Shown: one piece after another, positions 1 to 63,068 of the stretch
Layout: every line of letters starts with the position of its first letter
Position numbering within the stretch: position 1 is the stretch's first letter
From: a virus
Taxonomy: Duplodnaviria > Caudoviricetes
DNA: 63,068 nucleotides
IMG/VR virus record: IMGVR_UViG_3300025325_000021
Coordinates: 1-63,068 of that record
Reading direction: 5' to 3' (one strand)
Made by a program: the position numbers and the translations under genes
Notes under the pieces: model-generated
The model's database searches: none
Told to the model about the DNA's origin: nothing
Seen by the model: the letters and a program-made list of their open reading frames with translations, nothing else

Positions 1-36
1 CCCAGCCCCGCCCACGGTGGACATCTCAAGCTCGAT
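1..36. repeat. Terminal overlap, copy 1 (matches 63033..63068 at 33/36)
   Basis: cccagccccgcccacggtggacatctcaagctcgat versus ccccgctccgcccacggtggacatctcgagctcgat. Confidence 0.9.
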
Positions 37-441
37 GCGGTGTGCAAATGACTGTAAGGTCAGAGCAGGGGATGCCGAGCCAATCGCGCCGTCCTCGTCA
101 TACAGACGCAGCACGCCGGTATTGTCAAGCGTTACCCAGATGGCCGGAGTAGCCACACTCGGTGCGTCGTTCAGGACGATGATCGTGTTCTCAGCGGATG
201 GCAGCGTCTCCGGACGTAGATACACCCTATAAAAGAAAGGCCCTGTTCCGCCGCCCGCCGCATATTGGTACGCAAGCCACTTGGGAGTAGCGGAGGACAG
301 CGAGCTGATCTGCACGCTGTACGCGCCGCTGCGTTTGATGGTGCTGGAAATCGACGGCCAGGCACCCGAGCTGCGGGCTGTCCACTCAACGCCCGGCCCT
401 GTATCGTTTAGCTCTGCCCCCAGATACGCCATGCGAGCCAT
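1..441 (-). CDS. 5' part of repeat-containing putative virion protein A; continues across the circular junction into 61137..63068
   Basis: Open frame from ATG at 441 (TGATG overlap with the upstream stop) reads MARMAYLGAELNDTGPG...HRIELEMSTVGGAG. Its last 12 codons match the start of the ORF at the window end. Not in the ORF track. Confidence 0.85.
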   Translation of the reverse strand, partial: MARMAYLGAELNDTGPGVEWTARSSGAWPSISSTIKRSGAYSVQISSLSSATPKWLAYQYAAGGGTGPFFYRVYLRPETLPSAENTIIVLNDAPSVATPAIWVTLDNTGVLRLYDEDGAIGSASPALTLQSFAHRIELEMSTVGGAG

Positions 442-1052
442 CAGTCACTCTCCCAGTCGCGGGCAGCGATGCGCGCCCGCAGGTCGTCCAGAGCATCGGA
501 GAAGCTGAGATCCTCACGCAGTAAGGGTTGCCGATCTCTCACGAGGTCGGGAAACACCTCACGTAGCAGCCGTGACGAGCAGGCTATCCCCCACAACGGC
601 CTGACTAGCATGCGTCGATCAACCAGGCGGTTGATCTGGATTTGCAGCCCGGCCACCGTGAATTGCAGATGGTCGGTGACAATCGCGCAAATGTCCGCTC
701 CGTAATCGACCGGGCGCTTGATCAGCCAGTTCCAGAAGCGTGGGTGACTGCCAGTCTTGTCCGCGTTGTCAACCGGGCTGTATTGGACGTTTACGACATC
801 CAGAGCATAAAAGTTATTGGGTTGATTGACTCCGGTCGGGAGAACTTGGAAGAAGGTCACCTCATGCTGGGTAGATAACCCGGCAATCGTGTAATAGACG
901 CGGGAAATCTCTACCCCGTCCTGGACTGACGGGTCGAACTCCTCTCCTGCCAGATTCAGCACATGGCGAACGGCAACAGCCGCCAACGCGTTGATTTGGT
1001 TGCGATTGGCGGCTGGTGTCTTGTTATGGATCAGTCCCAGCGCCAGGAGCAT
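441..1052 (-). CDS. Hypothetical protein, possibly a degenerate GT-A (GT2-like) glycosyltransferase
   Basis: RBS GAGG before ATG at 1052. The segment 'RFWNWLIKRPVDYGADICAIVTD' resembles the GT2 N..a...gad.i..lD.D region. Weak call. Confidence 0.4.
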   Translation of the reverse strand: MLLALGLIHNKTPAANRNQINALAAVAVRHVLNLAGEEFDPSVQDGVEISRVYYTIAGLSTQHEVTFFQVLPTGVNQPNNFYALDVVNVQYSPVDNADKTGSHPRFWNWLIKRPVDYGADICAIVTDHLQFTVAGLQIQINRLVDRRMLVRPLWGIACSSRLLREVFPDLVRDRQPLLREDLSFSDALDDLRARIAARDWESD

Positions 1053-1181
1053 ATCTGCCTCAAAAAAAGAAAATATAAAGTTGTTAAGGTGCGACAAAAA
1101 GCAGCGGTTATTAACAACCGCTCATTGAAAGTATCAGGTGCAAAATGCGGGCAGCAAAGTCCCGGCAGGATCAGCCACAAG

Positions 1182-1877
1182 TCAGACTCCCCGCAGTTTT
1201 TCGTAAGCCTCCACGGATGGGCGTAGCTCGTCTGTCAAGGAGATCGGCTGGCGCTCGTCCTTCCTAGCAATGGTCTTGCTTTGCAGGGCAAGACCATCAC
1301 CGCGAAAGTTTTCCCCGACTACCAGTTCGACCTTGCCGCTGATAGTCAACCCAAATGCTTTGCTGGCATAAGCGAGGGGGTTGGCGACAAACATGTCATA
1401 GAAGAACGGCTCGATCTTCTTCCCTGTGTGCTTGATCATCCAGACGTAAGAAGCCGAGAACTCCGCGTCGCTGATCTCTAAGTTGCCCTTTGCCCGTAGC
1501 GCAGCCAGCACCTTGAGCGGATGGCGCAGGATCATGAACGCACCGTATGCCAGGTCAAAACTGGACGCAAGGTTCGCTCTCCATAGTTTCTCGACCTCCG
1601 GGAAGGGTGCCCAGATATCGCTAAACCCGTACATCGCCAGTCCAAGCGACTTCGCCAGCGCTCCGTAGTCCTTCAATTCCCAGTCATCTTCCAGCCTGAC
1701 CTCGCCGTACCGGGTCGATTCCAGGGTGATTGCCCTGTGTCCGCCGCGAAACATCTCCGCGATGAATAGGCATCTCTCGATGGAGTTGAAGAACTGCGTG
1801 ATGATCGTACTACCGGAGCAGGGAAACGAGAACAGGGCGACAAGCAAAGGCTTATCGCCCTTGGTCGCGATCTTCAT
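1182..1877 (-). CDS. PAPS-dependent sulfotransferase family protein
   Basis: N-terminal 'LFSFPCSGSTII' resembles the 5'-PSB loop (PRSGST), followed by 'FIAEMF' and a 3'-PB-like 'ILRHPLKVLAAL'. Confidence 0.7.
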   Translation of the reverse strand: MKIATKGDKPLLVALFSFPCSGSTIITQFFNSIERCLFIAEMFRGGHRAITLESTRYGEVRLEDDWELKDYGALAKSLGLAMYGFSDIWAPFPEVEKLWRANLASSFDLAYGAFMILRHPLKVLAALRAKGNLEISDAEFSASYVWMIKHTGKKIEPFFYDMFVANPLAYASKAFGLTISGKVELVVGENFRGDGLALQSKTIARKDERQPISLTDELRPSVEAYEKLRGV

Positions 1878-1879
1878 GA

Positions 1880-2317
1880 CTACGTCTCGTCCCAGACCAT
1901 GTGTACGGACACGTTGGATGTGCCCACTGCCGAGCGCAGGCTGAGCTGGCCGGCGTTGCGCACGATGATCTCCTCGCCTGGTCGTGCCACCCAGCGGTAG
2001 ATGCCGCCGTTAGCATTGACCGGTAGACGGAGCATCGGTGTACCTGACAGGGTCGGTTGGGTAACCCAAGTCGTGTTGACGGTTTGGGCCGAGGCCGGAG
2101 CGTCCGGGTCGAGCTTCTCCGGGGTGATTGCGCCGCCGGGGGTAGCACCGCCCGTTGAACGCTGTACCATCAGCTCGTTTGCTGCACTGGCCGTGCCCAT
2201 CCCGCCGATGCTGACCTCGATGATCGCTGCCTTACGGCTTGCCGCTGTGACCAGGGTCATCGTATCATCGGTGGTGCTGAGTGCAACGTTGCTACGTGTT
2301 ACTGAAAATCTTGCCAT
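1880..2317 (-). CDS. Putative virion structural or decoration protein
   Basis: Beta-rich, T/A/G-rich, tightly coupled in the late operon. Confidence 0.55.
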   Translation of the reverse strand: MARFSVTRSNVALSTTDDTMTLVTAASRKAAIIEVSIGGMGTASAANELMVQRSTGGATPGGAITPEKLDPDAPASAQTVNTTWVTQPTLSGTPMLRLPVNANGGIYRWVARPGEEIIVRNAGQLSLRSAVGTSNVSVHMVWDET

Positions 2318-2531
2318 TTTTGTTATCCTCCGTAAGTTTTCCTATATGCTCGTATTGAACGTACAGGTCATAATGGATCGAGCCGTCATCATTCAGCCCG
2401 GGGACAAGGTGGATATTAGCCACGTAGTAGCCTGTGCGCTGGATGAAACGTTGAAGCGCATCGCCAAGAGCCTGGTTGAATTCCTGGGTGGCGATAGAGA
2501 AAGTTTCGCGATCTTCCATTGTCTCAGTCAT
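2292..2531 (-). CDS. Hypothetical protein
   Basis: Fills the gap in the late operon and overlaps the next start. Confidence 0.5.
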   Translation of the reverse strand: MTETMEDRETFSIATQEFNQALGDALQRFIQRTGYYVANIHLVPGLNDDGSIHYDLYVQYEHIGKLTEDNKNGKIFSNT

Positions 2532-2534
2532 GGT

Positions 2535-2921
2535 TCAATACTGAGCAATCAACAAAGTCACGTCAACAGAATCGTCGTCATTTGCCTGGGCTATCGTGAC
2601 CTTGACCTTGTCATGGATCACCACTGGGGCGAACTCACCCGTCACTGCAACCCCTGAGGTGTCATGGTTCTGCACCACGGGGTAGCGGACGACGTCCGTT
2701 GCCGCGTTTACCAGAGACAGGATCGTCTGCGCCGGGAAGGCTGACACTCCTGCAGTCTCGACCGTCACGTCCGTAGTGGCTGGGGGGCTATCAAGGTACT
2801 TGACGTACACAGCAAGTATCCTGCCGCGCACGATCTGATCTGTCGTCTTGTTAGACGTTGCAACGCCAGCTCCGCCAGCCGCGAGGCCGGAGTTGATCGG
2901 GCCGACCAGACTCATGATCAT
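2535..2921 (-). CDS. Putative virion structural protein
   Basis: Beta-rich, ATGA-coupled to the upstream gene. Confidence 0.55.
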   Translation of the reverse strand: MIMSLVGPINSGLAAGGAGVATSNKTTDQIVRGRILAVYVKYLDSPPATTDVTVETAGVSAFPAQTILSLVNAATDVVRYPVVQNHDTSGVAVTGEFAPVVIHDKVKVTIAQANDDDSVDVTLLIAQY

Positions 2922-3256
2922 TTTTCTGCCTCGCTTTCCGGTTCGCCCTGCTCCGGTTTTGCAGCCTTGCGGACGTCTGCAACGGTGACCAGTCCGTCCT
3001 TGCCCGTCCCTGATACCTGGGACAAATCGACGCCCGTCTCGGCAGCGAGCTTCTCTGCCGCTTCCGTAATCATCGGTTTTGTCTCCTCGGCCTCCGGCTC
3101 ACTGGAGGCGACCTCGATATCGAGAAACGGATTCGCCAGCGCCTCCGCGATCCTGTCCGGGGGCACGTCCGTCCAATGATGCTTGGAGAACTGCACCCCC
3201 GCACAGGCAGTGATCGCAGAGAGGCGCGAGTCTTGTTTGACTTTTGCGCGCATCAT
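2918..3256 (-). CDS. Small head-region protein with an E3-binding (peripheral subunit-binding)-like domain
   Basis: 'ITEAAEKLAAETGVDLSQVSGTGKDGLVTVADVRKAA' fits the a..lA.e.gvdl..v.GtG..Grit..DV pattern. Confidence 0.75.
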   Translation of the reverse strand: MMRAKVKQDSRLSAITACAGVQFSKHHWTDVPPDRIAEALANPFLDIEVASSEPEAEETKPMITEAAEKLAAETGVDLSQVSGTGKDGLVTVADVRKAAKPEQGEPESEAEK

Positions 3257-3296
3257 GTATTCCCTTCTTGCTCCCGAACAGTTGCCCGGGAGTCAG

Positions 3297-3701
3297 CTAC
3301 GCCACGGTGACGCCGGTATTGTTGACGATCAACCAAACCGCGTTGTGAGCAACCAGCAAAAGCCCACTACCGATTGCAGCCGCAAATGTACCTACGTCAC
3401 CCGTCGCACCTGCCCCGTTGAAGCCTGGAGTAGTCTGCGTCACAGTATGAGCCGCAGCAGTGGCGCTGATGATGCACAGGAGCGTCCCGTTCTGCGCCGC
3501 AGTCGGAGCAGCGAGGGTCATCGCAGCCGCTGTTCCTTTGGTAATGACTGCGATGGCGGATTCGATAGCGATTGCTCCATCGGCTCCGTACTCGGTAACC
3601 TTGAAACGTTCGCCGGACAAGACACCAGCCATCGTCAGAGCACCGCCGGACACGATTGCGCCCGTCACGTTGAGAGGGCCAGACAGATTAGTTTGAGCCA
3701 T
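3297..3701 (-). CDS. Putative capsid-associated structural protein
   Basis: A/G/T-rich, immediately downstream of the major capsid gene, RBS GGAGG. Confidence 0.6.
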   Translation of the reverse strand: MAQTNLSGPLNVTGAIVSGGALTMAGVLSGERFKVTEYGADGAIAIESAIAVITKGTAAAMTLAAPTAAQNGTLLCIISATAAAHTVTQTTPGFNGAGATGDVGTFAAAIGSGLLLVAHNAVWLIVNNTGVTVA

Positions 3702-3710
3702 GCCAGCCTC

Positions 3711-4685
3711 CTACGTATTGCCCATAACAGCCAGCCGCCAATCCCCGTAGAATACCTGGTAACGGGCATGCCATTTAAAGTAGCGCACGCCGCCGCCGCC
3801 CTGGGTTTCATCATCCCAGATGATCAATTCGGGGTTTTTACGGTTTTGAAGGTTGACCGGTTTTTCGGGCATGGAGGTGTCGATAACAAACCATGCTGAG
3901 GTATCCAACCAGCCACCGGGGGCAACCAAATGACGCACGCTCCCGGCGTAGGGGTTGATACTGCGATCCGCAGTGGCGTAGTCCTCTCGGTTGGCTGAAA
4001 TCTGCGCAGCGATGCGCTCCAGGTCGGGCGGAACGATCAACAGGTTATGGTTGAAGCCGATTGGCTGCCCGCGATCATCCAGGAACTTTGCCGAGGCAAC
4101 TTTGACCGTCTCGAAGTTGTTCAGGGAAAGCGCCAGGGCGAACAGGTTGTCCTGTCCAGTCTGGTACTCCGCGCCTGGGTCGATGTGGGCGTTGTTAAAG
4201 AAGGTCAGATTGTCATAGCCGTTGCCGTAGGTCGCGCCGTCACCGGAGTTAAGGGCGGAGAAGGACAGATAATCCTTGTGGCGCTCGAAGTTCACTGCCG
4301 CGCCGCGCGCCCATCCTTCCAGGTCGCCTGCCCTGTCGTCGTCGATAGCGTTATGGAAAATGCCGACCGCGATCTCGTAGTCAACGTTGTAGACGCGCAC
4401 CGCGCGCTCGTTGCCGCCCACGATCCGGATCGACCTGCCCTCGTTGGACAGCCCGACCTTGACCGCGCCGGTCTCGCCATGCAGCCCGCCTGCGCCCTGT
4501 TTCCCGGCGTTCTGGACGGGCCAGGGGACGTTGCCCATGTCGGCGTAGTCTTCGAACGACCCGTCAGAGGTCACCTCGCGAACGAAAGCTGAGCGCATGG
4601 GAGTAAATGTCTTGCTGCCCAACAGGAAGCCAGTCCGCACCATGCGCTCCAGGTGCGCGGCGATGTCTTTGCGTGAGATTGCCAT
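3711..4685 (-). CDS. Major capsid protein (Mu gpT-like)
   Basis: 324 aa with gpT-type motifs 'YNVDYEIAVGI...IDDDRAG', 'GYDNLTFFNNAH', 'DDRGQPIG..LLIVPPDLE', 'AWFVIDTS', 'YGDWRLAVMG'; RBS GGAGG. Confidence 0.9.
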   Translation of the reverse strand: MAISRKDIAAHLERMVRTGFLLGSKTFTPMRSAFVREVTSDGSFEDYADMGNVPWPVQNAGKQGAGGLHGETGAVKVGLSNEGRSIRIVGGNERAVRVYNVDYEIAVGIFHNAIDDDRAGDLEGWARGAAVNFERHKDYLSFSALNSGDGATYGNGYDNLTFFNNAHIDPGAEYQTGQDNLFALALSLNNFETVKVASAKFLDDRGQPIGFNHNLLIVPPDLERIAAQISANREDYATADRSINPYAGSVRHLVAPGGWLDTSAWFVIDTSMPEKPVNLQNRKNPELIIWDDETQGGGGVRYFKWHARYQVFYGDWRLAVMGNT

Positions 4686-4712
4686 TTGATTTTACCTCCT
4701 AGATTACGTTGA

Positions 4713-5210
4713 TTACGTCGCCGCGTTAGCCATCAAGAACGCTGGCTCGATGTTGACCCAGACGTAGCCGTCAGCAACATCCTCGATGTACCCGACCCAC
4801 AGGTTGTTTGTCGAAGTGGTGGTAATGGTGTCGTCATCCGAGGCGTAGGCTGCCGCGCCAATGTCGGTGATTGCCAATGATCCTGCGGCAAATCCCCATA
4901 CACCGTTGCGGGCAACGGTCACCTCGACCGCGCCGTCAGCCAGGTTAGAAGCCTTGACTTCCTGCTTCTCCACTGCGATGCCGCCAAAGATGTCACCTGC
5001 CGCCATAGCCACTGACGCGGTACTCGGGACAGCCCGGAAGTAACCATCGGTGTCGGAGACGTCGCACACCAGGAGCGAGCCTTTATAGACGGTATGTTCG
5101 AGGTTGCCCGCGCCAAAGTTGGTATAGCCGGCCAGCTTGAGTTTCTCGTAAGCCAGGTTCCCGTGGGCCAGCCGCGCGGGGCGCTGTTTGTTTGCAGATA
5201 GAACAGCCAT
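4713..5210 (-). CDS. Capsid decoration/cement-like protein
   Basis: Lies between protease and capsid genes; 'VYKGSLL', 'FGGIAVE', 'DIGAAAYASDDDTIT', 'WVGYIEDV...VWVNI'. Confidence 0.7.
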   Translation of the reverse strand: MAVLSANKQRPARLAHGNLAYEKLKLAGYTNFGAGNLEHTVYKGSLLVCDVSDTDGYFRAVPSTASVAMAAGDIFGGIAVEKQEVKASNLADGAVEVTVARNGVWGFAAGSLAITDIGAAAYASDDDTITTTSTNNLWVGYIEDVADGYVWVNIEPAFLMANAAT

Positions 5211-5272
5211 TTGTTAGACCCTCCGTATGTTTCTTGTAAGTTTACGCCTCGGCAGATTGCCTCCTGCCAGGG

Positions 5273-7318
5273 CTATTTGTTCCAGGCGCTCAGGTCATAC
5301 TGGGCCAGGTCGCCCAGCTCGTTAACCAGCAACGGGCTGCGCAGATCGACAAGAGTCAGCTCACCGGAGTCCAGCTTCTCTGCAAAGTATGCGGGGAGCT
5401 TCCCTGTGCCCTGCGGCCTCTTCTCGTTCCCGATCTCCGCGAACTCGACGATCCCGTCCTTGGCAACCTTCTGAACCAGATCGTTCCAGAAACCAGCCTG
5501 GTCTTGGGGAAGGCGCAACAGCGCTTCCGCGAGCTGATCTGCCTGGATTGGCAGGGCGTACGGATACTCCTCGCTGCCGATGGTGACCCTAGTTGCCAGC
5601 TCCTGGGCATCGCGCTTGCGCGTCACCTGGGCCAGGCGGCGCAGATACGTCTCCTCTGCCTGCTTCTGGATCTGCTCGTAGTGCTGAGCAAGAGCGGACT
5701 CGATGCGCTCCTGAGCTTCGCCTTCCAGGTGTTCCAGGTTGAGCAGTTTGACCAGGTCTACCACGGCATCCGGATTCCTGTCGTCACCGGGCGGGAGCTG
5801 ATCCGGGGGCGCGCCGATCTTGGTCACCAGCTTGGCAACCGCCCCGTCAACTGTCTTCGCGATCAAAGATTCCAATTCCTGCACGTCCATGTCTAAAACC
5901 TCCTGCGGCAGTGTATCTGCCGTGTCAAATTCTTGTTCCGCTTCCGCGGGCGGGGACTTCCCCGCGATCTTGTAAATACTTGCGGGTGCGGGTTTATCGA
6001 ACGCACCCCGCCACATGCTGATGATCTTGTTGGCTGCCGCCTTCCGCCTGCCAGCGAACCAGTCCTGGGGCACATCGGCTGGTTTCTTGACCGCGCCGAT
6101 TCCCCTGGCACCTGAGGCGGTCGCCCGTAGGGCGTTGCGGTTCGGGGCGCTTCCGGGTGATTTGCGAATCGGGAGATAGCACAATCCTTTGACGGGTTCA
6201 TCCTGGCCGGGGTATCCGTTCAGGTCAAGCAGCGAGACTTTGCGCAGGTCAGCCACGGTCAGATCGCGGCGCACCGCGCCGGCGTCCCACGGAGAATTGT
6301 CGAATTTAGCAAGCTCGGTTGGCTCGCCTAAATTAAGAGCGCGGCGAAACATATCCCGCATCGCCTCGATCCAGTCTTTACGCACCTTGACCCAATCGTC
6401 AAAGTCGGCAAACTCGATCCCGTCGTCCGTGCGTTCGTAGGGCACCTTGAAGTAATCCCCGTCCCTGCTGACGATGCAGTAATCGTCGAATACCTCTGTC
6501 ACCCAGCCCGGCGATTCCGTAACCGCCTCATGCTTGACCGGGTGCATCTTGTTCCACGCCTCGTACACGTCACGGATTTTCTCGTCATAGGATTCGTCAT
6601 CATCGTCCTGCAAATCCGAGATTACCAGGACCGATGACATCTCAACCGGGCGTAGCAGAACGTTCTGCTTGCCGTCACGAGAGGCGGGCCAGTTGGTCAA
6701 TGAGCCGCCGAGTATGACTTTGTTTTTCAAGTCCAGCGTGGGGGAGAACAGCTTGCGGATGCCCTTCGAGATCAGCTCCTTGCCGACTTCCGTCCAGCGA
6801 GCCACAAAACGAATGACGTTCATCTTCTTGCCGTCCGGCTTGTCCACCTCCGCCAGGAACACGTCGGTGATCCAGCCCGCGGCGTCGCCTTTGTCGTGGT
6901 TCTGTGCATCTATCGGCAGACCGAGCACGCCACCCGATTCCGAGCGAAGGAACTCGATTGCTTGTTTCGTGTTGTCAACGTATTTTTGTAGGTCAGCCTC
7001 CTTGATCACTACGTCGCGCCCGTACATATCCTCGAACTCTCCGGGCGCTACTCCGTCGAATGGTTTGCCGGGCAAATCCACCTCGCCCGTCATGTCGATG
7101 AACTGAAATTGTTTTGTCACATCTTCCCGTCCTTCCATTCGTTTTTTAACAATGCCGTTCGCGACCCTGAATGCCATCCCTTCACAGTCCTCGCCGCCCT
7201 CTTCCGTACACCTCGCATGGGTGCTGTTCCAGACCTTCACCCACTGCGAGCGCAGCCTGTCGGGGAGCTTCTTTATGTTAGACGGCAAGTCCGGGTCATT
7301 CTTGCCCGAGTATGGCAT
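5273..7318 (-). CDS. Prohead protease/scaffold (Mu gpI-like) with an N-terminal ChaB-like domain
   Basis: N-terminus 'MPYSGKNDPDLPSNIKKLP...QWVKVWNS...AFRVANGIVKK' is ChaB-like. Protease motifs 'LPIDAQNH..AAGWI', 'ARWTEVGKELISKG.RKLFSP', 'GGSLTNWPA'. Helical C-terminal scaffold. Confidence 0.85.
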   Translation of the reverse strand: MPYSGKNDPDLPSNIKKLPDRLRSQWVKVWNSTHARCTEEGGEDCEGMAFRVANGIVKKRMEGREDVTKQFQFIDMTGEVDLPGKPFDGVAPGEFEDMYGRDVVIKEADLQKYVDNTKQAIEFLRSESGGVLGLPIDAQNHDKGDAAGWITDVFLAEVDKPDGKKMNVIRFVARWTEVGKELISKGIRKLFSPTLDLKNKVILGGSLTNWPASRDGKQNVLLRPVEMSSVLVISDLQDDDDESYDEKIRDVYEAWNKMHPVKHEAVTESPGWVTEVFDDYCIVSRDGDYFKVPYERTDDGIEFADFDDWVKVRKDWIEAMRDMFRRALNLGEPTELAKFDNSPWDAGAVRRDLTVADLRKVSLLDLNGYPGQDEPVKGLCYLPIRKSPGSAPNRNALRATASGARGIGAVKKPADVPQDWFAGRRKAAANKIISMWRGAFDKPAPASIYKIAGKSPPAEAEQEFDTADTLPQEVLDMDVQELESLIAKTVDGAVAKLVTKIGAPPDQLPPGDDRNPDAVVDLVKLLNLEHLEGEAQERIESALAQHYEQIQKQAEETYLRRLAQVTRKRDAQELATRVTIGSEEYPYALPIQADQLAEALLRLPQDQAGFWNDLVQKVAKDGIVEFAEIGNEKRPQGTGKLPAYFAEKLDSGELTLVDLRSPLLVNELGDLAQYDLSAWNK

Positions 7319-7407
7319 TGTCCACCTGAAACAAAAAAACCGGGCGCAAAATGCGTCCGGCCAGCCTGGAGACCCCTCCAGGCGAGGGCGGTTATTAGAT
7401 TACCCAG

Positions 7408-7436
7408 TTTATAGCAAAAATCTTCCAACCTGTCAA
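7408..7436 (-). promoter_or_regulatory. Leftward sigma70-type promoter for the head operon
   Basis: TTGACA-17 nt-TATAAA on the minus strand upstream of the protease gene. Confidence 0.7.
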
Positions 7437-7467
7437 GTGGTTCGCGGCAACTGTCAGAAATTGCCTC

Positions 7468-7516
7468 TTGACATATTTTCTAAACTAGGCTATAATAAAT
7501 GCAGGACAAAAGATCA
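7468..7516 (+). promoter_or_regulatory. Early promoter family copy P1
   Basis: TTGACA(7468)-17-TATAAT(7491) followed by the conserved leader AGGACAAAAGATCA. Confidence 0.85.
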
Positions 7517-7532
7517 GAGAAAGGACAAAGAC

Positions 7533-7853
7533 GTGGATCACAATTTCGACCCCAACCGTATACAATTCAGCGACAACCTAATCCGGAGCTTATGGAACGA
7601 AGCATTGTACTGGCTCCAGCACGGGGCGAACCACTCGGAAGCTCGCAGGAAGCGTGAGATGCTCGAGGACTACCGGAATTACTGCTGGCAAGAATTCACA
7701 GAACGTTATCCCGGCGCATATTATTTTCTTCTAGGCAAAGCCCACGAAAACGAGAAGCGCATCCTCGCACATGAATTGGAGCAACCGTACACCAAGCCAG
7801 AGCGCAAGCGATGGATTGAATCAAGGTTGGCTGATCTGAGTTGGCTGATCTGA
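7533..7853 (+). CDS. Hypothetical protein (moron-like cassette)
   Basis: GTG start after AAGGA, directly downstream of P1. Confidence 0.65.
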   Translation: MDHNFDPNRIQFSDNLIRSLWNEALYWLQHGANHSEARRKREMLEDYRNYCWQEFTERYPGAYYFLLGKAHENEKRILAHELEQPYTKPERKRWIESRLADLSWLI

Positions 7854-7900
7854 CATACTTTGATACGTAACAACCAGTGATCAATCGGAAAGGAAATCAA

Positions 7901-8329
7901 ATGGACACAAATGAAAGCACAGACAAGATAATCGTCACCCTGGTTTACATCGGAACAGATCATGACGGAAAGCATGTGTACCGCGAGGTTGACGGCGAAG
8001 CCCTGGGGGAATACCGTGTGTTCGGCAAAAAAATCGGCAGCTATTCGTATCCGGGGATGATGTTCGAAATCCAGAAGATAAGCGGCGACGGGTTCAGCGT
8101 TTACTCCAACACAGTCAACAACGTCCGCCCCTTCCCGGACGAGGACAAGCGCGCAGAGTGGAGCGCGGCGCACAAAGCCAACGAAACCCTGCGTGACATG
8201 CAAAAAAACGCCATGAAAGTATGGATGCAGGAACAGTTGAGTCCGATCCGGGATGCCTACCATCAGCAAAGTACCGGGCGACGCAAGGCGGCATTCCTGG
8301 CGACAGTAATCGAGTATCTCACGAGGTAA
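7901..8329 (+). CDS. Hypothetical protein
   Basis: ATG after the AAGGA RBS. Confidence 0.7.
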   Translation: MDTNESTDKIIVTLVYIGTDHDGKHVYREVDGEALGEYRVFGKKIGSYSYPGMMFEIQKISGDGFSVYSNTVNNVRPFPDEDKRAEWSAAHKANETLRDMQKNAMKVWMQEQLSPIRDAYHQQSTGRRKAAFLATVIEYLTR

Positions 8330-8335
8330 GCCAAT

Positions 8336-8506
8336 ATGGACGTGGTTTACTTGATAACCGCTTACTTGGTTGCCGGATTCATCACTGCCCTGCTTCTCCT
8401 GCTGGAGATATTCCTGTATCCAGATCCAAATATTCCCGAATGGAAATTACTTGGAATCACCATCATTGCCTGGCCCCTGGTCTGGTGGTGGTATCTCCGG
8501 GCGTAA
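8336..8506 (+). CDS. Small membrane protein (56 aa)
   Basis: MDVVYLITAYLVAGFITALLLLLEIFLYP...WPLVWWWYLRA; two hydrophobic segments; GAGG RBS; below the ORF-track cutoff. Confidence 0.55.
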   Translation: MDVVYLITAYLVAGFITALLLLLEIFLYPDPNIPEWKLLGITIIAWPLVWWWYLRA

Positions 8507-8509
8507 GCC

Positions 8510-8737
8510 TCACTTGCGAAACTCCGCATCGGCGTAATGGATGAGACGGTGAAGGTGTACCGTCCATCCATTGTCGCGTTTGACCAGGCGCAGATCGAAC
8601 GTGCCTTCGGGGAGTCTGTCCACCAGGCGAGCGATAGAAAGTGCCCGGCGTGACACATCCCCGCGGTCAGGCTCTTCCCTGACCTCTCCGAAGGGCGTGA
8701 AATCGACCTCGTTTCCATCCCCATCAAAGACTGTCAT
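8510..8737 (-). CDS. Hypothetical protein
   Basis: ATGA-coupled to the upstream ORF. Confidence 0.55.
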   Translation of the reverse strand: MTVFDGDGNEVDFTPFGEVREEPDRGDVSRRALSIARLVDRLPEGTFDLRLVKRDNGWTVHLHRLIHYADAEFRK

Positions 8738-8982
8738 GCCGATTGTAGCGTCTCCCCGAGCAACTCAACTGAGCGGGTAATCATCGAGCGCACCAGCTCG
8801 TTCGCCTCTTCGTCAGCGCAGCCGTAACGCTCGACAAAGATTTCCTTCGCCGCGTTGCCGGCTGCCAACAGAATCGCTGTCCCGTACACGGAGTCGTATG
8901 TCGCGTTGAGCGCAGCCATCTTCTTGTTGACCGCCAGCATACGGTTCGACCGCCGCTTTCCTGACTTCGTATCATCCGTCAT
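8734..8982 (-). CDS. Hypothetical protein
   Basis: GGAGG RBS, coupled ORF. Confidence 0.55.
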   Translation of the reverse strand: MTDDTKSGKRRSNRMLAVNKKMAALNATYDSVYGTAILLAAGNAAKEIFVERYGCADEEANELVRSMITRSVELLGETLQSA

Positions 8983-9220
8983 CTGTCTGTACCTCCACGT
9001 CCGGGAATCGCTCCATCAGTTGAATGTACCTGGCGACCAACCGTTGTCCGTAGTCGATAGCCTTGGTCGCCTGTTTGAATTTCCGCCGCGCGCCGCGCTG
9101 CCGGCCACGTAGCACGACAATTGCCTTGTAGCGTTTGTCGCCGTTGTGCGTGCGCAGCTTCGCATATCCCTCGTAGCGGTTCTCCAATTCGTTCACGTTT
9201 ATTTGAACTCCATCGAACAT
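8972..9220 (-). CDS. Hypothetical basic protein (start uncertain)
   Basis: ORF between the MuF-like gene and the next ORF. Confidence 0.45.
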   Translation of the reverse strand: MFDGVQINVNELENRYEGYAKLRTHNGDKRYKAIVVLRGRQRGARRKFKQATKAIDYGQRLVARYIQLMERFPDVEVQTDDG

Positions 9221-9897
9221 GCGCAGTTGCCGTCGCAGCGTGAGCCTATCGTCGGCGGCGGGAAATAGCCGAGTGGTTGCCAGCCCTCCGCGGCGTAGCC
9301 CTCGCAATCGACGCAGTGCTCCACGGGTGAAAGCACCCGGCGTTCTTCGGTGTACTTCTCGGATTCCTTCTTGGCCTGGCGCTCCGCGTCGTGCCAGGAT
9401 GACACCACGCTATCCGCGATCTGCCTGAGCTGGTTGCGCATTTGAGCCTCCGAGATCTCCCCGTTGGCGACCTGCTGCGCCAGCAGGTCAATCCGCTTAT
9501 AGTCCTGCTTGAGGCGCGCTCCCATGCGCCCCCAGTCAGCGTAGGTAACCGCCTCCCTGCCACCGCGCCCGAACACGGTCAGCACCTGGCGTCCCTGGCG
9601 CAGCTCCAGGGCGACCCGCTCCTGCCAGTCAGGGAGTGAAAGCTGCCCGGAGATAAGGCGCTCGGTCAGCCGGGTCAAGTTCTTGCCAATCACCTGCTCG
9701 TGGTACGTCCGCACCCTGTCCAGGACGGTTCCCATCTTGACTGCTTTGCCTGTCCAGCGTGACACCCACTCGCCGAGCTTGCGCACGAACTTGTACCCGG
9801 ACAGGCGCACCAGGAATCGATCCCAGGTCAGCCCTTCCCGACGGGCGACCCTCCTGGCGGCAAGCGCCATTTCGAGAGCGTCTTGGACTGTCGTCAT
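9199..9897 (-). CDS. Minor head protein (MuF-like)
   Basis: Follows the portal; C-terminal 'EHCVDC...GWQPLG..PPP..GSRCDGNCAC' Cys motif. Confidence 0.75.
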   Translation of the reverse strand: MTTVQDALEMALAARRVARREGLTWDRFLVRLSGYKFVRKLGEWVSRWTGKAVKMGTVLDRVRTYHEQVIGKNLTRLTERLISGQLSLPDWQERVALELRQGRQVLTVFGRGGREAVTYADWGRMGARLKQDYKRIDLLAQQVANGEISEAQMRNQLRQIADSVVSSWHDAERQAKKESEKYTEERRVLSPVEHCVDCEGYAAEGWQPLGYFPPPTIGSRCDGNCACSMEFK

Positions 9898-12014
9898 TCC
9901 TCGACGACCTCCGCGTCCAGTAATTCCAGCAAGCCGGGGTCGTGCTCCTTTGCCCAGCGACGAAAGCGGTTGAGGGCCGTCTGGACTTTGCCAGCCGGGT
10001 CGTTGGCGATATACTCAACAGTAGTGGGGCGTTCATCCGGGGAGACTGTGAACGGGCGAAAAGCTAGTTCGCGTTTTACTCCAGATAGCTTGAAAGTTTC
10101 GTGCTTGCCTCCCCAAACGAGGTGTAGCGCGCCGAACTCCAGATCAATCCCAGCCTCCACTGGAGGGAGCGATGCGATCTCCGGGGCATACGCCAGAGTA
10201 ACATGAGGAATGAAACCGTGAGTACGGGAGTGGGCGATCCCAGCCCAACGCAGGGCGTCCACCAGGCGTTGACGGAATCCGGTGATGTCCGGGGAGTCTA
10301 CCAGGGCAACGTAGGCTTTGCCAGTCCCATTCCCGGCCAGATCAAATACAGCGCGCCCGGTCACCCTGCCTGTCACCGGGGGCATGCTTGCAGCAAAGGC
10401 AGCCAACGCCTTCGCTACCTCAGAACGTTTTACTTTGACATCCGCCTTGGGACCCAAAAACGCCAGGGTCAAATGCAGCTCATCCGCGGGGAGCGCCCCG
10501 TCGATCCCAACTGCCAGTTTTCCTGCCGCCTCGGGTTGAGGATAGAAGGCGATCATCACCCCGCCGTTCTGCTCCAATTCCGCCAGCCTCAGCCATCCCA
10601 GCGTTGTTGACGGCTCTTCCGGCGTCCCTTCATCGTCGAGCGATTCTTCGCCCTCCTCTTCCGGCGCGGGTTCTGTCTCCGGTACTGGAGAGGTTTCCTC
10701 AAGCTCGATAACGGGGAGCGCCTCGGGGAGGAAGTCCGACTTGCGGCGAACCTCGATCAGGTCGTCATCGCCCAGCGGGGCGATAGCGGCGTAAGCCTGG
10801 ATAAACGCGCCCAGGTTTGCCAAGTCGATCATCTTCTGCACCCGGCGTATGCCCAGCTTGGGGCGGCGCGTCATGTCCGGGAAAGCATCGCGGTTCACCG
10901 GGTAATCGAACAGACGGCGTCCGATCTGAGCGTCAGCCTGGTTGACGTATGATTCCGCCATAGCGTTGAACACAGCCAGGTAGAACTCGTTGGCGTCCTT
11001 GACCGAGGAATATGACCCGTAAGGCGACAGCGTTCCCAGCGCCGCCCACTGCATGGCAATCAGCGCCAGTTTCAGGATGCCGTAGTAACGAATCGTGTTG
11101 AGCAGCGATTCCGCAGCAGCGAACGGGGAGTCAACGACCTCGCCCTTGACGTTGCGCGGCCAGGCGGCGTAGTTGCCCTCCTGAGCGGTCAGCAGGGCGC
11201 GTACCATCTTCTTGATTTCCGTGTGGTCATCGGGAGTAAGCTGGCGATCCGTGGTCACCGAGACGTGACCGGCCGCGTGCTCAAAGCCGATCCCCATGAC
11301 CACCTCGAAGTTGTACTTGATGCGCTCCAACCGCCAGAGAGCTTCCATGACCGGCAGACCTTCCGGGGAGTCCGGGTCACCGTGTACCACATGTAACGAC
11401 CGTTCGAGTGGGATCGTCACGATCGGATTGGGGATGTCATATTGCGTAAATCCCCTGAGCCTGCCGCTCTTGTCGTCCAAGTCCCAAGCATAAAACGATT
11501 CGTAGTGGCGGAAGCCGAGCCGTCGGTAGCCGATCAGCCCGTCGTCATAGTCGCTGCGCCACGGGTCGTTGCCGGGAGGATGCCAGTCCTGCTTGCGCAG
11601 ACCGGGAACCGCTTCCCACCATCCCCAACCGTAGAAGGGGACGCGGGTCATCGCCGATTCGATCCAGCGCCCGATGCCGCCCTCCAGGTCGTTGAGCGTC
11701 TCGTTGGCGAAATCAACCGCCCGCTTGTCATCATCGGTCGGGTCATCTACCTGGGGATCGATGGAAAACTCCACGCCGAGACGGGAGGCCATCGACGATT
11801 GTACCAGCCGGGCGACGGCCACCTCCGGGTCGTTGCGCCAGATGCGATTGAACAAAGGGATGCAGGTCGGGTAGCGCAGCTCTGAATGGTAAGCCATCCT
11901 GATGTACCCGCTCCAGGCTTCAATGCCTGACGTCCCCGTCTCCGCCCAACGTCGCGTCGCTTCTTGTTGGAGATCTGCGTTTTCTTTGTAAGAGTTTTCT
12001 CTGTAATCAGCCAT
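9894..12014 (-). CDS. Portal protein (Mu gp29/DUF935-like) fused to a C-terminal 2H-phosphoesterase domain
   Basis: Directly after the terminase. Portal-like N-terminal ~430 aa ('FYGWGWWEAV', 'SPEGLPVMEALW'), an acidic linker, then two HxT motifs 'LHLTLAFLG' and 'FIPHVTLAY'. Confidence 0.85.
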   Translation of the reverse strand: MADYRENSYKENADLQQEATRRWAETGTSGIEAWSGYIRMAYHSELRYPTCIPLFNRIWRNDPEVAVARLVQSSMASRLGVEFSIDPQVDDPTDDDKRAVDFANETLNDLEGGIGRWIESAMTRVPFYGWGWWEAVPGLRKQDWHPPGNDPWRSDYDDGLIGYRRLGFRHYESFYAWDLDDKSGRLRGFTQYDIPNPIVTIPLERSLHVVHGDPDSPEGLPVMEALWRLERIKYNFEVVMGIGFEHAAGHVSVTTDRQLTPDDHTEIKKMVRALLTAQEGNYAAWPRNVKGEVVDSPFAAAESLLNTIRYYGILKLALIAMQWAALGTLSPYGSYSSVKDANEFYLAVFNAMAESYVNQADAQIGRRLFDYPVNRDAFPDMTRRPKLGIRRVQKMIDLANLGAFIQAYAAIAPLGDDDLIEVRRKSDFLPEALPVIELEETSPVPETEPAPEEEGEESLDDEGTPEEPSTTLGWLRLAELEQNGGVMIAFYPQPEAAGKLAVGIDGALPADELHLTLAFLGPKADVKVKRSEVAKALAAFAASMPPVTGRVTGRAVFDLAGNGTGKAYVALVDSPDITGFRQRLVDALRWAGIAHSRTHGFIPHVTLAYAPEIASLPPVEAGIDLEFGALHLVWGGKHETFKLSGVKRELAFRPFTVSPDERPTTVEYIANDPAGKVQTALNRFRRWAKEHDPGLLELLDAEVVEE

Positions 12015-12019
12015 GTCTT

Positions 12020-13375
12020 CTACCTCCAGGGGTTGACATAGTCGTCGTCCTGTCCCAGCCCCCGTACATCTCGCATTGACGGCTCGTCACCGAGCACGTA
12101 AGCAAACAGATAGCGGAGAGCGTCCAACAGGTGGAAACGTTCCTTATGCTCAATGGCGTCAGTAAAAACGCCGTTCTTGACAACGCGCCGATAGCTCCCG
12201 ATCTCTGAAATCAGGTTGGGGCAGGAGTCGTGTACTACCAGGCGATATGAACTAATCAGTCCAATGATGCGATCAATCCCTGCCCAGACGTCGGTAATAG
12301 TCGGCTCGATCAACGGAATACCGTGCGCGTCAAAATCCTTACGTTGCTGCCGTTCTGAACGTGCCCCGCCCACCCAAGCAAAGATGTTATCCGTGGCAGT
12401 GAGCGTCAAAACATTCGCTGCATGATTTTCCGTAGTCAATCCGAACGGTTCGTAGTATTCGCGATAGACGTGATAGACGTCTGACTTCGGATCGTACGCC
12501 ACCCACACCGCGGCAATGTACGCTCCGAATGGGTCAATGCCGACCCAGCGAGGCCACAGTTTGGGTAGTGGGACGGAGGCGACCTTGTGGCGTTTCTCGT
12601 CGAACGCCTCGTAGATTGCGCCCTCCGGGGCGACCCACGCCCCGCGATAAAGACGCTGACGGCGTGCCCCTGTCAGTTTCTTAAGCGGCTCCAGGCGCAA
12701 ACGTCCGTGCTTGGTCAGTCTGCCGTGAGTGTCATAAATTTCCGGGTTATCCCTGTGCACCGTCTCCAACAGCTTCAGAGACCCAGAGCGGGAGCGGGAG
12801 AGAATCCAATGCGTAGGGTGAGCCGGGTTGCAGTCACCCATCAAAAATGCAAAGGGAGCATTGCCGGCGCGCAACGTGGCGCGGGTGGAAAGGAACTCCC
12901 AGTCCCCGAGCCAAAGCTCCTCTGCCTGGTTGACGTAGATTACGTCGCGTTCGGAAGAAAGCACCTTACTGTCCTTGTCCATGCCAGCGACCCAGATCGT
13001 CGATCCGTTGGGGTAAATGAATCGCTCCGGGCGTTTGTCGCCGCCGTAAGTCTCCACGCCGTCAGTCGGGAGAAGAATCTTGCGGATCAGCGTCTGTACT
13101 GCTGAGGGGTACAGATCCGACTGCTGCTTGCGCGCCATAGTGATCTGGATACCGGGGTATTCCCAGCAGAGCCGATTGAGGAGGGAGAGGGCACCCAACG
13201 TCTTGCCGGTGTCGGCTGGGCCGGAAAGGATCACCTCGCCGCGGCGATGTTTCTGTATCTTTGCAATGTTACCCCGAAATTCGTATTTGCGGCCCTTCGT
13301 CCGGGTGTCGGAGGGAGCAAGCCACTCGACCACCTGGCGCACCACACTTTCCGTAGCTGATACGTAGTCGCTCAT
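12020..13375 (-). CDS. terL: Terminase large subunit
   Basis: Walker A 'SGPADTGKT', Walker-B-like 'VIYVNQAEE', coupling motif 'DCNPAHPTHWI', nuclease motifs 'GIDP' and 'HLLDALRY'. Confidence 0.92.
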   Translation of the reverse strand: MSDYVSATESVVRQVVEWLAPSDTRTKGRKYEFRGNIAKIQKHRRGEVILSGPADTGKTLGALSLLNRLCWEYPGIQITMARKQQSDLYPSAVQTLIRKILLPTDGVETYGGDKRPERFIYPNGSTIWVAGMDKDSKVLSSERDVIYVNQAEELWLGDWEFLSTRATLRAGNAPFAFLMGDCNPAHPTHWILSRSRSGSLKLLETVHRDNPEIYDTHGRLTKHGRLRLEPLKKLTGARRQRLYRGAWVAPEGAIYEAFDEKRHKVASVPLPKLWPRWVGIDPFGAYIAAVWVAYDPKSDVYHVYREYYEPFGLTTENHAANVLTLTATDNIFAWVGGARSERQQRKDFDAHGIPLIEPTITDVWAGIDRIIGLISSYRLVVHDSCPNLISEIGSYRRVVKNGVFTDAIEHKERFHLLDALRYLFAYVLGDEPSMRDVRGLGQDDDYVNPWR

Positions 13376-14130
13376 TCTCTGCCGTTCCCGACCATGCCTG
13401 TCTGCAGGGCGAGTTGAGCAAAACGCTTCGCCAGGTTTGCCAGCTCAGCTTTATCAGAAACTGTCTGGTGGGCGGCGTCAGTCATCGCCCGAAACAGATT
13501 CAGCACCTGCTCGGAATGAATCATGGTCTGCATTTCCACACGTCGCCGGCGCTCTGATTCCTCGAGGCGTTGCAGGGTGAGCAGCCCGACCCGGATTTCG
13601 CTCCAGGCAGCGTAATCGGAGACGCCGCGGGCAAGGATTCTGTTAAGGGATGACAGCGAGTCTGCCACCGCCTCGTTATCCTTACGTTGCAGAGCTTTAA
13701 CAAGTTCAGAGTGCGCCGCCTGGGCTTGCTGCCAGTAAAACCCAGCTTCCCCAGTATCGACCCTGGAAAGCAGATCATAGATACGTGACTTCCATAGCGC
13801 AATTTCGCCGACCAGGGAAAGCAGATCCGGGTCTTTAGCTGCCGCAGTGTAATGATCCACCAGTCGGGAGGGAAGGTACTTCGAGTACCCGCCATGCTTC
13901 CAGGATGGCGCGGCAATTCCCACGGGCGTTGCTCCGCCGTGAGTATAGCAAAAGGTCTTGCCGCGCATGGCGTGCCCGAGACACTGGCGATTGTTCCGGG
14001 CTGACCATTTTTGACAACGCCGTCGGCCTTCGTACCTGTGCCCCTGGGGGAAATCGGGGACAGGCACGAAGTCCGATGGTTTCGGATAAAGTTTGACCCT
14101 TTGACTTGTACCCGGGTCATGGGGTTTCAT
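13372..14130 (-). CDS. Putative terminase small subunit (HGGxSTG-type zinc motif)
   Basis: 'RCQKW...QCLGHAMRGKTFCYTHGGATP...WKHGGYSK', immediately upstream of terL. Confidence 0.7.
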   Translation of the reverse strand: MKPHDPGTSQRVKLYPKPSDFVPVPDFPQGHRYEGRRRCQKWSARNNRQCLGHAMRGKTFCYTHGGATPVGIAAPSWKHGGYSKYLPSRLVDHYTAAAKDPDLLSLVGEIALWKSRIYDLLSRVDTGEAGFYWQQAQAAHSELVKALQRKDNEAVADSLSSLNRILARGVSDYAAWSEIRVGLLTLQRLEESERRRRVEMQTMIHSEQVLNLFRAMTDAAHQTVSDKAELANLAKRFAQLALQTGMVGNGRE

Positions 14131-14142
14131 TGAGCCATATCG

Positions 14143-14802
14143 TTATAGGCTCGACGGTGCAAGGATTGGCTTGTCTTCTCTCACCAAGTAGATGCCGGGC
14201 ATGGAAACGAGTGTGATGATCCCCTTGTATACAATCTGACCCCCGACCAGCGACAGCGCAGTGGCGAAAGGAATTGATTCTGCGCCGAATAACGGAGGCA
14301 AGACCACAAAAGCCAGCGAAGCAAAGACCAGAGAGTCTATCGGTAAACTGATTGCGTTTGATGTCAAGACGCGCGTCCACTGAGGCGCATTTGAGAAACG
14401 CTGTCGGTAGAAGTGATACACTTCGGTGTCGATCAGTTCGCTAATGATCTCAGCCGCGATGGACCCAACCGTGATTGCGGGGACAACTGCAAAGACAGCC
14501 GACCAGGCTTCACCCAGTTGATAGAATGGAGGCCAGGGCAGTCTTGCCATCCAAGCCAAGTACAGGGCTTGAACGATGTTGAATGCGCCCGCGCAAACGA
14601 TTGCGGCCTGCGACCATGTCTTGCCCAGCCGTTTATGAATCAGATCACGGATAGTAAACGTCAGGGCAAAGATCAATGATCCTGCTGGCATTGTGATCCC
14701 AGTAATGGAGATCAATTTTGTCGCTCCAATGTCTGCCACAGCCTGGCAAAGGATGTAGCTTCCAATCAATGCAACGACGATCCAGATAGTTTTCTTGTTC
14801 AT
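14143..14802 (-). CDS. yhhQ: Queuosine-precursor (preQ0/preQ1) transporter, VUT/YhhQ family
   Basis: Multi-TM protein with 'ADIGATKLI', 'AGSLIFALTFTIRDLIHKRLG', 'SIAAEIISELIDTEVYH', 'RVLTSNAISLPIDSLVF'. Confidence 0.85.
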   Translation of the reverse strand: MNKKTIWIVVALIGSYILCQAVADIGATKLISITGITMPAGSLIFALTFTIRDLIHKRLGKTWSQAAIVCAGAFNIVQALYLAWMARLPWPPFYQLGEAWSAVFAVVPAITVGSIAAEIISELIDTEVYHFYRQRFSNAPQWTRVLTSNAISLPIDSLVFASLAFVVLPPLFGAESIPFATALSLVGGQIVYKGIITLVSMPGIYLVREDKPILAPSSL

Positions 14803-14804
14803 TT

Positions 14805-15146
14805 TTAACCTCGCTTGATGTTCGAAATGGATGCGCTCACCGGCGCGTGTACGGTTGACTCCGCGTGAACAGTCACGAACAGGAGTATGTCACCAAGCAC
14901 CGCTTTGAGTGTATCGAACACCAAGCGGGCCAGGTCTTCGATGGTCATTTGATCCAGAGCAATTGTTTTCAGCCATGATTCAAATGCTTCGAATTCGAGA
15001 AGTGTTTGTTGAGGATAGAATTCTATTTCAATTTTGCCATAGAAAGCCGCCTTCCCTATTGAACAGATAGTTGAGTAGGATGGAGAATAAAAGACCTTCG
15101 ACCCTGGGGGCAGGGAGTTATTGGGGATAGTCAAGCTCGATGTCAT
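14805..15146 (-). CDS. QueF-like T-fold protein (QueF-L type; lacks the QueF NADPH motif)
   Basis: 'STICSIGKAAFYGKIEIEFYP..LLEFEAFESWL...TIEDLARLVFDTL' follows the QueF/FolE T-fold pattern with the catalytic-position Cys. Confidence 0.65.
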   Translation of the reverse strand: MTSSLTIPNNSLPPGSKVFYSPSYSTICSIGKAAFYGKIEIEFYPQQTLLEFEAFESWLKTIALDQMTIEDLARLVFDTLKAVLGDILLFVTVHAESTVHAPVSASISNIKRG

Positions 15147-15570
15147 TTTGATAGTCTTCCGGTCTGGTAAACCAGGCGTTTTGTTGGGCGAAACCGATTG
15201 AATAAAACTCCCCAAAGGACAGCCTGATTTCATCGTTCAGCCTGATTAAGAGGAGATTCTGAAACCAGCCTGGGGGCAGATCGAGGGTGACCACCAGGCG
15301 CGACTTGTTGTCCCGTCTGAAAGGATGCATGCGTGAGTCCAGCTCGTCCGGAGTTGTTTCCACAGAAACGACCAGGTCGTTGTCCAGCAAAAACTGAGCC
15401 AGCTCCCATTTTTCGACAGTCTCTTTGCACAGCCAAACGTGGCCGAGATTGTGTTTCCGACAAACCGCCAAGATCATGTCAAATCTACCGCGGGTTGTTT
15501 TGCGCACAAAAAGGCTGGGAATACCGGCGAACCTGCCTTCTATCTCAATGCCTGTCCATAATTCAGCCAT
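15118..15570 (-). CDS. Hypothetical protein of the modification cluster
   Basis: MAELWTGIEIEGRFAGIPSLFV...; GGAGG upstream; overlaps both neighbours. Confidence 0.65.
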   Translation of the reverse strand: MAELWTGIEIEGRFAGIPSLFVRKTTRGRFDMILAVCRKHNLGHVWLCKETVEKWELAQFLLDNDLVVSVETTPDELDSRMHPFRRDNKSRLVVTLDLPPGWFQNLLLIRLNDEIRLSFGEFYSIGFAQQNAWFTRPEDYQNDIELDYPQ

Positions 15571-16687
15571 TCCAGATATTGACCTCCTGGGGTGATCTTC
15601 CGCTCTGCCGAGCAAAGAGGGGGTAGTAATACCTGCCACGATCACAAAGTCGAGCGATCTCAAAATGAGTGCGAGGTGAATCGATCACCTGATGAAACAG
15701 GCTCAAAGCGGATTCCAGGCTAAAAGCGGAGTATAACCGATCAGAAGGGACGCACTCCGGGAAACTGCGCCAATTCGGATACACCACGTCGCAACCGGCA
15801 ATGCAGCCTTCCAGTAACGTCCAAGAAACGTAGTCCTGGAGCGAGCAATTAAAAATAATCTTCGATTTAGCCAGTTCCTGATAATATTCGTCCTTCGTCA
15901 GCCCTGCTCTTAGAGCAAATCGCGGCTGCTCAGAAGCCAACTGTTTTAGTTGATCTATCATACCGGGAGCATTGCTTGCAAACTGAGTACGGGAAGTGGT
16001 CACCATCCAAGACCAGTCGGGGTAAACCTTCAAAAATTGACGGGCGACCTCCAGCATAAATACCGGTTGCTTCTCCCCGTCCAGCCGAGAGGCAAAGATG
16101 ACTTGGTTCTGTTTTTTTACGTCTGGAAGGCGACCGGCGACTTCGGCGTAATCTATGGGTAAGCCAATGACATGAATCGGCGCGCTAAAGCCAGCCTCCC
16201 GGAGTTGTTCTTTGTGGATCGAGCTCCCGACAAAAATCCCGGTCATCATCCCGTCATAGCTTATCTCGATAGGGCGCATCCAGTCACGCATCGGCCAGGT
16301 AAAATCGTATATGTCCACCGTCTGCGCCCATAACTGGGCATAGTAGTCCAGGGTGATGTTTTTAATATGCGCAGCGTAAAAGATGGCTTCGATCCCTGGG
16401 GTCCAAAAATCCTGCAAGACCACCACGTCCCCGTTGTTGACTCTGCCTTCGTCGACCAGGTGGAGAAACCGGGAGACCTGTGACAACGAGTAAACCCCCC
16501 TGCCAACCGCGTCCAAAACCACGCCGTCCCGGATGTCGTCTGCAAGCACAGCCCCTGGAATCGGGACAAAAGCAAGGTCGCTAAACTGGGCAAAGGCATT
16601 CGGAATCCACCACTGGCTAAGCTGAGTGGTGTAACGCGACTTGATCGGTTCCAAGCCAAAGTAAAAAACTTGCTTCTTAGTCAGCAT
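15563..16687 (-). CDS. GT-B (GT4-like) glycosyltransferase
   Basis: 'VIFASRLDGEKQP', 'YYQELAKSKIIFNCSLQDYVSWTLLEGCIAGC..VYP..SFPE' form a GT-B C-terminal domain with a D-x7-E variant of E-x7-E. Confidence 0.85.
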   Translation of the reverse strand: MLTKKQVFYFGLEPIKSRYTTQLSQWWIPNAFAQFSDLAFVPIPGAVLADDIRDGVVLDAVGRGVYSLSQVSRFLHLVDEGRVNNGDVVVLQDFWTPGIEAIFYAAHIKNITLDYYAQLWAQTVDIYDFTWPMRDWMRPIEISYDGMMTGIFVGSSIHKEQLREAGFSAPIHVIGLPIDYAEVAGRLPDVKKQNQVIFASRLDGEKQPVFMLEVARQFLKVYPDWSWMVTTSRTQFASNAPGMIDQLKQLASEQPRFALRAGLTKDEYYQELAKSKIIFNCSLQDYVSWTLLEGCIAGCDVVYPNWRSFPECVPSDRLYSAFSLESALSLFHQVIDSPRTHFEIARLCDRGRYYYPLFARQSGRSPQEVNIWNG

Positions 16688-17018
16688 AATAGTAAGCCCC
16701 GTTCTCGTTGTCCTCAAAGACACCGACGTAGAAAGCTGCCAGTTGATCGCATAATTCCCCGGCGATCATCTCACAAGACTTGCCTTGAAAATCATAGCCA
16801 AAACCGTTGTGTGGGTACAGACCGTCAAGAGCCGAGCGGATCTCGTTCTGGAGTTCAAAGAACTCGAGTTCCCGATCGCTGCCTCCCACTCTGAACCCGA
16901 CTTTGATGTGCAGGTTATGGCGGTGGGTATGGCGCAAGAAAGATAAGTGTTCCGGCGCTCCCAGCCAGTAATGAAATCCAGGGACGACCAAACGGGCTTG
17001 GATGATGATTCTAGACAT
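16677..17018 (-). CDS. QueD/PTPS-like T-fold protein
   Basis: 'GFHYW...HTHRHNLHIKV' (His cluster, cf. HGH), 'ELEFFEL', 'SCEMIA', 'VFEDNENGA'. Confidence 0.65.
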   Translation of the reverse strand: MSRIIIQARLVVPGFHYWLGAPEHLSFLRHTHRHNLHIKVGFRVGGSDRELEFFELQNEIRSALDGLYPHNGFGYDFQGKSCEMIAGELCDQLAAFYVGVFEDNENGAYYYAD

Positions 17019-17886
17019 TTGTTTGATTGTAAAAATATTGCCAGTTATTGCTGTGCCAATTGTAAAGGCGGTAGCCTAACGCAGCCCCTGCCATGTAATT
17101 ATCACGGTCGCCCCGGCGAACCTGGAACCCGTCCGAAACCTGGTTGTGGAGCGTACAGCAGCCGCCTTCCCCCAGCCTGCCAAAACGAATCAACGCCGAG
17201 GACAAGGTCGTATCAATGCTATCGAATAAAGGGTAAGCCAACAAGTAGTAATGCACCCCAAGACCGAGGATGTGAATCCATACATCGGGGTACTTTAACT
17301 TGGCAACGTTTGCCAGGTCCAATATCGTGCGGCGTACGATGTCAGCCTCCATTGCCACGTTGCCAAAAGCAACCCGGTCGTAGTTCTGGAGCAGGTAATG
17401 GAGATACGCGCTGTCATCCCCGACCGGGTGGACAACCGGTATCGGGACGAGTCCTCTCGATTCCATCCGTTCGCGGAGCAGAGTTTTCTGTTCGGTGTTG
17501 CCTATGTCCAGCTCAACGTAACCCCACAGCTTGCCCTCGTATTTATGAAGGAACCTGCAATACTCGTCGAAATATTTAGTCAGTTCGGGGCTGTTTATGT
17601 CGATCCTTCTATCTGCCGACAAAATTGAAAAAGTCCCCTCCCGCGCCATCTTCATGTAAATGCCATGCGTCCCGGAGTCGATCAATATCCGATCTTCCCT
17701 GCGAATAGAATGTTCCAAGTACTCGAAATCTTTTGGAGAGTCAAGCTCGTAGTAGGAGTACAAGTAATTGTTCTGCAAACCCATGTCCGCCAGGTAGGTA
17801 AGGGTCGCGTTAAACACCAGTTTGCCGGGCGTGTCCGCTTTCCCGCCGCCAGTAACTTTCTTATTGCTTGACGATAGCTGATTCAC
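17011..17886 (-). CDS. TGT/DpdA-like base-exchange transglycosylase
   Basis: TGT-fold motifs 'ILIDSGTH', 'YVELDIG', 'PIPVVH', 'RVAFG', 'WIHILGLG', 'FDSIDTT'; sits among Que-like genes. Confidence 0.75.
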   Translation of the reverse strand: MNQLSSSNKKVTGGGKADTPGKLVFNATLTYLADMGLQNNYLYSYYELDSPKDFEYLEHSIRREDRILIDSGTHGIYMKMAREGTFSILSADRRIDINSPELTKYFDEYCRFLHKYEGKLWGYVELDIGNTEQKTLLRERMESRGLVPIPVVHPVGDDSAYLHYLLQNYDRVAFGNVAMEADIVRRTILDLANVAKLKYPDVWIHILGLGVHYYLLAYPLFDSIDTTLSSALIRFGRLGEGGCCTLHNQVSDGFQVRRGDRDNYMAGAALGYRLYNWHSNNWQYFYNQTNV

Positions 17887-18778
17887 CGTACACCCTGAGC
17901 GCGCTTTGTAAGATCAATCCTGCCAGTTGCAGATCGGGCTGGACTAAAAAAAGATCGGTCGTCGCAGCTATCTTTGTAGTAAAGATCAAGGGACCTGGAA
18001 GGGGAATAAAGAGCATGTCCGGTTTCATCCGAACCGTATAGATCTGCCAGTCTCGAAAAACGTCGAGGATCGCCAAAAAATGCCGGCCTGCGATCAAGTA
18101 AATATCTCCCTGTTCTGCGTCCCCTTCGCTTGTATGTAAGCCAAAATCCTTGAATTTGTCCAGGAGCAGTCCGCGGGCTTCGTCCGGCGTCAATTCCTGG
18201 TTCATCGCCGCGATAATTGCAGCAATGTTGTTCAGGTCCTGCAAATCCACAGATACGGGCATCGTCGATCCAGTCGGGTCTTCCAGGGCAAGAGTTTCGA
18301 GCACCTTGTAATAGCCCTGCGCATCCCAGAGGCGCATGATCTCGGAGATTTCAAAGTCTCCACCAGACATCGTCAGGTTGTTTGCGTCGATGGCGTAACT
18401 GCGTGCAAGAGCCTTGCTGGCTGCGTCCGTGCCAACGACGAGAGGCATAGCCCAATCCCCTGTCTCGATTACCTTCGCTAATCCCCTGGGGAGAAGCATC
18501 CTTTGCTGCTCCATCTTGAAAAGAGCCTCGATCCTGCCATTGCCGGATTTAATCCCACCATCCCCGCCGGAGACGTTAGTCAACTGGCCGTCGAACTTCG
18601 GCAAGTCCTGGAACCCATGTTTGACGATAGAGGCGATCACCCCCCCAATGTCGTGCAGCTTCGGGTTTTCGTCCCACAGCAGACCAATAGCGTCCTTGAC
18701 CCTGACCCAGATCAATTGAGGGGGATCATTAAATTCCAGTGTCGAGATATCGAGTTGGCGATCCAACGAGGAAGCCAT
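17861..18778 (-). CDS. ParB/Srx-like N-terminal domain protein
   Basis: 'WDENPKLHD....IASIVKHGF...IKSGNGRIEAL...YAIDANNL'; C-terminal 'QGDIYLIAGRHFL' resembles the linker of ParB-MTase fusions but MTase motifs are absent. Confidence 0.7.
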   Translation of the reverse strand: MASSLDRQLDISTLEFNDPPQLIWVRVKDAIGLLWDENPKLHDIGGVIASIVKHGFQDLPKFDGQLTNVSGGDGGIKSGNGRIEALFKMEQQRMLLPRGLAKVIETGDWAMPLVVGTDAASKALARSYAIDANNLTMSGGDFEISEIMRLWDAQGYYKVLETLALEDPTGSTMPVSVDLQDLNNIAAIIAAMNQELTPDEARGLLLDKFKDFGLHTSEGDAEQGDIYLIAGRHFLAILDVFRDWQIYTVRMKPDMLFIPLPGPLIFTTKIAATTDLFLVQPDLQLAGLILQSALRVYGESAIVKQ

Positions 18779-18808
18779 TTGTTTCCCTTCTCTGATGTGC
18801 CTCTCGGG

Positions 18809-18838
18809 ATGATACATCAGAAATGGGCAACCTGTCAA
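18809..18838 (-). promoter_or_regulatory. Leftward promoter for the modification/packaging operon
   Basis: TTGACA-18-TATCAT on the minus strand; shares TTGACAGGTT with the 7436 promoter. Confidence 0.6.
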
Positions 18839-18859
18839 GAACTGCTGTCAGATTGATAC

Positions 18860-18908
18860 TTGACATATTTTCTCAAATGGGATACAATATTACCAGGACA
18901 ACAGATCA
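18860..18908 (+). promoter_or_regulatory. Early promoter family copy P2
   Basis: TTGACA-17-TACAAT plus AGGACAACAGATCA. Confidence 0.85.
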
Positions 18909-18926
18909 GAGAAAGGACAGAGACCA

Positions 18927-19202
18927 ATGACTTGCAAAAACGGTTTTTTAGAGGAAGACGGCTACTGCACCCAATGTGGACAGAACCATTGGAAGAACCA
19001 GAAGAAACGCAGCTACGCCCCCCCTGCCCCGTCTGCAAAGGAAAAAACCAATGAAAACAAGGAAACTCAAAATCCAACCAGCAGGCGACCTGTATCGCCA
19101 GGCTACCGGCCAGCAAGCGGAGAAGTCCAGCCTGACGCTCTCCGGGAACTGGCTCCGGGAGCTCGGTTTTTAACCAGGCGAATACGTCATCATAGAAACT
19201 AA
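18927..19202 (+). CDS. Hypothetical protein with an N-terminal Cys motif
   Basis: First ATG after P2 and its RBS; 'CKNG...YCTQCG'. Confidence 0.45.
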   Translation: MTCKNGFLEEDGYCTQCGQNHWKNQKKRSYAPPAPSAKEKTNENKETQNPTSRRPVSPGYRPASGEVQPDALRELAPGARFLTRRIRHHRN

Positions 19203-19239
19203 GCCGGGAGAGGTTACCATCAAAAAAATTGCCCCTTGA
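19051..19239 (+). pseudogene. SymE/AbrB-fold small gene interrupted by an in-frame TAA at 19171
   Basis: MKTRKLKI...SLTLSGNWLRELGF*PGEYVIIETKPGEVTIKKIAP; the L.L.G.WL...GF..G..V.I....G.l.I pattern continues past the stop. Confidence 0.65.
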
Positions 19240-19284
19240 CAAATTTTCTCAAATGGGATACAATATTACCAGGACAACAGATCA
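19236..19284 (+). promoter_or_regulatory. Early promoter family copy P3
   Basis: TTGACA-17-TACAAT plus AGGACAACAGATCA. Confidence 0.85.
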
Positions 19285-19304
19285 AACGAGAGGAGACAAC
19301 GACA

Positions 19305-19782
19305 ATGACCAAGAAATGCTACACCCTACCGACCGGAATGAGTTCCAAAGCTGATCAATGATCTCCTGGAGGCCGGACAGACCTACTCCGCCAGCCTGCT
19401 CAACAAGAACCTGTTCGATTGGGCACGCTACCAGATCCGCAATGACCTGGGATGCGATATCTTCGGCGCACTGGTGTACGAGTTGGAAACAGTCGCTACC
19501 CTGCATGGGGAAACAGCCGATCTCCGAAGGGAAATTGAAGTCTTCTCGACCCGTTACGATGAGCGTATAAAACTCTATGAGGAGCGCATCAAGCAATATG
19601 AGGATCGGATCGAAGCACAGAAAAGCAACAACAATTTCATCTCGGAGCAGTTCGAAAAATGGCGCGATATCGCAGAACAGAGATACGCCGAGGCCGTTGA
19701 AGCACAGCGACAGGTGCAAGACCTGGAGTTGGCAGTCATCCGGCTCAAAGCTAAGCTGTACGACCTGGAGGTGACCAAGTAA
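19305..19782 (+). pseudogene. Coiled-coil early protein, apparently frameshifted near 19347-19350
   Basis: The RBS-led ATG at 19305 stops after 18 codons. The +1 frame is open from 19342 (LINDLLEAGQ...) to 19782. Confidence 0.5.
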
Positions 19783-19943
19783 AGAGATACCAGAAGAGGA
19801 GCGCCGGAGCTGCCTTCCCGGCGCTCCTCCTGGCTTCGCCGGTTCCTGCCCGCTGCCTCAGGGCGACAAAGAGGCGATGGGGATGAGAGCCACGACATCC
19901 CCGGCGGGCAGGAGCTTACGAGACTCCAGAAAGGGAGAACAAG

Positions 19944-20207
19944 ATGACAGAGAACGAAATGACGAATGGGGTAATAATCCTGGTCAAAGGAATGAGCTTT
20001 CCCCCGGGAACCAGAGTTGAGCGTGTCGGGGATTGGGTGTGGATCACCTTCCCCGAAAAGCCTTCCCTGGAGACCAGGGCAGCGTTGATCTCAGCCGGGT
20101 TTCACTGGATCGCCAAGCGCAGATCATGGGCGCATAACTGCGGCGTCAGGAGCGGCGGGAGCGAGAAAGATCCGAGGGAGAAATACGAAACGGAGGTAAT
20201 GCTATGA
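19944..20207 (+). CDS. Hypothetical protein
   Basis: GGGAG RBS; 'WVWITFPEKP..ETRAALISAGFHW..KRRSW'. Confidence 0.7.
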   Translation: MTENEMTNGVIILVKGMSFPPGTRVERVGDWVWITFPEKPSLETRAALISAGFHWIAKRRSWAHNCGVRSGGSEKDPREKYETEVML

Positions 20208-20614
20208 AATTTCATGTCCTGGGAGAAAGACCCAAAATGACGCCGAATGGCATCGCCATCCCCGCGGAGTGGACCATCTTCAACGCCCCGCGACCGCTTT
20301 ATGCCGGGAGCGTGACCATCCAAAACGAGGCGGGTGTATCGGTAGAAAAATACCTGGAATGGCAAGGGAAATTCCTGCACGGCATTTTCTATGCAGCCGT
20401 GGGACCCAATAACAGTTACGCCATCAAGCGCAACCAGGAGCTTGACGGGTGGGAGATCGTTTATCACAGCCGCGATTACCTCATGGCCTGGGCGCAACGA
20501 TATTATGAAACCCACTATCAGATCGAGGATATCACCCAGCACGAGGCGTTCGACGAGCGCCATGTATTGAGCTTCGTACTCGATAAACTTCAAGAACAAG
20601 AAAGGGAAATGTAA
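20204..20614 (+). CDS. Hypothetical protein
   Basis: GGAGG RBS, ATGA coupling. Confidence 0.7.
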   Translation: MKFHVLGERPKMTPNGIAIPAEWTIFNAPRPLYAGSVTIQNEAGVSVEKYLEWQGKFLHGIFYAAVGPNNSYAIKRNQELDGWEIVYHSRDYLMAWAQRYYETHYQIEDITQHEAFDERHVLSFVLDKLQEQEREM

Positions 20615-20616
20615 AA

Positions 20617-21060
20617 ATGAATACCAGAGGGCGGATTCAAGCAACAATCCTGTTTATAGCAATCTTGATTTTGGCGGCGCAGAGTACGGTCAGCGCTGCC
20701 TGCCCCGGCTGTCCGGTTCCCACAAAAACCGTTCAGCCGAGCACGACCCATACGGAGACGCCGATCCCCAGCCTGACGGCAACGGAGACAGTCATCCCCA
20801 GTCTAACGGCAACAGCCAGTCCGGACCCAACAGCGACGGAAACGGTCGTTCCCAGCTTGACGGCGACGGCCACAGTAAGCGATAATCCAATCGGCGAAAC
20901 GCCGCAACCAAAAGCAACCGTCACTGCCCTGCCCGAGACCGGGATATTCGATGGTGACATCGGATTCAACGGGCTGGTACTGCTCGGACTGGCGTTTGCT
21001 GGACTGGCGCTGATTGCCAGGGCGATCAGGACAGAGGTAAATCGTGTACGTCGTAACTGA
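20617..21060 (+). CDS. Secreted Pro/Thr-rich protein with an LPxTG-type (LPETG) sorting signal
   Basis: Signal peptide (basic N-terminus, hydrophobic core, VSA-A), TET(P/V)(I/V)PSLTA repeats, LPETG, hydrophobic helix, basic tail RVRRN. Confidence 0.75.
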   Translation: MNTRGRIQATILFIAILILAAQSTVSAACPGCPVPTKTVQPSTTHTETPIPSLTATETVIPSLTATASPDPTATETVVPSLTATATVSDNPIGETPQPKATVTALPETGIFDGDIGFNGLVLLGLAFAGLALIARAIRTEVNRVRRN

Positions 21061-21250
21061 GACTGCGTTCATTGCCATGTTCATCCTGGCAGGGATCGGG
21101 CTTTTGACGCTCATGGTCATCGCTGATCGCGAGCTTGCCCGTGTCGATTGGCACTCCCTGTTCCAAAAAATCCTAAAGCAGATAATTGAAACCCTCCTGA
21201 CTGTCGCTGATACTCTGGAGGAAAAAATCGACGAAAGGACAAAACCATGA
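21044..21250 (+). CDS. Small membrane protein
   Basis: GAGG RBS, N-terminal hydrophobic helix. Confidence 0.55.
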   Translation: MYVVTETAFIAMFILAGIGLLTLMVIADRELARVDWHSLFQKILKQIIETLLTVADTLEEKIDERTKP

Positions 21251-21957
21251 ACCTGAGAAAAATAGCTCTTGAGGAATGGGCAAAAACCCAGCATGACCGC
21301 GAAGAACGGGACAGCGAGGATCGCGAAAGATTCCGAGCCTACGCTGCAAGGAAGCTCTCTGATATGCTGAGGGTAGATGCTCAAGAGATCATCAAGAACG
21401 TAAACCTGGACAACCAATTCCTGGTCGGGGAGCTGCTTATCCAGGCTAGGCGCGTCGCTTCGGGCGAAGTTGATTTCAGAATCCTTCTCCCCTGCCCCGA
21501 CTGTGGACTCAACGTCTGGTCACGCCCGTTCTACGGGCTGAGCGACCTGGGAGAGGTCATCGAGAACAGCATCACCGATTATACGCACGTCTGCAGAAGT
21601 GAAGCTGTCCACAAACCGAGCTGGATGATCACCAGCGATGAAATCGACATTGCGTATAACGAGCTGCTTACCGCAACCGTATCCCACCGCAAGGCGCAGA
21701 CGGAGTACCAGGATCACCGCGAGGCCCGTAAGAAAACCTACCTGCTCAAGCTCGCCTCCGGGGAGATCGTCGGCAAAAACGAGAACGAGCGCGAGGCTGC
21801 CCACCGAGCCTTCGATCCCCTGCTTTACGCGGACGAGGAAACTGCCCGCGAGTTCGCCGCCAATGCAGAATTGACTTACGAGATGGCAAAAATCCGTGTT
21901 GGGCGCATCCGCGCCCTGCTCGCCTTTGCCCGCCTTGATATCCTGCCGGAGCCATGA
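21247..21957 (+). CDS. Hypothetical protein with CxxC
   Basis: AAGGA RBS, coupled; 'PCPDCG'. Confidence 0.7.
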   Translation: MNLRKIALEEWAKTQHDREERDSEDRERFRAYAARKLSDMLRVDAQEIIKNVNLDNQFLVGELLIQARRVASGEVDFRILLPCPDCGLNVWSRPFYGLSDLGEVIENSITDYTHVCRSEAVHKPSWMITSDEIDIAYNELLTATVSHRKAQTEYQDHREARKKTYLLKLASGEIVGKNENEREAAHRAFDPLLYADEETAREFAANAELTYEMAKIRVGRIRALLAFARLDILPEP

Positions 21958-22007
21958 TATAATTACTGCCGTCTGTCTCCGTGGGGGCGAGACTGATCTG
22001 TGTCCTA

Positions 22008-22041
22008 GCCCGGCGGCTTGATCCCCGCCGGGCGCTTCTTT
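22008..22041 (+). terminator. Putative intrinsic terminator before P4
   Basis: GCCCGGCGG-loop-CCGCCGGGC followed by GCTTCTTT. Confidence 0.5.
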
Positions 22042-22055
22042 GTCAAGATTGCCCC

Positions 22056-22104
22056 TTGACATATTTTCTAATCTAGGCTATAATAAATTCAGGACAACAG
22101 ATCA
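22056..22104 (+). promoter_or_regulatory. Early promoter family copy P4
   Basis: TTGACA-17-TATAAT plus AGGACAACAGATCA and a GGAG RBS. Confidence 0.85.
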
Positions 22105-22120
22105 AACGAAGGAGACCTAA

Positions 22121-23333
22121 GTAAACTACGTCCCCGCTGAAGCGGGGAGCATTTGGACCTAACCCGAAAGGATTGATCCCAACGGTTGGTTTACAACAGC
22201 CCTGGCTGCAATATTTACAGCCGCATTGTGGTCCGCTGGCGCAGAGTAACCACAGGACACACAGGAGAAAGTAGATTGATTGGGTCGATTTGCTTTATCA
22301 ACACAACCACATACCGGACAAGTCTGGCTTGTGTATTTCGGATCAACGAAGATCACCGGAACACCCGCCAGCTCAGCCTTGTAAGCAATATAGCTCCGAA
22401 GCTGATAGAACGACCAGTTAGCGTGCTTGCTTCTCTGCTTGCGTCTAACAGGAGCCTCACGGATTCCGCTCAAATCTTCAAGAGCGATAGCCCGTTGAGT
22501 GTCTTGCGCTTTTTGAACAAGACGCTTGCTGATCGTGTGGTTGGTATTACTTTGAAACCTGGCCTGCTTGCCGGAGATTTTCTTGAGTTTATGTTTTGCC
22601 GATTTGGTTTGCTTCTTCTGAAGGTTCTTACGGCGATGCTCGAATTTGCGGCGGTTATCATCGACTACCTCGCCGGTGAACTGCTCACCGTCGCTATCAA
22701 CTGCCAGATTGACTATTCCAAGATCACAACCGAGAACGTCGTGAACGTCCTGCGGTTCTGGCGTCTCAACGTCACAGGTGGCAAGCAAGTAGAAATCGCC
22801 TTTGATAAGAGCGAGATCGCTTTCTCCACGCTGGCCCTGAAGCATCTCTTTTTGTCTTGCCCCGCAAACAAACGAGACGCGCTGGCGACCTTCGACCGTC
22901 CAGATCGAGACCTCATACAGGTCAACGTACCACTTAAGAATACGACTATCGAAAGCAATCGCTCCGGTCGATTTAAAAGTCCGTCTCACTTTTCGGTCGA
23001 TCTTATAGCTGTCAACAACCTTGGAGATGCAGCGGATAACAACCTGAGCGGTGAGGTTGAATTGTTCACGAACGTCGTAGTAAACCAATTTGTGCAGCGG
23101 TACACGGGAAAATCTTTTATGCTCCCATGCCTGTTCGGAAATATAGTTGCAAGCAGCATTAGCCGTCTCAAGCGTTTGTTTGAGAGCAGAGAATTGTTCA
23201 GGTGTTGGTTGAAGCTTGACCTTTGCGGTGAGTTTCATACCCGTATTATATCACAGTTCGTCAATCTGTTGAAAGTAAAGGAGGCCGCTTTCCTCTCCCC
23301 CATGAATGGGGGAGTGTCCAGCGGAATTTTTCT
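22121..23333 (-). mobile_element. IS200/IS605-family element, tnpB only (IS1341-like)
   Basis: Subterminal hairpins TCCCCGCT-GA-AGCGGGGA (right end, finishing TTAC on the minus strand) and CTCCCCCAT-GA-ATGGGGGAG (left end, starting AGAAAAA after TCAT). Removing it restores GGAG-acctaa-ATG. Confidence 0.85.
22159..23238 (-). CDS. tnpB: RNA-guided endonuclease TnpB
   Basis: RuvC-I 'LGCDLG', RuvC-II 'IALEDL', zinc finger 'SQTCPVCG..FSCVSCG', RuvC-III 'ADHNAAVNI'; D-E-D triad intact; TATAAT 6 nt before ATG suggests a leaderless mRNA. Confidence 0.95.
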   Translation of the reverse strand: MKLTAKVKLQPTPEQFSALKQTLETANAACNYISEQAWEHKRFSRVPLHKLVYYDVREQFNLTAQVVIRCISKVVDSYKIDRKVRRTFKSTGAIAFDSRILKWYVDLYEVSIWTVEGRQRVSFVCGARQKEMLQGQRGESDLALIKGDFYLLATCDVETPEPQDVHDVLGCDLGIVNLAVDSDGEQFTGEVVDDNRRKFEHRRKNLQKKQTKSAKHKLKKISGKQARFQSNTNHTISKRLVQKAQDTQRAIALEDLSGIREAPVRRKQRSKHANWSFYQLRSYIAYKAELAGVPVIFVDPKYTSQTCPVCGCVDKANRPNQSTFSCVSCGYSAPADHNAAVNIAARAVVNQPLGSILSG

Positions 23334-23588
23334 ATGACTACCACAATCGAGTACCACCAGGCAATGATCAAAACCACTCTGGTCAACGTAAGTCTGGAGC
23401 TTCCCGAATACGAGGGGCGCTCCTGGAGCGATGCGGAGATCAAAGAGGTCCTGGCGGGCGTAAAGCTGCCGGAGAATTTAGAACTCGGCCAGGCCCGCTT
23501 AGTTAATCTGGCTATCGGCTTCGTTACGATCAAAGACAACCAGGCGCATGTGCCCTGTGCACTGCGCTTCGAGGAAATCATCGGGTAA
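23334..23588 (+). CDS. Hypothetical early protein whose RBS is displaced by the IS
   Basis: ATG sits immediately at the IS boundary. Confidence 0.65.
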   Translation: MTTTIEYHQAMIKTTLVNVSLELPEYEGRSWSDAEIKEVLAGVKLPENLELGQARLVNLAIGFVTIKDNQAHVPCALRFEEIIG

Positions 23589-23598
23589 GAGGCTTAAA

Positions 23599-23865
23599 AT
23601 GGACGCAGTAAAACTCTTGTGTGAAGAAACAATGAAAGCAGCAGTCCTGATCCTGCGTGATCGGGGAATTGCCAACGGAGCAGACCCCGCCAAGTTATCC
23701 GCTGACCTGCGATCCACGTTACGTGCAGAGATCGACCGGGTAATGGCTGAATGGCAAGAGGCTATTGGTGCTAACCTGGGTGAGGCCTGGCTGCGAGAGA
23801 TGATGAATATCCAGTGCAACGAACTGGCGCTCAAGGCGCTGCGTGCCGGGGAATGGATCAGTTGA
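23599..23865 (+). CDS. Hypothetical protein
   Basis: GAGG RBS. Confidence 0.6.
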   Translation: MDAVKLLCEETMKAAVLILRDRGIANGADPAKLSADLRSTLRAEIDRVMAEWQEAIGANLGEAWLREMMNIQCNELALKALRAGEWIS

Positions 23866-23891
23866 TCACTCCGTACAATCCCAAAGGTGAC

Positions 23892-24323
23892 ATGGTCAAA
23901 GAAATCCTGGGGCGTCCTGTCGAGCTCCGCATGGTCATATTCGTTCACTCCCTGACCTGCACCGAGAGGACAGCCCGAATGGAGATGGAGCGTGCCGAGT
24001 GGGAGGCGACCTGGCCTCGTTACTGCCGGTCATGTGGCGGCTACGGGACAATGGAGTCCGGCGGCGACTGGGTCCCTTACGGCTCAGGGAATACGCGACT
24101 TCCATCCTACCCTGAACCCTGCTCGACCTGCGGCGAAGCCGGTCTTTGCCCCCGCTGCGGAGAACAGGTTGCCCACGACGCCGAATCTTCGGAGAACTTC
24201 TTTGAAGGCGAGGCCGCCTGCCCGTTCTGCGGTTGGTGCTGGGGAAAGAATCCCGGCGATGTTCTCCCTGAGGAACCGGAGTGCCACTGCTTCGAAATGG
24301 CGCACGGGTTCAGGGATTATTAG
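23892..24323 (+). CDS. Multi-CxxC zinc-binding protein (start uncertain)
   Basis: CRSC, CSTC, CPRC, CPFC. Confidence 0.65.
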   Translation: MVKEILGRPVELRMVIFVHSLTCTERTARMEMERAEWEATWPRYCRSCGGYGTMESGGDWVPYGSGNTRLPSYPEPCSTCGEAGLCPRCGEQVAHDAESSENFFEGEAACPFCGWCWGKNPGDVLPEEPECHCFEMAHGFRDY

Positions 24324-24342
24324 AAACGAGAGGAGTCACGAC

Positions 24343-24450
24343 ATGTTTGAGGGATATTCCGTTATGCAGGTTGCCTGGCTGGGTTATTGCCTGATCGGGC
24401 TACTCGTCATCTGTGCCCTGGGCATCTATGCAGTCATCACCGGGCGATGA
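24343..24450 (+). CDS. Small membrane peptide
   Basis: AGGAG RBS; MFEGYSVMQVAWLGYCLIGLLVICALGIYAVITGR. Confidence 0.5.
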   Translation: MFEGYSVMQVAWLGYCLIGLLVICALGIYAVITGR

Positions 24451-24824
24451 GCAAGTACAACCGCAGGGGAGGCGCTCCGGTCACGATGGGGTATGTCCAG
24501 GGAGTGCGGGAGAATTACCCGCCCCAGTACCTGCATCCAAAATATCTAGTCTTCATCGAGCGGGCGCTGAATCTGAACCTCGAAGTCATCCTATACATGC
24601 CACAAGACAGCGTGTCCAAGTACGTGACCGTGAGACGCAAAGGAAAACGATTCAAAGTCAGGTTCAGCAACCATGTTCCAATCAAGTACCTTGAAGCGCA
24701 AAAATCCTGCGACTTCTTCGTCGGGGTAACGAACTTCGGCGTAACCAATACCGACCAGGCATGGACAGCCATGCTTAAGCATTTCAAGATCAAGGAGCAT
24801 ACGAATGAAAGTGACAAGCAGTAA
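24447..24824 (+). CDS. Hypothetical protein
   Basis: ATGA coupling; 'SKYVTV...FKVRFSNH'. Confidence 0.6.
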   Translation: MSKYNRRGGAPVTMGYVQGVRENYPPQYLHPKYLVFIERALNLNLEVILYMPQDSVSKYVTVRRKGKRFKVRFSNHVPIKYLEAQKSCDFFVGVTNFGVTNTDQAWTAMLKHFKIKEHTNESDKQ

Positions 24825-25020
24825 CTTCAAAGATTCAAAGTACAGCAAAGCCATTGTGGGGCGGCGCAGGGATAGGGAATATCCCCTGTGTTCTTCCGCC
24901 TCCGGCTGCCCCACTGCACGATACGTGGGCGGCACCAGCCGGTACCTGTGCGAGTGCAAAGACCCAACAAGCTGCCCGGGCGTCCTGCTGGCAGCCAGCC
25001 TGTACGAGGAGGCGGTCTGA
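24805..25020 (+). CDS. Small Cys-rich (SWIM-like) protein
   Basis: AAGGAG RBS; 'YLCECKDPTSCPGVLLA'. Confidence 0.5.
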   Translation: MKVTSSNFKDSKYSKAIVGRRRDREYPLCSSASGCPTARYVGGTSRYLCECKDPTSCPGVLLAASLYEEAV

Positions 25021-26030
25021 TGTTAAAACTCACAAAAGCACAAATGAAGGACCGTGACCGGATCGAAGCCTGGCTCAAGGGCGAGCCGTTCCGGGAGAAC
25101 AGCCGGGACAAGAACCCCAAAGTCCCCGAGTTGAGCGCAGATCAAATCCTGGAAACCTACGTCCCGGAGTGGATCTCCGATGGTGCCAAGTATTACACCC
25201 CGCGGGAAATGGCCTTGTGGTTAGGCCAGAGCACGGACGTCGCCATTGATCCGCGTTATCCGTTCCACCTACTCGAACCCTGCGCGGGGATCGGCAACCT
25301 GCTCCAGCCGTGGGCTGACCAGACTTCCGCCAGCATCTTCGCTTATGACCTTGACCCGGAAGCCGTCGAAATTGGACGCAAGCTCTTCCCCTTGGTTGAA
25401 TGGCATCGTGCGTCCGTGTTGGACGATTTTGAGGCGCACCGGTCGAAATATGACATGGTGGTGATGAACCCGCCGATTGGCATCTCCTGGGGGACGGCAG
25501 GCGGGATGGCGAACAGCGCAACCGGAGCAGTCAAGTCCGAGCATTTGTTTCTGGAGTTCGCCGTCCATGCCCTGAAACCTGGAGGCGTCCTTGCCGCTCT
25601 GGCTACCTACAATTGGATAGACCGACTCCCCAAGAAACTGCGGGCATGGTTCGATGAGCGGGTCGAGACAGTAGATATTGATGACCTGGGAGAAGCGCCG
25701 GGCGAATTCCGCTTCACCAAGATCACGGTTCACGGCTGGGTCATCCGGCGCAACGAAAGACATCACCCGCAAATGAAGCAGTTCCGGGAAACCGAGGTAA
25801 AAGCAGCCATTCCCCCGAACGCGGTGCATGTCCCTCATTCAGTCTACGACGCGCTGGCAACCGTCGAGCGAGGCGAATACCTGGCGTCTGTCAAACGAAC
25901 CACCGCTATACTTAAAGCCAGTGGCTTCCGGAAGATCGCCAAGTGGGTCGAAAGTCACCCCCTGGAGTATGGCCAGGGGTATTGGATGGGATTCGTGTCC
26001 GATGACAAGCCGCTGCTTTTGCTGAGCTAA
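25020..26030 (+). CDS. N6-adenine/N4-cytosine DNA methyltransferase
   Basis: 'YYTPREMA', motif I 'LLEPCAGIG', motif IV 'VVMNPPI', 'ALKPGG'. Confidence 0.85.
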   Translation: MLKLTKAQMKDRDRIEAWLKGEPFRENSRDKNPKVPELSADQILETYVPEWISDGAKYYTPREMALWLGQSTDVAIDPRYPFHLLEPCAGIGNLLQPWADQTSASIFAYDLDPEAVEIGRKLFPLVEWHRASVLDDFEAHRSKYDMVVMNPPIGISWGTAGGMANSATGAVKSEHLFLEFAVHALKPGGVLAALATYNWIDRLPKKLRAWFDERVETVDIDDLGEAPGEFRFTKITVHGWVIRRNERHHPQMKQFRETEVKAAIPPNAVHVPHSVYDALATVERGEYLASVKRTTAILKASGFRKIAKWVESHPLEYGQGYWMGFVSDDKPLLLLS

Positions 26031-26166
26031 AGCACTTCCCCGCCTGAGGGGGGCAGGCGGGGATAGGGAGAACACGACGTATCGGGTTCTGTGCTGATAA
26101 TAGCACTGGACTCACGTTTTGTCAATAATTGACAAGAGAGGAAAATTTGATGGAAAGGAAAATTTG

Positions 26167-26484
26167 ATGGAAAAAGGAAGCAAATCAGACAGCTACAAAG
26201 CCGGCATTGAGATGCGCGCCCGCATCCTCACCGTAATCGAGCAATGGTGGAAAGAGCGCAACCGACCCCCGTCTCGCCAGGAGCTTGCCGATACCCTGGA
26301 AACCGTCCCGCAGAACGTGAATCATCACCTGCGAATCATGCGCCGCCTGGGGATAATCACCATGACCGGCAAAAAACTGAACATAATCAAGCCAGTTACA
26401 GGCGACGCCGTTGTCCCAACTGACGGAGAACAACCGACGCCAAATGATGGATGGATGAGATCCTCTTTGCCCTGGTTGTCCTAG
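26167..26484 (+). CDS. LexA-type winged-HTH DNA-binding protein without a peptidase domain
   Basis: 'RILTVIEQWWKERNRPPSRQELADTL....NVNHHLRIMRRLGII'. Confidence 0.75.
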   Translation: MEKGSKSDSYKAGIEMRARILTVIEQWWKERNRPPSRQELADTLETVPQNVNHHLRIMRRLGIITMTGKKLNIIKPVTGDAVVPTDGEQPTPNDGWMRSSLPWLS

Positions 26485-26531
26485 CGATCCGGTCAGCGCA
26501 GATCAGCCGGGAGGAAGAAGCCAAAAATAAC

Positions 26532-26561
26532 TTGCCTGAAAGTCAGAAAACATAATATAAT
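26532..26561 (+). promoter_or_regulatory. Putative promoter for the replication genes
   Basis: TTGCCT-18-TATAAT. Confidence 0.45.
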
Positions 26562-26576
26562 ATGAGCACAAGTAAA

Positions 26577-26726
26577 TGCGGAGTGGCAACCGAAAAGAAG
26601 CCGCACGGGAGTAGCGCCCCGGATAGTACCGCAAATCAGGCCGCCTTTTGGGTGAGCCTGTCGCCTTCAATCTTTCTACTATGAAGAAGCGCTACAGGCG
26701 GACAGGTTTACCCCAAAGGCGGCCTG
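26577..26726 (+). ncRNA. Structured leader with two small hairpins and a long imperfect inverted repeat
   Basis: Arms 26637-26665 and 26697-26726; loop GTAGCGC (26611) is complementary to GCGCTAC (26689). Confidence 0.5.
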
Positions 26727-26747
26727 TATTTCAGAAGGGAGAATAGT

Positions 26748-26894
26748 ATGCCAAGAATCAAGCTACGGTCAAAACTTTATCGAGCAGCCCGGCTCCTGGG
26801 TGACGTGCAAGCCGTATCGCGTGGCCCCGTCGCCATCATCAAAAGAGCAATACGCAAAAGAGCCTGGAAAGCCTGGGGGAAACTATGGAAATAA
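26748..26894 (+). CDS. Small highly basic protein (48 aa)
   Basis: GGGAG RBS; MPRIKLRSKLYRAARLLGDVQAVSRGPVAIIKRAIRKRAWKAWGKLWK; overlaps the next start. Confidence 0.6.
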   Translation: MPRIKLRSKLYRAARLLGDVQAVSRGPVAIIKRAIRKRAWKAWGKLWK

Positions 26895-27823
26895 AGACTC
26901 TCAGCAATCGGGAATTGATTAGCCTGGTAATCCGGAAATTCTCAGGGCATGAGAGGCTCCTTACCTGTCCGAGAATTTATATAGAAATGGCCGATGGCGA
27001 CCTGTACTCCGCGGTGTTCCTCAACCAGTGCGTGTACTGGTCCGACAGGGGAAAGCACGGCTGGTTCTACAAGTCAGTAAACGAATGGCAGACTGAACTG
27101 GGATCTGGATACACCCAGTACCGAGTAAACAAGATAACCGAGTTTTGGAAAGACCGCTTCATCCTGGAAACCCAGTTACGAAAAGCGCGGGGTGTCCCAA
27201 CGCAGCATTACCGCGTAAACGTCCATGCCATCGCCGCCCTGATCCTGTGGGTAAACGAGTTCGGGTTATCAAATTTTTTAATAATGGATTTTGAAAAATT
27301 TTTACAATCTGATTATGAAAAAATTTCACAATCCATTAACATAGATTACACAAAGATTACTCCAGGGAGCGCAGGCGCTCCGGAAGTCCTCACTCCTAAG
27401 GAGTTGGGGTTTGGAGATCCGGTTCCTGATTCCGGGAAGCGCGGCCCAAAAAACGCTGCCGAGGCAAAGGAGCGTATCGCCGCGGCGCTGGCGCGCAGCC
27501 AGGCTACCCAAGCCTCCGGCGCTCCTGACCTGTCCTGGCTCTCGGAGAACGTCCGCCACCTTGCCGCTGCCTTCATCCAGGCAGCAGGTGAACAGCACCG
27601 CCCGGTCAAGGATGACCGCAGCAAGTGGCGCAAGATACTGGCGCAGTGGACGGAGCTGGGGCTTACCGCTGAACAGATCGGGGAGGCAGTACTGGAGATG
27701 CGCGATAAGGGGCTGACCATCGGCGGCCCGGAGTCGGTCACCAAGACCGCCCGGGACTTACCTGCAAAAGAGCGCCAGGACGAAAAGAGTTTATTGCCGT
27801 TATTCTCTGCAAGGAGGGATTGA
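26885..27823 (+). CDS. Putative replication initiator
   Basis: 'SAVFLNQCVYWS...GWFYKSVNEWQTELG' wHTH-type N-terminus, directly before dnaB. Confidence 0.7.
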   Translation: MEIKTLSNRELISLVIRKFSGHERLLTCPRIYIEMADGDLYSAVFLNQCVYWSDRGKHGWFYKSVNEWQTELGSGYTQYRVNKITEFWKDRFILETQLRKARGVPTQHYRVNVHAIAALILWVNEFGLSNFLIMDFEKFLQSDYEKISQSINIDYTKITPGSAGAPEVLTPKELGFGDPVPDSGKRGPKNAAEAKERIAAALARSQATQASGAPDLSWLSENVRHLAAAFIQAAGEQHRPVKDDRSKWRKILAQWTELGLTAEQIGEAVLEMRDKGLTIGGPESVTKTARDLPAKERQDEKSLLPLFSARRD

Positions 27824-29175
27824 TGGACGCACCAATGTTTCCCCACAATGCCGAAGCCGAAGAGGCTTTGATCGGGTCAGTGATAATCCACCCTGCTGCT
27901 TACTGGCAGGTCGCCGGCGATGTCCAGGCGTCAGACTTTTACATCGAGCGCAACCGCTGGATGTGGGAGGCAGTTACTGTCCTGATAAAAAAGAACGTCC
28001 CCGTTGACATCATCAGCCTGTGCGACCAGATGCAGAAAGCCGGGACGCTCACCGATTCCGGGGGCGAGACCCGCATCGCTCAACTAATAAATGCCGTGCC
28101 GTCATCCATGCACGCTCAACAGTATGCGGAGATCGTCCTGGAGATGGCGCAGCGGAGGAAGATGATCGAAGTCGCCTCCGAGCTTGCCCGCACCGCGCAC
28201 CGCATGGATGAGGACTACCACGCCGGGGCAGTCAAAGCCATCGACTCCCTTGCCCCCGCTGCCGGTGCGGGCGGGGAGACGGTCACCCTGGGTGAGGCGC
28301 TTAGTGCGCTGTATGACCAGGTTCACGAGCGGATGCAAAGTCCAAGACGCGTCGGATTGCCTACCGGCTTAGTCGATCTTGACGGCCTGCTACACGGGGG
28401 TTTCGAGCCTGGATATAACATGCTGGTCGGCAGGCCCAAGATCGGCAAAAGCAAGCTGGCAAAGCAGATCGCGGTCGCCTGGGCGGAGGCCAACCATCCG
28501 GGAGCTATATTCTCGATGGAAATGAGAGCGGAAGCTGTTGTCCGGCGAATCGCCTCCGCGCGTTCCGGCGTCCAGACCTGGAAACTCAAGTCCGGGGAGC
28601 TTGACCCAGAGGACATCCCAGCGTTCATCAATGCAGTCGGGGAGCTGTCCGACCTCCCGTTGTATATCGACGACACCCCGATGATCACCGCCCCCCAGTT
28701 GCGGGGAAAGATCGCCAAGCTCAAAGCCCGACAGGGGATCGAATGGTTCGTCCTGGATTACCTGCTGCTGATGGGCGGGAAAGGCAAAAGCCAGGACGAG
28801 GAGGAGTTCTCGCAGGAGGTCTCACGCCAGATCAAGGCTATCTGCCAGGGAGAAAACCTGGTCGGGCTGATAATCAATTCAGTCACCAAAGACCAGATGG
28901 GCAACGTCACTCCCGGCCTGCGAACGCCAAGGGGCAGCGGCCAGCTAATCCATGACGTCGATGTCATGATGGTGCTGACCGAGCATCTTGCGGAGAAAGC
29001 AGCTTACTCCGATTCCCGCCTCGCCACGTTATCAGTTATCGCCAACCGAGACGGAAACGAGGGGCGAATAGACTTGGTCCGCGATCCTGACTTCCCTGTT
29101 TTCCATAGCGTCGAACTGCGAACCATGAGCAGTCCGAGCTACGGCGATGTATCACACTGGAGCAATGATCGATGA
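27820..29175 (+). CDS. dnaB: Replicative DNA helicase, DnaB family
   Basis: 'PHNAEAEEALIGS', Walker A 'GRPKIGKS', 'IFSMEM', 'LYIDDTP', 'VLDYLLLM', 'RGSGQLIHDVD'. Confidence 0.93.
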   Translation: MMDAPMFPHNAEAEEALIGSVIIHPAAYWQVAGDVQASDFYIERNRWMWEAVTVLIKKNVPVDIISLCDQMQKAGTLTDSGGETRIAQLINAVPSSMHAQQYAEIVLEMAQRRKMIEVASELARTAHRMDEDYHAGAVKAIDSLAPAAGAGGETVTLGEALSALYDQVHERMQSPRRVGLPTGLVDLDGLLHGGFEPGYNMLVGRPKIGKSKLAKQIAVAWAEANHPGAIFSMEMRAEAVVRRIASARSGVQTWKLKSGELDPEDIPAFINAVGELSDLPLYIDDTPMITAPQLRGKIAKLKARQGIEWFVLDYLLLMGGKGKSQDEEEFSQEVSRQIKAICQGENLVGLIINSVTKDQMGNVTPGLRTPRGSGQLIHDVDVMMVLTEHLAEKAAYSDSRLATLSVIANRDGNEGRIDLVRDPDFPVFHSVELRTMSSPSYGDVSHWSNDR

Positions 29176-30005
29176 CTAGCGACAGAAATACTGCTGAGCG
29201 CATCCTCACCCCGCTTGAGGTCCGGAAATGGCTCGCCCATTATTTGAAGGAATGGGAGAAAGATGAACCAGAGATCAGCGAGGGACGCAGGAAAGCCATA
29301 GTCGGTGACCTCAACCGGGCGCTGTCTGCCCCGAACCGGGAGCCGAACCGGGAGCGGCGTCTTCTCCTGGGGTGGGTCTTCTGCCGTGCAGACAAAGCGC
29401 CTCAAGAATTCTCCTCGAAGCTGCTCTCGCTTGCGGAATGGTTCGCCCTCAACCGCTGGACAGGATCACGGAAAGTAGGTGACCGATGGTCTGTGCGCTC
29501 CACCTTCCCCGCTGAGGCGCGCTGGATCGCTAACTGTGCCCTGTATGACGCCGGGCGGGTCAAGGAAAACCCCGCCTTGACGATGGCGGAGATCGAACAG
29601 TTCTGGCAGGCGCACATGTACGACATCAACCAGGACGAGGATTTTTTTATAGCCGCGATGGAGATCGGGGGCATTCCTACTGCGGCAATCACAGTCACCG
29701 TTGCGCGCTGGGTACAGCTTGACCAGGCGGGGATGGCACCTCCGGTAGCCTACGGGGGACGCGAGATCATCGCTGTTGCCAGAGACAACACGTACCCCAA
29801 CGAACAGCCGATCCGCTATATTCTGTGGTTCGGAGACAACAAAGAACCCGAAGCCCTGGGCGTGCCGGGGAATACCGTCCTGGACACTGTCCGTCAGCCC
29901 GGGGAGCTAATCGACCTTGCCGAGATCGCAAACGAGGCACCAGAAATGCTACCGGCAGTACCTCTGCCGAGGGAGACGGAGAATGAACACGTTCCTGACT
30001 GGTAA
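29172..30005 (+). CDS. Hypothetical protein
   Basis: ATGA-coupled 277-aa ORF. Confidence 0.7.
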   Translation: MTSDRNTAERILTPLEVRKWLAHYLKEWEKDEPEISEGRRKAIVGDLNRALSAPNREPNRERRLLLGWVFCRADKAPQEFSSKLLSLAEWFALNRWTGSRKVGDRWSVRSTFPAEARWIANCALYDAGRVKENPALTMAEIEQFWQAHMYDINQDEDFFIAAMEIGGIPTAAITVTVARWVQLDQAGMAPPVAYGGREIIAVARDNTYPNEQPIRYILWFGDNKEPEALGVPGNTVLDTVRQPGELIDLAEIANEAPEMLPAVPLPRETENEHVPDW

Positions 30006-30684
30006 CAAGGTTGGCGTCGCTTTGCTGTTCGATGCCATCCCGGAGTCCGAGCAACAGGAGTTTCAGGCAATCGGCGACCGCTGGGAGTACGATTACTGGC
30101 GCATCGGCGACAAGGTCAACGAATGGAAAGAAAAAGTCCGTGATCAATATCTGCCAGTCACGGATGAGCATGTGTACCGATTCATGGCGTACCTATTGGG
30201 TGACCGGATCAGGGCGCGCACCGTGCGCTACTATGCTGACGTCGCCCGCTTCTATTCCGGGGTACGATTCCAGACTAGGGACGATTATGATGTACTGACA
30301 TTTACGCATTTTGCGATCGCATCCAGAGGAGAATCATGGCTGATACTGCTCGACGCCTGCGTGGAGTATATGCACTTCCACGGCGGCAGGCGACCGACCG
30401 TGGGATGGTTGGAAAAACTGCTCGGCCAGCCAACGTCTCAACCGGAGCCGCCAAATGAATGGCGTGACGGGGACATCCTGGCGCTAGCAAATTCCGATGA
30501 CGCTATGGCGTATGATGTCATGGGGACGGGGACGATCATCCCCGCCGTCCTTGCCTCGTTTCAAAGCGCCGTGCAGCGCCTAGTCGCTAACCTGCACCGA
30601 TTCCCGATCAGCGACGAAGCCAGGCAACGCATCCAGGCTGCATCCGAGACGCTACTGGATGAGCTGAGCAAAGCACTAAGCTGA
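29983..30684 (+). CDS. Hypothetical protein
   Basis: GGAG RBS before ATG at 29983. Confidence 0.7.
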   Translation: MNTFLTGNKVGVALLFDAIPESEQQEFQAIGDRWEYDYWRIGDKVNEWKEKVRDQYLPVTDEHVYRFMAYLLGDRIRARTVRYYADVARFYSGVRFQTRDDYDVLTFTHFAIASRGESWLILLDACVEYMHFHGGRRPTVGWLEKLLGQPTSQPEPPNEWRDGDILALANSDDAMAYDVMGTGTIIPAVLASFQSAVQRLVANLHRFPISDEARQRIQAASETLLDELSKALS

Positions 30685-30807
30685 ATTGTCAATTATTGCC
30701 ATGCGCGCCCCTCCGCGGGGTATAATCCTGGCGATGCTTCCCAGTGGAGCATTTTCGTGACAAGAACCGACGCGCCTCCCTCGCGCCGGTTCTTATCATA
30801 TTGCCTC

Positions 30808-30858
30808 TTGACAATTTTTCTCAAATGGGCTATAATAAACGCATAGGACAACAGATCA
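30808..30858 (+). promoter_or_regulatory. Early promoter family copy P5
   Basis: TTGACA-17-TATAAT plus AGGACAACAGATCA. Confidence 0.85.
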
Positions 30859-30874
30859 CAAGCGGAGAAAATCA

Positions 30875-33058
30875 ATGATTGACAAAGACACAATCTCGAA
30901 AGCCCTTCAATACCTGGCCCGGATTTGCGATTATGCTGAGTCGCAGGACGGGCAGGGTTTCAACAAGTTTGATGCTGCGTTCGGCCACAGCCTGGCTGAA
31001 TATACCGCCACCGGTGGAACGCTCACCGACCGGCAGGCGACGGCGGCTCTGAGGATGCTCCTGAAATACCGGGGGCAGTTGGAGCAGGTCGGGATCAAGC
31101 TCACCACCGCCCCGGACGAACAGCCCGTGGAGCGAGTAGACCCTGGGGTAGAGCCTATCACCCCTGAGCGTTCCGCCCCTAAAAGCCCCACTACATCAAA
31201 CGCCACTGTCTGGACGGAAAACGGCAGGGCGTACGTAAAGTTTCCCGGCAAGCCGGATGAGGCGGTGCGGTCAGCGATAAAATCCATCCCCGGATGGAAA
31301 TGGCATCCTGAGCGCAATGACAAAGCCTGGTCAGTCCCGGAAGCCTCCGCCGTTGCACTGGCAGAGGTAGCCGCGGGAAAAGCGCCGGACAGCTCTCCCC
31401 AATATCAGCCACAGCCAGGAACGAAACTCCCCGCGGTGATCCTGAGCAGGGAGAACGGCACCATACTGGTACAGTTCCCGGACCCCGATGGACGGAGCGA
31501 GCGGGTCGCCAAAGTCAAGGCGCTCCCCGAGCGCAAATGGAACCCAGACAAGCCCGGTTTACCCTGGTCGGTTCCCAACCGCTACACCCTGGACTTAATC
31601 GCCATGTTCCCCGAGGCGACGGTCGATGAGGGCGTTCGGGAACTTGCCGAGCAGCAACGGGAGCTACGGGCGATGAGCAATAAAGCGCAGGGATCGAGCC
31701 TGACGGAGATCGACGGCTTGGGTGGAGTTCCTTACCCCTTCCAGTACGTCGGGGTGGAGTTCCTTGACCGGGCGAACGGACGAGCTTTAATCGCTGACCA
31801 GATGGGGCTGGGCAAGACCATCCAGGCATTGGCATGGCTGCAATTGCATCCCGAGCTGCGCCCTGCGGTGATCGTAGTCCCGGCCTCGCTCAAACTGAAC
31901 TGGCAACGGGAGATCATCCGCTGGATGAGCAAGCGGGACAAAGTCGCTATACTTGAGGGGCGCAAGACGTTCGACCCGGCGCTCACCGGCGCAGACATTT
32001 TCATCATCAATTATGACGTGTTATCACCCTGGGTCGATACTCTGGTAAAAATGAGACCCGCAGTGATGATCGCAGACGAAGCCCATTATGCCAAGAATTA
32101 TAAAGCGCAGCGCACAAAGGCGCTGGCAAAATTCGCAAAAGCGGTCGAGCGAGTGATCCTTCTCACCGGGACACCGGTCACCAACCGGCCCATTGAACTG
32201 TTCCCCCTGTTGAACATGATCGACCCTGAGGGCTGGCCCTCGTTCTTCCGCTACGCGAAGGAGTATTGCGGCGGCTACAATGACGACTACGGTTTCAACG
32301 TGGGCGGGGCGACCAACCTGGAAGACCTGCACCAGAGAATAAAGCCCTACGTAATCCGGCGCACGAAAGACCAAGTCCTGAAAGAGCTTCCACCTAAACA
32401 GCGGAACACCCTGGTAGTTCGGTTCGACGAGGCGCACCGCAAAGAATACAATGAAATGATCTATGAGGCGGCAATGGCCGCAGCCCGGACGAGCGCTGAG
32501 GCGTTGGTGTTCATCGAGAAAGCCAAGCAGGTGACCATGCGAGCCAAGATGGCGGACACCCTGGAGTGGATCAAAAACTTCTTGGAGGGCGGCGACAAAC
32601 TGGTAGTCTTCGCAGTACACCACGAGACGGTTGACGCTATTATGCGAGAATTCCCCGGCAGCGCAGTCAGACTCACTGGACGGGAGAATCTCCAGGAGCG
32701 GCAGGAAGCGGTTGACGCCTTCCAGAACGACCCGAGAATCCAGCTCTTCGTCGGCAACATCAAAGCCGCCGGGGTAGGAATCACGCTCACTGCTGCCAGC
32801 GATGTAGCATTTGTCGAGTTTGTATGGACGCCCGGAGATCACGACCAGGCCGAGGACCGGACGCACCGCATTGGTCAGACAGGCAGTGTCACAGCATGGT
32901 ACATCGTAGCTGAGGGCACCATCGAGGAAACAATCGTCAGATTGATCGAGAGCAAACGGCAGGTGATTGACACCATCCACGACGGCAAAGTCGGGGAGCT
33001 GGAGTTCTCGGTCGCCGGGGAGCTAATCAAGGAAATTGCAAGCGAGGCCAAACGATGA
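30875..33058 (+). CDS. SNF2-family ATPase (SMARCAL1/HARP-like annealing helicase)
   Basis: 'ADQMGLGKT', 'DEAH', 'LTGTPVTNRP', 'GVGITLTAA', 'QAEDRTHRIGQ'; two N-terminal 'KW.P....WSVP' HARP-like repeats. Confidence 0.9.
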   Translation: MIDKDTISKALQYLARICDYAESQDGQGFNKFDAAFGHSLAEYTATGGTLTDRQATAALRMLLKYRGQLEQVGIKLTTAPDEQPVERVDPGVEPITPERSAPKSPTTSNATVWTENGRAYVKFPGKPDEAVRSAIKSIPGWKWHPERNDKAWSVPEASAVALAEVAAGKAPDSSPQYQPQPGTKLPAVILSRENGTILVQFPDPDGRSERVAKVKALPERKWNPDKPGLPWSVPNRYTLDLIAMFPEATVDEGVRELAEQQRELRAMSNKAQGSSLTEIDGLGGVPYPFQYVGVEFLDRANGRALIADQMGLGKTIQALAWLQLHPELRPAVIVVPASLKLNWQREIIRWMSKRDKVAILEGRKTFDPALTGADIFIINYDVLSPWVDTLVKMRPAVMIADEAHYAKNYKAQRTKALAKFAKAVERVILLTGTPVTNRPIELFPLLNMIDPEGWPSFFRYAKEYCGGYNDDYGFNVGGATNLEDLHQRIKPYVIRRTKDQVLKELPPKQRNTLVVRFDEAHRKEYNEMIYEAAMAAARTSAEALVFIEKAKQVTMRAKMADTLEWIKNFLEGGDKLVVFAVHHETVDAIMREFPGSAVRLTGRENLQERQEAVDAFQNDPRIQLFVGNIKAAGVGITLTAASDVAFVEFVWTPGDHDQAEDRTHRIGQTGSVTAWYIVAEGTIEETIVRLIESKRQVIDTIHDGKVGELEFSVAGELIKEIASEAKR

Positions 33059-33366
33059 AAATCCCCTGCCTTAGCTTGACGCTCGGACAACAAGGCGGGA
33101 TCGGTAATCCGCCAGTAATCGTCCGTCTCCGGGGACGCTGGTACGCAGTGATCGATAGCCGCGATACCCGGCCACCTGCTGAGCTTGCCGAAAGGCTGGA
33201 TTATCAGCAACGGCGAAAGTCACCCTATGACCACAGTCCAGACCCTTACTGGCACCCGCAGGGGTGGGTATGGCGCAAGTGGAATAACGCTCAAGAAATC
33301 ACCTGGGCGGAGCTAGAAAGGATGGTTGACAAACATGGAAGTAAGATTGATCAAAAAAGTCGATGA
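33055..33366 (+). CDS. Hypothetical protein
   Basis: ATGA coupling. Confidence 0.55.
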   Translation: MKIPCLSLTLGQQGGIGNPPVIVRLRGRWYAVIDSRDTRPPAELAERLDYQQRRKSPYDHSPDPYWHPQGWVWRKWNNAQEITWAELERMVDKHGSKIDQKSR

Positions 33367-33541
33367 GGTCACCGGGGAAGTAACCTGGTTCGCCCAGCAT
33401 AGAGAGAAGGCCGGGCGCTGGTCTGCTGGCGTCCCGGCCAGCCCCTTCACCATCGCAGTATGGGAGGAACTGGAGCGGGTCGAAAAACTCCTGGCAGGAG
33501 TCGAGCAGGTCCTAAAAAAGAAACTCGGAGACAGACCGTGA
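33335..33541 (+). CDS. Hypothetical protein
   Basis: Coupled ORF. Confidence 0.5.
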   Translation: MEVRLIKKVDEVTGEVTWFAQHREKAGRWSAGVPASPFTIAVWEELERVEKLLAGVEQVLKKKLGDRP

Positions 33542-33741
33542 ACAAAGCTGGTTGCCCGATCTGCACTACCGATAAAGTCGCCCTTGCTGATCTGCGCCAC
33601 CACGAGCGGATCGAAAGTTGCGAGGTACACGGGAATTGGTTCGTCACCGTCTGCGATCGATGCGGACGTGCAGTTGTGAGCGACTGCGTCAATTCCTGCC
33701 GAGATTGCTATCCAGCAGGCAGTGACTACTCCACCCCGTGA
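33538..33741 (+). CDS. Small Cys-rich zinc-binding protein; C-terminus altered by the mini-IS
   Basis: GTGA coupling; CPIC, CEVH, CDRC, CRDC. Confidence 0.55.
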   Translation: MNKAGCPICTTDKVALADLRHHERIESCEVHGNWFVTVCDRCGRAVVSDCVNSCRDCYPAGSDYSTP

Positions 33742-33920
33742 ACGGGGTGGCTTCTAGGGATTGCGCCCAAGCTCTGTAGTCCCAGAGCTAAAATGTTTAT
33801 TGCGGCGTTTTCGTCTCGGTCGATTACGAGACCACAAATAACAATATTATAACACAGATTTGCGTAATATTCGCTATTCATCTCCCCCCTTTAAGGGGGG
33901 AGCCTTCTAGCATTTTTTCT
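33722..33920 (-). mobile_element. Non-autonomous IS200/IS605 derivative (199 bp): left end, -10 box, tnpB 3' remnant/omegaRNA, right end
   Basis: Hairpins CCACCCCGT-GA-ACGGGGTGG and CTCCCCCCTT-TAAGGGGGGAG. Minus strand encodes CGLVIDRDENAAINIL (TnpB RuvC-III). Boundaries are TTAC|AGAAAA and TCAC|. Confidence 0.85.
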
Positions 33921-33924
33921 GTAA

Positions 33925-34188
33925 ATGACTACTTCGGAGACCATGAGTAACCCTGCACGCTACAATGTCCGTGTACGGGTGAGGGTCAATATCCCCACAG
34001 TAAACGGGAGGATAATCCGGCGCATCACAATTCGCAAGACCCTGCGCTGCGCCTTCGCAGACCTGTTCGGGGAGGTCAGGGACTGGATGTCCGCCAGGCA
34101 TCCAAAATACACCTGCTGGTACGTGCGTTCTGTCTGGCAGCACCACGGAACGTACACCAGACGCGTGTATCTTGCCCGGGGGTTCTAA
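33925..34188 (+). CDS. Hypothetical basic protein
   Basis: ORF after the mini-IS; GGAG RBS before an internal ATG. Confidence 0.5.
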   Translation: MTTSETMSNPARYNVRVRVRVNIPTVNGRIIRRITIRKTLRCAFADLFGEVRDWMSARHPKYTCWYVRSVWQHHGTYTRRVYLARGF

Positions 34189-34197
34189 GATTGACTA

Positions 34198-34252
34198 TTG
34201 ACAAATTTTCTAATCCAGGCTATAATAAATGCGTAAGACACAGATCAGATCA
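34198..34252 (+). promoter_or_regulatory. Early promoter family copy P6
   Basis: TTGACA-17-TATAAT plus AGACACAGATCAGATCA. Confidence 0.85.
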
Positions 34253-34268
34253 AACGAGAGGCACAGAC

Positions 34269-34805
34269 ATGGCACAAGCACAGTTCACAAAGTCGGAAAT
34301 TTTCTCCTGGTTCAACCGAGCCAGGAGCGCCGCCCGCAAGGGCAACGGCGGGCTGGAAATCAAGCGCACCAACCGGGCGCTTGGCTACCTGCTCTCAGGG
34401 AAGGCGCAGGAGCACTGGGGGAAGTACGGGACGACGCTGCGCTCCTGTGGATGCCCCGACCGGGAGCATAATCGCAATATCCCCTGCAAGGGGATGGTCG
34501 CAAAAATGATCGCCAGCCGGATCGAAAGCCACCGGCCACAGCCCGAGACGATGACCGTCCGGGCGTTGATGCGGAGTTACGATCCGGTCAGCGTCTTAAA
34601 TTCACAGAACCCGCAAGAAATATTCGAACGATTGATCTGCGGCGTCGAAACCCCCAACGGCCCAATGAACGCCAACTGGCCAGCAACAGAATGGCTGGTC
34701 GATACAGTCTCCAGCGGTTGGACAGCGACCGGGGCGACGTTGCTCTCGAAGCAAGGCAGCCGGGCAGGGTTCGCCGGGTACTTCGAGATCACACTCGAGA
34801 GGTAA
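34269..34805 (+). CDS. SWIM-like zinc finger protein
   Basis: 'SCGCPD......PCKG'; GAGG RBS after P6. Confidence 0.65.
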   Translation: MAQAQFTKSEIFSWFNRARSAARKGNGGLEIKRTNRALGYLLSGKAQEHWGKYGTTLRSCGCPDREHNRNIPCKGMVAKMIASRIESHRPQPETMTVRALMRSYDPVSVLNSQNPQEIFERLICGVETPNGPMNANWPATEWLVDTVSSGWTATGATLLSKQGSRAGFAGYFEITLER

Positions 34806-34821
34806 TCATGAAAGGACATCG

Positions 34822-35256
34822 ATGAAAATCACGCGTGAATACCTCGTTGGCCTTGGCGCAAGCTGCAAACAATTGGACACATTCTCGGGCGAATGGCCGG
34901 ATGGCGCTGAGGTTACATTGGATAACTGCCTGAGGGCAGCAGAGTTGGGACTTGACCTGGATTGGCTGGCGGAGAAAATGTTTCCCGCTCGGGCGTTGGA
35001 AGCCTACCTACAGGCCACAGCCCCGGCGTTGGAAGCCTACGAGCAGGCAAAAGCCCAGGCATTGGAAGCCTACCGACAGGCAAGAGCCACGGCGTTGGAA
35101 GCCTACCGACAGGCCACAGCCCCGGCGTGGGAAGCCTTCGAGAAGGCAAGAGCCACGGCGTTGGAAGCCTACGAGCAGGCCACAGCCCCGGCGTTGGAAG
35201 CCTACCGACAGGCAAGAGCCACGGCATTTTATAAAATTTATGATGAGATCTACTAA
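34822..35256 (+). CDS. Protein with 11-aa helical tandem repeats
   Basis: AAGGA RBS; seven ALEAYxQAxAx units. Confidence 0.75.
   Translation: MKITREYLVGLGASCKQLDTFSGEWPDGAEVTLDNCLRAAELGLDLDWLAEKMFPARALEAYLQATAPALEAYEQAKAQALEAYRQARATALEAYRQATAPAWEAFEKARATALEAYEQATAPALEAYRQARATAFYKIYDEIY
34992..35224 (+). repeat. 33-bp coding tandem repeat, about 7 units
   Basis: ggcgttggaagcctac...caggc units. Confidence 0.9.
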
Positions 35257-35259
35257 CAA

Positions 35260-35303
35260 ATTGGCGGCAGGTTGACACTCGCCGTGAGACCCGCCGCCAA
35301 AAA
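35260..35303 (+). terminator. Hairpin, possible terminator
   Basis: TTGGCGGC...GCCGCCAAAAA. Confidence 0.35.
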
Positions 35304-35434
35304 GGAGATGATGCAATGCAGAGTATACCACAACTGACCTGGGACTACATCCGATTTATCATCGCCATTCCGCTGCTCACCGGGCTTTGCCTGCTGGCGG
35401 ATTGGATTTACTGGCAGGCGAAGGGAGGCAAGCC

Positions 35435-35665
35435 ATGACCCTGACAATCACAAACACCTGGGACTATGGATTATGGCCGCTTGAGCGAGCGCACCTGCGT
35501 TTCGAGATCGACCAGACGGGACGCAGGGTGTTGATCGACTTCAACGGGGCAGAGCGAATCGTAGAAACCAGGCCGGTCAAAAAGCCGCGCGGCGGCAATA
35601 CTCGGAGACTCGGAAAGTATGATTGGGAATGGTTGAACGGACGATGGGTGCGAAAGTTCCTCTAA
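35435..35665 (+). CDS. Hypothetical protein
   Basis: GGGAGG RBS. Confidence 0.6.
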   Translation: MTLTITNTWDYGLWPLERAHLRFEIDQTGRRVLIDFNGAERIVETRPVKKPRGGNTRRLGKYDWEWLNGRWVRKFL

Positions 35666-35934
35666 GCCTCTATGATCTCGCCTCCAGGGTAAATCCCTGG
35701 GAGATACTACCCGATTCCGGGCGTGTAATCTGGAAGGGCAAGAACGGGGCGTTCGCATTTTTGTTTCATCGTCCGAACGGGACGATAAAGTTATACGTCC
35801 CCACCTACGGGTACGATAACGGACTATTGTTTTGGCAGCTCGATGACAGTAAACCGGTCTTTCGTAAGGCAGACCGGGACGAATATGAAGAATGGAGGCG
35901 AAGGTGTCTTACCAGTCAGAACACAGAAGAATGA
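35623..35934 (+). CDS. Hypothetical protein (start uncertain)
   Basis: ATGA-coupled to the next gene. Confidence 0.5.
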   Translation: MGMVERTMGAKVPLSLYDLASRVNPWEILPDSGRVIWKGKNGAFAFLFHRPNGTIKLYVPTYGYDNGLLFWQLDDSKPVFRKADRDEYEEWRRRCLTSQNTEE

Positions 35935-36332
35935 AGCCAGTCCTGAGAAAAGCCGAGGAGCTTGACATCGGGACTAATTCAGTCCCTGAGGCGATCTATG
36001 AAGGTCATCTCGCCGCGGTGTCAGTGTGGTGTACGCCGGAAGATCATCCCGAGGGCTGGGATGGTGTAATGATGACCGCCATCGCCGGGATGTTCACCAA
36101 GAAAAGCGCATACGTTGGCTGCGCATCCTGGGTGTGGGCTGATGAGGAAATCGACAACCCAAAAATCATTGCCGTCAGAATCGAGACGGATGCCTACGCG
36201 TTACAGGATCGCTATGGTGGACCTTATAAACAGTGGAAAAACCGACCCGGCGACATTGCATGGATCACCCAAAAGATCACCGAGTTGTTTCAACTGGCTG
36301 GCGTGGAAATGCTGCCGGTCATCACCGATTGA
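35931..36332 (+). CDS. Hypothetical protein
   Basis: Coupled ORF. Confidence 0.6.
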   Translation: MKPVLRKAEELDIGTNSVPEAIYEGHLAAVSVWCTPEDHPEGWDGVMMTAIAGMFTKKSAYVGCASWVWADEEIDNPKIIAVRIETDAYALQDRYGGPYKQWKNRPGDIAWITQKITELFQLAGVEMLPVITD

Positions 36333-36334
36333 TC

Positions 36335-36376
36335 TTTACAGAAGATCATTATTATATTATAATATCAGCAGGACAG
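36335..36376 (+). promoter_or_regulatory. Sigma70-type promoter (variant family member)
   Basis: TTTACA-17-TATAAT followed by CAGGACA. Confidence 0.65.
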
Positions 36377-36385
36377 GAGGCAGGC

Positions 36386-36889
36386 ATGGAACTAAAGCTC
36401 CCGGAAGAAATCAGGATGGACACATCTTACGATGAATTGTATGTCATCGAAAACGATTGGTTAGTATGGGCTGACAGCGTTGGCATCTATCGCCGGTTGG
36501 CTGACATCGTACTGTATCTCGGAGATGATGTAACCTTCAAACAGCCCTACGGCTGGAATATCATGCCGGTGCTTGAGGTAATCAAGAGGGATAAGTTTTC
36601 CGTGACAGTTGTTACCCTGGCGTTCAGGATTGGGGAGCACATCAAGGGAAATGAATATGACAGGTACTTTGCCTTGACGGTAACATCGAATGACTTGACC
36701 GTTTGCCGTGTGCATCTGCGCGAGAACCGTCCCGTCCAGGTAGCGACCTTTGTTTACGGCAAATGGATCGCTCTGCTCCTGAAGCTTGAGGAGCAAGCAA
36801 CAGCGATCAAAGACAAAAACGCTGTAATAAACGCCGAACAGCAACAGCAGGTCAAGCTCCGGCAAATGTTGGCCGGGCAGGAGGTGTAG
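36386..36889 (+). CDS. Hypothetical protein
   Basis: AGGAGG RBS. Confidence 0.7.
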   Translation: MELKLPEEIRMDTSYDELYVIENDWLVWADSVGIYRRLADIVLYLGDDVTFKQPYGWNIMPVLEVIKRDKFSVTVVTLAFRIGEHIKGNEYDRYFALTVTSNDLTVCRVHLRENRPVQVATFVYGKWIALLLKLEEQATAIKDKNAVINAEQQQQVKLRQMLAGQEV

Positions 36890-37288
36890 GTGTCCGAAAT
36901 AGGTTACGTTATCCATCCCCCCGTTATGCTCCCCGCGGCGTTGTACGCCAAGTTCGAACAGACGAGGGCGGAGCTACGGGCTAAGCGATCAGGGTTTACC
37001 AGGGCGATCGTTTACCAGATGAATCTCAATGGTGCGATCAAGGAAATCCCATCCTGGCTGAAATCTGGATGGGGACGTTTTCCGGCAAAGCTCAGCGCGT
37101 TCCTGGTTGCGGAGAATTTCCTGGAAGCAGAGGACAAGGCCGCCGCCAGGATCGGGGCAAACCGGTCGGAGTACGTCCGAGCTTGTTTGGCTATGTATCT
37201 ATCAGTAAAGGAGGAACTATCAGAGACAAAAGAAGAAGACAAAGAATTGACCATTGGACAGCAAAAATCTTATGAAAAGGAACAGTGA
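36890..37288 (+). CDS. Possible ribbon-helix-helix DNA-binding protein
   Basis: 'KRSGFTRAIV' and 'DKAAARIGANRSEYVRACLAMYL' are RHH-like segments. Confidence 0.55.
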   Translation: MSEIGYVIHPPVMLPAALYAKFEQTRAELRAKRSGFTRAIVYQMNLNGAIKEIPSWLKSGWGRFPAKLSAFLVAENFLEAEDKAAARIGANRSEYVRACLAMYLSVKEELSETKEEDKELTIGQQKSYEKEQ

Positions 37289-37289
37289 A

Positions 37290-38132
37290 ATGACAATCCA
37301 GGTAACTCAAGATCAAATAAATGCGATCAACGAAGGATTCGCACAGGGCGGGGTAAGGTTGCCCTTCCCGGTGTTGTACCTGCGTTGGCGCAACGGCAAG
37401 CAGGAACTATCCGATCTTAAAGACGCCCGCCACTTTGGCGGGTGGGAAGTGGACGGCGAGGCCGTGGGTGAATACCTCGCCATGACCGGGCTTTCCGGCT
37501 TACCACATGGCTTCTCTGCCATAACAGCCGTCCCCAAGTCGGGCGGAGAATACACAGCCTACGTTAGCCGATGGATTGGGTTCGCCCCAATCGGACAGCG
37601 AAAACGCTGGCGCAAGAACGAGCAAGGAAGGGCATACAGCCACGTACAGATCCTGGGATTGGTGGCTGACTTCGAGCCAAAAAAGAAAGTCTATTCCGCC
37701 TGGGGAAACGTGGTGCTAACTGCAACCGGACTGAGCGCCCAAGCTATCGAGGACGCGTTGCAGAAGTTCTCCGCCGCAACCGCGGTGTCACGGCAGCAAC
37801 ACGCACCAGGCGTCCCGGCGTACTTCTTTTGGCATCCCCTGGGTACGTTCGGGGAGTTCCAAGCAAAGCTGGTTGGCAAAGGCAACAACCGCTCGCCGAT
37901 CACGCCATGCCAGGTTCACCTCCCTGACCAGGTCGGAGAGGATCACCTGAGCAAGTGGTTCGTGGGTGCCGAGTCCGTCGAGGCTATGGTGGCGCTCAAA
38001 CGCCAGGCTGACAGTTGGCTCTCAGCCGATTCCTGGAAGCGGGGCGAGGAGGGCGAGGGCGGCGAAAGCGGCCCGGAGAACTTCCCAGCCGAGTACGATG
38101 ACCACTACCAGGGCGATGAGGTGCCGTTCTAA
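37290..38132 (+). CDS. Putative ssDNA-binding or recombination protein
   Basis: Acidic C-terminal tail ending 'DDHYQGDEVPF', like the SSB tip. Confidence 0.55.
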   Translation: MTIQVTQDQINAINEGFAQGGVRLPFPVLYLRWRNGKQELSDLKDARHFGGWEVDGEAVGEYLAMTGLSGLPHGFSAITAVPKSGGEYTAYVSRWIGFAPIGQRKRWRKNEQGRAYSHVQILGLVADFEPKKKVYSAWGNVVLTATGLSAQAIEDALQKFSAATAVSRQQHAPGVPAYFFWHPLGTFGEFQAKLVGKGNNRSPITPCQVHLPDQVGEDHLSKWFVGAESVEAMVALKRQADSWLSADSWKRGEEGEGGESGPENFPAEYDDHYQGDEVPF

Positions 38133-38512
38133 TGGCCGCCACAGTCATGCCAAAGACTATCCAGGTTACCTATGAACGAAAAGTAAACCTGGGCAATTAC
38201 AATAGCGTAACCTTTGGTGGTACAGTTTGGGCTGATATTGTCCATGACCTGAGCAATAACCCAAAGGAGGCGGTGTCCGTGACGGAGCAGGCATTTCGGG
38301 AGCTTCAAGAATCCATGCGCGAGCTGGTCAAGATTGAGGCCATGAAGCTCTGGACCACAATTGCCAGGAGCCGGGCAACTAACGGAATGACCCCCGTCCA
38401 GATGGAGAAGGAGGGGATCGACCCCAAGCTCGCCCTCTGCTACCTAGCGGAGCATGTCGGGATGTTTGATGAGGAGGGAGAGCCAATCCCACCAATAGAC
38501 AACCCGGCATAG
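38132..38512 (+). CDS. Hypothetical protein
   Basis: TAATG coupling; 'VTYERKVNLGNYNS'. Confidence 0.65.
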   Translation: MAATVMPKTIQVTYERKVNLGNYNSVTFGGTVWADIVHDLSNNPKEAVSVTEQAFRELQESMRELVKIEAMKLWTTIARSRATNGMTPVQMEKEGIDPKLALCYLAEHVGMFDEEGEPIPPIDNPA

Positions 38513-38527
38513 AACCTTAACAAAACA

Positions 38528-38640
38528 TGCGGGGCGGCGTGGTGCGAACATGCTGAAAAGCTCAAGGGATAGACTTCGGCTTACGCAGACTTGGCTTGAC
38601 ATGCAGTCTATCTAAGCAGGTTCAAATCCTGCCCCCGCAA
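38528..38640 (+). ncRNA. tRNA-like RNA with no canonical anticodon arm
   Basis: Acceptor stem TGCGGGG/CCCCGCA, D-like stem GCGTG/CATGC, T-arm GCAGG-TTCAAAT-CCTGC, central stem GATAGACT/AGTCTATC. Confidence 0.6.
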
Positions 38641-38842
38641 CTTGGCGGGCATCGTACTTCAGGATGGGATGGTGAGGAGTGGGGCTACGAAGAACCGAGC
38701 ATCCAGGAGATCATGGCGCTCGGGATTCGTCCCAACCTGGTACCGGCAAAAACTGGACAGCCATCAATGTTTTGACCCCCCCCTACCCCAATGACGTGTC
38801 GGGGCAGGTGAGAATCCACGAAGGAATGAGGACGGACACAAG

Positions 38843-39079
38843 ATGCAAAAGATATATTCGAAAGACCGCGTGATCGAAAGCATAGTAAGTCTGGTCGCCT
38901 TAATGGGTAACCAGGCAAAAGCCGCTGAGCGCCTGGGCGTCTCAGATTCGTATCTATCCGAGGTCATCCGGGGAACGCGTGACCCGGGTTATAAAATCCT
39001 GACCGGCCTGGGGTGGCGCAAAGTCGTCGGGTACGTCCCGGAGTCAATCGCACAGGCTAAAGAGGCCAAACTGAAATGA
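38843..39079 (+). CDS. Cro/XRE-type HTH regulator
   Basis: 'NQAKAAERLGVSDSYLSEVIRGTRDPG.KIL..LG'. Confidence 0.85.
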   Translation: MQKIYSKDRVIESIVSLVALMGNQAKAAERLGVSDSYLSEVIRGTRDPGYKILTGLGWRKVVGYVPESIAQAKEAKLK

Positions 39080-39711
39080 TCGAAGAACCCCGGCTGGGTG
39101 CGCTCCTGATGCTCTGGCTCGCTGCATTGACCTTCACGGGGATCGGGTGGAGGACAGACATCCCCGATTCGCTGGATTGGCTGCGCTTCGTTCTCCGGGG
39201 GTTTGCCGTTATCCTGGCTATCCTTGCAGTGATGATGACAGTCGATGCGTTTTGGGGTCGGGCAATCCGGAGGGCGCAGTCCTGGAACTACGCAAAGACA
39301 TCCCACCTGGTAAACCTGAGCAAGTCCCTCAAAGGATTGACGCCGCGCCAGACCGAGATCGTGACGCGCTATGACCCACTGTCTGTTGAGGGTTTATTGG
39401 GGTCGGACCGTGTTGTCGAATGGTTTCTCCGGGGAGAGCGTTTCTCAGTCCCCCTGGGGTTGGTGCAGGACTTCTTGGTCGCCAGCTACCCGACCAGCCC
39501 GCGTCTGTTCCCGATCCGCAGACACCCTGAGTTCAGCCGGGAGTATAACTGGACAAGCGCCGAGGACATGCTGACCGAGATCACCCGCCTACTGGTCAAT
39601 GCGGGGATGGCGGAGTATGACCGGGCAAACGCCTCCGCGGTGTTGATCGAAGGCATTACCTGGGACATACTGGCAGAGGGGTTCGGCGTGGAAAAGAATT
39701 GGTTGAGCTGA
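39076..39711 (+). CDS. Membrane protein (two N-terminal TM segments)
   Basis: ATGA coupling; hydrophobic segments. Confidence 0.65.
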   Translation: MIEEPRLGALLMLWLAALTFTGIGWRTDIPDSLDWLRFVLRGFAVILAILAVMMTVDAFWGRAIRRAQSWNYAKTSHLVNLSKSLKGLTPRQTEIVTRYDPLSVEGLLGSDRVVEWFLRGERFSVPLGLVQDFLVASYPTSPRLFPIRRHPEFSREYNWTSAEDMLTEITRLLVNAGMAEYDRANASAVLIEGITWDILAEGFGVEKNWLS

Positions 39712-39889
39712 GAGGCAAAAATGCGACAAAGGAAACGGTTATCAGGTACCAGGAAAATCAAAGTCTCCACTACATCTTTGTGGTGCGACGTGTGCTACCG
39801 CCAGCAAAATTTCGTCTTGCTCCGTTCCAGCCCTGGAAGCAGGATTGAAAAGTATAAGTGTCCAGAGTGCAGATTTGTAAAGGAATATC

Positions 39890-40090
39890 ATGTCTGAGAC
39901 GATGATCATAGCAATTTTTGTTTCGAGCATCTTGTTTTTGTTAATGGGATCAGTGCTCCGTGTAAGGTGGCTCGAAAAGTTTAGCAAGGAATTGTTGTCA
40001 GACCTAAAAAAAGAATACGACTCTCACGGAGAGGCCAGGCATAAGTTATGGAGGCTGCGCAACTTCGGGAATGTCGAGGAGAAAAACTGA
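39890..40090 (+). CDS. Small membrane protein
   Basis: AAGGA RBS; N-terminal TM segment. Confidence 0.55.
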   Translation: MSETMIIAIFVSSILFLLMGSVLRVRWLEKFSKELLSDLKKEYDSHGEARHKLWRLRNFGNVEEKN

Positions 40091-40524
40091 TGGAACCGGG
40101 ACACGGGCCACGAAATGAGATACGCCGCGGAATCTGGCGCAGCATGGTCGAGAAATATTACGGGACCGAGGATGCTGACCAAGTAAGATTCCGCACATTG
40201 GATGAGGCCGCCGTTGCGCGTATGAAGGTTGACATGGAAACCGATGCCCGCTGGCGATGGATGCAAATGTGGGTCTTCCGCCTTCTCCTGTTGGGAGTGG
40301 TAGGCTACCTGGCAGTTTTCGTCAAAGTGTTTCTATTTCCAGACATGGGATCAATGTGGTTCTACCAGTTAGCCCTCGATCCGCCGGTTTGCGATGCCGC
40401 AGGTAATTGCATCGGTACTCCGGGAGCGATCGGGGCATTCCTTTGTCTGGTCATCCCATTGGTCGGCGCAACACTGGCGTTTTGGCTGGTCAGCGTTTTC
40501 GGCGGAGGCGATAGCGATGCCTAG
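40090..40524 (+). CDS. Membrane protein
   Basis: GAGGAG RBS; two TM segments. Confidence 0.6.
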   Translation: MEPGHGPRNEIRRGIWRSMVEKYYGTEDADQVRFRTLDEAAVARMKVDMETDARWRWMQMWVFRLLLLGVVGYLAVFVKVFLFPDMGSMWFYQLALDPPVCDAAGNCIGTPGAIGAFLCLVIPLVGATLAFWLVSVFGGGDSDA

Positions 40525-40834
40525 ACGAATCCAACGTAAACGCACAAAGGGTTGGAGGATGCCCGCAAATACGGTCTACGTTGGCAGGCCAACGAAATGG
40601 GGTAATCCTTACAACAGCCAAAAAATGGGAATTGAACAAAGCGTAAAAGCCTTCCGTTTAGCGATTGAGGAAGTATCATGGTCAAACCACGTGGAAAAGT
40701 CATCTATCAGGGTAAAAGCCCTGGCACAGTCGGTCTGGGGGCGACAGGGATCAGGATTGGGGCATGGTGTCCTGACGAGAGAGCAGAAGCTCCGCCCGAG
40801 CAGGTGCATCTGCATTTCACACTTGAGGGATTAG
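40517..40834 (+). CDS. DUF4326-like protein, C-terminal part apparently lost
   Basis: 'MPRRIQRKRTKGWRMPANTVYVGRPTKWGNPY'; lacks the usual C-terminal CWC motif and overlaps the next ORF. Confidence 0.6.
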   Translation: MPRRIQRKRTKGWRMPANTVYVGRPTKWGNPYNSQKMGIEQSVKAFRLAIEEVSWSNHVEKSSIRVKALAQSVWGRQGSGLGHGVLTREQKLRPSRCICISHLRD

Positions 40835-40962
40835 AGGACATGCCGATGATCCTGCGTTTCAAAAGCCCGGATACGCTCGGGTTCCTGATCGAGGAATTGG
40901 AACGCTACCGGCGTTATGTCTGGCCGGAGGCCGAGCCTGTAAATTTAGAGGAAAGGAGGTGA
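40678..40962 (+). CDS. Hypothetical protein
   Basis: GAGG RBS. Confidence 0.6.
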   Translation: MVKPRGKVIYQGKSPGTVGLGATGIRIGAWCPDERAEAPPEQVHLHFTLEGLEDMPMILRFKSPDTLGFLIEELERYRRYVWPEAEPVNLEERR

Positions 40963-40967
40963 GAGCT

Positions 40968-41207
40968 ATGAAGGTGATCTGCCGTTTCAGGGTGAACGAG
41001 AAAGCCGAGGTCGAGCATTATCAACACGGCAACGCGTTCCGCATCAAGCTGCAAGGCGCTAAGTCCGAACCGTTCGGTTCGGCAACGCCCTCGGCTAACT
41101 GTGAAATGCTGATCGTTCCCCCGGATACCGCGGCCGAGTTTGAAGTAGGCAAATATTACCTTGCCACTTTTGAGCTTGACCTGGATCAAGAGCATCCGAA
41201 ATATTAA
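40968..41207 (+). CDS. Hypothetical protein
   Basis: AGGAGG RBS; 'FGSATPSA...FEVGKYYLATF'. Confidence 0.65.
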   Translation: MKVICRFRVNEKAEVEHYQHGNAFRIKLQGAKSEPFGSATPSANCEMLIVPPDTAAEFEVGKYYLATFELDLDQEHPKY

Positions 41208-41253
41208 TCAAGATTTGCCAAGCCCATCGAGGCAGAGGCAGATTGAAAGGCGA

Positions 41254-41496
41254 ATGAAACCAATTAACTTTCCGCAAGCCAACAAGACACTTTTGAAACC
41301 TGAGGGTATGACCGATGAAGAGTGTGGATCATTGCCGATCCATACGGACGGCGGAAAATGTTTGTCATTGTGGCATCTCTCATGGAGGGAGCGGCTCTCG
41401 GCTTTGTTTTTTGGCAAGGTTTGGCTGTGGGTTTACTCGGGGCAGACACAACCGCCGGTTGCGTTGATGGCCTATAGAGATGTGTTCGAAGAATAG
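41254..41496 (+). CDS. Hypothetical protein
   Basis: 'MKPINFPQAN...CGSLP...SLWHLSWRERLSALFFGKVWL...QPPV'. Confidence 0.65.
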   Translation: MKPINFPQANKTLLKPEGMTDEECGSLPIHTDGGKCLSLWHLSWRERLSALFFGKVWLWVYSGQTQPPVALMAYRDVFEE

Positions 41497-41515
41497 ATTG
41501 AGAGGAGGTGAAACA

Positions 41516-41725
41516 ATGAAAACTATGATTGTTCTTGAATTTGGAGATGACGAGGTTTTTATCTCAAAATTGACTAAAAAAGGTCAGGAGATCGTTTATG
41601 CGGATGATTATGAGGCATCCGAGGAAGCCAAAAAGATCTGGACTGATTGGGAAATAATAGATTTACCTCCCGTGGCAATCGAATTCTTAAAAAATACAAT
41701 TAATCAGCATCCGCAAAAAGAATGA
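41516..41725 (+). CDS. Hypothetical protein
   Basis: AGGAGG RBS. Confidence 0.6.
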   Translation: MKTMIVLEFGDDEVFISKLTKKGQEIVYADDYEASEEAKKIWTDWEIIDLPPVAIEFLKNTINQHPQKE

Positions 41726-41777
41726 CCTCGGGGCTATTGCTGAACGGTTGATAACTGCGATTATCGATTGAGGAATC

Positions 41778-42539
41778 ATGGGCGATAAATCAACGATCGA
41801 ATGGACAGACGCGACCTGGAATCCCTGGCGGGGCTGTCATAAGGTCAGCCAAGGCTGCAAGCATTGCTACATGTTCCGGGAGCAACGGATGTATGGCGCC
41901 GACCCGAACGTGGTGATGCGCTCGAAGACCACCTTCGAAGCGCCGCTGAAATGGAAAGATCCAAAAATGATCTTTACCTGCTCCTGGTCGGACTTCTTCA
42001 TCGAGGAGGCGGACGTGTGGCGCGATGAGGCCTGGGAAATCATCCGCCAAACCCCGCAGCATACTTACCAGATCTTGACAAAACGCCCGGAGCGGATACG
42101 AGATTGTTTGCCAGCAGCAACTTGCCAAGGGGATTGGTTCCCGCGCAACGTGTGGTGGGGTGTGTCGATCGAGAGCCAGGAGCACATCGAGCGCTGGTCT
42201 ATCCTGGACAGCGAGCTGCACTATCATATACCGGCGGTGATGTTCATTTCTGCTGAGCCATTGCTGGGACCACTTGACCTCTCCGGCGAGATGCAGGAGA
42301 TCGACGTGGGTGATGAAGAGCACAACTGGTGGACGCGGACACCGGACTGGATCATCGTCGGCGGGGAATCGGGACCGGATTACCGATCGATGGACCTGGA
42401 GTGGGCGCGCTCGATCCTGGCGCAGTGTAGAGAATACGAAGTTGCCTGCTTCGTCAAGCAGCTCGGTGGGTGGCCTAATAAACGGACGGACCTGTCAGAA
42501 TGGCCCGAGGATTTGCGAGTGAGAGAATGGCCGGAGTAA
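41778..42539 (+). CDS. Phage Gp37/Gp68 (DUF5131) radical-SAM-like protein
   Basis: 'IEWTDATWNPWRGCHKVSQGCKHCY', 'SDFF', 'QILTKRP', 'SAEPLLG', 'WIIVGGESG', 'FVKQLG'. Confidence 0.9.
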   Translation: MGDKSTIEWTDATWNPWRGCHKVSQGCKHCYMFREQRMYGADPNVVMRSKTTFEAPLKWKDPKMIFTCSWSDFFIEEADVWRDEAWEIIRQTPQHTYQILTKRPERIRDCLPAATCQGDWFPRNVWWGVSIESQEHIERWSILDSELHYHIPAVMFISAEPLLGPLDLSGEMQEIDVGDEEHNWWTRTPDWIIVGGESGPDYRSMDLEWARSILAQCREYEVACFVKQLGGWPNKRTDLSEWPEDLRVREWPE

Positions 42540-42895
42540 ACAAATGGCCTGGCTGCCCAAAATGCCGGCATCGGGTCGTGGTTCTCTATGAAGTGCATGA
42601 GGTTATTGTCGTGTGGGAGGCAGATAACACATGCCATGAGATCCCACCATCAAAGTCGCACGTTAGGGGTTTGTGCCGCAATTGCGGGCATGAATGGCGG
42701 CTGCGTGGCGTTCATTCAGTGAGCGAGAAATGGTTCAATCTATCCGTCAGCAGCGATCTTCCACAGGGATACGTAACCTGTCCTGTCTGCAAGGGAAGGT
42801 ACAAACGGACGAAAGATGGAAATCCTCGTCTCCACCGCCTGGATAAATTGATATGCCAGGGAGTTGGCAGTACGAGACGCTCAGGGTATTTTTAG
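42527..42895 (+). CDS. Zinc-ribbon protein
   Basis: CPKC, CRNC, CPVC. Confidence 0.55.
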   Translation: MAGVNKWPGCPKCRHRVVVLYEVHEVIVVWEADNTCHEIPPSKSHVRGLCRNCGHEWRLRGVHSVSEKWFNLSVSSDLPQGYVTCPVCKGRYKRTKDGNPRLHRLDKLICQGVGSTRRSGYF

Positions 42896-42898
42896 CCA

Positions 42899-43357
42899 AT
42901 GCTCAAAAACGCGCCTTCTGGACAAGCTCTGGACAGGGTGGAAAGGATTTATATGGTTTCCCTGGATAGTTACGGGTTGGGTGAGATTTTAGAGGCAATG
43001 GGGCTTCCGCCTACGATGCGCTCATTCGAGGTAATCGCTGTCGATCTGAGCATGCTTGCAGGGAAACGTCCGCCCTGGACCAAGAAGTACGTGCATAGCG
43101 TTTACCGGGGAGTCATCAATCCGAGCCAGGTTTTTCTCGCCGCGGTGTCGGCACTTGCCCAGGTAGTGGACGGCGTACCTCCGGGTGTTGCCGGGACAAG
43201 TCAGGTCACGGTCTTTGCAGATGTTACCGCCATTCCTGAGGGCGTCTTGATCCCGCGCGGGGCAAAGGTTATCAAGTGCGCCCGGCCAGGTTGCCCGGTG
43301 TGGTTCATCAGGATTCACCCACGGCAAAAATATCACGACCGGAGTTGTAGGCTATGA
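42899..43357 (+). CDS. Hypothetical protein with a C-terminal zinc-finger-like motif
   Basis: 'CARPGCPVWF..HPRQKYHDRSC'. Confidence 0.6.
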   Translation: MLKNAPSGQALDRVERIYMVSLDSYGLGEILEAMGLPPTMRSFEVIAVDLSMLAGKRPPWTKKYVHSVYRGVINPSQVFLAAVSALAQVVDGVPPGVAGTSQVTVFADVTAIPEGVLIPRGAKVIKCARPGCPVWFIRIHPRQKYHDRSCRL

Positions 43358-43824
43358 TCTTCATCGTTGAAGGGTATGTAGTGCCGTACGTGCGCATGAC
43401 GCATCGGAGCAAGTTCGCCAGTGACCGGGCGAAGCGTTATCTCAATTCCAAAGAGGCCACCGGATGGCAGATTAAAATGCAAATGATTCAAAATGGATGG
43501 TCGATGATCCCGAAGGGCACTCCCCTGGAAGTAAGTGTAGCTTTCCACGGATACGATCACACGTCTGACCTGTCCAACCTATACAAAGCGGTCGAGGACG
43601 CAATGAACGGCATAGTGTACTCAGATGACCGCTGGGTGGATAAGCAGTCAGCAGACCGCTATGCTCAACCTGAGAATCAGCGGGCGATAATCAAGGTCGG
43701 GGTCCTGCACGAATTTTCAACCGATCAATATGTGACAACTCTCCCCGCTAAAGCGGGGGAGCATCCCCGGAAACGCTCGCCCCAACGGGCCACGTTACCT
43801 CCGGGAGCCTGCGTCCCAGGCTGA
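43354..43824 (+). CDS. rusA: RusA-family Holliday junction resolvase; 3' end reads into the mini-IS
   Basis: 'SDLSNLYKAVEDAMNGIVYSDDRWV'. Confidence 0.85.
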   Translation: MIFIVEGYVVPYVRMTHRSKFASDRAKRYLNSKEATGWQIKMQMIQNGWSMIPKGTPLEVSVAFHGYDHTSDLSNLYKAVEDAMNGIVYSDDRWVDKQSADRYAQPENQRAIIKVGVLHEFSTDQYVTTLPAKAGEHPRKRSPQRATLPPGACVPG

Positions 43825-43908
43825 GAATAAACTAATTTTATCACAGAAAGGAGGAGTGCGCAATTCCCCATCCCCCCTGAAGGGGGGAGTACCCTTGCGC
43901 AATTTTCT
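43732..43908 (-). mobile_element. Non-autonomous IS200/IS605 derivative (177 bp)
   Basis: Hairpins CTCCCCGCT-AA-AGCGGGGGAG and TCCCCCCT-GA-AGGGGGGA. Boundaries are CCAT|AGAAAA and TCAC|. Contains a TG-n-TAAAAT -10 box. Confidence 0.8.
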
Positions 43909-44124
43909 ATGGCGATGACATCGGCAACTTTGCCGCACGACTTCATTCCCTCCGACGATGGGCGACTGCGCATCTGCAAGGTTTGCGGGTATGCCGTGTT
44001 CTGGACTGACGGCGTGCTGACCGTCCTGGCAGAGGGCGAGCCGGAGAAGCACGACGACCCGTTCGGCAGTCTGCCGCCCGAATTTGTGAGCTGGGCGGAG
44101 AGGTACTTCGATGGGCGGGAGTGA
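43909..44124 (+). CDS. Small CxxC protein, in frame with rusA if the mini-IS is removed
   Basis: ATG at the IS boundary; 'ICKVCG'. Confidence 0.55.
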   Translation: MAMTSATLPHDFIPSDDGRLRICKVCGYAVFWTDGVLTVLAEGEPEKHDDPFGSLPPEFVSWAERYFDGRE

Positions 44125-44984
44125 TGGTCTATTACAACGATAACGATCCATATGTCTGTGAATGGACCCGGAACCTGATAAAAGCCGGGCTGGTTACAGG
44201 CGGTATCGTAGATGGGAGATCGATAAAAGATGTCAAGCCAGAAGACCTTACAGGATACAGGCGGGTACACATGTTCAGCGGCATCGCCGTATGGGACTAC
44301 GCCCTCCGCCTCGCAGGCTGGCCCGACGATAGACCGGTCTGGACAGGCTCCTGCCCTTGCCAGCCATTCTCAGCAGCAGGAAAACGCGGCGGTACAGATG
44401 ACCCTCGCCATCTCTGGCCTGACTGGTTCAGGCTCATCCGAGAGTGCCGCCCTCCAGTCATCTTTGGTGAGCAGGTTGCGAGCAAAAATGGACTTGCATG
44501 GCTCGATCTGGTATACGCTGACCTGGAAGGTGCGGGTTACGCCGTCGCAGCGGTCGATCTATGCGCTGCGAGCGTCGGCGCGCCGCATATCAGGCAAAGG
44601 CTTTACTTCGTGGCCCACGCCGAAAGCGGCAACGGGAGATTATCAATACTCACGGGGGAATCACGACAATCCGGTATTGAATCTGAGCGGGGCGGCGAAA
44701 CTGGCCTCCTGGGCGACACCCGCGGGGCGGGACTGGAGGGACGGGCGAGCCTCGGAAGAGACAATGGACAGGAACAGCAGGCCATTGAACGAGCAGGCGG
44801 TTTCTGGTCTGATCTCGAATGGCTCCCCTGCCGGGACGGAAAGCTCAGGCCAACTCAACCCGGCCTTTTCCCGCTGGCTCATGGGGTTGCCTCCAGAGTG
44901 GGACGATTGCGCGCCTACGGCAACGCGATAGTGGCTCCGCTGGCGGCCGAGTTCATCCGAGCATACATGGAGATGATATCGTGA
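44121..44984 (+). CDS. C5-cytosine DNA methyltransferase, alpha polypeptide
   Basis: 'FSGIA', 'GSCPCQPFS', 'GEQV', 'HIRQRLYF', motif X 'RAYGNAIV'. Confidence 0.9.
   Translation: MMVYYNDNDPYVCEWTRNLIKAGLVTGGIVDGRSIKDVKPEDLTGYRRVHMFSGIAVWDYALRLAGWPDDRPVWTGSCPCQPFSAAGKRGGTDDPRHLWPDWFRLIRECRPPVIFGEQVASKNGLAWLDLVYADLEGAGYAVAAVDLCAASVGAPHIRQRLYFVAHAESGNGRLSILTGESRQSGIESERGGETGLLGDTRGAGLEGRASLGRDNGQEQQAIERAGGFWSDLEWLPCRDGKLRPTQPGLFPLAHGVASRVGRLRAYGNAIVAPLAAEFIRAYMEMIS
44230..44931 (+). CDS. Nested out-of-frame beta polypeptide of the C5 methyltransferase (start uncertain)
   Basis: +1 frame with 'WPTPKA', 'WATPAGRDWRDG' and motif-IX-like 'LNPAFSRWLMGLPPEW'. Confidence 0.7.
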   Translation: MSSQKTLQDTGGYTCSAASPYGTTPSASQAGPTIDRSGQAPALASHSQQQENAAVQMTLAISGLTGSGSSESAALQSSLVSRLRAKMDLHGSIWYTLTWKVRVTPSQRSIYALRASARRISGKGFTSWPTPKAATGDYQYSRGNHDNPVLNLSGAAKLASWATPAGRDWRDGRASEETMDRNSRPLNEQAVSGLISNGSPAGTESSGQLNPAFSRWLMGLPPEWDDCAPTATR

Positions 44985-45412
44985 GCGCAGAAAGTTGCGG
45001 CTGGCGCAATCTATTGCACTTGTGGTATAAGGAGTGCTGAGGATGGCGCATAATGTAATCCTCTCCGGCGGTCCCATGAACAGTAAGGTGCAGGCTGTTG
45101 ACCATCTGCCCCTGGTATTGATCGTGGTGCGGCATGGTATAATTTCATCGCTTGCGACGGAGCGCTTTTGAGCTACGGCAAAACATCCTGCCCCAAAAAG
45201 CAGGGTGTTTTGTTGTATAATAAGCCTACTCCGCGTGAGTAGGGTTGACAACCTGAGGGGCGCGGCGCAATGCTGGGAGAACACGGGGCCGTCCTGTGCC
45301 AGCCTGGCGATGTACCTTCGGGTTCTGCTTAAAGTGCTAGCCAAAAAAAGCAGAATTCCCGCGCAGGTCAAAGCGCGAGAGGTTTTCCGCCGGTCGGACG
45401 GACTGGAATCAT

Positions 45413-45442
45413 AAAGCTCCCCTGGGAAGGGGAGCTTTTATT
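45413..45442. terminator. Bidirectional intrinsic terminator between the convergent early and late arms
   Basis: AAAGCTCCCC-TGGGAA-GGGGAGCTTTTATT. Confidence 0.7.
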
Positions 45443-45537
45443 GTCTTTACGGTTTCATGCTTTCGATAACTATTCTTATAGCAATCAATAAGAGGGGCTG
45501 GAAACGCATCATCCAGCCCCCCCCTCTGCCGTCCTTG

Positions 45538-46713
45538 TCAACCGGAGATTACGCCGTCCGTTTCCCGGAGGTACAGGTCCGGGTAGCCAAGCCCGGGAAC
45601 TGTCACCAGTTTATAGAAACCTATTCCGCCGTCTGCGACCACCCTACCGGGATAAACCAGGGGTAGGGTGCCGTTGGCGTACTGAACGCGCTGGTTGACC
45701 GGCGAGGTGTCCGATGGATAGATCTCCATGATCGGGCGTCCTGCCTGGTTGACATCTTTGATAAACCGGGCATTCGCTCTTTCCGCAGTGATGCTGAATT
45801 GTCGATAATCGGGATCGGTTTCGCCGTCATTACCCGAGCCAGATTCCAGGGCTTCGACCCTGGTCTCCAGTGTAGTAACCCTGGCCTGTATATCTGCTGT
45901 TGTCACTTCCAGGGCTTCGACCCTAGACGTCAAATCATCCGGGGGCGGCATTAGTTCCGGGGTTCCCATGATTTCCCCGATGACCTGGCGAAACTCCGCT
46001 TCGTTGCCAATCTCAGCCCGTTCCCATGTTGCAGTAACGGTACCACCTGCGCCGTTTTCACCGGGGAAAGCCGGCTTCTTGTCAGCAGTTTGGTGAACCA
46101 GGACGCGATCCCTTTGTACTCCTGCTGGCAGCGTTGGGGGGCCTGGGTGCTCGCGTGTCCTGTCGGTCAGGTATTGAGCCAGCCACCACCAGACGATATT
46201 GAGCATGTCCAGAGTCCAGAACGGTGAGAGCCACTTGTTGACCAGGAGATGGCGGCAGTAAATCAAGGGGTACATCCCGTCACGGGCTTTTACGACCTCG
46301 CACATCTGCCAGGTGGCGTCAGCGTACCGGGCGTCGTCGATGTAGCGATTGACCTCCAGGTCTATTGTCCGGGGTGCATTGGTTGGCTCGGGCTGGACTT
46401 GATACCAGTTATCAGCCTGGCGAATGACAGGTTGGTCGCAAAAGATCACATGATAGGTAGCATACAGAAACTGATCCCCATACGCTGCTGCCCTGACCAG
46501 GAATGGCACGGCGTATTCGTCCTGGTAGCCCCAACTGATCCCGGCGCGGTGCCATGCTCCAATGACGCCATTCGCTATTGCAACGTCCAGGTTCGGGCCG
46601 CGCTGGTAGACGGAGTAGCTACGCAGCAGAGGTCGGTCAAGCCCCGTGGGGTCCTCGAACGGAGCAAGTATGGCGTATGCAACCCTGGAGTACAGGTCAG
46701 CGAGGCGTGCCAT
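45538..46713 (-). CDS. Endolysin, GH25-muramidase-like
   Basis: 'ATYHVI', 'QADNW', 'IDLE' (DxE), 'PLIY', 'WWWLAQY', 'LVHQT'; coiled-coil linker and C-terminal domain; adjacent to holin-like genes. Confidence 0.65.
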   Translation of the reverse strand: MARLADLYSRVAYAILAPFEDPTGLDRPLLRSYSVYQRGPNLDVAIANGVIGAWHRAGISWGYQDEYAVPFLVRAAAYGDQFLYATYHVIFCDQPVIRQADNWYQVQPEPTNAPRTIDLEVNRYIDDARYADATWQMCEVVKARDGMYPLIYCRHLLVNKWLSPFWTLDMLNIVWWWLAQYLTDRTREHPGPPTLPAGVQRDRVLVHQTADKKPAFPGENGAGGTVTATWERAEIGNEAEFRQVIGEIMGTPELMPPPDDLTSRVEALEVTTADIQARVTTLETRVEALESGSGNDGETDPDYRQFSITAERANARFIKDVNQAGRPIMEIYPSDTSPVNQRVQYANGTLPLVYPGRVVADGGIGFYKLVTVPGLGYPDLYLRETDGVISG

Positions 46714-47050
46714 CGGGATTGCCCTTTGCCAACTGTTCGACAGTCAATTTTCTCCGAGACAACCGCTCGACTAACCGGTCCAGGATCAGGTTGTAGATGA
46801 TCGTGCCAGCACCGACCCAGCCGGAGAAGATCACCAGCCATGCCGCGGCGTACTGGAACGGGTCGATGAAAGTCGGGAATTCCGGAGGGGCGAAGATGAC
46901 CGATAGGATCAGGCTGATTGCAGCTACTATAACGGTCATCGGACCCTTACCGAGTACGATGCCCTTCCATGCTGCGAGAAAGCGCAATCCCATAGCCAGG
47001 CCAGAGGCGATCCAGCCAACGATAAGGATTTGTTCAGGCGTGAGTTCCAT
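46697..47050 (-). CDS. Holin-like membrane protein
   Basis: Three TM segments and a charged C-terminus; overlaps the endolysin start. Confidence 0.6.
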   Translation of the reverse strand: MELTPEQILIVGWIASGLAMGLRFLAAWKGIVLGKGPMTVIVAAISLILSVIFAPPEFPTFIDPFQYAAAWLVIFSGWVGAGTIIYNLILDRLVERLSRRKLTVEQLAKGNPDGTPR

Positions 47051-47062
47051 TTAAGTCTCCCT

Positions 47063-47407
47063 TCATGTCAGCAAATTGCCGCTATTGCCGTTTACGAGCT
47101 TGTCAAGCTCCGTCGTTGCCTTATAGACCTGTTGGTGCTGTTCCCTGAGCAGATTGATCCAGATGGCAACGGTAATTGTTATCAGGATCGGCGTGAGCGC
47201 GTAATTCCTGATCAATATATGCAGATCATTGTACCCTATGAGAGTTGTAAGCGCCAGCGTAAACAATACGCCGAGCAGCACGATTAACCCGATGAACGAT
47301 CTTCTGATGGACTTTTGCGTATCCTTACAAGTTACCATTATAGCCAGGGAGTACATCAGTAAGGGGTACGTAATCAGGCGAATGTAAAGCAAAACGATCT
47401 CGGTCAT
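47063..47407 (-). CDS. Membrane protein (lysis module)
   Basis: Three hydrophobic segments. Confidence 0.55.
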   Translation of the reverse strand: MTEIVLLYIRLITYPLLMYSLAIMVTCKDTQKSIRRSFIGLIVLLGVLFTLALTTLIGYNDLHILIRNYALTPILITITVAIWINLLREQHQQVYKATTELDKLVNGNSGNLLT

Positions 47408-47658
47408 ATTTGAATCCTCCCGAGGATCGTCGCGATAGCCGAGGCAACCGATGAAAAGGCGGCCTGGAATATCTGCGACATAGTCAGACGTTCTGACATC
47501 CTTGCTATCAATTTACTGTTTTCGGCAATGGATTCTTTTAGTTTGTCATTTATGTCATCCAACCGTTGCACCTCCTTTGCCAGCCGCTCCAAGTCACGTT
47601 CCAGGTATGCCAGCCTTACTTGTGTGCCATTCGTCGGTTGTGTCGGGATTTCCGTCAT
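47404..47658 (-). CDS. Coiled-coil protein with a C-terminal hydrophobic segment (lysis module)
   Basis: GAGG RBS; heptad pattern. Confidence 0.55.
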   Translation of the reverse strand: MTEIPTQPTNGTQVRLAYLERDLERLAKEVQRLDDINDKLKESIAENSKLIARMSERLTMSQIFQAAFSSVASAIATILGRIQI

Positions 47659-47799
47659 TGTACCACCTCTAATTGCAGTGTCCGACACCGGGGCGAGTTA
47701 CCCGCGCCGTGGTCTTGTTTTCTCAGCACGGATTAATCTGTTCATCTCTGTACTTGTCAACTGCTGCCATACTGTCCACAGGCATCACGATAAAAGCTA

Positions 47800-49542
47800 T
47801 CATGTCCAGCCCCCCCATTTAGGATATTTTTTACGCAGACGAATCCGCTCAGAGTGCGATAACTGGCGAAATGCCTTCCAGCTAAGTTTCTCAGCTTTGA
47901 GGATCTTCCCCCAACGAATACGCCCAGCCCCGCCTCTTTCGGGAGTTGCTTCCGCAATCATAGATGCCAGCGTTTCGATAGGTTCCGGGTGAGCAAAGGA
48001 GAGCAGCGTCAATCCGGGTGCAGGCCCTGAGGACATCGTTGTGACCTGCTCAGCGTCATTGTAGCTCGTGGCTGAGAGCAACAAGATAGGATCGCCGCCC
48101 AGCGAGGGGTCAGGGTAATTCTCGATCTTAAGCCTCAATTTGGCATGGACTTGGCTGGCGGGAATGATCTGTGTGCCCTTGCCGCGGATGTATCCTTTAA
48201 TGCCGATAGCTTGTGTGGGGACGATCTCCGGGTCTTTGTAGCGCGCCAAAAAACGCCGCCCATAGTTGATCGCCATTGCCTGCGTCGCCTCGCCTACCGA
48301 CAAGGGATAGTCGCGCTGATCCCAATCGGTGATGCTGTTGGTATCCTTGAGCGTTGAGTCGTCGTCGGGCGTAACCCACTGAGTAAACCCGCGCTCGTCA
48401 ATATATTGCACCATGATCCAATTCCAGATATTTGTATAGTCACGGCGCAGCCCGAAAGGAGCGACCAGATTGGCTTCATCCACGCGCACGATCAGGTCAT
48501 AGTCAGTCAAGGCAGGCCGCGCCTCTACGTACAGTACGGGTTTGCCATTGGGCGTAGCTGCGCTCTCGCTATCCAGCAGCCCGACGTACCAGGGGTTCTG
48601 CGAGCCATCCCCGAATTCTGCGGCGCGCACCAGGATGTCTGCCATGCTCTCCCAATCTGCGATAAAAGGCACCAAGCTATATGTGTTGCTGTTGATATTC
48701 GTCTGGTCGGCGTTTAGCTCGCTCATCGAGCCGGCGACGTCCTTGGCAATCTCAGTTAGATTGATCGCTCCCGTCTCGCTGTACATCGTGATATTGCTGA
48801 ACTCCCCGAAATAAGTGCCATCCGAGGTGGGAGTCTGGTCTGCCCGGGCGTAAAAGCGGAGCTCGATCATCCGGCTGGGCGTGGCCAGGATAGCCGATTG
48901 GCCGGTTGCTGATCCACTGGCAGTAATGCTCCATCCGTCTGAAGAGGTCTGTACGTTGAAGATCGTCATCTCCCAGGCCTGGCCTCCTTCCCGGAAGTTA
49001 TAATCCCAGGTGATCTTCTTGACTGTCTCGCCGACCGGCATGGTGTAGAGCACCGCCGCGAACTCGCCGCTGGTCCAGGCCTCCGCTTTCGGGGTGAAGC
49101 GGATGCGCTGGTTGCGGTCCACCTCGCACTTCTCCTGCCCAAAGGCCGGGTCCGTCGACGCCTTACGCCACACGTCCTCGGAGATACGCTGGTCCGCCCA
49201 GTATTTGCGCAATTTGCGCCGCGCCATAACTGTATCCCAAAAGCCATTGGCGGCCACGCTCACACCTTGCCCAGGCTGCCTCAGTTGGGCTTCGAGATCG
49301 TCGATCTTGCCCTCGTAGACGATTAAACCGTTGTTATGGAACGCCACGCGCTGAGCGCCCTTGACCGCCCACCATTCAGCCAGGTCACGCTCCACCCAGA
49401 ACGAAGCCGGTCCGTACAGCCCACCGGGGTAGTAGGTCGCGAATTCCAAGCTCCCAGCATGTCTCAGTTGATTGCGCGGGTCAGCAACCGGCGTAGTGCC
49501 GGAGGCGTATACCGTGATAGTCAGATTATTGTAGTTTCTCAT
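47800..49542 (-). CDS. Minor tail (hub/Tal-like) protein
   Basis: Second gene after the tape measure; 'IVYEGKIDD', 'SITDWDQRD..L'. Confidence 0.7.
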   Translation of the reverse strand: MRNYNNLTITVYASGTTPVADPRNQLRHAGSLEFATYYPGGLYGPASFWVERDLAEWWAVKGAQRVAFHNNGLIVYEGKIDDLEAQLRQPGQGVSVAANGFWDTVMARRKLRKYWADQRISEDVWRKASTDPAFGQEKCEVDRNQRIRFTPKAEAWTSGEFAAVLYTMPVGETVKKITWDYNFREGGQAWEMTIFNVQTSSDGWSITASGSATGQSAILATPSRMIELRFYARADQTPTSDGTYFGEFSNITMYSETGAINLTEIAKDVAGSMSELNADQTNINSNTYSLVPFIADWESMADILVRAAEFGDGSQNPWYVGLLDSESAATPNGKPVLYVEARPALTDYDLIVRVDEANLVAPFGLRRDYTNIWNWIMVQYIDERGFTQWVTPDDDSTLKDTNSITDWDQRDYPLSVGEATQAMAINYGRRFLARYKDPEIVPTQAIGIKGYIRGKGTQIIPASQVHAKLRLKIENYPDPSLGGDPILLLSATSYNDAEQVTTMSSGPAPGLTLLSFAHPEPIETLASMIAEATPERGGAGRIRWGKILKAEKLSWKAFRQLSHSERIRLRKKYPKWGGWT

Positions 49543-52022
49543 TCCAGCGCCCAGCGCGGCGTCACACTCAAACGATTGAGCTTCCCCGTAAACGTGATCT
49601 GCGTGCTATCTTTATCCGCTCCGGGGAGCAGAACCAGGTGATTGAGAGTCTCGGGGCGCAGCTCGATCACCTGCCCCGTGTTCTGCCGCCAGCCTTTCAC
49701 GGTATAGACGCCGCCTGTAAATTCCAACTGCGTGACTAGCCTGCCATCAAAAATCTGATAGTTGGCGTTGGCATGGTCGTTTTGAGCGAAGGCTAGATCT
49801 CCAACCAGCAGCCGGAGATAGTCCACCAACACGTCGTTGTTTGCTGTGCCTGGCTTGCGGCGCAGCGCCAGCGCCACTTTTAGAGTTGCAGCCGCAGCGC
49901 TCAGCCAGGGGTAGCTAGTGTGCCTCCTATCTGGCAGCATGACCGGCTTGGTGCGATATAGGTTATAAGTGGCGACTGACGATATAGATTGCCAGTCAGA
50001 GAAGTAGTATTGCAGAAAGATGTCCGTGCCGAACTCCACCCGCGACGCGATCTCCAGGTTTGTTCCCGAGGGGTCGCGCAGGCTGACGTGGATGACCACG
50101 TTCTGCTCGCCACTCAGGTTGATGGGGATGGAGATGGCTTGCGGTGCCAGAACCGCCGTAATGGTTGTCACTGTCACCGTTGCAGCCTGACCGCCCAGTG
50201 CAGCGGCGTCCACTGTGCCAGAGGCGTCTACGAACATATCACCGGGATTGACGTACTGCTCCTGATGGTAGTTGCTCAGCATGACGTTCCTTGCCCCCGA
50301 ACTGTTGTCTAACACCTCGATCAGGGTTTCGGCAGGTAAGTTGCCCGGCACACCGCCCGCCAGCAGCCAGTCGCGGTGCGTGCTATCCACGTAAGCGTCC
50401 ACCACCGCGTCGCCATCCACCGAGTAGAGCCAGGGCAGCGTTTCGACGCGCATCCCGTAGCCGTCGCCACTTCCTGCTAGCTCTGTCAGGTTTGTGTGTT
50501 CCGCCAACCCCTGCGTGTTGCTCAAGGCGCGTGCATAGGTGTGAAAGTCCAGGAAAGTCCCTCCCACATGCTGCGTTGACGTGGTAGTCGAGCCAACCGT
50601 AAAGTCCGCCCCAAAGGCGCGTGGCGTGTAAGAAGTGTTGCTGGCATATAGCGCGCCGTTGCGCAAGATGCGCAGCCCACTAGGGCCGGCGATGAAGTGC
50701 AGCACTTCAATGTCGCCAGCCGAGAATGTGACAGTAGCGCCCGTGATCGTTGCCGTCCCATCGGAGAAGGTGTAGGCTGGCGCAGTAGTCAAGCCGCCGA
50801 ACAGTGTGCCGTCGTGGAACATGCGCGTCGCCGCTCCGGTGAACTCCGAGCTATCCCGGTCCGGCATCCAGATCAGTACAGCCGTAAACTCGCCAATGTC
50901 CAGCACATCTGTGGAGACATACTTGAGGATCGACGCGGTGCGCGTGCTGGTCGAGTTGTGCGCCGTGCCCGTCCAGGCGCATCCCACCAAGTCACCCCAA
51001 CAAGGCAGGGTGGGATAAGTCTTTTCTTCCACCTGATAGGCCAGCAGATATATAGTGATTCCCAGTGTCATTAGCGATACGCCGGTAGCAGTATTGCTGG
51101 CTATGCCTGCGCCCGTCCAGTGTACGCGGGTGATCCCGTTGCCCATGTAGCGGTAAGTGGAGGTCTGCGCCGAGCCGTAGTAGATGCGCACCTCCGAAGC
51201 GGTGGCGATACTCCCATCCGCCTTCTTCACGTAGGCCGTGTGGGTGTGCTGGTTAGTGTTGCCCAGGTTGAGCGTAAGGGTAAAGGCGATATTCGTATTG
51301 CCAATCCGTGACAGCTTAGCGGAGGCAACTGCGCCTGGCAGGATAAAATCCTTGTCCGTGTTCTTGGAGGCAATCAGGTCGCTGCCAGCCGACCAGCCCG
51401 TATTCCAGGTGGAATGCCCAAATACCGGATTTGTCGCCTTATTGGTGGTGGCTTCCGGGATGTTCAAGCCGCGGGAAATCCCGTTGGGGGAGAAAAACAC
51501 GTCGTCCTTGATGCCCCCACTCGCCAGGCCGAAGGTAATCCTCTGAGTCCGCACTGGGAAGTTGAGCAATAGAGGGACAGCGATAAATGTCCCCTGCTCG
51601 AACGTTGAGGTGTATAAGTCCCATTTGTTGTAGTTAGAAGCGCCGAGGATTTCCAACTGGTACAGCGCGCCATAGCCGCTGCCGTGTTTCGGCTCGAAAG
51701 GCACGCTGTTGTTCGAGCGCCATTCCAGGTAAGTCGGGTCGGCGGGGTTGCCAGCCTCTGCCAGGAATGAGGCCAGGGCCTGAATATTACCTTCTACTTC
51801 TGCATTGGTTACCCCGATTACCTTAAGATGCAGCGAATAACCTTCCGGGGCGCTGCGCGCATCCACCAAAAGTCCGCCGCCGTAGCGGTTGGCGGAAGTG
51901 CCGAAGGCGATAGTATGTTCAATTTGCGTTGACGGAGGCACAAAGTCAAGCGCCAAGTCAAAGTTAGCTCCGCTCAACGGAAAGATTTTTTTGCCTCTAC
52001 GAAGTTGTGCGATAAATCCCAT
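49539..52022 (-). CDS. Distal tail protein with inserted carbohydrate-binding/LamG-like domains
   Basis: First gene after the tape measure; 'GLNIPEATTN', 'STSTRTAS', LamG-like 'LRILRNG...FTVG...DFHTYARALS', ends 'TPRW'. Confidence 0.7.
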   Translation of the reverse strand: MGFIAQLRRGKKIFPLSGANFDLALDFVPPSTQIEHTIAFGTSANRYGGGLLVDARSAPEGYSLHLKVIGVTNAEVEGNIQALASFLAEAGNPADPTYLEWRSNNSVPFEPKHGSGYGALYQLEILGASNYNKWDLYTSTFEQGTFIAVPLLLNFPVRTQRITFGLASGGIKDDVFFSPNGISRGLNIPEATTNKATNPVFGHSTWNTGWSAGSDLIASKNTDKDFILPGAVASAKLSRIGNTNIAFTLTLNLGNTNQHTHTAYVKKADGSIATASEVRIYYGSAQTSTYRYMGNGITRVHWTGAGIASNTATGVSLMTLGITIYLLAYQVEEKTYPTLPCWGDLVGCAWTGTAHNSTSTRTASILKYVSTDVLDIGEFTAVLIWMPDRDSSEFTGAATRMFHDGTLFGGLTTAPAYTFSDGTATITGATVTFSAGDIEVLHFIAGPSGLRILRNGALYASNTSYTPRAFGADFTVGSTTTSTQHVGGTFLDFHTYARALSNTQGLAEHTNLTELAGSGDGYGMRVETLPWLYSVDGDAVVDAYVDSTHRDWLLAGGVPGNLPAETLIEVLDNSSGARNVMLSNYHQEQYVNPGDMFVDASGTVDAAALGGQAATVTVTTITAVLAPQAISIPINLSGEQNVVIHVSLRDPSGTNLEIASRVEFGTDIFLQYYFSDWQSISSVATYNLYRTKPVMLPDRRHTSYPWLSAAAATLKVALALRRKPGTANNDVLVDYLRLLVGDLAFAQNDHANANYQIFDGRLVTQLEFTGGVYTVKGWRQNTGQVIELRPETLNHLVLLPGADKDSTQITFTGKLNRLSVTPRWALE

Positions 52023-52024
52023 AC

Positions 52025-54958
52025 TTAACTCCCTGCATAGAATGCCGAAGTGGTAGATGAGCGACGCCGCCACTCGGTCAGCCTGGTCAGTACCATCTCA
52101 GCGATAGATCGTTCATCCGCGCCGTTCGGAGCAACGATAATAATATCGCCGACATCCAGGATATCCACGCGCCCCGCGCCTGCGCCAGGCAGTCCGGTGA
52201 CGTCAGCAGCGTTGGCTTGAGAGATCGCGTCCCTGCCCGATACAGGTATGACGTACCCGGGCCGGTCAAAAACGACCGTCTCGTCACGGTGTACCTTGTA
52301 TGGGATACCAGGAGCAACCGGGCCGCCGGTCTGCCTTCCGGGGACTTGCCCCTCGACGTACACCACGTTTACGGTCACAGTCCGTGTCGTCGGGATGTTA
52401 TTAATGGCCGCCGTCACATTGTTGACCGCCGTCTGCGCCGCTCCTGCGCTTGTTTCGATGCCGGACATCATTGATTCGACTTTCGGCTTTGCAACTTCCG
52501 CAGCAGTGCCGACAGTATCGACTTTTGCCTTGAGTTCATCCACGGAAGCGTCAACAGTATCGGGCACTCCGGGGAGAGCAGAGAGCTTCTCCGCTACACC
52601 AGTGATAGAAGTCTCCACCTCGCCCGCTTTACCGATGGTGTCGCCCATGTCAGTGAGAATCGCATCAAAATTCGCCTCGGGGAGCGTCCAGACGTCGTAC
52701 GCCTCTGCTTTCTGACTTAACAGATCGAATGCGCCGGCGATGTTCTCAACAGTCGTGGGAATGCCAAGGCGCTCCATAGCCTCCACAACCTTATTCAGTT
52801 CGTCCAGCTTACCTGCCGCCAGCCCGATCAAGGTCGGGTCGATGGGCAAACTGAGCGCCTGCAACCCGCTCACCGTCTCGTGGAGATTCAGGACAGAATC
52901 GACGTACTTCTGATTGGAGATCGCGCCAGCGTCACGCATCCGGTTGAGCTGTTCGATTATCGCGGCGATGTTGTAATCGGCTTCGGAGATCAGTCCCATT
53001 GCCCGAGCAAGCTGGAGGGCGTATTCGGCGTCCAGGTCTGCCGAGGCCTGCTGGTAAATCATCTGTGCAGTCGCCTCTGCTAAGGCTTCCGCAGCCTCCC
53101 GTTCATCATCCGCCAGCCCGGCGATCTGTTCGCGCAGCTCCTTTGCCTTCTCGGAGTTCTTCCCGTAACGGCGCTCAGTCTTCTTGAGCTTGTCCAGCAG
53201 TTCGTCTTTCTTCTCCAACAGGTCTGCAACGGTTTCGGTGTACTGCTCCGTCGCTTTAGCGAGTTCACCGCGCAGCCCTGCAGCCAGACCTGCTTGAACC
53301 TGGGCGACGTGGTCCATCCGATCTGCTACGTTCGTCAGAGTGCGTACCCGTTCGCCCTCGATCTCCACTGCGTCACGGCTCGTCTGATTGCCGAGCTTGG
53401 TTTGCATTGTATTCTTTCGTTGTGCGGCCTCGAAGGTAGCGCTTGCCTGGGTCAACTGTTGATGTAAGATAATGTTCTTGTTACGCTGATCGGCGAGCAA
53501 TTTTTCGACATCCAGGTTTTCAAGTTCGGACTGAGTGAGCTTCTTGACCTCGTCGTTAATAATGGTTATTCCTGCTGAACCTGATCGTCCGCCTCCTCGA
53601 ACGCCCGGACGAATGACACCCTGTTCAGTCAGTTTGAATCCGCCCTCCTGAGCCTTATTAGCTTCATCAATTGCAGCAGCGTACTCCTCGTACGACTTTG
53701 CCGTTTCCCGCGCCTGCAACTCCGCTGCTTTGAGGGCATTCGTTGCTTCCATGTTGCGCTGACTTTGCGCAATCCAAAGCGCGCCAAGAGCGACTATCAC
53801 CGCCGCAAGGACTGTTATCCCGGCAAACAACGCTCCTGCGGCAATTGTTGTCGCCCCCAAAGTCAATGTCAGTCCCTGTAATCCTGCAATGACCTTAGGG
53901 AGCAGGGCGACCATGCCCAGCAAAGTAGCCTCCACAGCAGAGAAGGCAGTGATCACGCCCAGCGTCCCGGAGACGATGTTCTGCTGCTCCGTGTCTAGCT
54001 TCTCCCACCATTCCAGCGATTCGGTGACCGAGGCGATGACAGCGGCGAAGGCAGGAAGCCACATCTCGCCGAGCATACGGCGTGATTCCTCCAGGTGACG
54101 ATCCAGGGAGAGCAGCTGCTTTCCTGCAGTTGACATCGCTGCCTCGTATGAGCCGGCGATGTTCTTCCCGGCTTCCAAAACCACATTGACGCGGGCCTGG
54201 ACGCGCTCCTGGTCGGTCAGGGCATCTGTGTTCTTGCCGAGCGTCTCCGCCATCTTGGAGTAGGCATCCTCGAATAGAACCTGGATACCGAGGGTGCGTA
54301 ACATGCGCACATTACCACTGGAGATAGCGTAAACCAGGGTGTTGAACGCCTCCGAGGAGTTCATGTTGGCGATAACCGCCGCGTCCTGAGCGATACGGGC
54401 TAACTGCGTAGCATGGGCAAGGTCGATCTCCGCCTGGATCATCAAGGCGATTGACTGACGGGCTGCCTGCGTGGTAATGCCCTTCTTCTTGATCGCCTCT
54501 TCCAAGCCACGGACTTGAACCTCAGTCATGCCAACGTTCTGCCCGAGGCGGGCAGTGACTACCCCGAGCGTCTCCACCCTGGCTGCCAGGCGGATCGAGG
54601 AGCCGAGCAGGACGCCTCCAGCCGCGGCGACCGCGCCAAAACCAACCGCCAGCTTGGTCGCGGTCGAGGAAAGCGCTTCCATCTCTTTACGCTGTTCTTC
54701 GTACTTCTGCCTTGCCAGGTTGGAGGCCAGCTCCATCCGCTTCGACATATCCTCGAACGCTCTTGCCTGGGCATCCGCAGACTTCTTGACGTCTGCCCCT
54801 GTCTGCGCGGATACCGTCCTGACCTTACCTGAGGCATCAACGATCAGTTGGGCGCTCTTGTCGAATCCCTTCCCGAGGCCATCGACGCTCTGCAAGACCG
54901 CCTCGAAGCCTTCGGAGATAGCTTTTACGATCATTTCGACGGAAAGTTGTTCAGCCAA
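52025..54958 (-). CDS. Tape measure protein
   Basis: 977 aa, Ala-rich and helical with a central hydrophobic stretch; follows the tail chaperones. Confidence 0.9.
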   Translation of the reverse strand: MAEQLSVEMIVKAISEGFEAVLQSVDGLGKGFDKSAQLIVDASGKVRTVSAQTGADVKKSADAQARAFEDMSKRMELASNLARQKYEEQRKEMEALSSTATKLAVGFGAVAAAGGVLLGSSIRLAARVETLGVVTARLGQNVGMTEVQVRGLEEAIKKKGITTQAARQSIALMIQAEIDLAHATQLARIAQDAAVIANMNSSEAFNTLVYAISSGNVRMLRTLGIQVLFEDAYSKMAETLGKNTDALTDQERVQARVNVVLEAGKNIAGSYEAAMSTAGKQLLSLDRHLEESRRMLGEMWLPAFAAVIASVTESLEWWEKLDTEQQNIVSGTLGVITAFSAVEATLLGMVALLPKVIAGLQGLTLTLGATTIAAGALFAGITVLAAVIVALGALWIAQSQRNMEATNALKAAELQARETAKSYEEYAAAIDEANKAQEGGFKLTEQGVIRPGVRGGGRSGSAGITIINDEVKKLTQSELENLDVEKLLADQRNKNIILHQQLTQASATFEAAQRKNTMQTKLGNQTSRDAVEIEGERVRTLTNVADRMDHVAQVQAGLAAGLRGELAKATEQYTETVADLLEKKDELLDKLKKTERRYGKNSEKAKELREQIAGLADDEREAAEALAEATAQMIYQQASADLDAEYALQLARAMGLISEADYNIAAIIEQLNRMRDAGAISNQKYVDSVLNLHETVSGLQALSLPIDPTLIGLAAGKLDELNKVVEAMERLGIPTTVENIAGAFDLLSQKAEAYDVWTLPEANFDAILTDMGDTIGKAGEVETSITGVAEKLSALPGVPDTVDASVDELKAKVDTVGTAAEVAKPKVESMMSGIETSAGAAQTAVNNVTAAINNIPTTRTVTVNVVYVEGQVPGRQTGGPVAPGIPYKVHRDETVVFDRPGYVIPVSGRDAISQANAADVTGLPGAGAGRVDILDVGDIIIVAPNGADERSIAEMVLTRLTEWRRRSSTTSAFYAGS

Positions 54959-55295
54959 GTGCCAGTTCCTTCTCAGCCCAGGTTATGAAATCGAGCTGAG
55001 TCCGGGAGAACTTCGACCAGTTGAAATTCTCCTGCCTGTAATTGCGCCAAGTGCTTTCAGCAAAAGAGAGCACCGCGAACGTCACCAGCAAGGGGAGCGG
55101 TTGATCTTCCCAACCTCCCGAGCGCGGCATTGTCCCGTAATCCACGTAGCCGCGCCACATCTGGATGACGGGATGGATGCGCATGACCACGTCATCGCCC
55201 GAAGTCAGCCAGCCCGACGCCCGCTCCCTGTCCTCGTCATCCTCGTCGGTGTCCGCGTCTAGCCAGCGGGGGACGGCGAGGACAAGGCTTTTGGG
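54951..55295 (-). CDS. Tail assembly chaperone GT part (-1 frameshift extension)
   Basis: The -1 frame reads PKSLVLAVPRWLD... from the slippery site to the tape measure start. Confidence 0.7.
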   Translation of the reverse strand, partial: PKSLVLAVPRWLDADTDEDDEDRERASGWLTSGDDVVMRIHPVIQMWRGYVDYGTMPRSGGWEDQPLPLLVTFAVLSFAESTWRNYRQENFNWSKFSRTQLDFITWAEKELALG

Positions 55296-55585
55296 ATCGC
55301 GTAGCAGAGGTTGTAATCCCCGATCGTCACGCTGTTGACCCATGCGATCAGGCGCAGGTCGATCTGCGTGAAGTCCCACTTCTCCGGGTTGCCGTTCAGA
55401 CCGGGGAGGTGCCAATCCTCGAGTACCGCCAGCGAGGCGGCAAATGTCATCAGGGTCGGGCCAAACTCCTCTGCTTTGCGGACCGCCTCGTCATGGCGCT
55501 GAGCGTGCGCGCCAAACCAGGCGTCGGGGAGATCGATCCAGGCTTCCGAAAATTCCGGCCACGGGCAGGGAATGCGTCTTGCCAT
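55259..55585 (-). CDS. Tail assembly chaperone G
   Basis: Between tail tube and tape measure genes; 'LEDWHLPGLNG'. Confidence 0.7.
   Translation of the reverse strand: MARRIPCPWPEFSEAWIDLPDAWFGAHAQRHDEAVRKAEEFGPTLMTFAASLAVLEDWHLPGLNGNPEKWDFTQIDLRLIAWVNSVTIGDYNLCYAIPKALSSPSPAG
55289..55295 (-). promoter_or_regulatory. Programmed -1 frameshift slippery heptamer C CCA AAA
   Basis: In-frame ATC CCA AAA GCC gives X XXY YYZ. Confidence 0.7.
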
Positions 55586-55603
55586 CCATGTCCCTGCTTT
55601 CTC

Positions 55604-56056
55604 TTAAGTGACCGTACCGAATGCCGGATCGGGGTTGCCCGAGGCGGGTTGCCAGTTGACGTCCATGACCATCTTGCCCCCGTCGGGGACGATGTTCATT
55701 GACAGCAGCACGTACTCGCCCTCCCACTCCGGGTCGCCGGTCACTGGAGCTGCCCCGTTCTGGCCCCATTGGAGGGTCAGCGTTCCGATTTTACCGATCT
55801 GCCCGGACAGGACAGTAAAAGCGCCGGTCGCAGCGGTGTCGTTAAGGTGAAATCGACCAGAAACCGGAGAGGTCGAGTAACCGCCCAGGTATTTGCGGAC
55901 GGAGTCCGAAACGCCTGTCATGTCAACTTCTTCCAGGTTCTTGCCGCCTCCGCTCACGCTTCCGGGGATCAGGTCTGCGGTCAGGTCCCGCGCCGTTGCA
56001 CCGGTGTCGTCGAAGAGGATCCTAAAGCCGCGTTCGATTTTGTTTTTTCCTGCCAT
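55604..56056 (-). CDS. Major tail tube protein
   Basis: 150 aa; 'EEVDMTGVSDSVRKYLGG', 'PEWEGEYVL'; precedes the chaperones. Confidence 0.75.
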   Translation of the reverse strand: MAGKNKIERGFRILFDDTGATARDLTADLIPGSVSGGGKNLEEVDMTGVSDSVRKYLGGYSTSPVSGRFHLNDTAATGAFTVLSGQIGKIGTLTLQWGQNGAAPVTGDPEWEGEYVLLSMNIVPDGGKMVMDVNWQPASGNPDPAFGTVT

Positions 56057-56075
56057 TTTTCAAGCCTCCTAGTTT

Positions 56076-56819
56076 TTAGTTCCTGGCGAATGAAACGACG
56101 GGTGTAACAGTCCCGCTAGTCCTTGTCGCCTCGAAGCGCACATATTGGTTGACCGTGCCAGTTCCACCGATATGCTCGCTGCCTATTACTGATCCATTCA
56201 GGACGAATGTGCCCAGGTCAGCCCATACACTGTTGTCAACGCTATGGCGCACCTTGAACACCCACGTCCCGCCGGATGAGGCGATCACCTGCAAGATCGC
56301 GTGCCAGCCGTTGGTTGAGGCTGCGCCGTTGTTGATGCTGGGTGCCAGCGTCGTCGCTGACAGACTCGTTTCACCGTGGAGCACATAACCGAGCGGATTA
56401 TCCGCATTGGCGACCGCGGAGTCGATCCGGAAATCGGCGTTGATCAGCCCGGCCTGAGCATCCCATGAGATATTGGACGTCATCTGCTGCGCCGCCATCA
56501 TGTAGGATGGGTCGCCGTTCTCCGGCTCTGCATCGCCGCCGAAGTTGATCATCACCTCCATACCTGCTTGAGGGTTGTTCAGGCGGGGGTAAGACCCACT
56601 TGCAGCGGTGTCATTGAAGAAAGCCTGGAATCCACTGATCGCCGCGTCGATGCGCCTGTCCGAGAGCAGTTGACGGATGGTGTTCGACCAACCGGTCATG
56701 TCCACCTCGCCCAGACTGACACCGAGCGAGCTAAACGTCCGGGCGTCGCCGGAGATGTTGTACCCATCCACGTACAAACGCATAAAGCGCATAAGTTTAT
56801 TCTTGCCCGGGTTCGCCAT
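56076..56819 (-). CDS. Second tail-tube-like protein with an extra C-terminal beta domain
   Basis: Shares 'GKNK..R', 'D.TAD/SGD' and 'EVDMTG' with 55604..56056. Confidence 0.65.
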   Translation of the reverse strand: MANPGKNKLMRFMRLYVDGYNISGDARTFSSLGVSLGEVDMTGWSNTIRQLLSDRRIDAAISGFQAFFNDTAASGSYPRLNNPQAGMEVMINFGGDAEPENGDPSYMMAAQQMTSNISWDAQAGLINADFRIDSAVANADNPLGYVLHGETSLSATTLAPSINNGAASTNGWHAILQVIASSGGTWVFKVRHSVDNSVWADLGTFVLNGSVIGSEHIGGTGTVNQYVRFEATRTSGTVTPVVSFARN

Positions 56820-56991
56820 TTTCTGTCACCTCCTCTGTATAGGGTGCAAGGACGCCGATCTCCAGGAAGTTTGCCGTCACTTCCGCGGAAAACTCCTTCC
56901 CCGAGACGACCTCGCCGACCTCGTAATCCCTGCGCTTCGGTTTGTCCCTGGTTATAGGGATCAAGACTTTGTACTTGTCAATTTTTGCCAA
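56797..56991 (-). CDS. Small hypothetical protein
   Basis: GGAGG RBS; position between tail terminator and tube genes. Confidence 0.55.
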   Translation of the reverse strand: MAKIDKYKVLIPITRDKPKRRDYEVGEVVSGKEFSAEVTANFLEIGVLAPYTEEVTENGEPGQE

Positions 56992-57001
56992 GCCGCACCT
57001 C

Positions 57002-57475
57002 CTAATATTGTTCGATCTCCAGCCCGATAAACTGCGCCACGTAGTCAGGGATAGCGTCGGGCTGATTGTCCGGGTCCACGTTGGGCGGATAGATGTACCC
57101 GATGTCCGAGATAGAAAAAATGCGGGTAACGTTCACCCCGTCCAGCCCGCCCAGTGAACGGTTCGTGCCCTCTTCGTTGAACTTGTCAATGATCTGTTGG
57201 CGGTAATCCCTGAACTCGTCATAAGCTGCCTTCCAGTCCGCGTTCGCCAGGGCGACGATCAACCAGAGACGGAGCGTGTATCCCGTTGTCGCCGTAACCG
57301 TTACCTGGGTGCTGTTGAAATCGTCGGCATTGACGATCAGCACGAATGGCGCATCGACCATTGGCCTGTCCAGGATCGACCAGTCATTGACGACAACCGA
57401 GATGGGCTGTAATCCTTCGATCCCCTGGAGAACCGTCTGCGCCCCTTCTTGCAATTGAAGCTCTGTTGCCGCCAT
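57002..57475 (-). CDS. Putative tail terminator
   Basis: Position and size (157 aa, acidic). Confidence 0.55.
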   Translation of the reverse strand: MAATELQLQEGAQTVLQGIEGLQPISVVVNDWSILDRPMVDAPFVLIVNADDFNSTQVTVTATTGYTLRLWLIVALANADWKAAYDEFRDYRQQIIDKFNEEGTNRSLGGLDGVNVTRIFSISDIGYIYPPNVDPDNQPDAIPDYVAQFIGLEIEQY

Positions 57476-57477
57476 CT

Positions 57478-58014
57478 TCAAGACCCTTTCAAGTCGATCA
57501 CGAATTGCGAGGCCAGTTTGCGCAGCGTCGCCACTGCGCCGGGTCGCCATTTACGCTGCGCCCTAGCCAAGTAGTCATTGGGCTTCGTCCCTGGGTGCCA
57601 AACGAAACCTTTGCCGACCCACAGCACGTTGCCGGAAACATGCGTCTTGAACCCGCCGCCCTTGGGAACCACGACCTGCATACCGATCTTCGGCCAAAAA
57701 AATGCCAGCGCGCCGGCTTGCCGCGCCGCAATCGAGTGGGGCCGGGTCCCGAAGCGGATAAAACGGGAGAGCGGCTGGGGAGCGTACAGTCGCATCTCCA
57801 CTGCGCTGCCGACATCGTAGGTGCGATAAAAATGCTTCTTGGCAAATGTCCCCGATCCGGGCGCTTCTTCGCGGACGTACTGCACCAATTCCCTGCCCAC
57901 CTCGCGAGCTGTCTCCCGGCGTCGCTCCGCCTGCTTGGCATTTGCCGACCGGAATTTGCGCCCGATCTGTTGAAACGGGGGACGGATAGTCAGCGTCAGG
58001 GAAATCTTGGTCAT
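57478..58014 (-). CDS. HK97 gp10-like tail completion protein
   Basis: 'FIRFGTRPHSI', 'VWHPGTKPNDYLARA'. Confidence 0.7.
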   Translation of the reverse strand: MTKISLTLTIRPPFQQIGRKFRSANAKQAERRRETAREVGRELVQYVREEAPGSGTFAKKHFYRTYDVGSAVEMRLYAPQPLSRFIRFGTRPHSIAARQAGALAFFWPKIGMQVVVPKGGGFKTHVSGNVLWVGKGFVWHPGTKPNDYLARAQRKWRPGAVATLRKLASQFVIDLKGS

Positions 58015-58835
58015 GTGTCCCAGTCCTGGTAACGCTCGTTGAAAGCCTCGCGTTGAAACAGCGGAGGGACTTCATCCCCGCTGGCATCCGTCTTGCGGTA
58101 ACCGATCTCCGAGCCTATTGACTGCGAGCGCGCTGCGCCGAGGCGTTCCAGCCCGAGGTAGAACGTCTGGATAAAAGCCCTCGCATCCTCGTTGAGCAGC
58201 TCCCAGCGTGATTTTGACCGCTTCCCAGTTGGGCCAAAGCGACCGCTGCCGTTCACCCCTTCGACCATCGAGGCGATCTCCTGCTCGACAAATGCCTTCA
58301 CCGCTGCCACTGCGTCAGTGTCAGTCAAGGGGATCGTAAACCCTTCTGAGGCCAGCATAGCGTTGAGGATGGCGCTCACCTGGTCGATCCAGGCGACCAG
58401 TTGTTTAAGCGAAGGACGGGTGGTGTCATCGAATGAGCCGGACTTGTTGGCGTAACGGGGCACGTAAGCTGCTACACCTATTGCACTGCCGTAAGAGTTC
58501 ACCCCAACCGCGTAAGTCGCCGGGATGATGGGAAGAACTTCCACCTGGACGATCCCGTACGCCGCCGACCCACCGATAGTCACACTGGCGACCAGGCGAT
58601 AGGAATCCGCCGCGGTTGGGGTGAATTTCTGCATCGTCACGATGTCGCCAGAAATAGTATTGCTCCCGGAAAGCATCGCTGATGCACTATCCCCGTTGCT
58701 CTTGTAAGCCAGAGTAGTGCCCGCAGAGTCAGGCGTGCCGAGTTTGGTAAAGTTCACGCTGAACGGGCGCGCTTCGCCGAAGGCAAGCGTCTTCGGTGAT
58801 TCAAACACGAACAGTTCTTTTGGCAAAGTCGTCAT
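58011..58835 (-). CDS. Head-tail adaptor with an N-terminal Ig-like extension
   Basis: 'SYGS..GVAAY...TRPS..QLVAWIDQVSAILNAMLASEGFTIPL' (Mu gp36-like pattern). Confidence 0.6.
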   Translation of the reverse strand: MTTLPKELFVFESPKTLAFGEARPFSVNFTKLGTPDSAGTTLAYKSNGDSASAMLSGSNTISGDIVTMQKFTPTAADSYRLVASVTIGGSAAYGIVQVEVLPIIPATYAVGVNSYGSAIGVAAYVPRYANKSGSFDDTTRPSLKQLVAWIDQVSAILNAMLASEGFTIPLTDTDAVAAVKAFVEQEIASMVEGVNGSGRFGPTGKRSKSRWELLNEDARAFIQTFYLGLERLGAARSQSIGSEIGYRKTDASGDEVPPLFQREAFNERYQDWDT

Positions 58836-60805
58836 CGGGTTCTCACATTCGTATCGTCATCCCTGGATACGCTGCTGTCAAAGGAACGCTCCGCGCCGGC
58901 TTTTGCCTGCGAACCGGAAGGACGCGCGCCTGCATGCACCAGCCATAGAATATCTGCCGGGGTCTGAAAAGTTTGCCATCCATCGTACATGTAAACCACA
59001 TCGTACACCTCGTTGATGATCGGGAATTCAGGCAGGGGTTGAAAGTCCTCAACCGCTGCGTCTGCCGATAGCGGCCCGATCTGCCAGCCGTCAAATGTAT
59101 GCCCCGCAAAAGCATCGAACGAATCGTCGGTCGGGGGCAGTTCAGGGAGATGGTAAGGTTCGACGACATCGCCGGGGAGCAACCAGGTCTGCCAGCCCTG
59201 GAAATCATGCAGCCACGTCCCGTCGTAGCTCTGGTCAACCTGCGGCAGTTCAGGAAGCGCCTGAAAGTCCTGGACGTCCGCCGAAATTTGCCATGTCTGC
59301 CAACCGGCAAAATCATATTGCCACGTCCCGTCGTAGCTTTCATCGACCTGCGTCAGTTCAGGAAGATGATATGGCTCAGCGATGTCACCCGGTATCTGCC
59401 ATGCCTGCCAGCCGGAGTAGTCTGCTTCCTGCTCCGGCTGGAATTCGGGCAGGCTGGAGACGGGCGGCTGAACTGCTACATCGGCGGGCGTCTGCCACGT
59501 TTGCCAGCCGTCAAACGTATGTCCCTGGGCGGCGTCGAACGTCCCGTCAACTTCGGGCAGTTCAGCGAGCGACTGAAAGTCCTGGACTTCGGCGTCTGCG
59601 GAGAGCGGCCCGGCCTGGACGCCCTGGAAGTCATGCCCCTGGCTCTCGTCAAATACCTCGTCAGTTGGCGGCAGTTCGGGGAGAGCCTGGAAGTCCTCCA
59701 CCATCTGAGCGGGCTGCTGCCAGCCGGTGAAGTCATGTTCCGCCGTTTCGTCATAGACCTCGTCGATGATCGGCGTCTCAGGGAGATGGTAAGGTTCAAC
59801 GATGTCTGCCGGTGTTTGCCACGCTGCCCAACCTGCGAAGTCATGGGCGTGGTCAATATCGTATCCCTGGTCGATTGCGGGCGCTTCGGGCTGTGGGAGT
59901 TGAGGTTCCGCCGCGGCCTCCTCGAACTGCCGCTCCTGCCAACCGCCGTAGCTCTCCAGGTCAAAGGGGAGATCATAGCTCTCGTCAACCTGGGGAAACT
60001 CACGGGGAGCCTGGAAGTCTACCGAAGCCGGGACCTGAAGCCAGGCCCATGACACGGATACTGCCGTCCCCTCCACGGGGGATGACTGCTGGCCCTCGTA
60101 ATATTGTGGATGGTAAGGTTCAAATGCCCCGTCAATCTCGGGCAGCTCTGGCGCGGGCTGCTCGGTCGGAGGCAGAACGTCAGCGGCGAGCGGTGCTGCC
60201 TGGTACCCCCGGAAATCATGGCCCAGCGCGGCGTCGAAGTGCTCGTCGATCTCCGGCAGCGTCCTGCCCCGCGCCATCGGACTAGGCACGTCAGCGGTAA
60301 TTGCCGGGATGCTCGTGTAGCTGTTCAGGACAGTGCTCGGCGAGAGGATCACCCGCAGGTTGACCGTCTGCCCATTGCTGACCTGCGAACTGTCGATCTG
60401 TAGCGTGATCTCGATCTCGGTGTTGCCGTTTGCGGGGACGGTGATGCTCCCAGATGTTGGCAGCGTGTTATCGAGATCGTCGCCTACGCCAGCCTGGAAC
60501 GTGCCGGTGCCGTCGAGGAGCTTGCTGGTAGCGTCATCGTCCGCGAAGTTGCCGCTGCCCACTACCTTGACCGCGCTGCCCGTGGTGACATCCAGGTAGC
60601 CGCCTCCGGCTACCTGGTACTGCACCTTGAACGTCTGGGCGGCAGCCTTATTGTTCGATTCCTGGACGACGAAACGCACCCGAAAATTGACGTCGGCGAG
60701 CTGCGTCCAGTTGGCGTTGAGGGCATGGGTGAACGTCGCGCTGTTCAGTGCGACATCGTCATTCCGGCCGCGAAACGACTTCTGGTCGTAGATCGGACTG
60801 GTCAC
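58832..60805 (-). CDS. Repeat-containing putative virion protein B
   Basis: Beta-rich N-terminal domain (~175 aa), then about 12 acidic ~36-aa repeats. Confidence 0.8.
   Translation of the reverse strand: MTSPIYDQKSFRGRNDDVALNSATFTHALNANWTQLADVNFRVRFVVQESNNKAAAQTFKVQYQVAGGGYLDVTTGSAVKVVGSGNFADDDATSKLLDGTGTFQAGVGDDLDNTLPTSGSITVPANGNTEIEITLQIDSSQVSNGQTVNLRVILSPSTVLNSYTSIPAITADVPSPMARGRTLPEIDEHFDAALGHDFRGYQAAPLAADVLPPTEQPAPELPEIDGAFEPYHPQYYEGQQSSPVEGTAVSVSWAWLQVPASVDFQAPREFPQVDESYDLPFDLESYGGWQERQFEEAAAEPQLPQPEAPAIDQGYDIDHAHDFAGWAAWQTPADIVEPYHLPETPIIDEVYDETAEHDFTGWQQPAQMVEDFQALPELPPTDEVFDESQGHDFQGVQAGPLSADAEVQDFQSLAELPEVDGTFDAAQGHTFDGWQTWQTPADVAVQPPVSSLPEFQPEQEADYSGWQAWQIPGDIAEPYHLPELTQVDESYDGTWQYDFAGWQTWQISADVQDFQALPELPQVDQSYDGTWLHDFQGWQTWLLPGDVVEPYHLPELPPTDDSFDAFAGHTFDGWQIGPLSADAAVEDFQPLPEFPIINEVYDVVYMYDGWQTFQTPADILWLVHAGARPSGSQAKAGAERSFDSSVSRDDDTNVRTR
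58950..60265 (-). repeat. About 12 degenerate ~108-bp coding repeats
   Basis: Consensus about (V)QDFQxLPELPxVDESYDxxxGHDFxGWQxWQxPxD. Confidence 0.85.
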
Positions 60806-61140
60806 TGCCGTTCTCCGGGCCTGTATGCCGAGCGCGGCGGAAAATCGGGATCTGCCTCTGCTAGATTGTTAATGTGCCGGTACTGCTCGTTGGGGATGGT
60901 GCGCCCAAATTTTACGGTCCGCGCGCCGGGTCGGATCAGGTAATCGAATAGCCCAAAAATATCCACGCCGCGCCAGGTTTCGCCATCCCAGACGTAGTAG
61001 TCAGAGCCAGACTGGTTGTAACGCCCGGTCTGAGGATCAACCTGGACGATTACCTGCACGTCCAGAGCGGGGGCGTCAAACGGCGAACCGTCCCGGTCGG
61101 AGTAGCACGATCCGTCGCCGTACCAGATGCGCCACCTCAC
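60802..61140 (-). CDS. Hypothetical protein
   Basis: Coupled on both sides; 'WRIWYGDGS', 'DYYVWDGETWRGVDIFGLFDYL'. Confidence 0.7.
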   Translation of the reverse strand: MRWRIWYGDGSCYSDRDGSPFDAPALDVQVIVQVDPQTGRYNQSGSDYYVWDGETWRGVDIFGLFDYLIRPGARTVKFGRTIPNEQYRHINNLAEADPDFPPRSAYRPGERQ

Positions 61141-63068
61141 GATACGCTCTCCACTGTAAAGCGCAGACGCAGGTTACGCCAGTCATTGACCGCAGCCTTC
61201 TCTGCCGCCGAGAGCATCAGCACGTAGGTGGTGTCCACGTCGCTAAGCGCCTGCGATTGCTGAGCGATCACCGTGCCGTCCTCGCGCAACTCTGCTCGAA
61301 CTGTGACCGTCTGCGTCCCGCTCCGCCGCCTGCCTCGCCAGATCAACCCCTCGACCAGGTCAGGGCCGGGTGTGCCGGGCGGGTCGGTCAGAGCAGTTTC
61401 GAAGTACTCGCCTCCGGCTACGTTCTCATGCCAGACGTAATCGGCGTCCGATGGCTGGTTAGGCTCGTCGAGGGACAGGTACAGGTCAACCGCTGATCCA
61501 TTCTCACGCTTCCAATTCCCGGACTGACCCACGTCGCCGGAGGGCAGCAGGGCATCCGTGGGGTGCTGCTTGAAGTCGTAGCCGTAGAACCTGCCGTAGT
61601 CCGGGTCATACAGCTCGTCGATCTGCGGCAACTCTGGCTGAGCATAGGCCTCCGTGACCACCTCGAAGGGCGTCTGCCAGGTCTGCCAACCGCTAAACTC
61701 GCTCCCGTGGTCAGCGTCATATCCCTGGTCGATGGATGGAAATTCCGGCTGCGTAAGCGGCTCGGCAACCTCGAAGGGGATATTCCATGCCTGCCAGCCG
61801 GTGAAGTCATGCCCAAAGTCAGGATTGTAGCTTTGATCGACCTGAGGGATTTCGGGGAGCGGCTGAAAGTCCTGCACGTCACCCGGCGTCTGCCATGCGC
61901 TCCATCCGGTAAAGTCGTGACCGGTTGTCTCGTCGTAGCTTTCATCGACGGGAGTCGTCTCCGGTAGGGGTTGCGGTTCGACCACATCTCCGGGGAGTGG
62001 AGCGGATTGCAAGCCAGCAAAGTCGTGATCCAGGGAAGCATCAAAACTGAAGTCGACTGCGGGCAGCTCTGCCAGCGGCTGGAAGTCCTGTACGTCGCCA
62101 GAAAGCGGTTGCTGTTGCCATCCGGCGAAGTCATGGCCCTGGGAGGCATCGTAGCTGTCCTCGATTGGAGTGATTTCGGGAAGAGGCTGTATCTCAACCA
62201 GATCGCCTGCAAGTGGCGCAGATTGCCAGCCGACAAAGTTATGTCCCTGAGCTTCGTCGAATGTCTCGTCAACCTGGGGGAGTTCTGAGAGTGGTTGTTG
62301 AGCAGGTGCGGCTGATGGCACATAGTCCACCAGCGCCAAGAGCGTCGAAACCCATACCTGGTCAGCGTCGTCAACCGCGATGCGCACCCCGATCTGCATT
62401 GCATCCAGATCCGCCTGCGTCCAGGCTGTGGTAGACGCCCCCGGCAGGTCGTACAGGATGAGCTTGAGGTTAGAGGGTAATGTCCCGTCCGCGTTGGAGA
62501 ACCAGGCGGTTGAGTTGAGGACGTGTTGGGCCGATTCCTCGACCGTTCCTCCCGCGCTAGCCTTGATGCGGGTGACGAAACGCGGATCGGTACCTGTGGC
62601 GGATGACAGGGTATGCCGCGCAAACACGCCGACAACGTTGACAGTACCCACATCGGCGGGCGAGGCCGCGCAGTTGTAGTCATCTACATGGTCTAACGTG
62701 CCACTGGACACATAATCCCCGACATCATTGGGGACAATCTCATCGGTCTGAGACCAGTTAGCTCCGCTGTCCGTCCCGCCGCGGGCGAACTGGGCGCTAT
62801 CTCCCGTCGCGTTGGGGCGTATCGCCACCACGCTGCCTGCGCCAGGGTAGCTGTTCTGGATCGAGCCGATGCTGCTGTTGATCGCCAGGTCATCGAAATA
62901 CCACTCGCCCTGCGTCTGCGCCTCGGATTGCAGGTTGCCGCCGACGATGATCGAGTTAGCCCCAGTGGATAACGATCTGGTACTCGATCCGGCGAACTCC
63001 GACCCATTCAGGCGAGCGCGCACGATGCACGCCCCCGCTCCGCCCACGGTGGACATCTCGAGCTCGAT
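61137..63068 (-). CDS. 3' part of repeat-containing putative virion protein A (about 780 aa in total with 1..441)
   Basis: Frame is open to the window end; beta-rich domains flank about 7 acidic 36-aa repeats. Confidence 0.85.
   Translation of the reverse strand: MELEMSTVGGAGACIVRARLNGSEFAGSSTRSLSTGANSIIVGGNLQSEAQTQGEWYFDDLAINSSIGSIQNSYPGAGSVVAIRPNATGDSAQFARGGTDSGANWSQTDEIVPNDVGDYVSSGTLDHVDDYNCAASPADVGTVNVVGVFARHTLSSATGTDPRFVTRIKASAGGTVEESAQHVLNSTAWFSNADGTLPSNLKLILYDLPGASTTAWTQADLDAMQIGVRIAVDDADQVWVSTLLALVDYVPSAAPAQQPLSELPQVDETFDEAQGHNFVGWQSAPLAGDLVEIQPLPEITPIEDSYDASQGHDFAGWQQQPLSGDVQDFQPLAELPAVDFSFDASLDHDFAGLQSAPLPGDVVEPQPLPETTPVDESYDETTGHDFTGWSAWQTPGDVQDFQPLPEIPQVDQSYNPDFGHDFTGWQAWNIPFEVAEPLTQPEFPSIDQGYDADHGSEFSGWQTWQTPFEVVTEAYAQPELPQIDELYDPDYGRFYGYDFKQHPTDALLPSGDVGQSGNWKRENGSAVDLYLSLDEPNQPSDADYVWHENVAGGEYFETALTDPPGTPGPDLVEGLIWRGRRRSGTQTVTVRAELREDGTVIAQQSQALSDVDTTYVLMLSAAEKAAVNDWRNLRLRFTVESVS
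61555..62300 (-). repeat. About 7 degenerate 108-bp coding repeats, same family as 58950..60265
   Basis: For example VVEPQPLPETTPVDESYDETTGHDFTGWSAWQTPGD. Confidence 0.85.
63033..63068. repeat. Terminal overlap, copy 2
   Basis: Matches 1..36 with 3 substitutions. Confidence 0.9.

Follow-up and report, generated by a model that had tools for sequence, protein, structure and literature searches.

A protein-less, PATE-like mini-element in an uncultured soil phage retains the core of a putative TnpB guide RNA

IS608 from Helicobacter pylori targets TTAC, inserts on the 3′ side of this motif without duplicating it, bears a TCAx motif at its right end, and carries subterminal hairpins about 19 nt from its left end and about 10 nt from its right end. 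The element described in this work, mini-element 1, shares the target, the hairpin layout, and the TCAx motif with IS608 but is of another family by sequence, and while IS608 has tnpA and tnpB, mini-element 1 has neither. According to the accessible part of the report on Geobacillus stearothermophilus, its PATEs "often encode omegaRNAs," which are used in trans by the TnpB of other IS copies, and are mobilised by TnpA in trans (Meers et al. 2023, PMC10055086). Like these PATEs, mini-element 1 has kept both transposon ends and no gene, but it resides in a phage, is present in a single copy, belongs to an unrelated sequence family found in Chloroflexota and methanogens, has its promoter joined at the former start codon, and is known here from sequence alone (PMC10055086). 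A virus-borne case is the 489-bp PATE of the archaeal tailed virus HRTV-DL1, a halovirus, which is 99% identical to a host copy and is transcribed antisense to an annotated viral ORF, its 3′ part being the most highly expressed region in infection; in the portion of that report available to us, the authors draw no link to a TnpB guide RNA (PMC10544981). Mini-element 1 is likewise virus-borne but measures 199 nt and lacks a known identical host copy. It is a well-documented example of an element type that has already been described, and the idea of an omegaRNA used in trans is also in print; our literature search, of main texts, found no phage-borne guide-only PATE using a host TnpB.

As far as the available text of the ISDra2 study goes, the TnpB scaffold of that element is 116 nt long with a pseudoknot at −5 to −3, and RNA 5′ of −116 is dispensable (Nakagawa 2023, PMC10097598). 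The omegaRNA of ISDra2 and the predicted RNA of mini-element 1 both overlap the 3′ end of tnpB along with the right end, with a scaffold of ~116 nt there and 117 nt here, and the loop of the guide-proximal hairpin is of the UUUA type near −20 in ISDra2 and UUCA at −21 to −18 in mini-element 1. The 3′ strand of the predicted pseudoknot spans −7 to −3 in mini-element 1, and its partner is a hairpin loop at −60 to −56, whereas ISDra2 uses a strand at −105 to −103; neither stem 1 nor the triple helix of ISDra2 has a supported counterpart. The target motif is TTGAT in ISDra2 and TTAC here, the likeness noted being one of architecture (PMC10097598).

The DNA analyzed, which we call the window, is a 63,068-nt stretch of an uncultured tailed soil phage, and the features of mini-element 1 in it are listed in Table 1. 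The element is almost certainly an internally deleted, PATE-like derivative of the IS605/IS1341 family that codes for no protein, as a tnpB-type gene is absent and the only remnant ORF has 51 aa, with its ATG upstream of the −10 box. An earlier, sequence-only reading had described a left hairpin, a TATAAT box, a 6-nt junction, a tnpB tail of ~37 codons, a right hairpin, and a TCAC motif, and each of these could be read as described on the minus strand. It had also proposed that removing the element, flanked by TTAC, restores ...GGC AGT AAA TGA and an overlap, ATGA, with the gene that follows, and scripted excision of 33722–33920 bore this out, yielding an 89-aa ORF that ends in CYPAGSK and whose TGA overlaps the ATG of ORF 33925–34188. 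Such an overlap is in the usual style of this phage, since 26 of the 174 plus-strand ORFs of at least 60 aa in the window end in ATGA by mechanical count.

Table 1. Coordinates in the window of mini-element 1, its parts, and its immediate flanks.
Feature	Position	Strand	Basis
Mini-element 1, whole (199 nt)	33722–33920	minus	Left end 33920, right end 33722; read from sequence
TTAC target motif (transposon-adjacent motif)	33921–33924 (33924–33921)	minus	Abuts the left end
Left-end subterminal hairpin CTCCCCCC-TTAAA-GGGGGGAG, within an outer GCTA...TAGC palindrome	33882–33902	minus	Sequence and alignment
TGT+TATAAT, extended −10-type box (TATAAT 33851–33846)	33846–33854	minus	Sequence; aligned to relatives
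TnpB remnant, last 37 codons and stop, ICGLVIDRDENAAINILALGLQSLGAIPRSHPVHGVE-stop	33726–33839	minus	Homology to tnpB 3′ ends
Hairpin Ha, GCUCUG-GGACUA-CAGAGC	33771–33788	minus	6/6 pairs changed on both sides; 96% of cells paired
Candidate pseudoknot, 5′ strand (GACUA, within the loop of Ha)	33777–33781	minus	Pairs with UAGUC 33724–33728; all-stack scan
Hairpin Hb, GGG-CGCAAU-CCC	33757–33768	minus	3/3 pairs compensatory in the family; 96% of cells paired
Right-end hairpin Hc, CCACCCCG-TTCA-CGGGGTGG (RNA CCACCCCG-UUCA-CGGGGUGG)	33731–33750	minus	Arms covary across the family
Right-end tail AGTAGTCAC, with TCAC cleavage motif and UAGUC candidate pseudoknot 3′ strand	33722–33730	minus	Nearly invariant in 45 family tails
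Would-be guide TGCCTGCTGGATAGCAATCT, flanking phage sequence, antisense to ORF 33460–33741 at its 3′ end	33702–33721	minus	Position only

The boundaries of mini-element 1 are independently supported, as two other soil contigs are similar over 33722–33800 and 33722–33784 and both diverge exactly at 33722, while a soil contig with a full-length tnpB matches 33790–33838 and then continues into tnpB coding sequence beyond 33838. The element was also found at the same site in a 6-kb metagenome contig (L087) that is 99.9% identical to window positions 29391–35460 and represents the same phage. It sits at the final codons of a small, zinc-ribbon-like gene of the phage (ORF 33460–33741), and its GC content of 46.7%, against 56.2% in the window, points to a foreign origin. 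At the place of its target motif, its relatives carry TTAT (loci L002, L003, and L004) or TTAC (L104). As in described PATEs, there are subterminal imperfect palindromes at both ends, which are not inverted repeats of each other; the insertion lies 3′ of a short motif without target duplication, and its excision in silico leaves no scar; no protein-coding gene is present; and the ends are homologous to those of protein-coding elements, by sequence for the tail and right end and in layout only for the left end. PATEs are also recognized by several copies or by mobility as a mini-element, and here a single copy is known, its one further record coming from the same phage at the identical site. 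Mini-element 1 is a bounded element with both transposon ends intact and not random debris, as the sequence-only reading had held.

The layout of the left end is common to L002–L004, L091, L104, the complete tnpB element at 22 kb in the window, and a second mini-element of the same phage, as seen in an alignment of left ends. With up to 3 mismatches allowed, each of the two hairpin patterns is met a single time in the window and in 0 of 100 shuffles, so neither is a chance match. In the full-length elements L002–L004 and in the 22-kb element, a −10 box is followed by 6 nt and then the tnpB ATG, and this arrangement aligns with mini-element 1, indicating that its promoter is native to the element. 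A simple sigma-70 scan did not call this promoter because no −35 box is present. The junction consists of 6 nt (ATTGTT) plus A33839, with homology to tnpB 3′ ends from 33838 onward, placing the break at 33838/33839; the native promoter thereby meets, where the tnpB start codon once lay, the final 117 nt of the element. From its place 7 nt downstream of the −10 box, A33839 is the predicted transcript start. The 5′ junction falls at the former start codon in three independent cases, and the joining of the promoter at this point in several independent mini-elements hints that the transcript start matters. A terminator-like site lies on the plus strand within the left end (33894–33908).

The tail identifies the family from which mini-element 1 derives. 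Its match to Pfam Cas12f1-like_TNB (E 0.0005) lies below the curated cut-off, and full-length TnpBs of 375–376 aa are 84–89% identical to it over the last 37 residues (best matches; 165 of 286 candidates at E ≤ 0.01). By blastn, the tail matches L003 at 83% over 121 nt (E 7e-32), and the tail together with the right-end DNA is 82–84% identical to the closest relatives, L002 and L003. The 20 nucleotide differences from L003 in 114 nt leave 12 codons with synonymous changes only and 7 with non-synonymous changes, a mostly synonymous divergence and so one that built up before the tail lost its coding role. The family is represented by 77 loci, the closest of which (L002–L004) belong to an uncultured Anaerolineaceae MAG, and its full-length members were found in Anaerolineae/Chloroflexota and methanogen genomes, some of them also with a Y1 TnpA; in L008, the ORF upstream of tnpB matches Pfam Y1_Tnp (E 3.5e-33), and tnpA adjoins tnpB there. 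The search for a cognate TnpB family in genomes, suggested by the sequence-only reading, thus ended in Anaerolineae/Chloroflexota MAGs, and the relatives found there point to a possible host of this uncultured soil phage. The SNF2 helicase of the phage provided no host call, having no close cultured-phage relative (best 33–36% identity).

At the RNA level, mini-element 1 lies where an omegaRNA would be expected, spanning the 3′ end of tnpB and then the right end, the guide being in the flank beyond, and its conserved secondary structure is backed by covariation for Ha, Hb, and Hc, all within the last 68 nt. In an alignment of 45 tails, RNAalifold predicted 17 pairs, 13 of them with compensatory changes, and no helix in the 105 alignment columns missing from mini-element 1. 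Across the family, 80.6–84.9% of cells were paired, compared with 37–54% when the strands were slid, and the covariation score was reached by 0 of 500 shuffles. For the pseudoknot, 98.6% of cells were paired against 19–55% when the partner was slid, and 6 cells with changes on both sides were counted against 0.9 in shuffles, a support that consists mostly of conserved complementarity with modest covariation; the 3′ strand also belongs to the DNA-level right end, a competing reason for its conservation. The predicted fold of the mini-element 1 RNA includes Ha and Hc and has an energy of −43.5 kcal/mol (z −3.65); in this element Hb is 3 bp long, against 4 bp with a GAAA loop in close relatives. 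Hc appears to serve both as the TnpA recognition hairpin in DNA and as the guide-proximal stem in RNA, and by analogy with the build of TnpB guide RNAs, 33702–33721 would function as the guide.

The family analysis thus defines a compact guide-RNA core, made of Ha, Hb, Hc, and the probable loop-to-tail pseudoknot within 68 nt, that has no Rfam entry and is common to Chloroflexota and methanogen TnpB elements. Rfam 15 gave 0 matches at the gathering score over the window and only chance-level ones at E ≤ 10 on 33650–33980. Three other pairings were dropped: a 5′ hairpin GUCUCG/CGAGAC from the single-sequence fold, which was only 70% paired in the family and is not conserved; a candidate "stem 2," AUUUUA/UAGAAG, which was 72% paired and unsupported; and a 3-bp GAY:GUC long-range pairing from RNAalifold, which competes with the better-supported 5-bp pseudoknot. 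The sequence-only reading had held that the deletion kept exactly what is needed to transcribe a guide RNA. The 117 nt do contain every covariation-supported helix, all intact, but the supported core fills only the last 68 nt, and "exactly" goes too far: no RNA-level constraint was seen on the 49 nt with which the retained part begins, synonymous-codon diversity in the first 16 retained codons equals that in the codons upstream, and the second mini-element of the phage retains just 5 nt ahead of its first hairpin.

We propose that mini-element 1 entered the phage in a Chloroflexota host by TnpA-driven, single-strand "peel-and-paste" transposition, either already in its short form or as a full copy that underwent deletion afterwards, and that any further movement would depend on TnpA supplied in trans. 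Transcription from about A33839 would give a scaffold of ~117 nt reading into the flank (guide TGCCTGCTGG...); loaded with this RNA, a same-family TnpB of the host could cut phage genomes with an empty TTAC site, and recombination with the occupied copy after the cut would retain or spread the element. We consider this explanation as a whole, from PATE-like mini-element to inferred entry, transcription, and use in trans, to be evenly balanced between right and wrong, and that the RNA is made and used in trans has, judging from sequence, a chance of even or slightly below. If so, the phage would exploit a host nuclease through a 200-nt cassette and bias its own inheritance, and the model in which TnpB cuts the empty site would extend from chromosomes to phage populations. 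An extended version, to which we give little credence, is that the phage carries two independent guide-only cassettes (33.8 and 43.8 kb) that borrow host TnpB, beside a complete and unrelated tnpB element, and that they act as an RNA-guided drive, cutting insert-less sibling or rival phages in mixed infections with the cassette homing or excluding them; such a drive would cost the phage ~200 nt and no nuclease gene.

A less probable reading, though one that we take seriously, is that mini-element 1 is an inert relic, in which a TnpB element inserted into the phage, either directly or by way of a host, and lost its gene by deletion, leaving a remnant that is tolerated at the end of a gene, makes or uses no RNA, and looks intact owing to the recency of the deletion. 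The lack of extra constraint on the first 49 nt agrees with this, as does the mostly synonymous divergence of the tail, which points to a recent loss of coding, and the intact RNA structure may accordingly reflect recent deletion instead of selection on the RNA. The single copy and the lack of an empty site also favor it. In viral_contigs, three exact patterns, one for each end and one for the junction, had 0 matches each, blastn of mini-element 1 gave 0 in cultured phages, five Chloroflexota genomes contained full-length tails only, and a metagenome scan returned the same phage again and one full-length element, with no second copy in either. No empty site was seen among relatives, in viral_contigs, of the two small ORFs that flank the element. 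The 16 runs listed for the region include no RNA run, and contigs of 4 of them, which cannot show rare variants, had no joint skipping the element. Trans factors were likewise not found in the phage contig, which is ~75% complete: Pfam Y1_Tnp had 0 matches, and the sole tnpB there is only 30% identical to the cognate family.

Against a relic stands the intact state of the two ends, of the promoter box, and of all supported helices, together with the recurrence of the same construction. Mini-element 2 (43732–43908) has the same promoter-to-tail build and is independent, and at least three types recur in Anaerolineae-class genomes, where 7 of 19 model matches keep only a tail of 24–51 aa, and in 4 of these 7 loci (L091, L106, L104, and L093; of three types) the tail is immediately preceded by a left end and promoter. 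L091 and L106, which are of one type, lie at different sites and carry one and the same 100-nt left end and promoter, the right end of L106 departing from the family. The junctions at the former start codon also argue against an inert remnant. These comparison elements were all found by a whole-tail model, to which copies without Ha and Hb are undetectable, so they carry an ascertainment bias. A pattern search of 401 Anaerolineae-class genomes gave 1 match, and its gap of 18–30 excluded the closest relatives (17), making that census void. In a left-end census of one genome, too small to decide, the left ends occurred at 4 and 3 places, of which 3 were mini-elements, 1 was a copy with tnpA, 2 were truncated where contigs end, and 1 was a weak, partial match at a locus end.

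Use of a host TnpB is preferred here over use of the phage's own, although a complete tnpB element (22159–23238) with a similar left-end layout lies 11 kb from mini-element 1 in the same orientation, and the cassette could be a second guide for this phage-encoded nuclease. We find this very improbable. The 22-kb TnpB belongs to a different family, with only 30% identity to P0001, consistent with the earlier statement that the tail differs from it, and the family model scored the 3′ end of its element at 11.7 bits (E 0.35), against 113.5 bits for mini-element 1, which is in the model's training set. The right-end tails also differ, CGTAGTTTAC in the 22-kb element and AGTAGTCAC in mini-element 1, as does, by eye, the predicted pseudoknot strand.

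Hardly any weight is left for a main effect on phage gene regulation, in which an outward antisense promoter reads into ORF 33460–33741, the protein end changes from K-stop to DYSTP-stop, and the next gene is uncoupled, for although the element is antisense to plus-strand genes, abolishes the ATGA coupling, and has the plus-strand terminator-like site in its left end, its layout is fully explained by transposon parts, and insertion near start codons fits the target motif together with tolerance.

Mini-element 1 is real and sharply bounded, and almost certainly a PATE-like (protein-less, palindrome-ended) mini-derivative of a Chloroflexota-type TnpB element in which the guide-RNA core remains intact downstream of the element's own promoter. 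The sequence-only reading, which had described a promoter fused to the 3′ tip of a tnpB between two end hairpins, was borne out in all details when the parts were read on the minus strand of the source record (63,068 bp, an IMG/VR virus, linear by classification, completeness ~75%). The hairpin patterns occur once each in the window at ≤3 mismatches, and in 0 of 100 shuffles. Scripted deletion of 33722-33920 gives an 89-aa ORF that ends in ...CYPAGSK and a TGA overlapping the ATG of the next ORF, while the same ORF ends in ...AGSDYSTP when the element is present. ATGA junctions of this kind are frequent in the phage (26 of 174 mechanical plus-strand ORFs of at least 60 aa). The GC content of the element is 46.7% versus 56.2% for the window, a composition that would fit import from outside.

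Parts of the three IS605-type insertions, with window positions
Feature	Position	Strand	Basis
Mini-element 1, whole unit, 199 nt	33920-33722	minus	read from sequence
TTAC flank	33924-33921	minus	sequence
AGAAAAAATGCTAGAAGG, between TTAC flank and left-end hairpin		minus	sequence
Left-end hairpin CTCCCCCC-TTAAA-GGGGGGAG	33902-33882	minus	sequence
ATGAATAGCG..., between left-end hairpin and promoter box		minus	sequence
Promoter box TGT+TATAAT	33854-33846	minus	sequence
ATTGTT + A33839, directly after TATAAT		minus	sequence
117-nt retained tail, in-frame reading ICGLVIDRDENAAINILALGLQSLGAIPRSHPVHGVE then stop		minus	sequence
Right-end hairpin CCACCCCG-TTCA-CGGGGTGG, inside 117-nt tail	33750-33731	minus	sequence
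Right-end tail AGTAGTCAC	ends 33722	minus	sequence
Mini-element 2, 177 nt, independent of mini-element 1	43732-43908	minus	R1 match and reading
Complete tnpB-only element (22-kb element), 359-aa TnpB	22121-23333	minus	sequence
22-kb element left end: TCAT, then AGAAAAATT.., hairpin, TATAAT+6 nt+ATG			
22-kb element right end: hairpin, then CGTAGTTTAC			

The cognate TnpB family, whose protein the earlier reading supposed to be supplied in trans, for example by the host, was found by searching the 51-aa remnant ORF of mini-element 1 against longer proteins (286 candidates, 165 of them at E ≤ 0.01). Its members come from Anaerolineae/Chloroflexota MAGs and methanogens, and the best relatives, 375-376 aa long with three TnpB Pfam domains, are 84-89% identical to the remnant over exactly their final 37 residues. 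A scan of genome_contigs with six family TnpBs returned 77 loci. The closest, L002-L004 (79-81% to the full-length family protein P0001), all come from a single uncultured Anaerolineaceae MAG with three copies, followed by TnpB loci in Anaerolineae, Chloroflexia and Caldilineales MAGs and then in Methanosarcina, Methanothrix and other methanogens. At the DNA level, mini-element 1 aligns to the family over its positions 83-199 only (83% to L003, 82% to L002). The tnpB gene is alone in L002-L004 and has a gene directly upstream in L005, L006, L008 and L046; in L008 this gene is a Pfam Y1_Tnp transposase (E 3.5e-33), which marks the family as IS605/IS1341-type. Alignment of loci L002-L070 revealed a tail architecture (a hairpin Ha with a GGGNYUA loop, a hairpin Hb, UAGAAG/UAGAUG, the right-end hairpin and AGUAGUCAC) common to Chloroflexota and to Methanosarcina, Methanothrix and Methanococcoides TnpB elements, which implies that one IS family has passed between bacteria and archaea. 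Two full-length loci from Chloroflexia MAGs (L009, L039) carry ~50 extra nt in the loop of the right-end hairpin, with their own hairpin and a ...GGGGGTCAC motif; this insert looks like a small nested element.

Rfam gave no match over the window at the gathering score and only chance-level ones at E ≤ 10, so the RNA structure was analyzed from the TnpB family itself, using 44 family tails of 200 nt plus mini-element 1. On this 45-tail alignment RNAalifold returned 17 predicted pairs, of which 13 show compensatory changes; every pair falls within the part kept by mini-element 1 and none in the 105 upstream columns. The covariance analysis proposed earlier thus supports Ha, Hb and the right-end hairpin (Hc) in the retained tail. 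In pair counts on a 167-column alignment, both sides changed in 6/6 pairs of Ha (GCUCUG/CAGAGC in mini-element 1) and 3/3 pairs of Hb, each with 96% of cells paired; the outer pairs of Hc are conserved with compensatory changes, and its inner pairs are blurred by alignment offsets. Over all helices, 80.6-84.9% of cells are paired versus 37-54% with slid partners, and the covariation score was reached by 0 of 500 shuffles. A post hoc scan of all stacked column pairs also showed that the Ha loop GACUA is complementary over 5 bp to UAGUC, which occupies -7 to -3 next to the guide (98.6% paired versus 19-55% slid; both-side changes in 6 cells versus 0.9 expected). The Leu codon in the loop is nearly always CUA or UUA, a change in its last base being accompanied by a change in the partner. 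As caveats, the 3′ strand of this putative pseudoknot also belongs to the DNA-level right end, and the loop codes for a conserved Gly-Leu. In mini-element 1, Ha (6 bp), the pseudoknot (5/5 Watson-Crick) and Hc (8 bp) are all perfect, and Hb has 3 bp versus 4 bp in close relatives.

Two further structures, a 5′ hairpin GUCUCG/CGAGAC from a single-sequence fold and a candidate enclosing stem, are paired in only 70% and 72% of the family, respectively, and are unsupported. In the first 16 retained codons, synonymous-codon entropy is no lower than in the 28 codons upstream (e.g., Leu 2.39, Arg 2.37, Ala 1.6-1.8 bits). These results leave the last 68 nt as the supported core. The proposal that the deletion kept exactly what a guide RNA needs stands insofar as this whole core is retained, but not in its exactness, as mini-element 1 also keeps 49 nt without visible RNA constraint. 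Compared with L003, 20 of the 114 nt of its tail are changed, in 12 synonymous-only versus 7 non-synonymous codons, so most of the divergence arose while the tail was still protein-coding. By this count the deletion appears recent relative to the divergence of the tail, and the intact RNA structure is weak evidence of selection on the RNA itself.

The left ends of L002-L004 and the 22-kb element share one order, namely a target motif (TTAT in the three loci, TCAT in the 22-kb element), AGAAAA..GCGC, a hairpin, a -10 box, 6 nt and the tnpB ATG. Judging from general -10-to-start distances, a leaderless mRNA would require such a spacing. In mini-element 1, ATTGTT, A and then TTTGTGGTCTC come after this -10 box, and TTTGTGGTCTC aligns with the (V/I)CGL codons of the second zinc-finger CxxC of TnpB. 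An independent soil contig (run X13, record 4) matches 33790-33838 and beyond 33838 runs on as tnpB coding sequence, which sets the homology break at 33838/33839; the deletion therefore begins at the start codon and reaches codon ~339 of 376.

A covariance model built from the family (R1) also matched mini-element 2 (43732-43867; 26.4 bits, E 8e-5), which reads as a CCAT flank, left-end hairpin, GTGATAAAAT box, TAGTTTAT and tail, the tail beginning only 5 nt before its own Ha and ending ...GTCAC. When it is removed, a RusA-like ORF (43354-43731; Pfam RusA, E 5e-9) becomes fused in frame with ORF 43909-44124, with 197 aa before the first stop, so the element interrupts a gene or else lies precisely between two genes. 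R1 was also applied to 151 genomes from the class to which the Anaerolineaceae MAG belongs and hit 19 places in 7 of them, sorted by tblastn and reading: eight are attached to long tnpB frames (L089, L090, L094, L096, L098, L099, L101, L103), three are partial or cut by contig ends (L095, L097, L100), one is degenerate (L092), and seven have a 24-51-aa tail only (L091, L093, L102, L104-L107). Among the last group, L091 and L106 lie at two different sites but are identical over a 100-nt left end and promoter, the model match of L106 covering just 110 nt before diverging from the family right end. In L104 and L093, too, the tail is immediately preceded by a left end and a promoter-like box; for the tails of L102, L105 and L107, no left end is recognizable within 260 nt. 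Another copy from the same genome, with a 78% similar left end, has tnpA straight after the -10+6 nt+ATG layout. In mini-element 1, mini-element 2 and the L091 type alike, the former start codon marks the 5′ junction. One soil contig (run X14, record 9) is similar to 33722-33800, beyond which 30 letters read like TTGCAA-17 nt-TATAAA; this may be another promoter-tail fusion. The recurrence of this build is suggestive and does not amount to a measurement, as all cases were found through a model or match that requires the tail, to which copies keeping just the right-end hairpin are invisible.

No further copy of mini-element 1 was found in any collection searched; the one additional record, L087, represents the same phage (99.9% identity across 6,073 nt) and has the element in the same position. 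An empty-site allele was not found, the flanking ORFs having no relatives in viral_contigs, and no contig joint skipped the element in the contigs of four runs. The region is present in sixteen soil or sediment runs of 2016, all DNA as recorded. A Pfam search found no Y1 transposase in the phage contig, and its sole tnpB (22159-23238) is 30% identical to the mini-element 1 family, the 3′ end of that element scoring 11.7 bits with R1. Use of the RNA would therefore need a host TnpB, and movement a host TnpA. That the RNA is made and used in trans has, in our estimate, something just short of an even chance, and the bolder reading of phage-versus-phage drive is improbable.

Gene-less PATE-like elements with IS ends are described by Meers et al. 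2023 (PMC10055086), who state that PATEs often encode guide RNAs, necessarily used in trans by the TnpB of other copies; a PATE with IStron ends is described by Zedaveinyte et al. (bioRxiv 2023.11.20.567912). The archaeal virus HRTV-DL1 carries a 489-bp, host-shared PATE that is transcribed antisense to the annotated ORF, with its 3′ part transcribed more than any other region during infection (PMC10544981). The ISDra2 RNA, as described in PMC10097598, has a 116-nt scaffold in which a strand further upstream pairs with -5 to -3, and the sequence beyond -116 on the 5′ side is dispensable; the putative loop-to-tail pseudoknot of our family resembles this solved pseudoknot. Particular to the present case are a cognate nuclease family absent from the phage contig though another tnpB is present, two independent cassettes in one phage, a guide-RNA core with a putative loop-to-tail pseudoknot that is not in Rfam, and a promoter-tail junction at the start codon.

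All three insertions lie on the minus strand with a target motif that touches or overlaps a plus-strand start codon (33921-33927, GTAA then ATG; 23334-23337, ATGA; 43909-43912, ATGG), a placement that may arise because the motif includes the complement of ATG and insertions between genes are tolerated. The 22-kb element sits exactly between a copy of a promoter/RBS module (22048-22120) and the ATG of ORF 23334-23588, so that 1.2 kb now lie between this gene and its promoter and ribosome-binding site. This 73-nt module (repeat family D3) has six copies (also 7460-7532, 18852-18924, 19228-19300, 30800-30872 and 34190-34262), combines a TTGACA-17-TATAAT consensus promoter with a common 5′ leader, and is probably one class of phage promoter. 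Other repeats comprise 33-nt tandem repeats at 34954-35261, in ORF 34822-35256 (11-aa Ala/Glu/Tyr-rich repeats), and 108-nt-period families at 59-62 kb (59009-62291). The record ends (1-36 and 63033-63068) form a 36-nt direct repeat, 92% identical, which may be the assembly overlap of a circular or permuted genome despite the linear classification.
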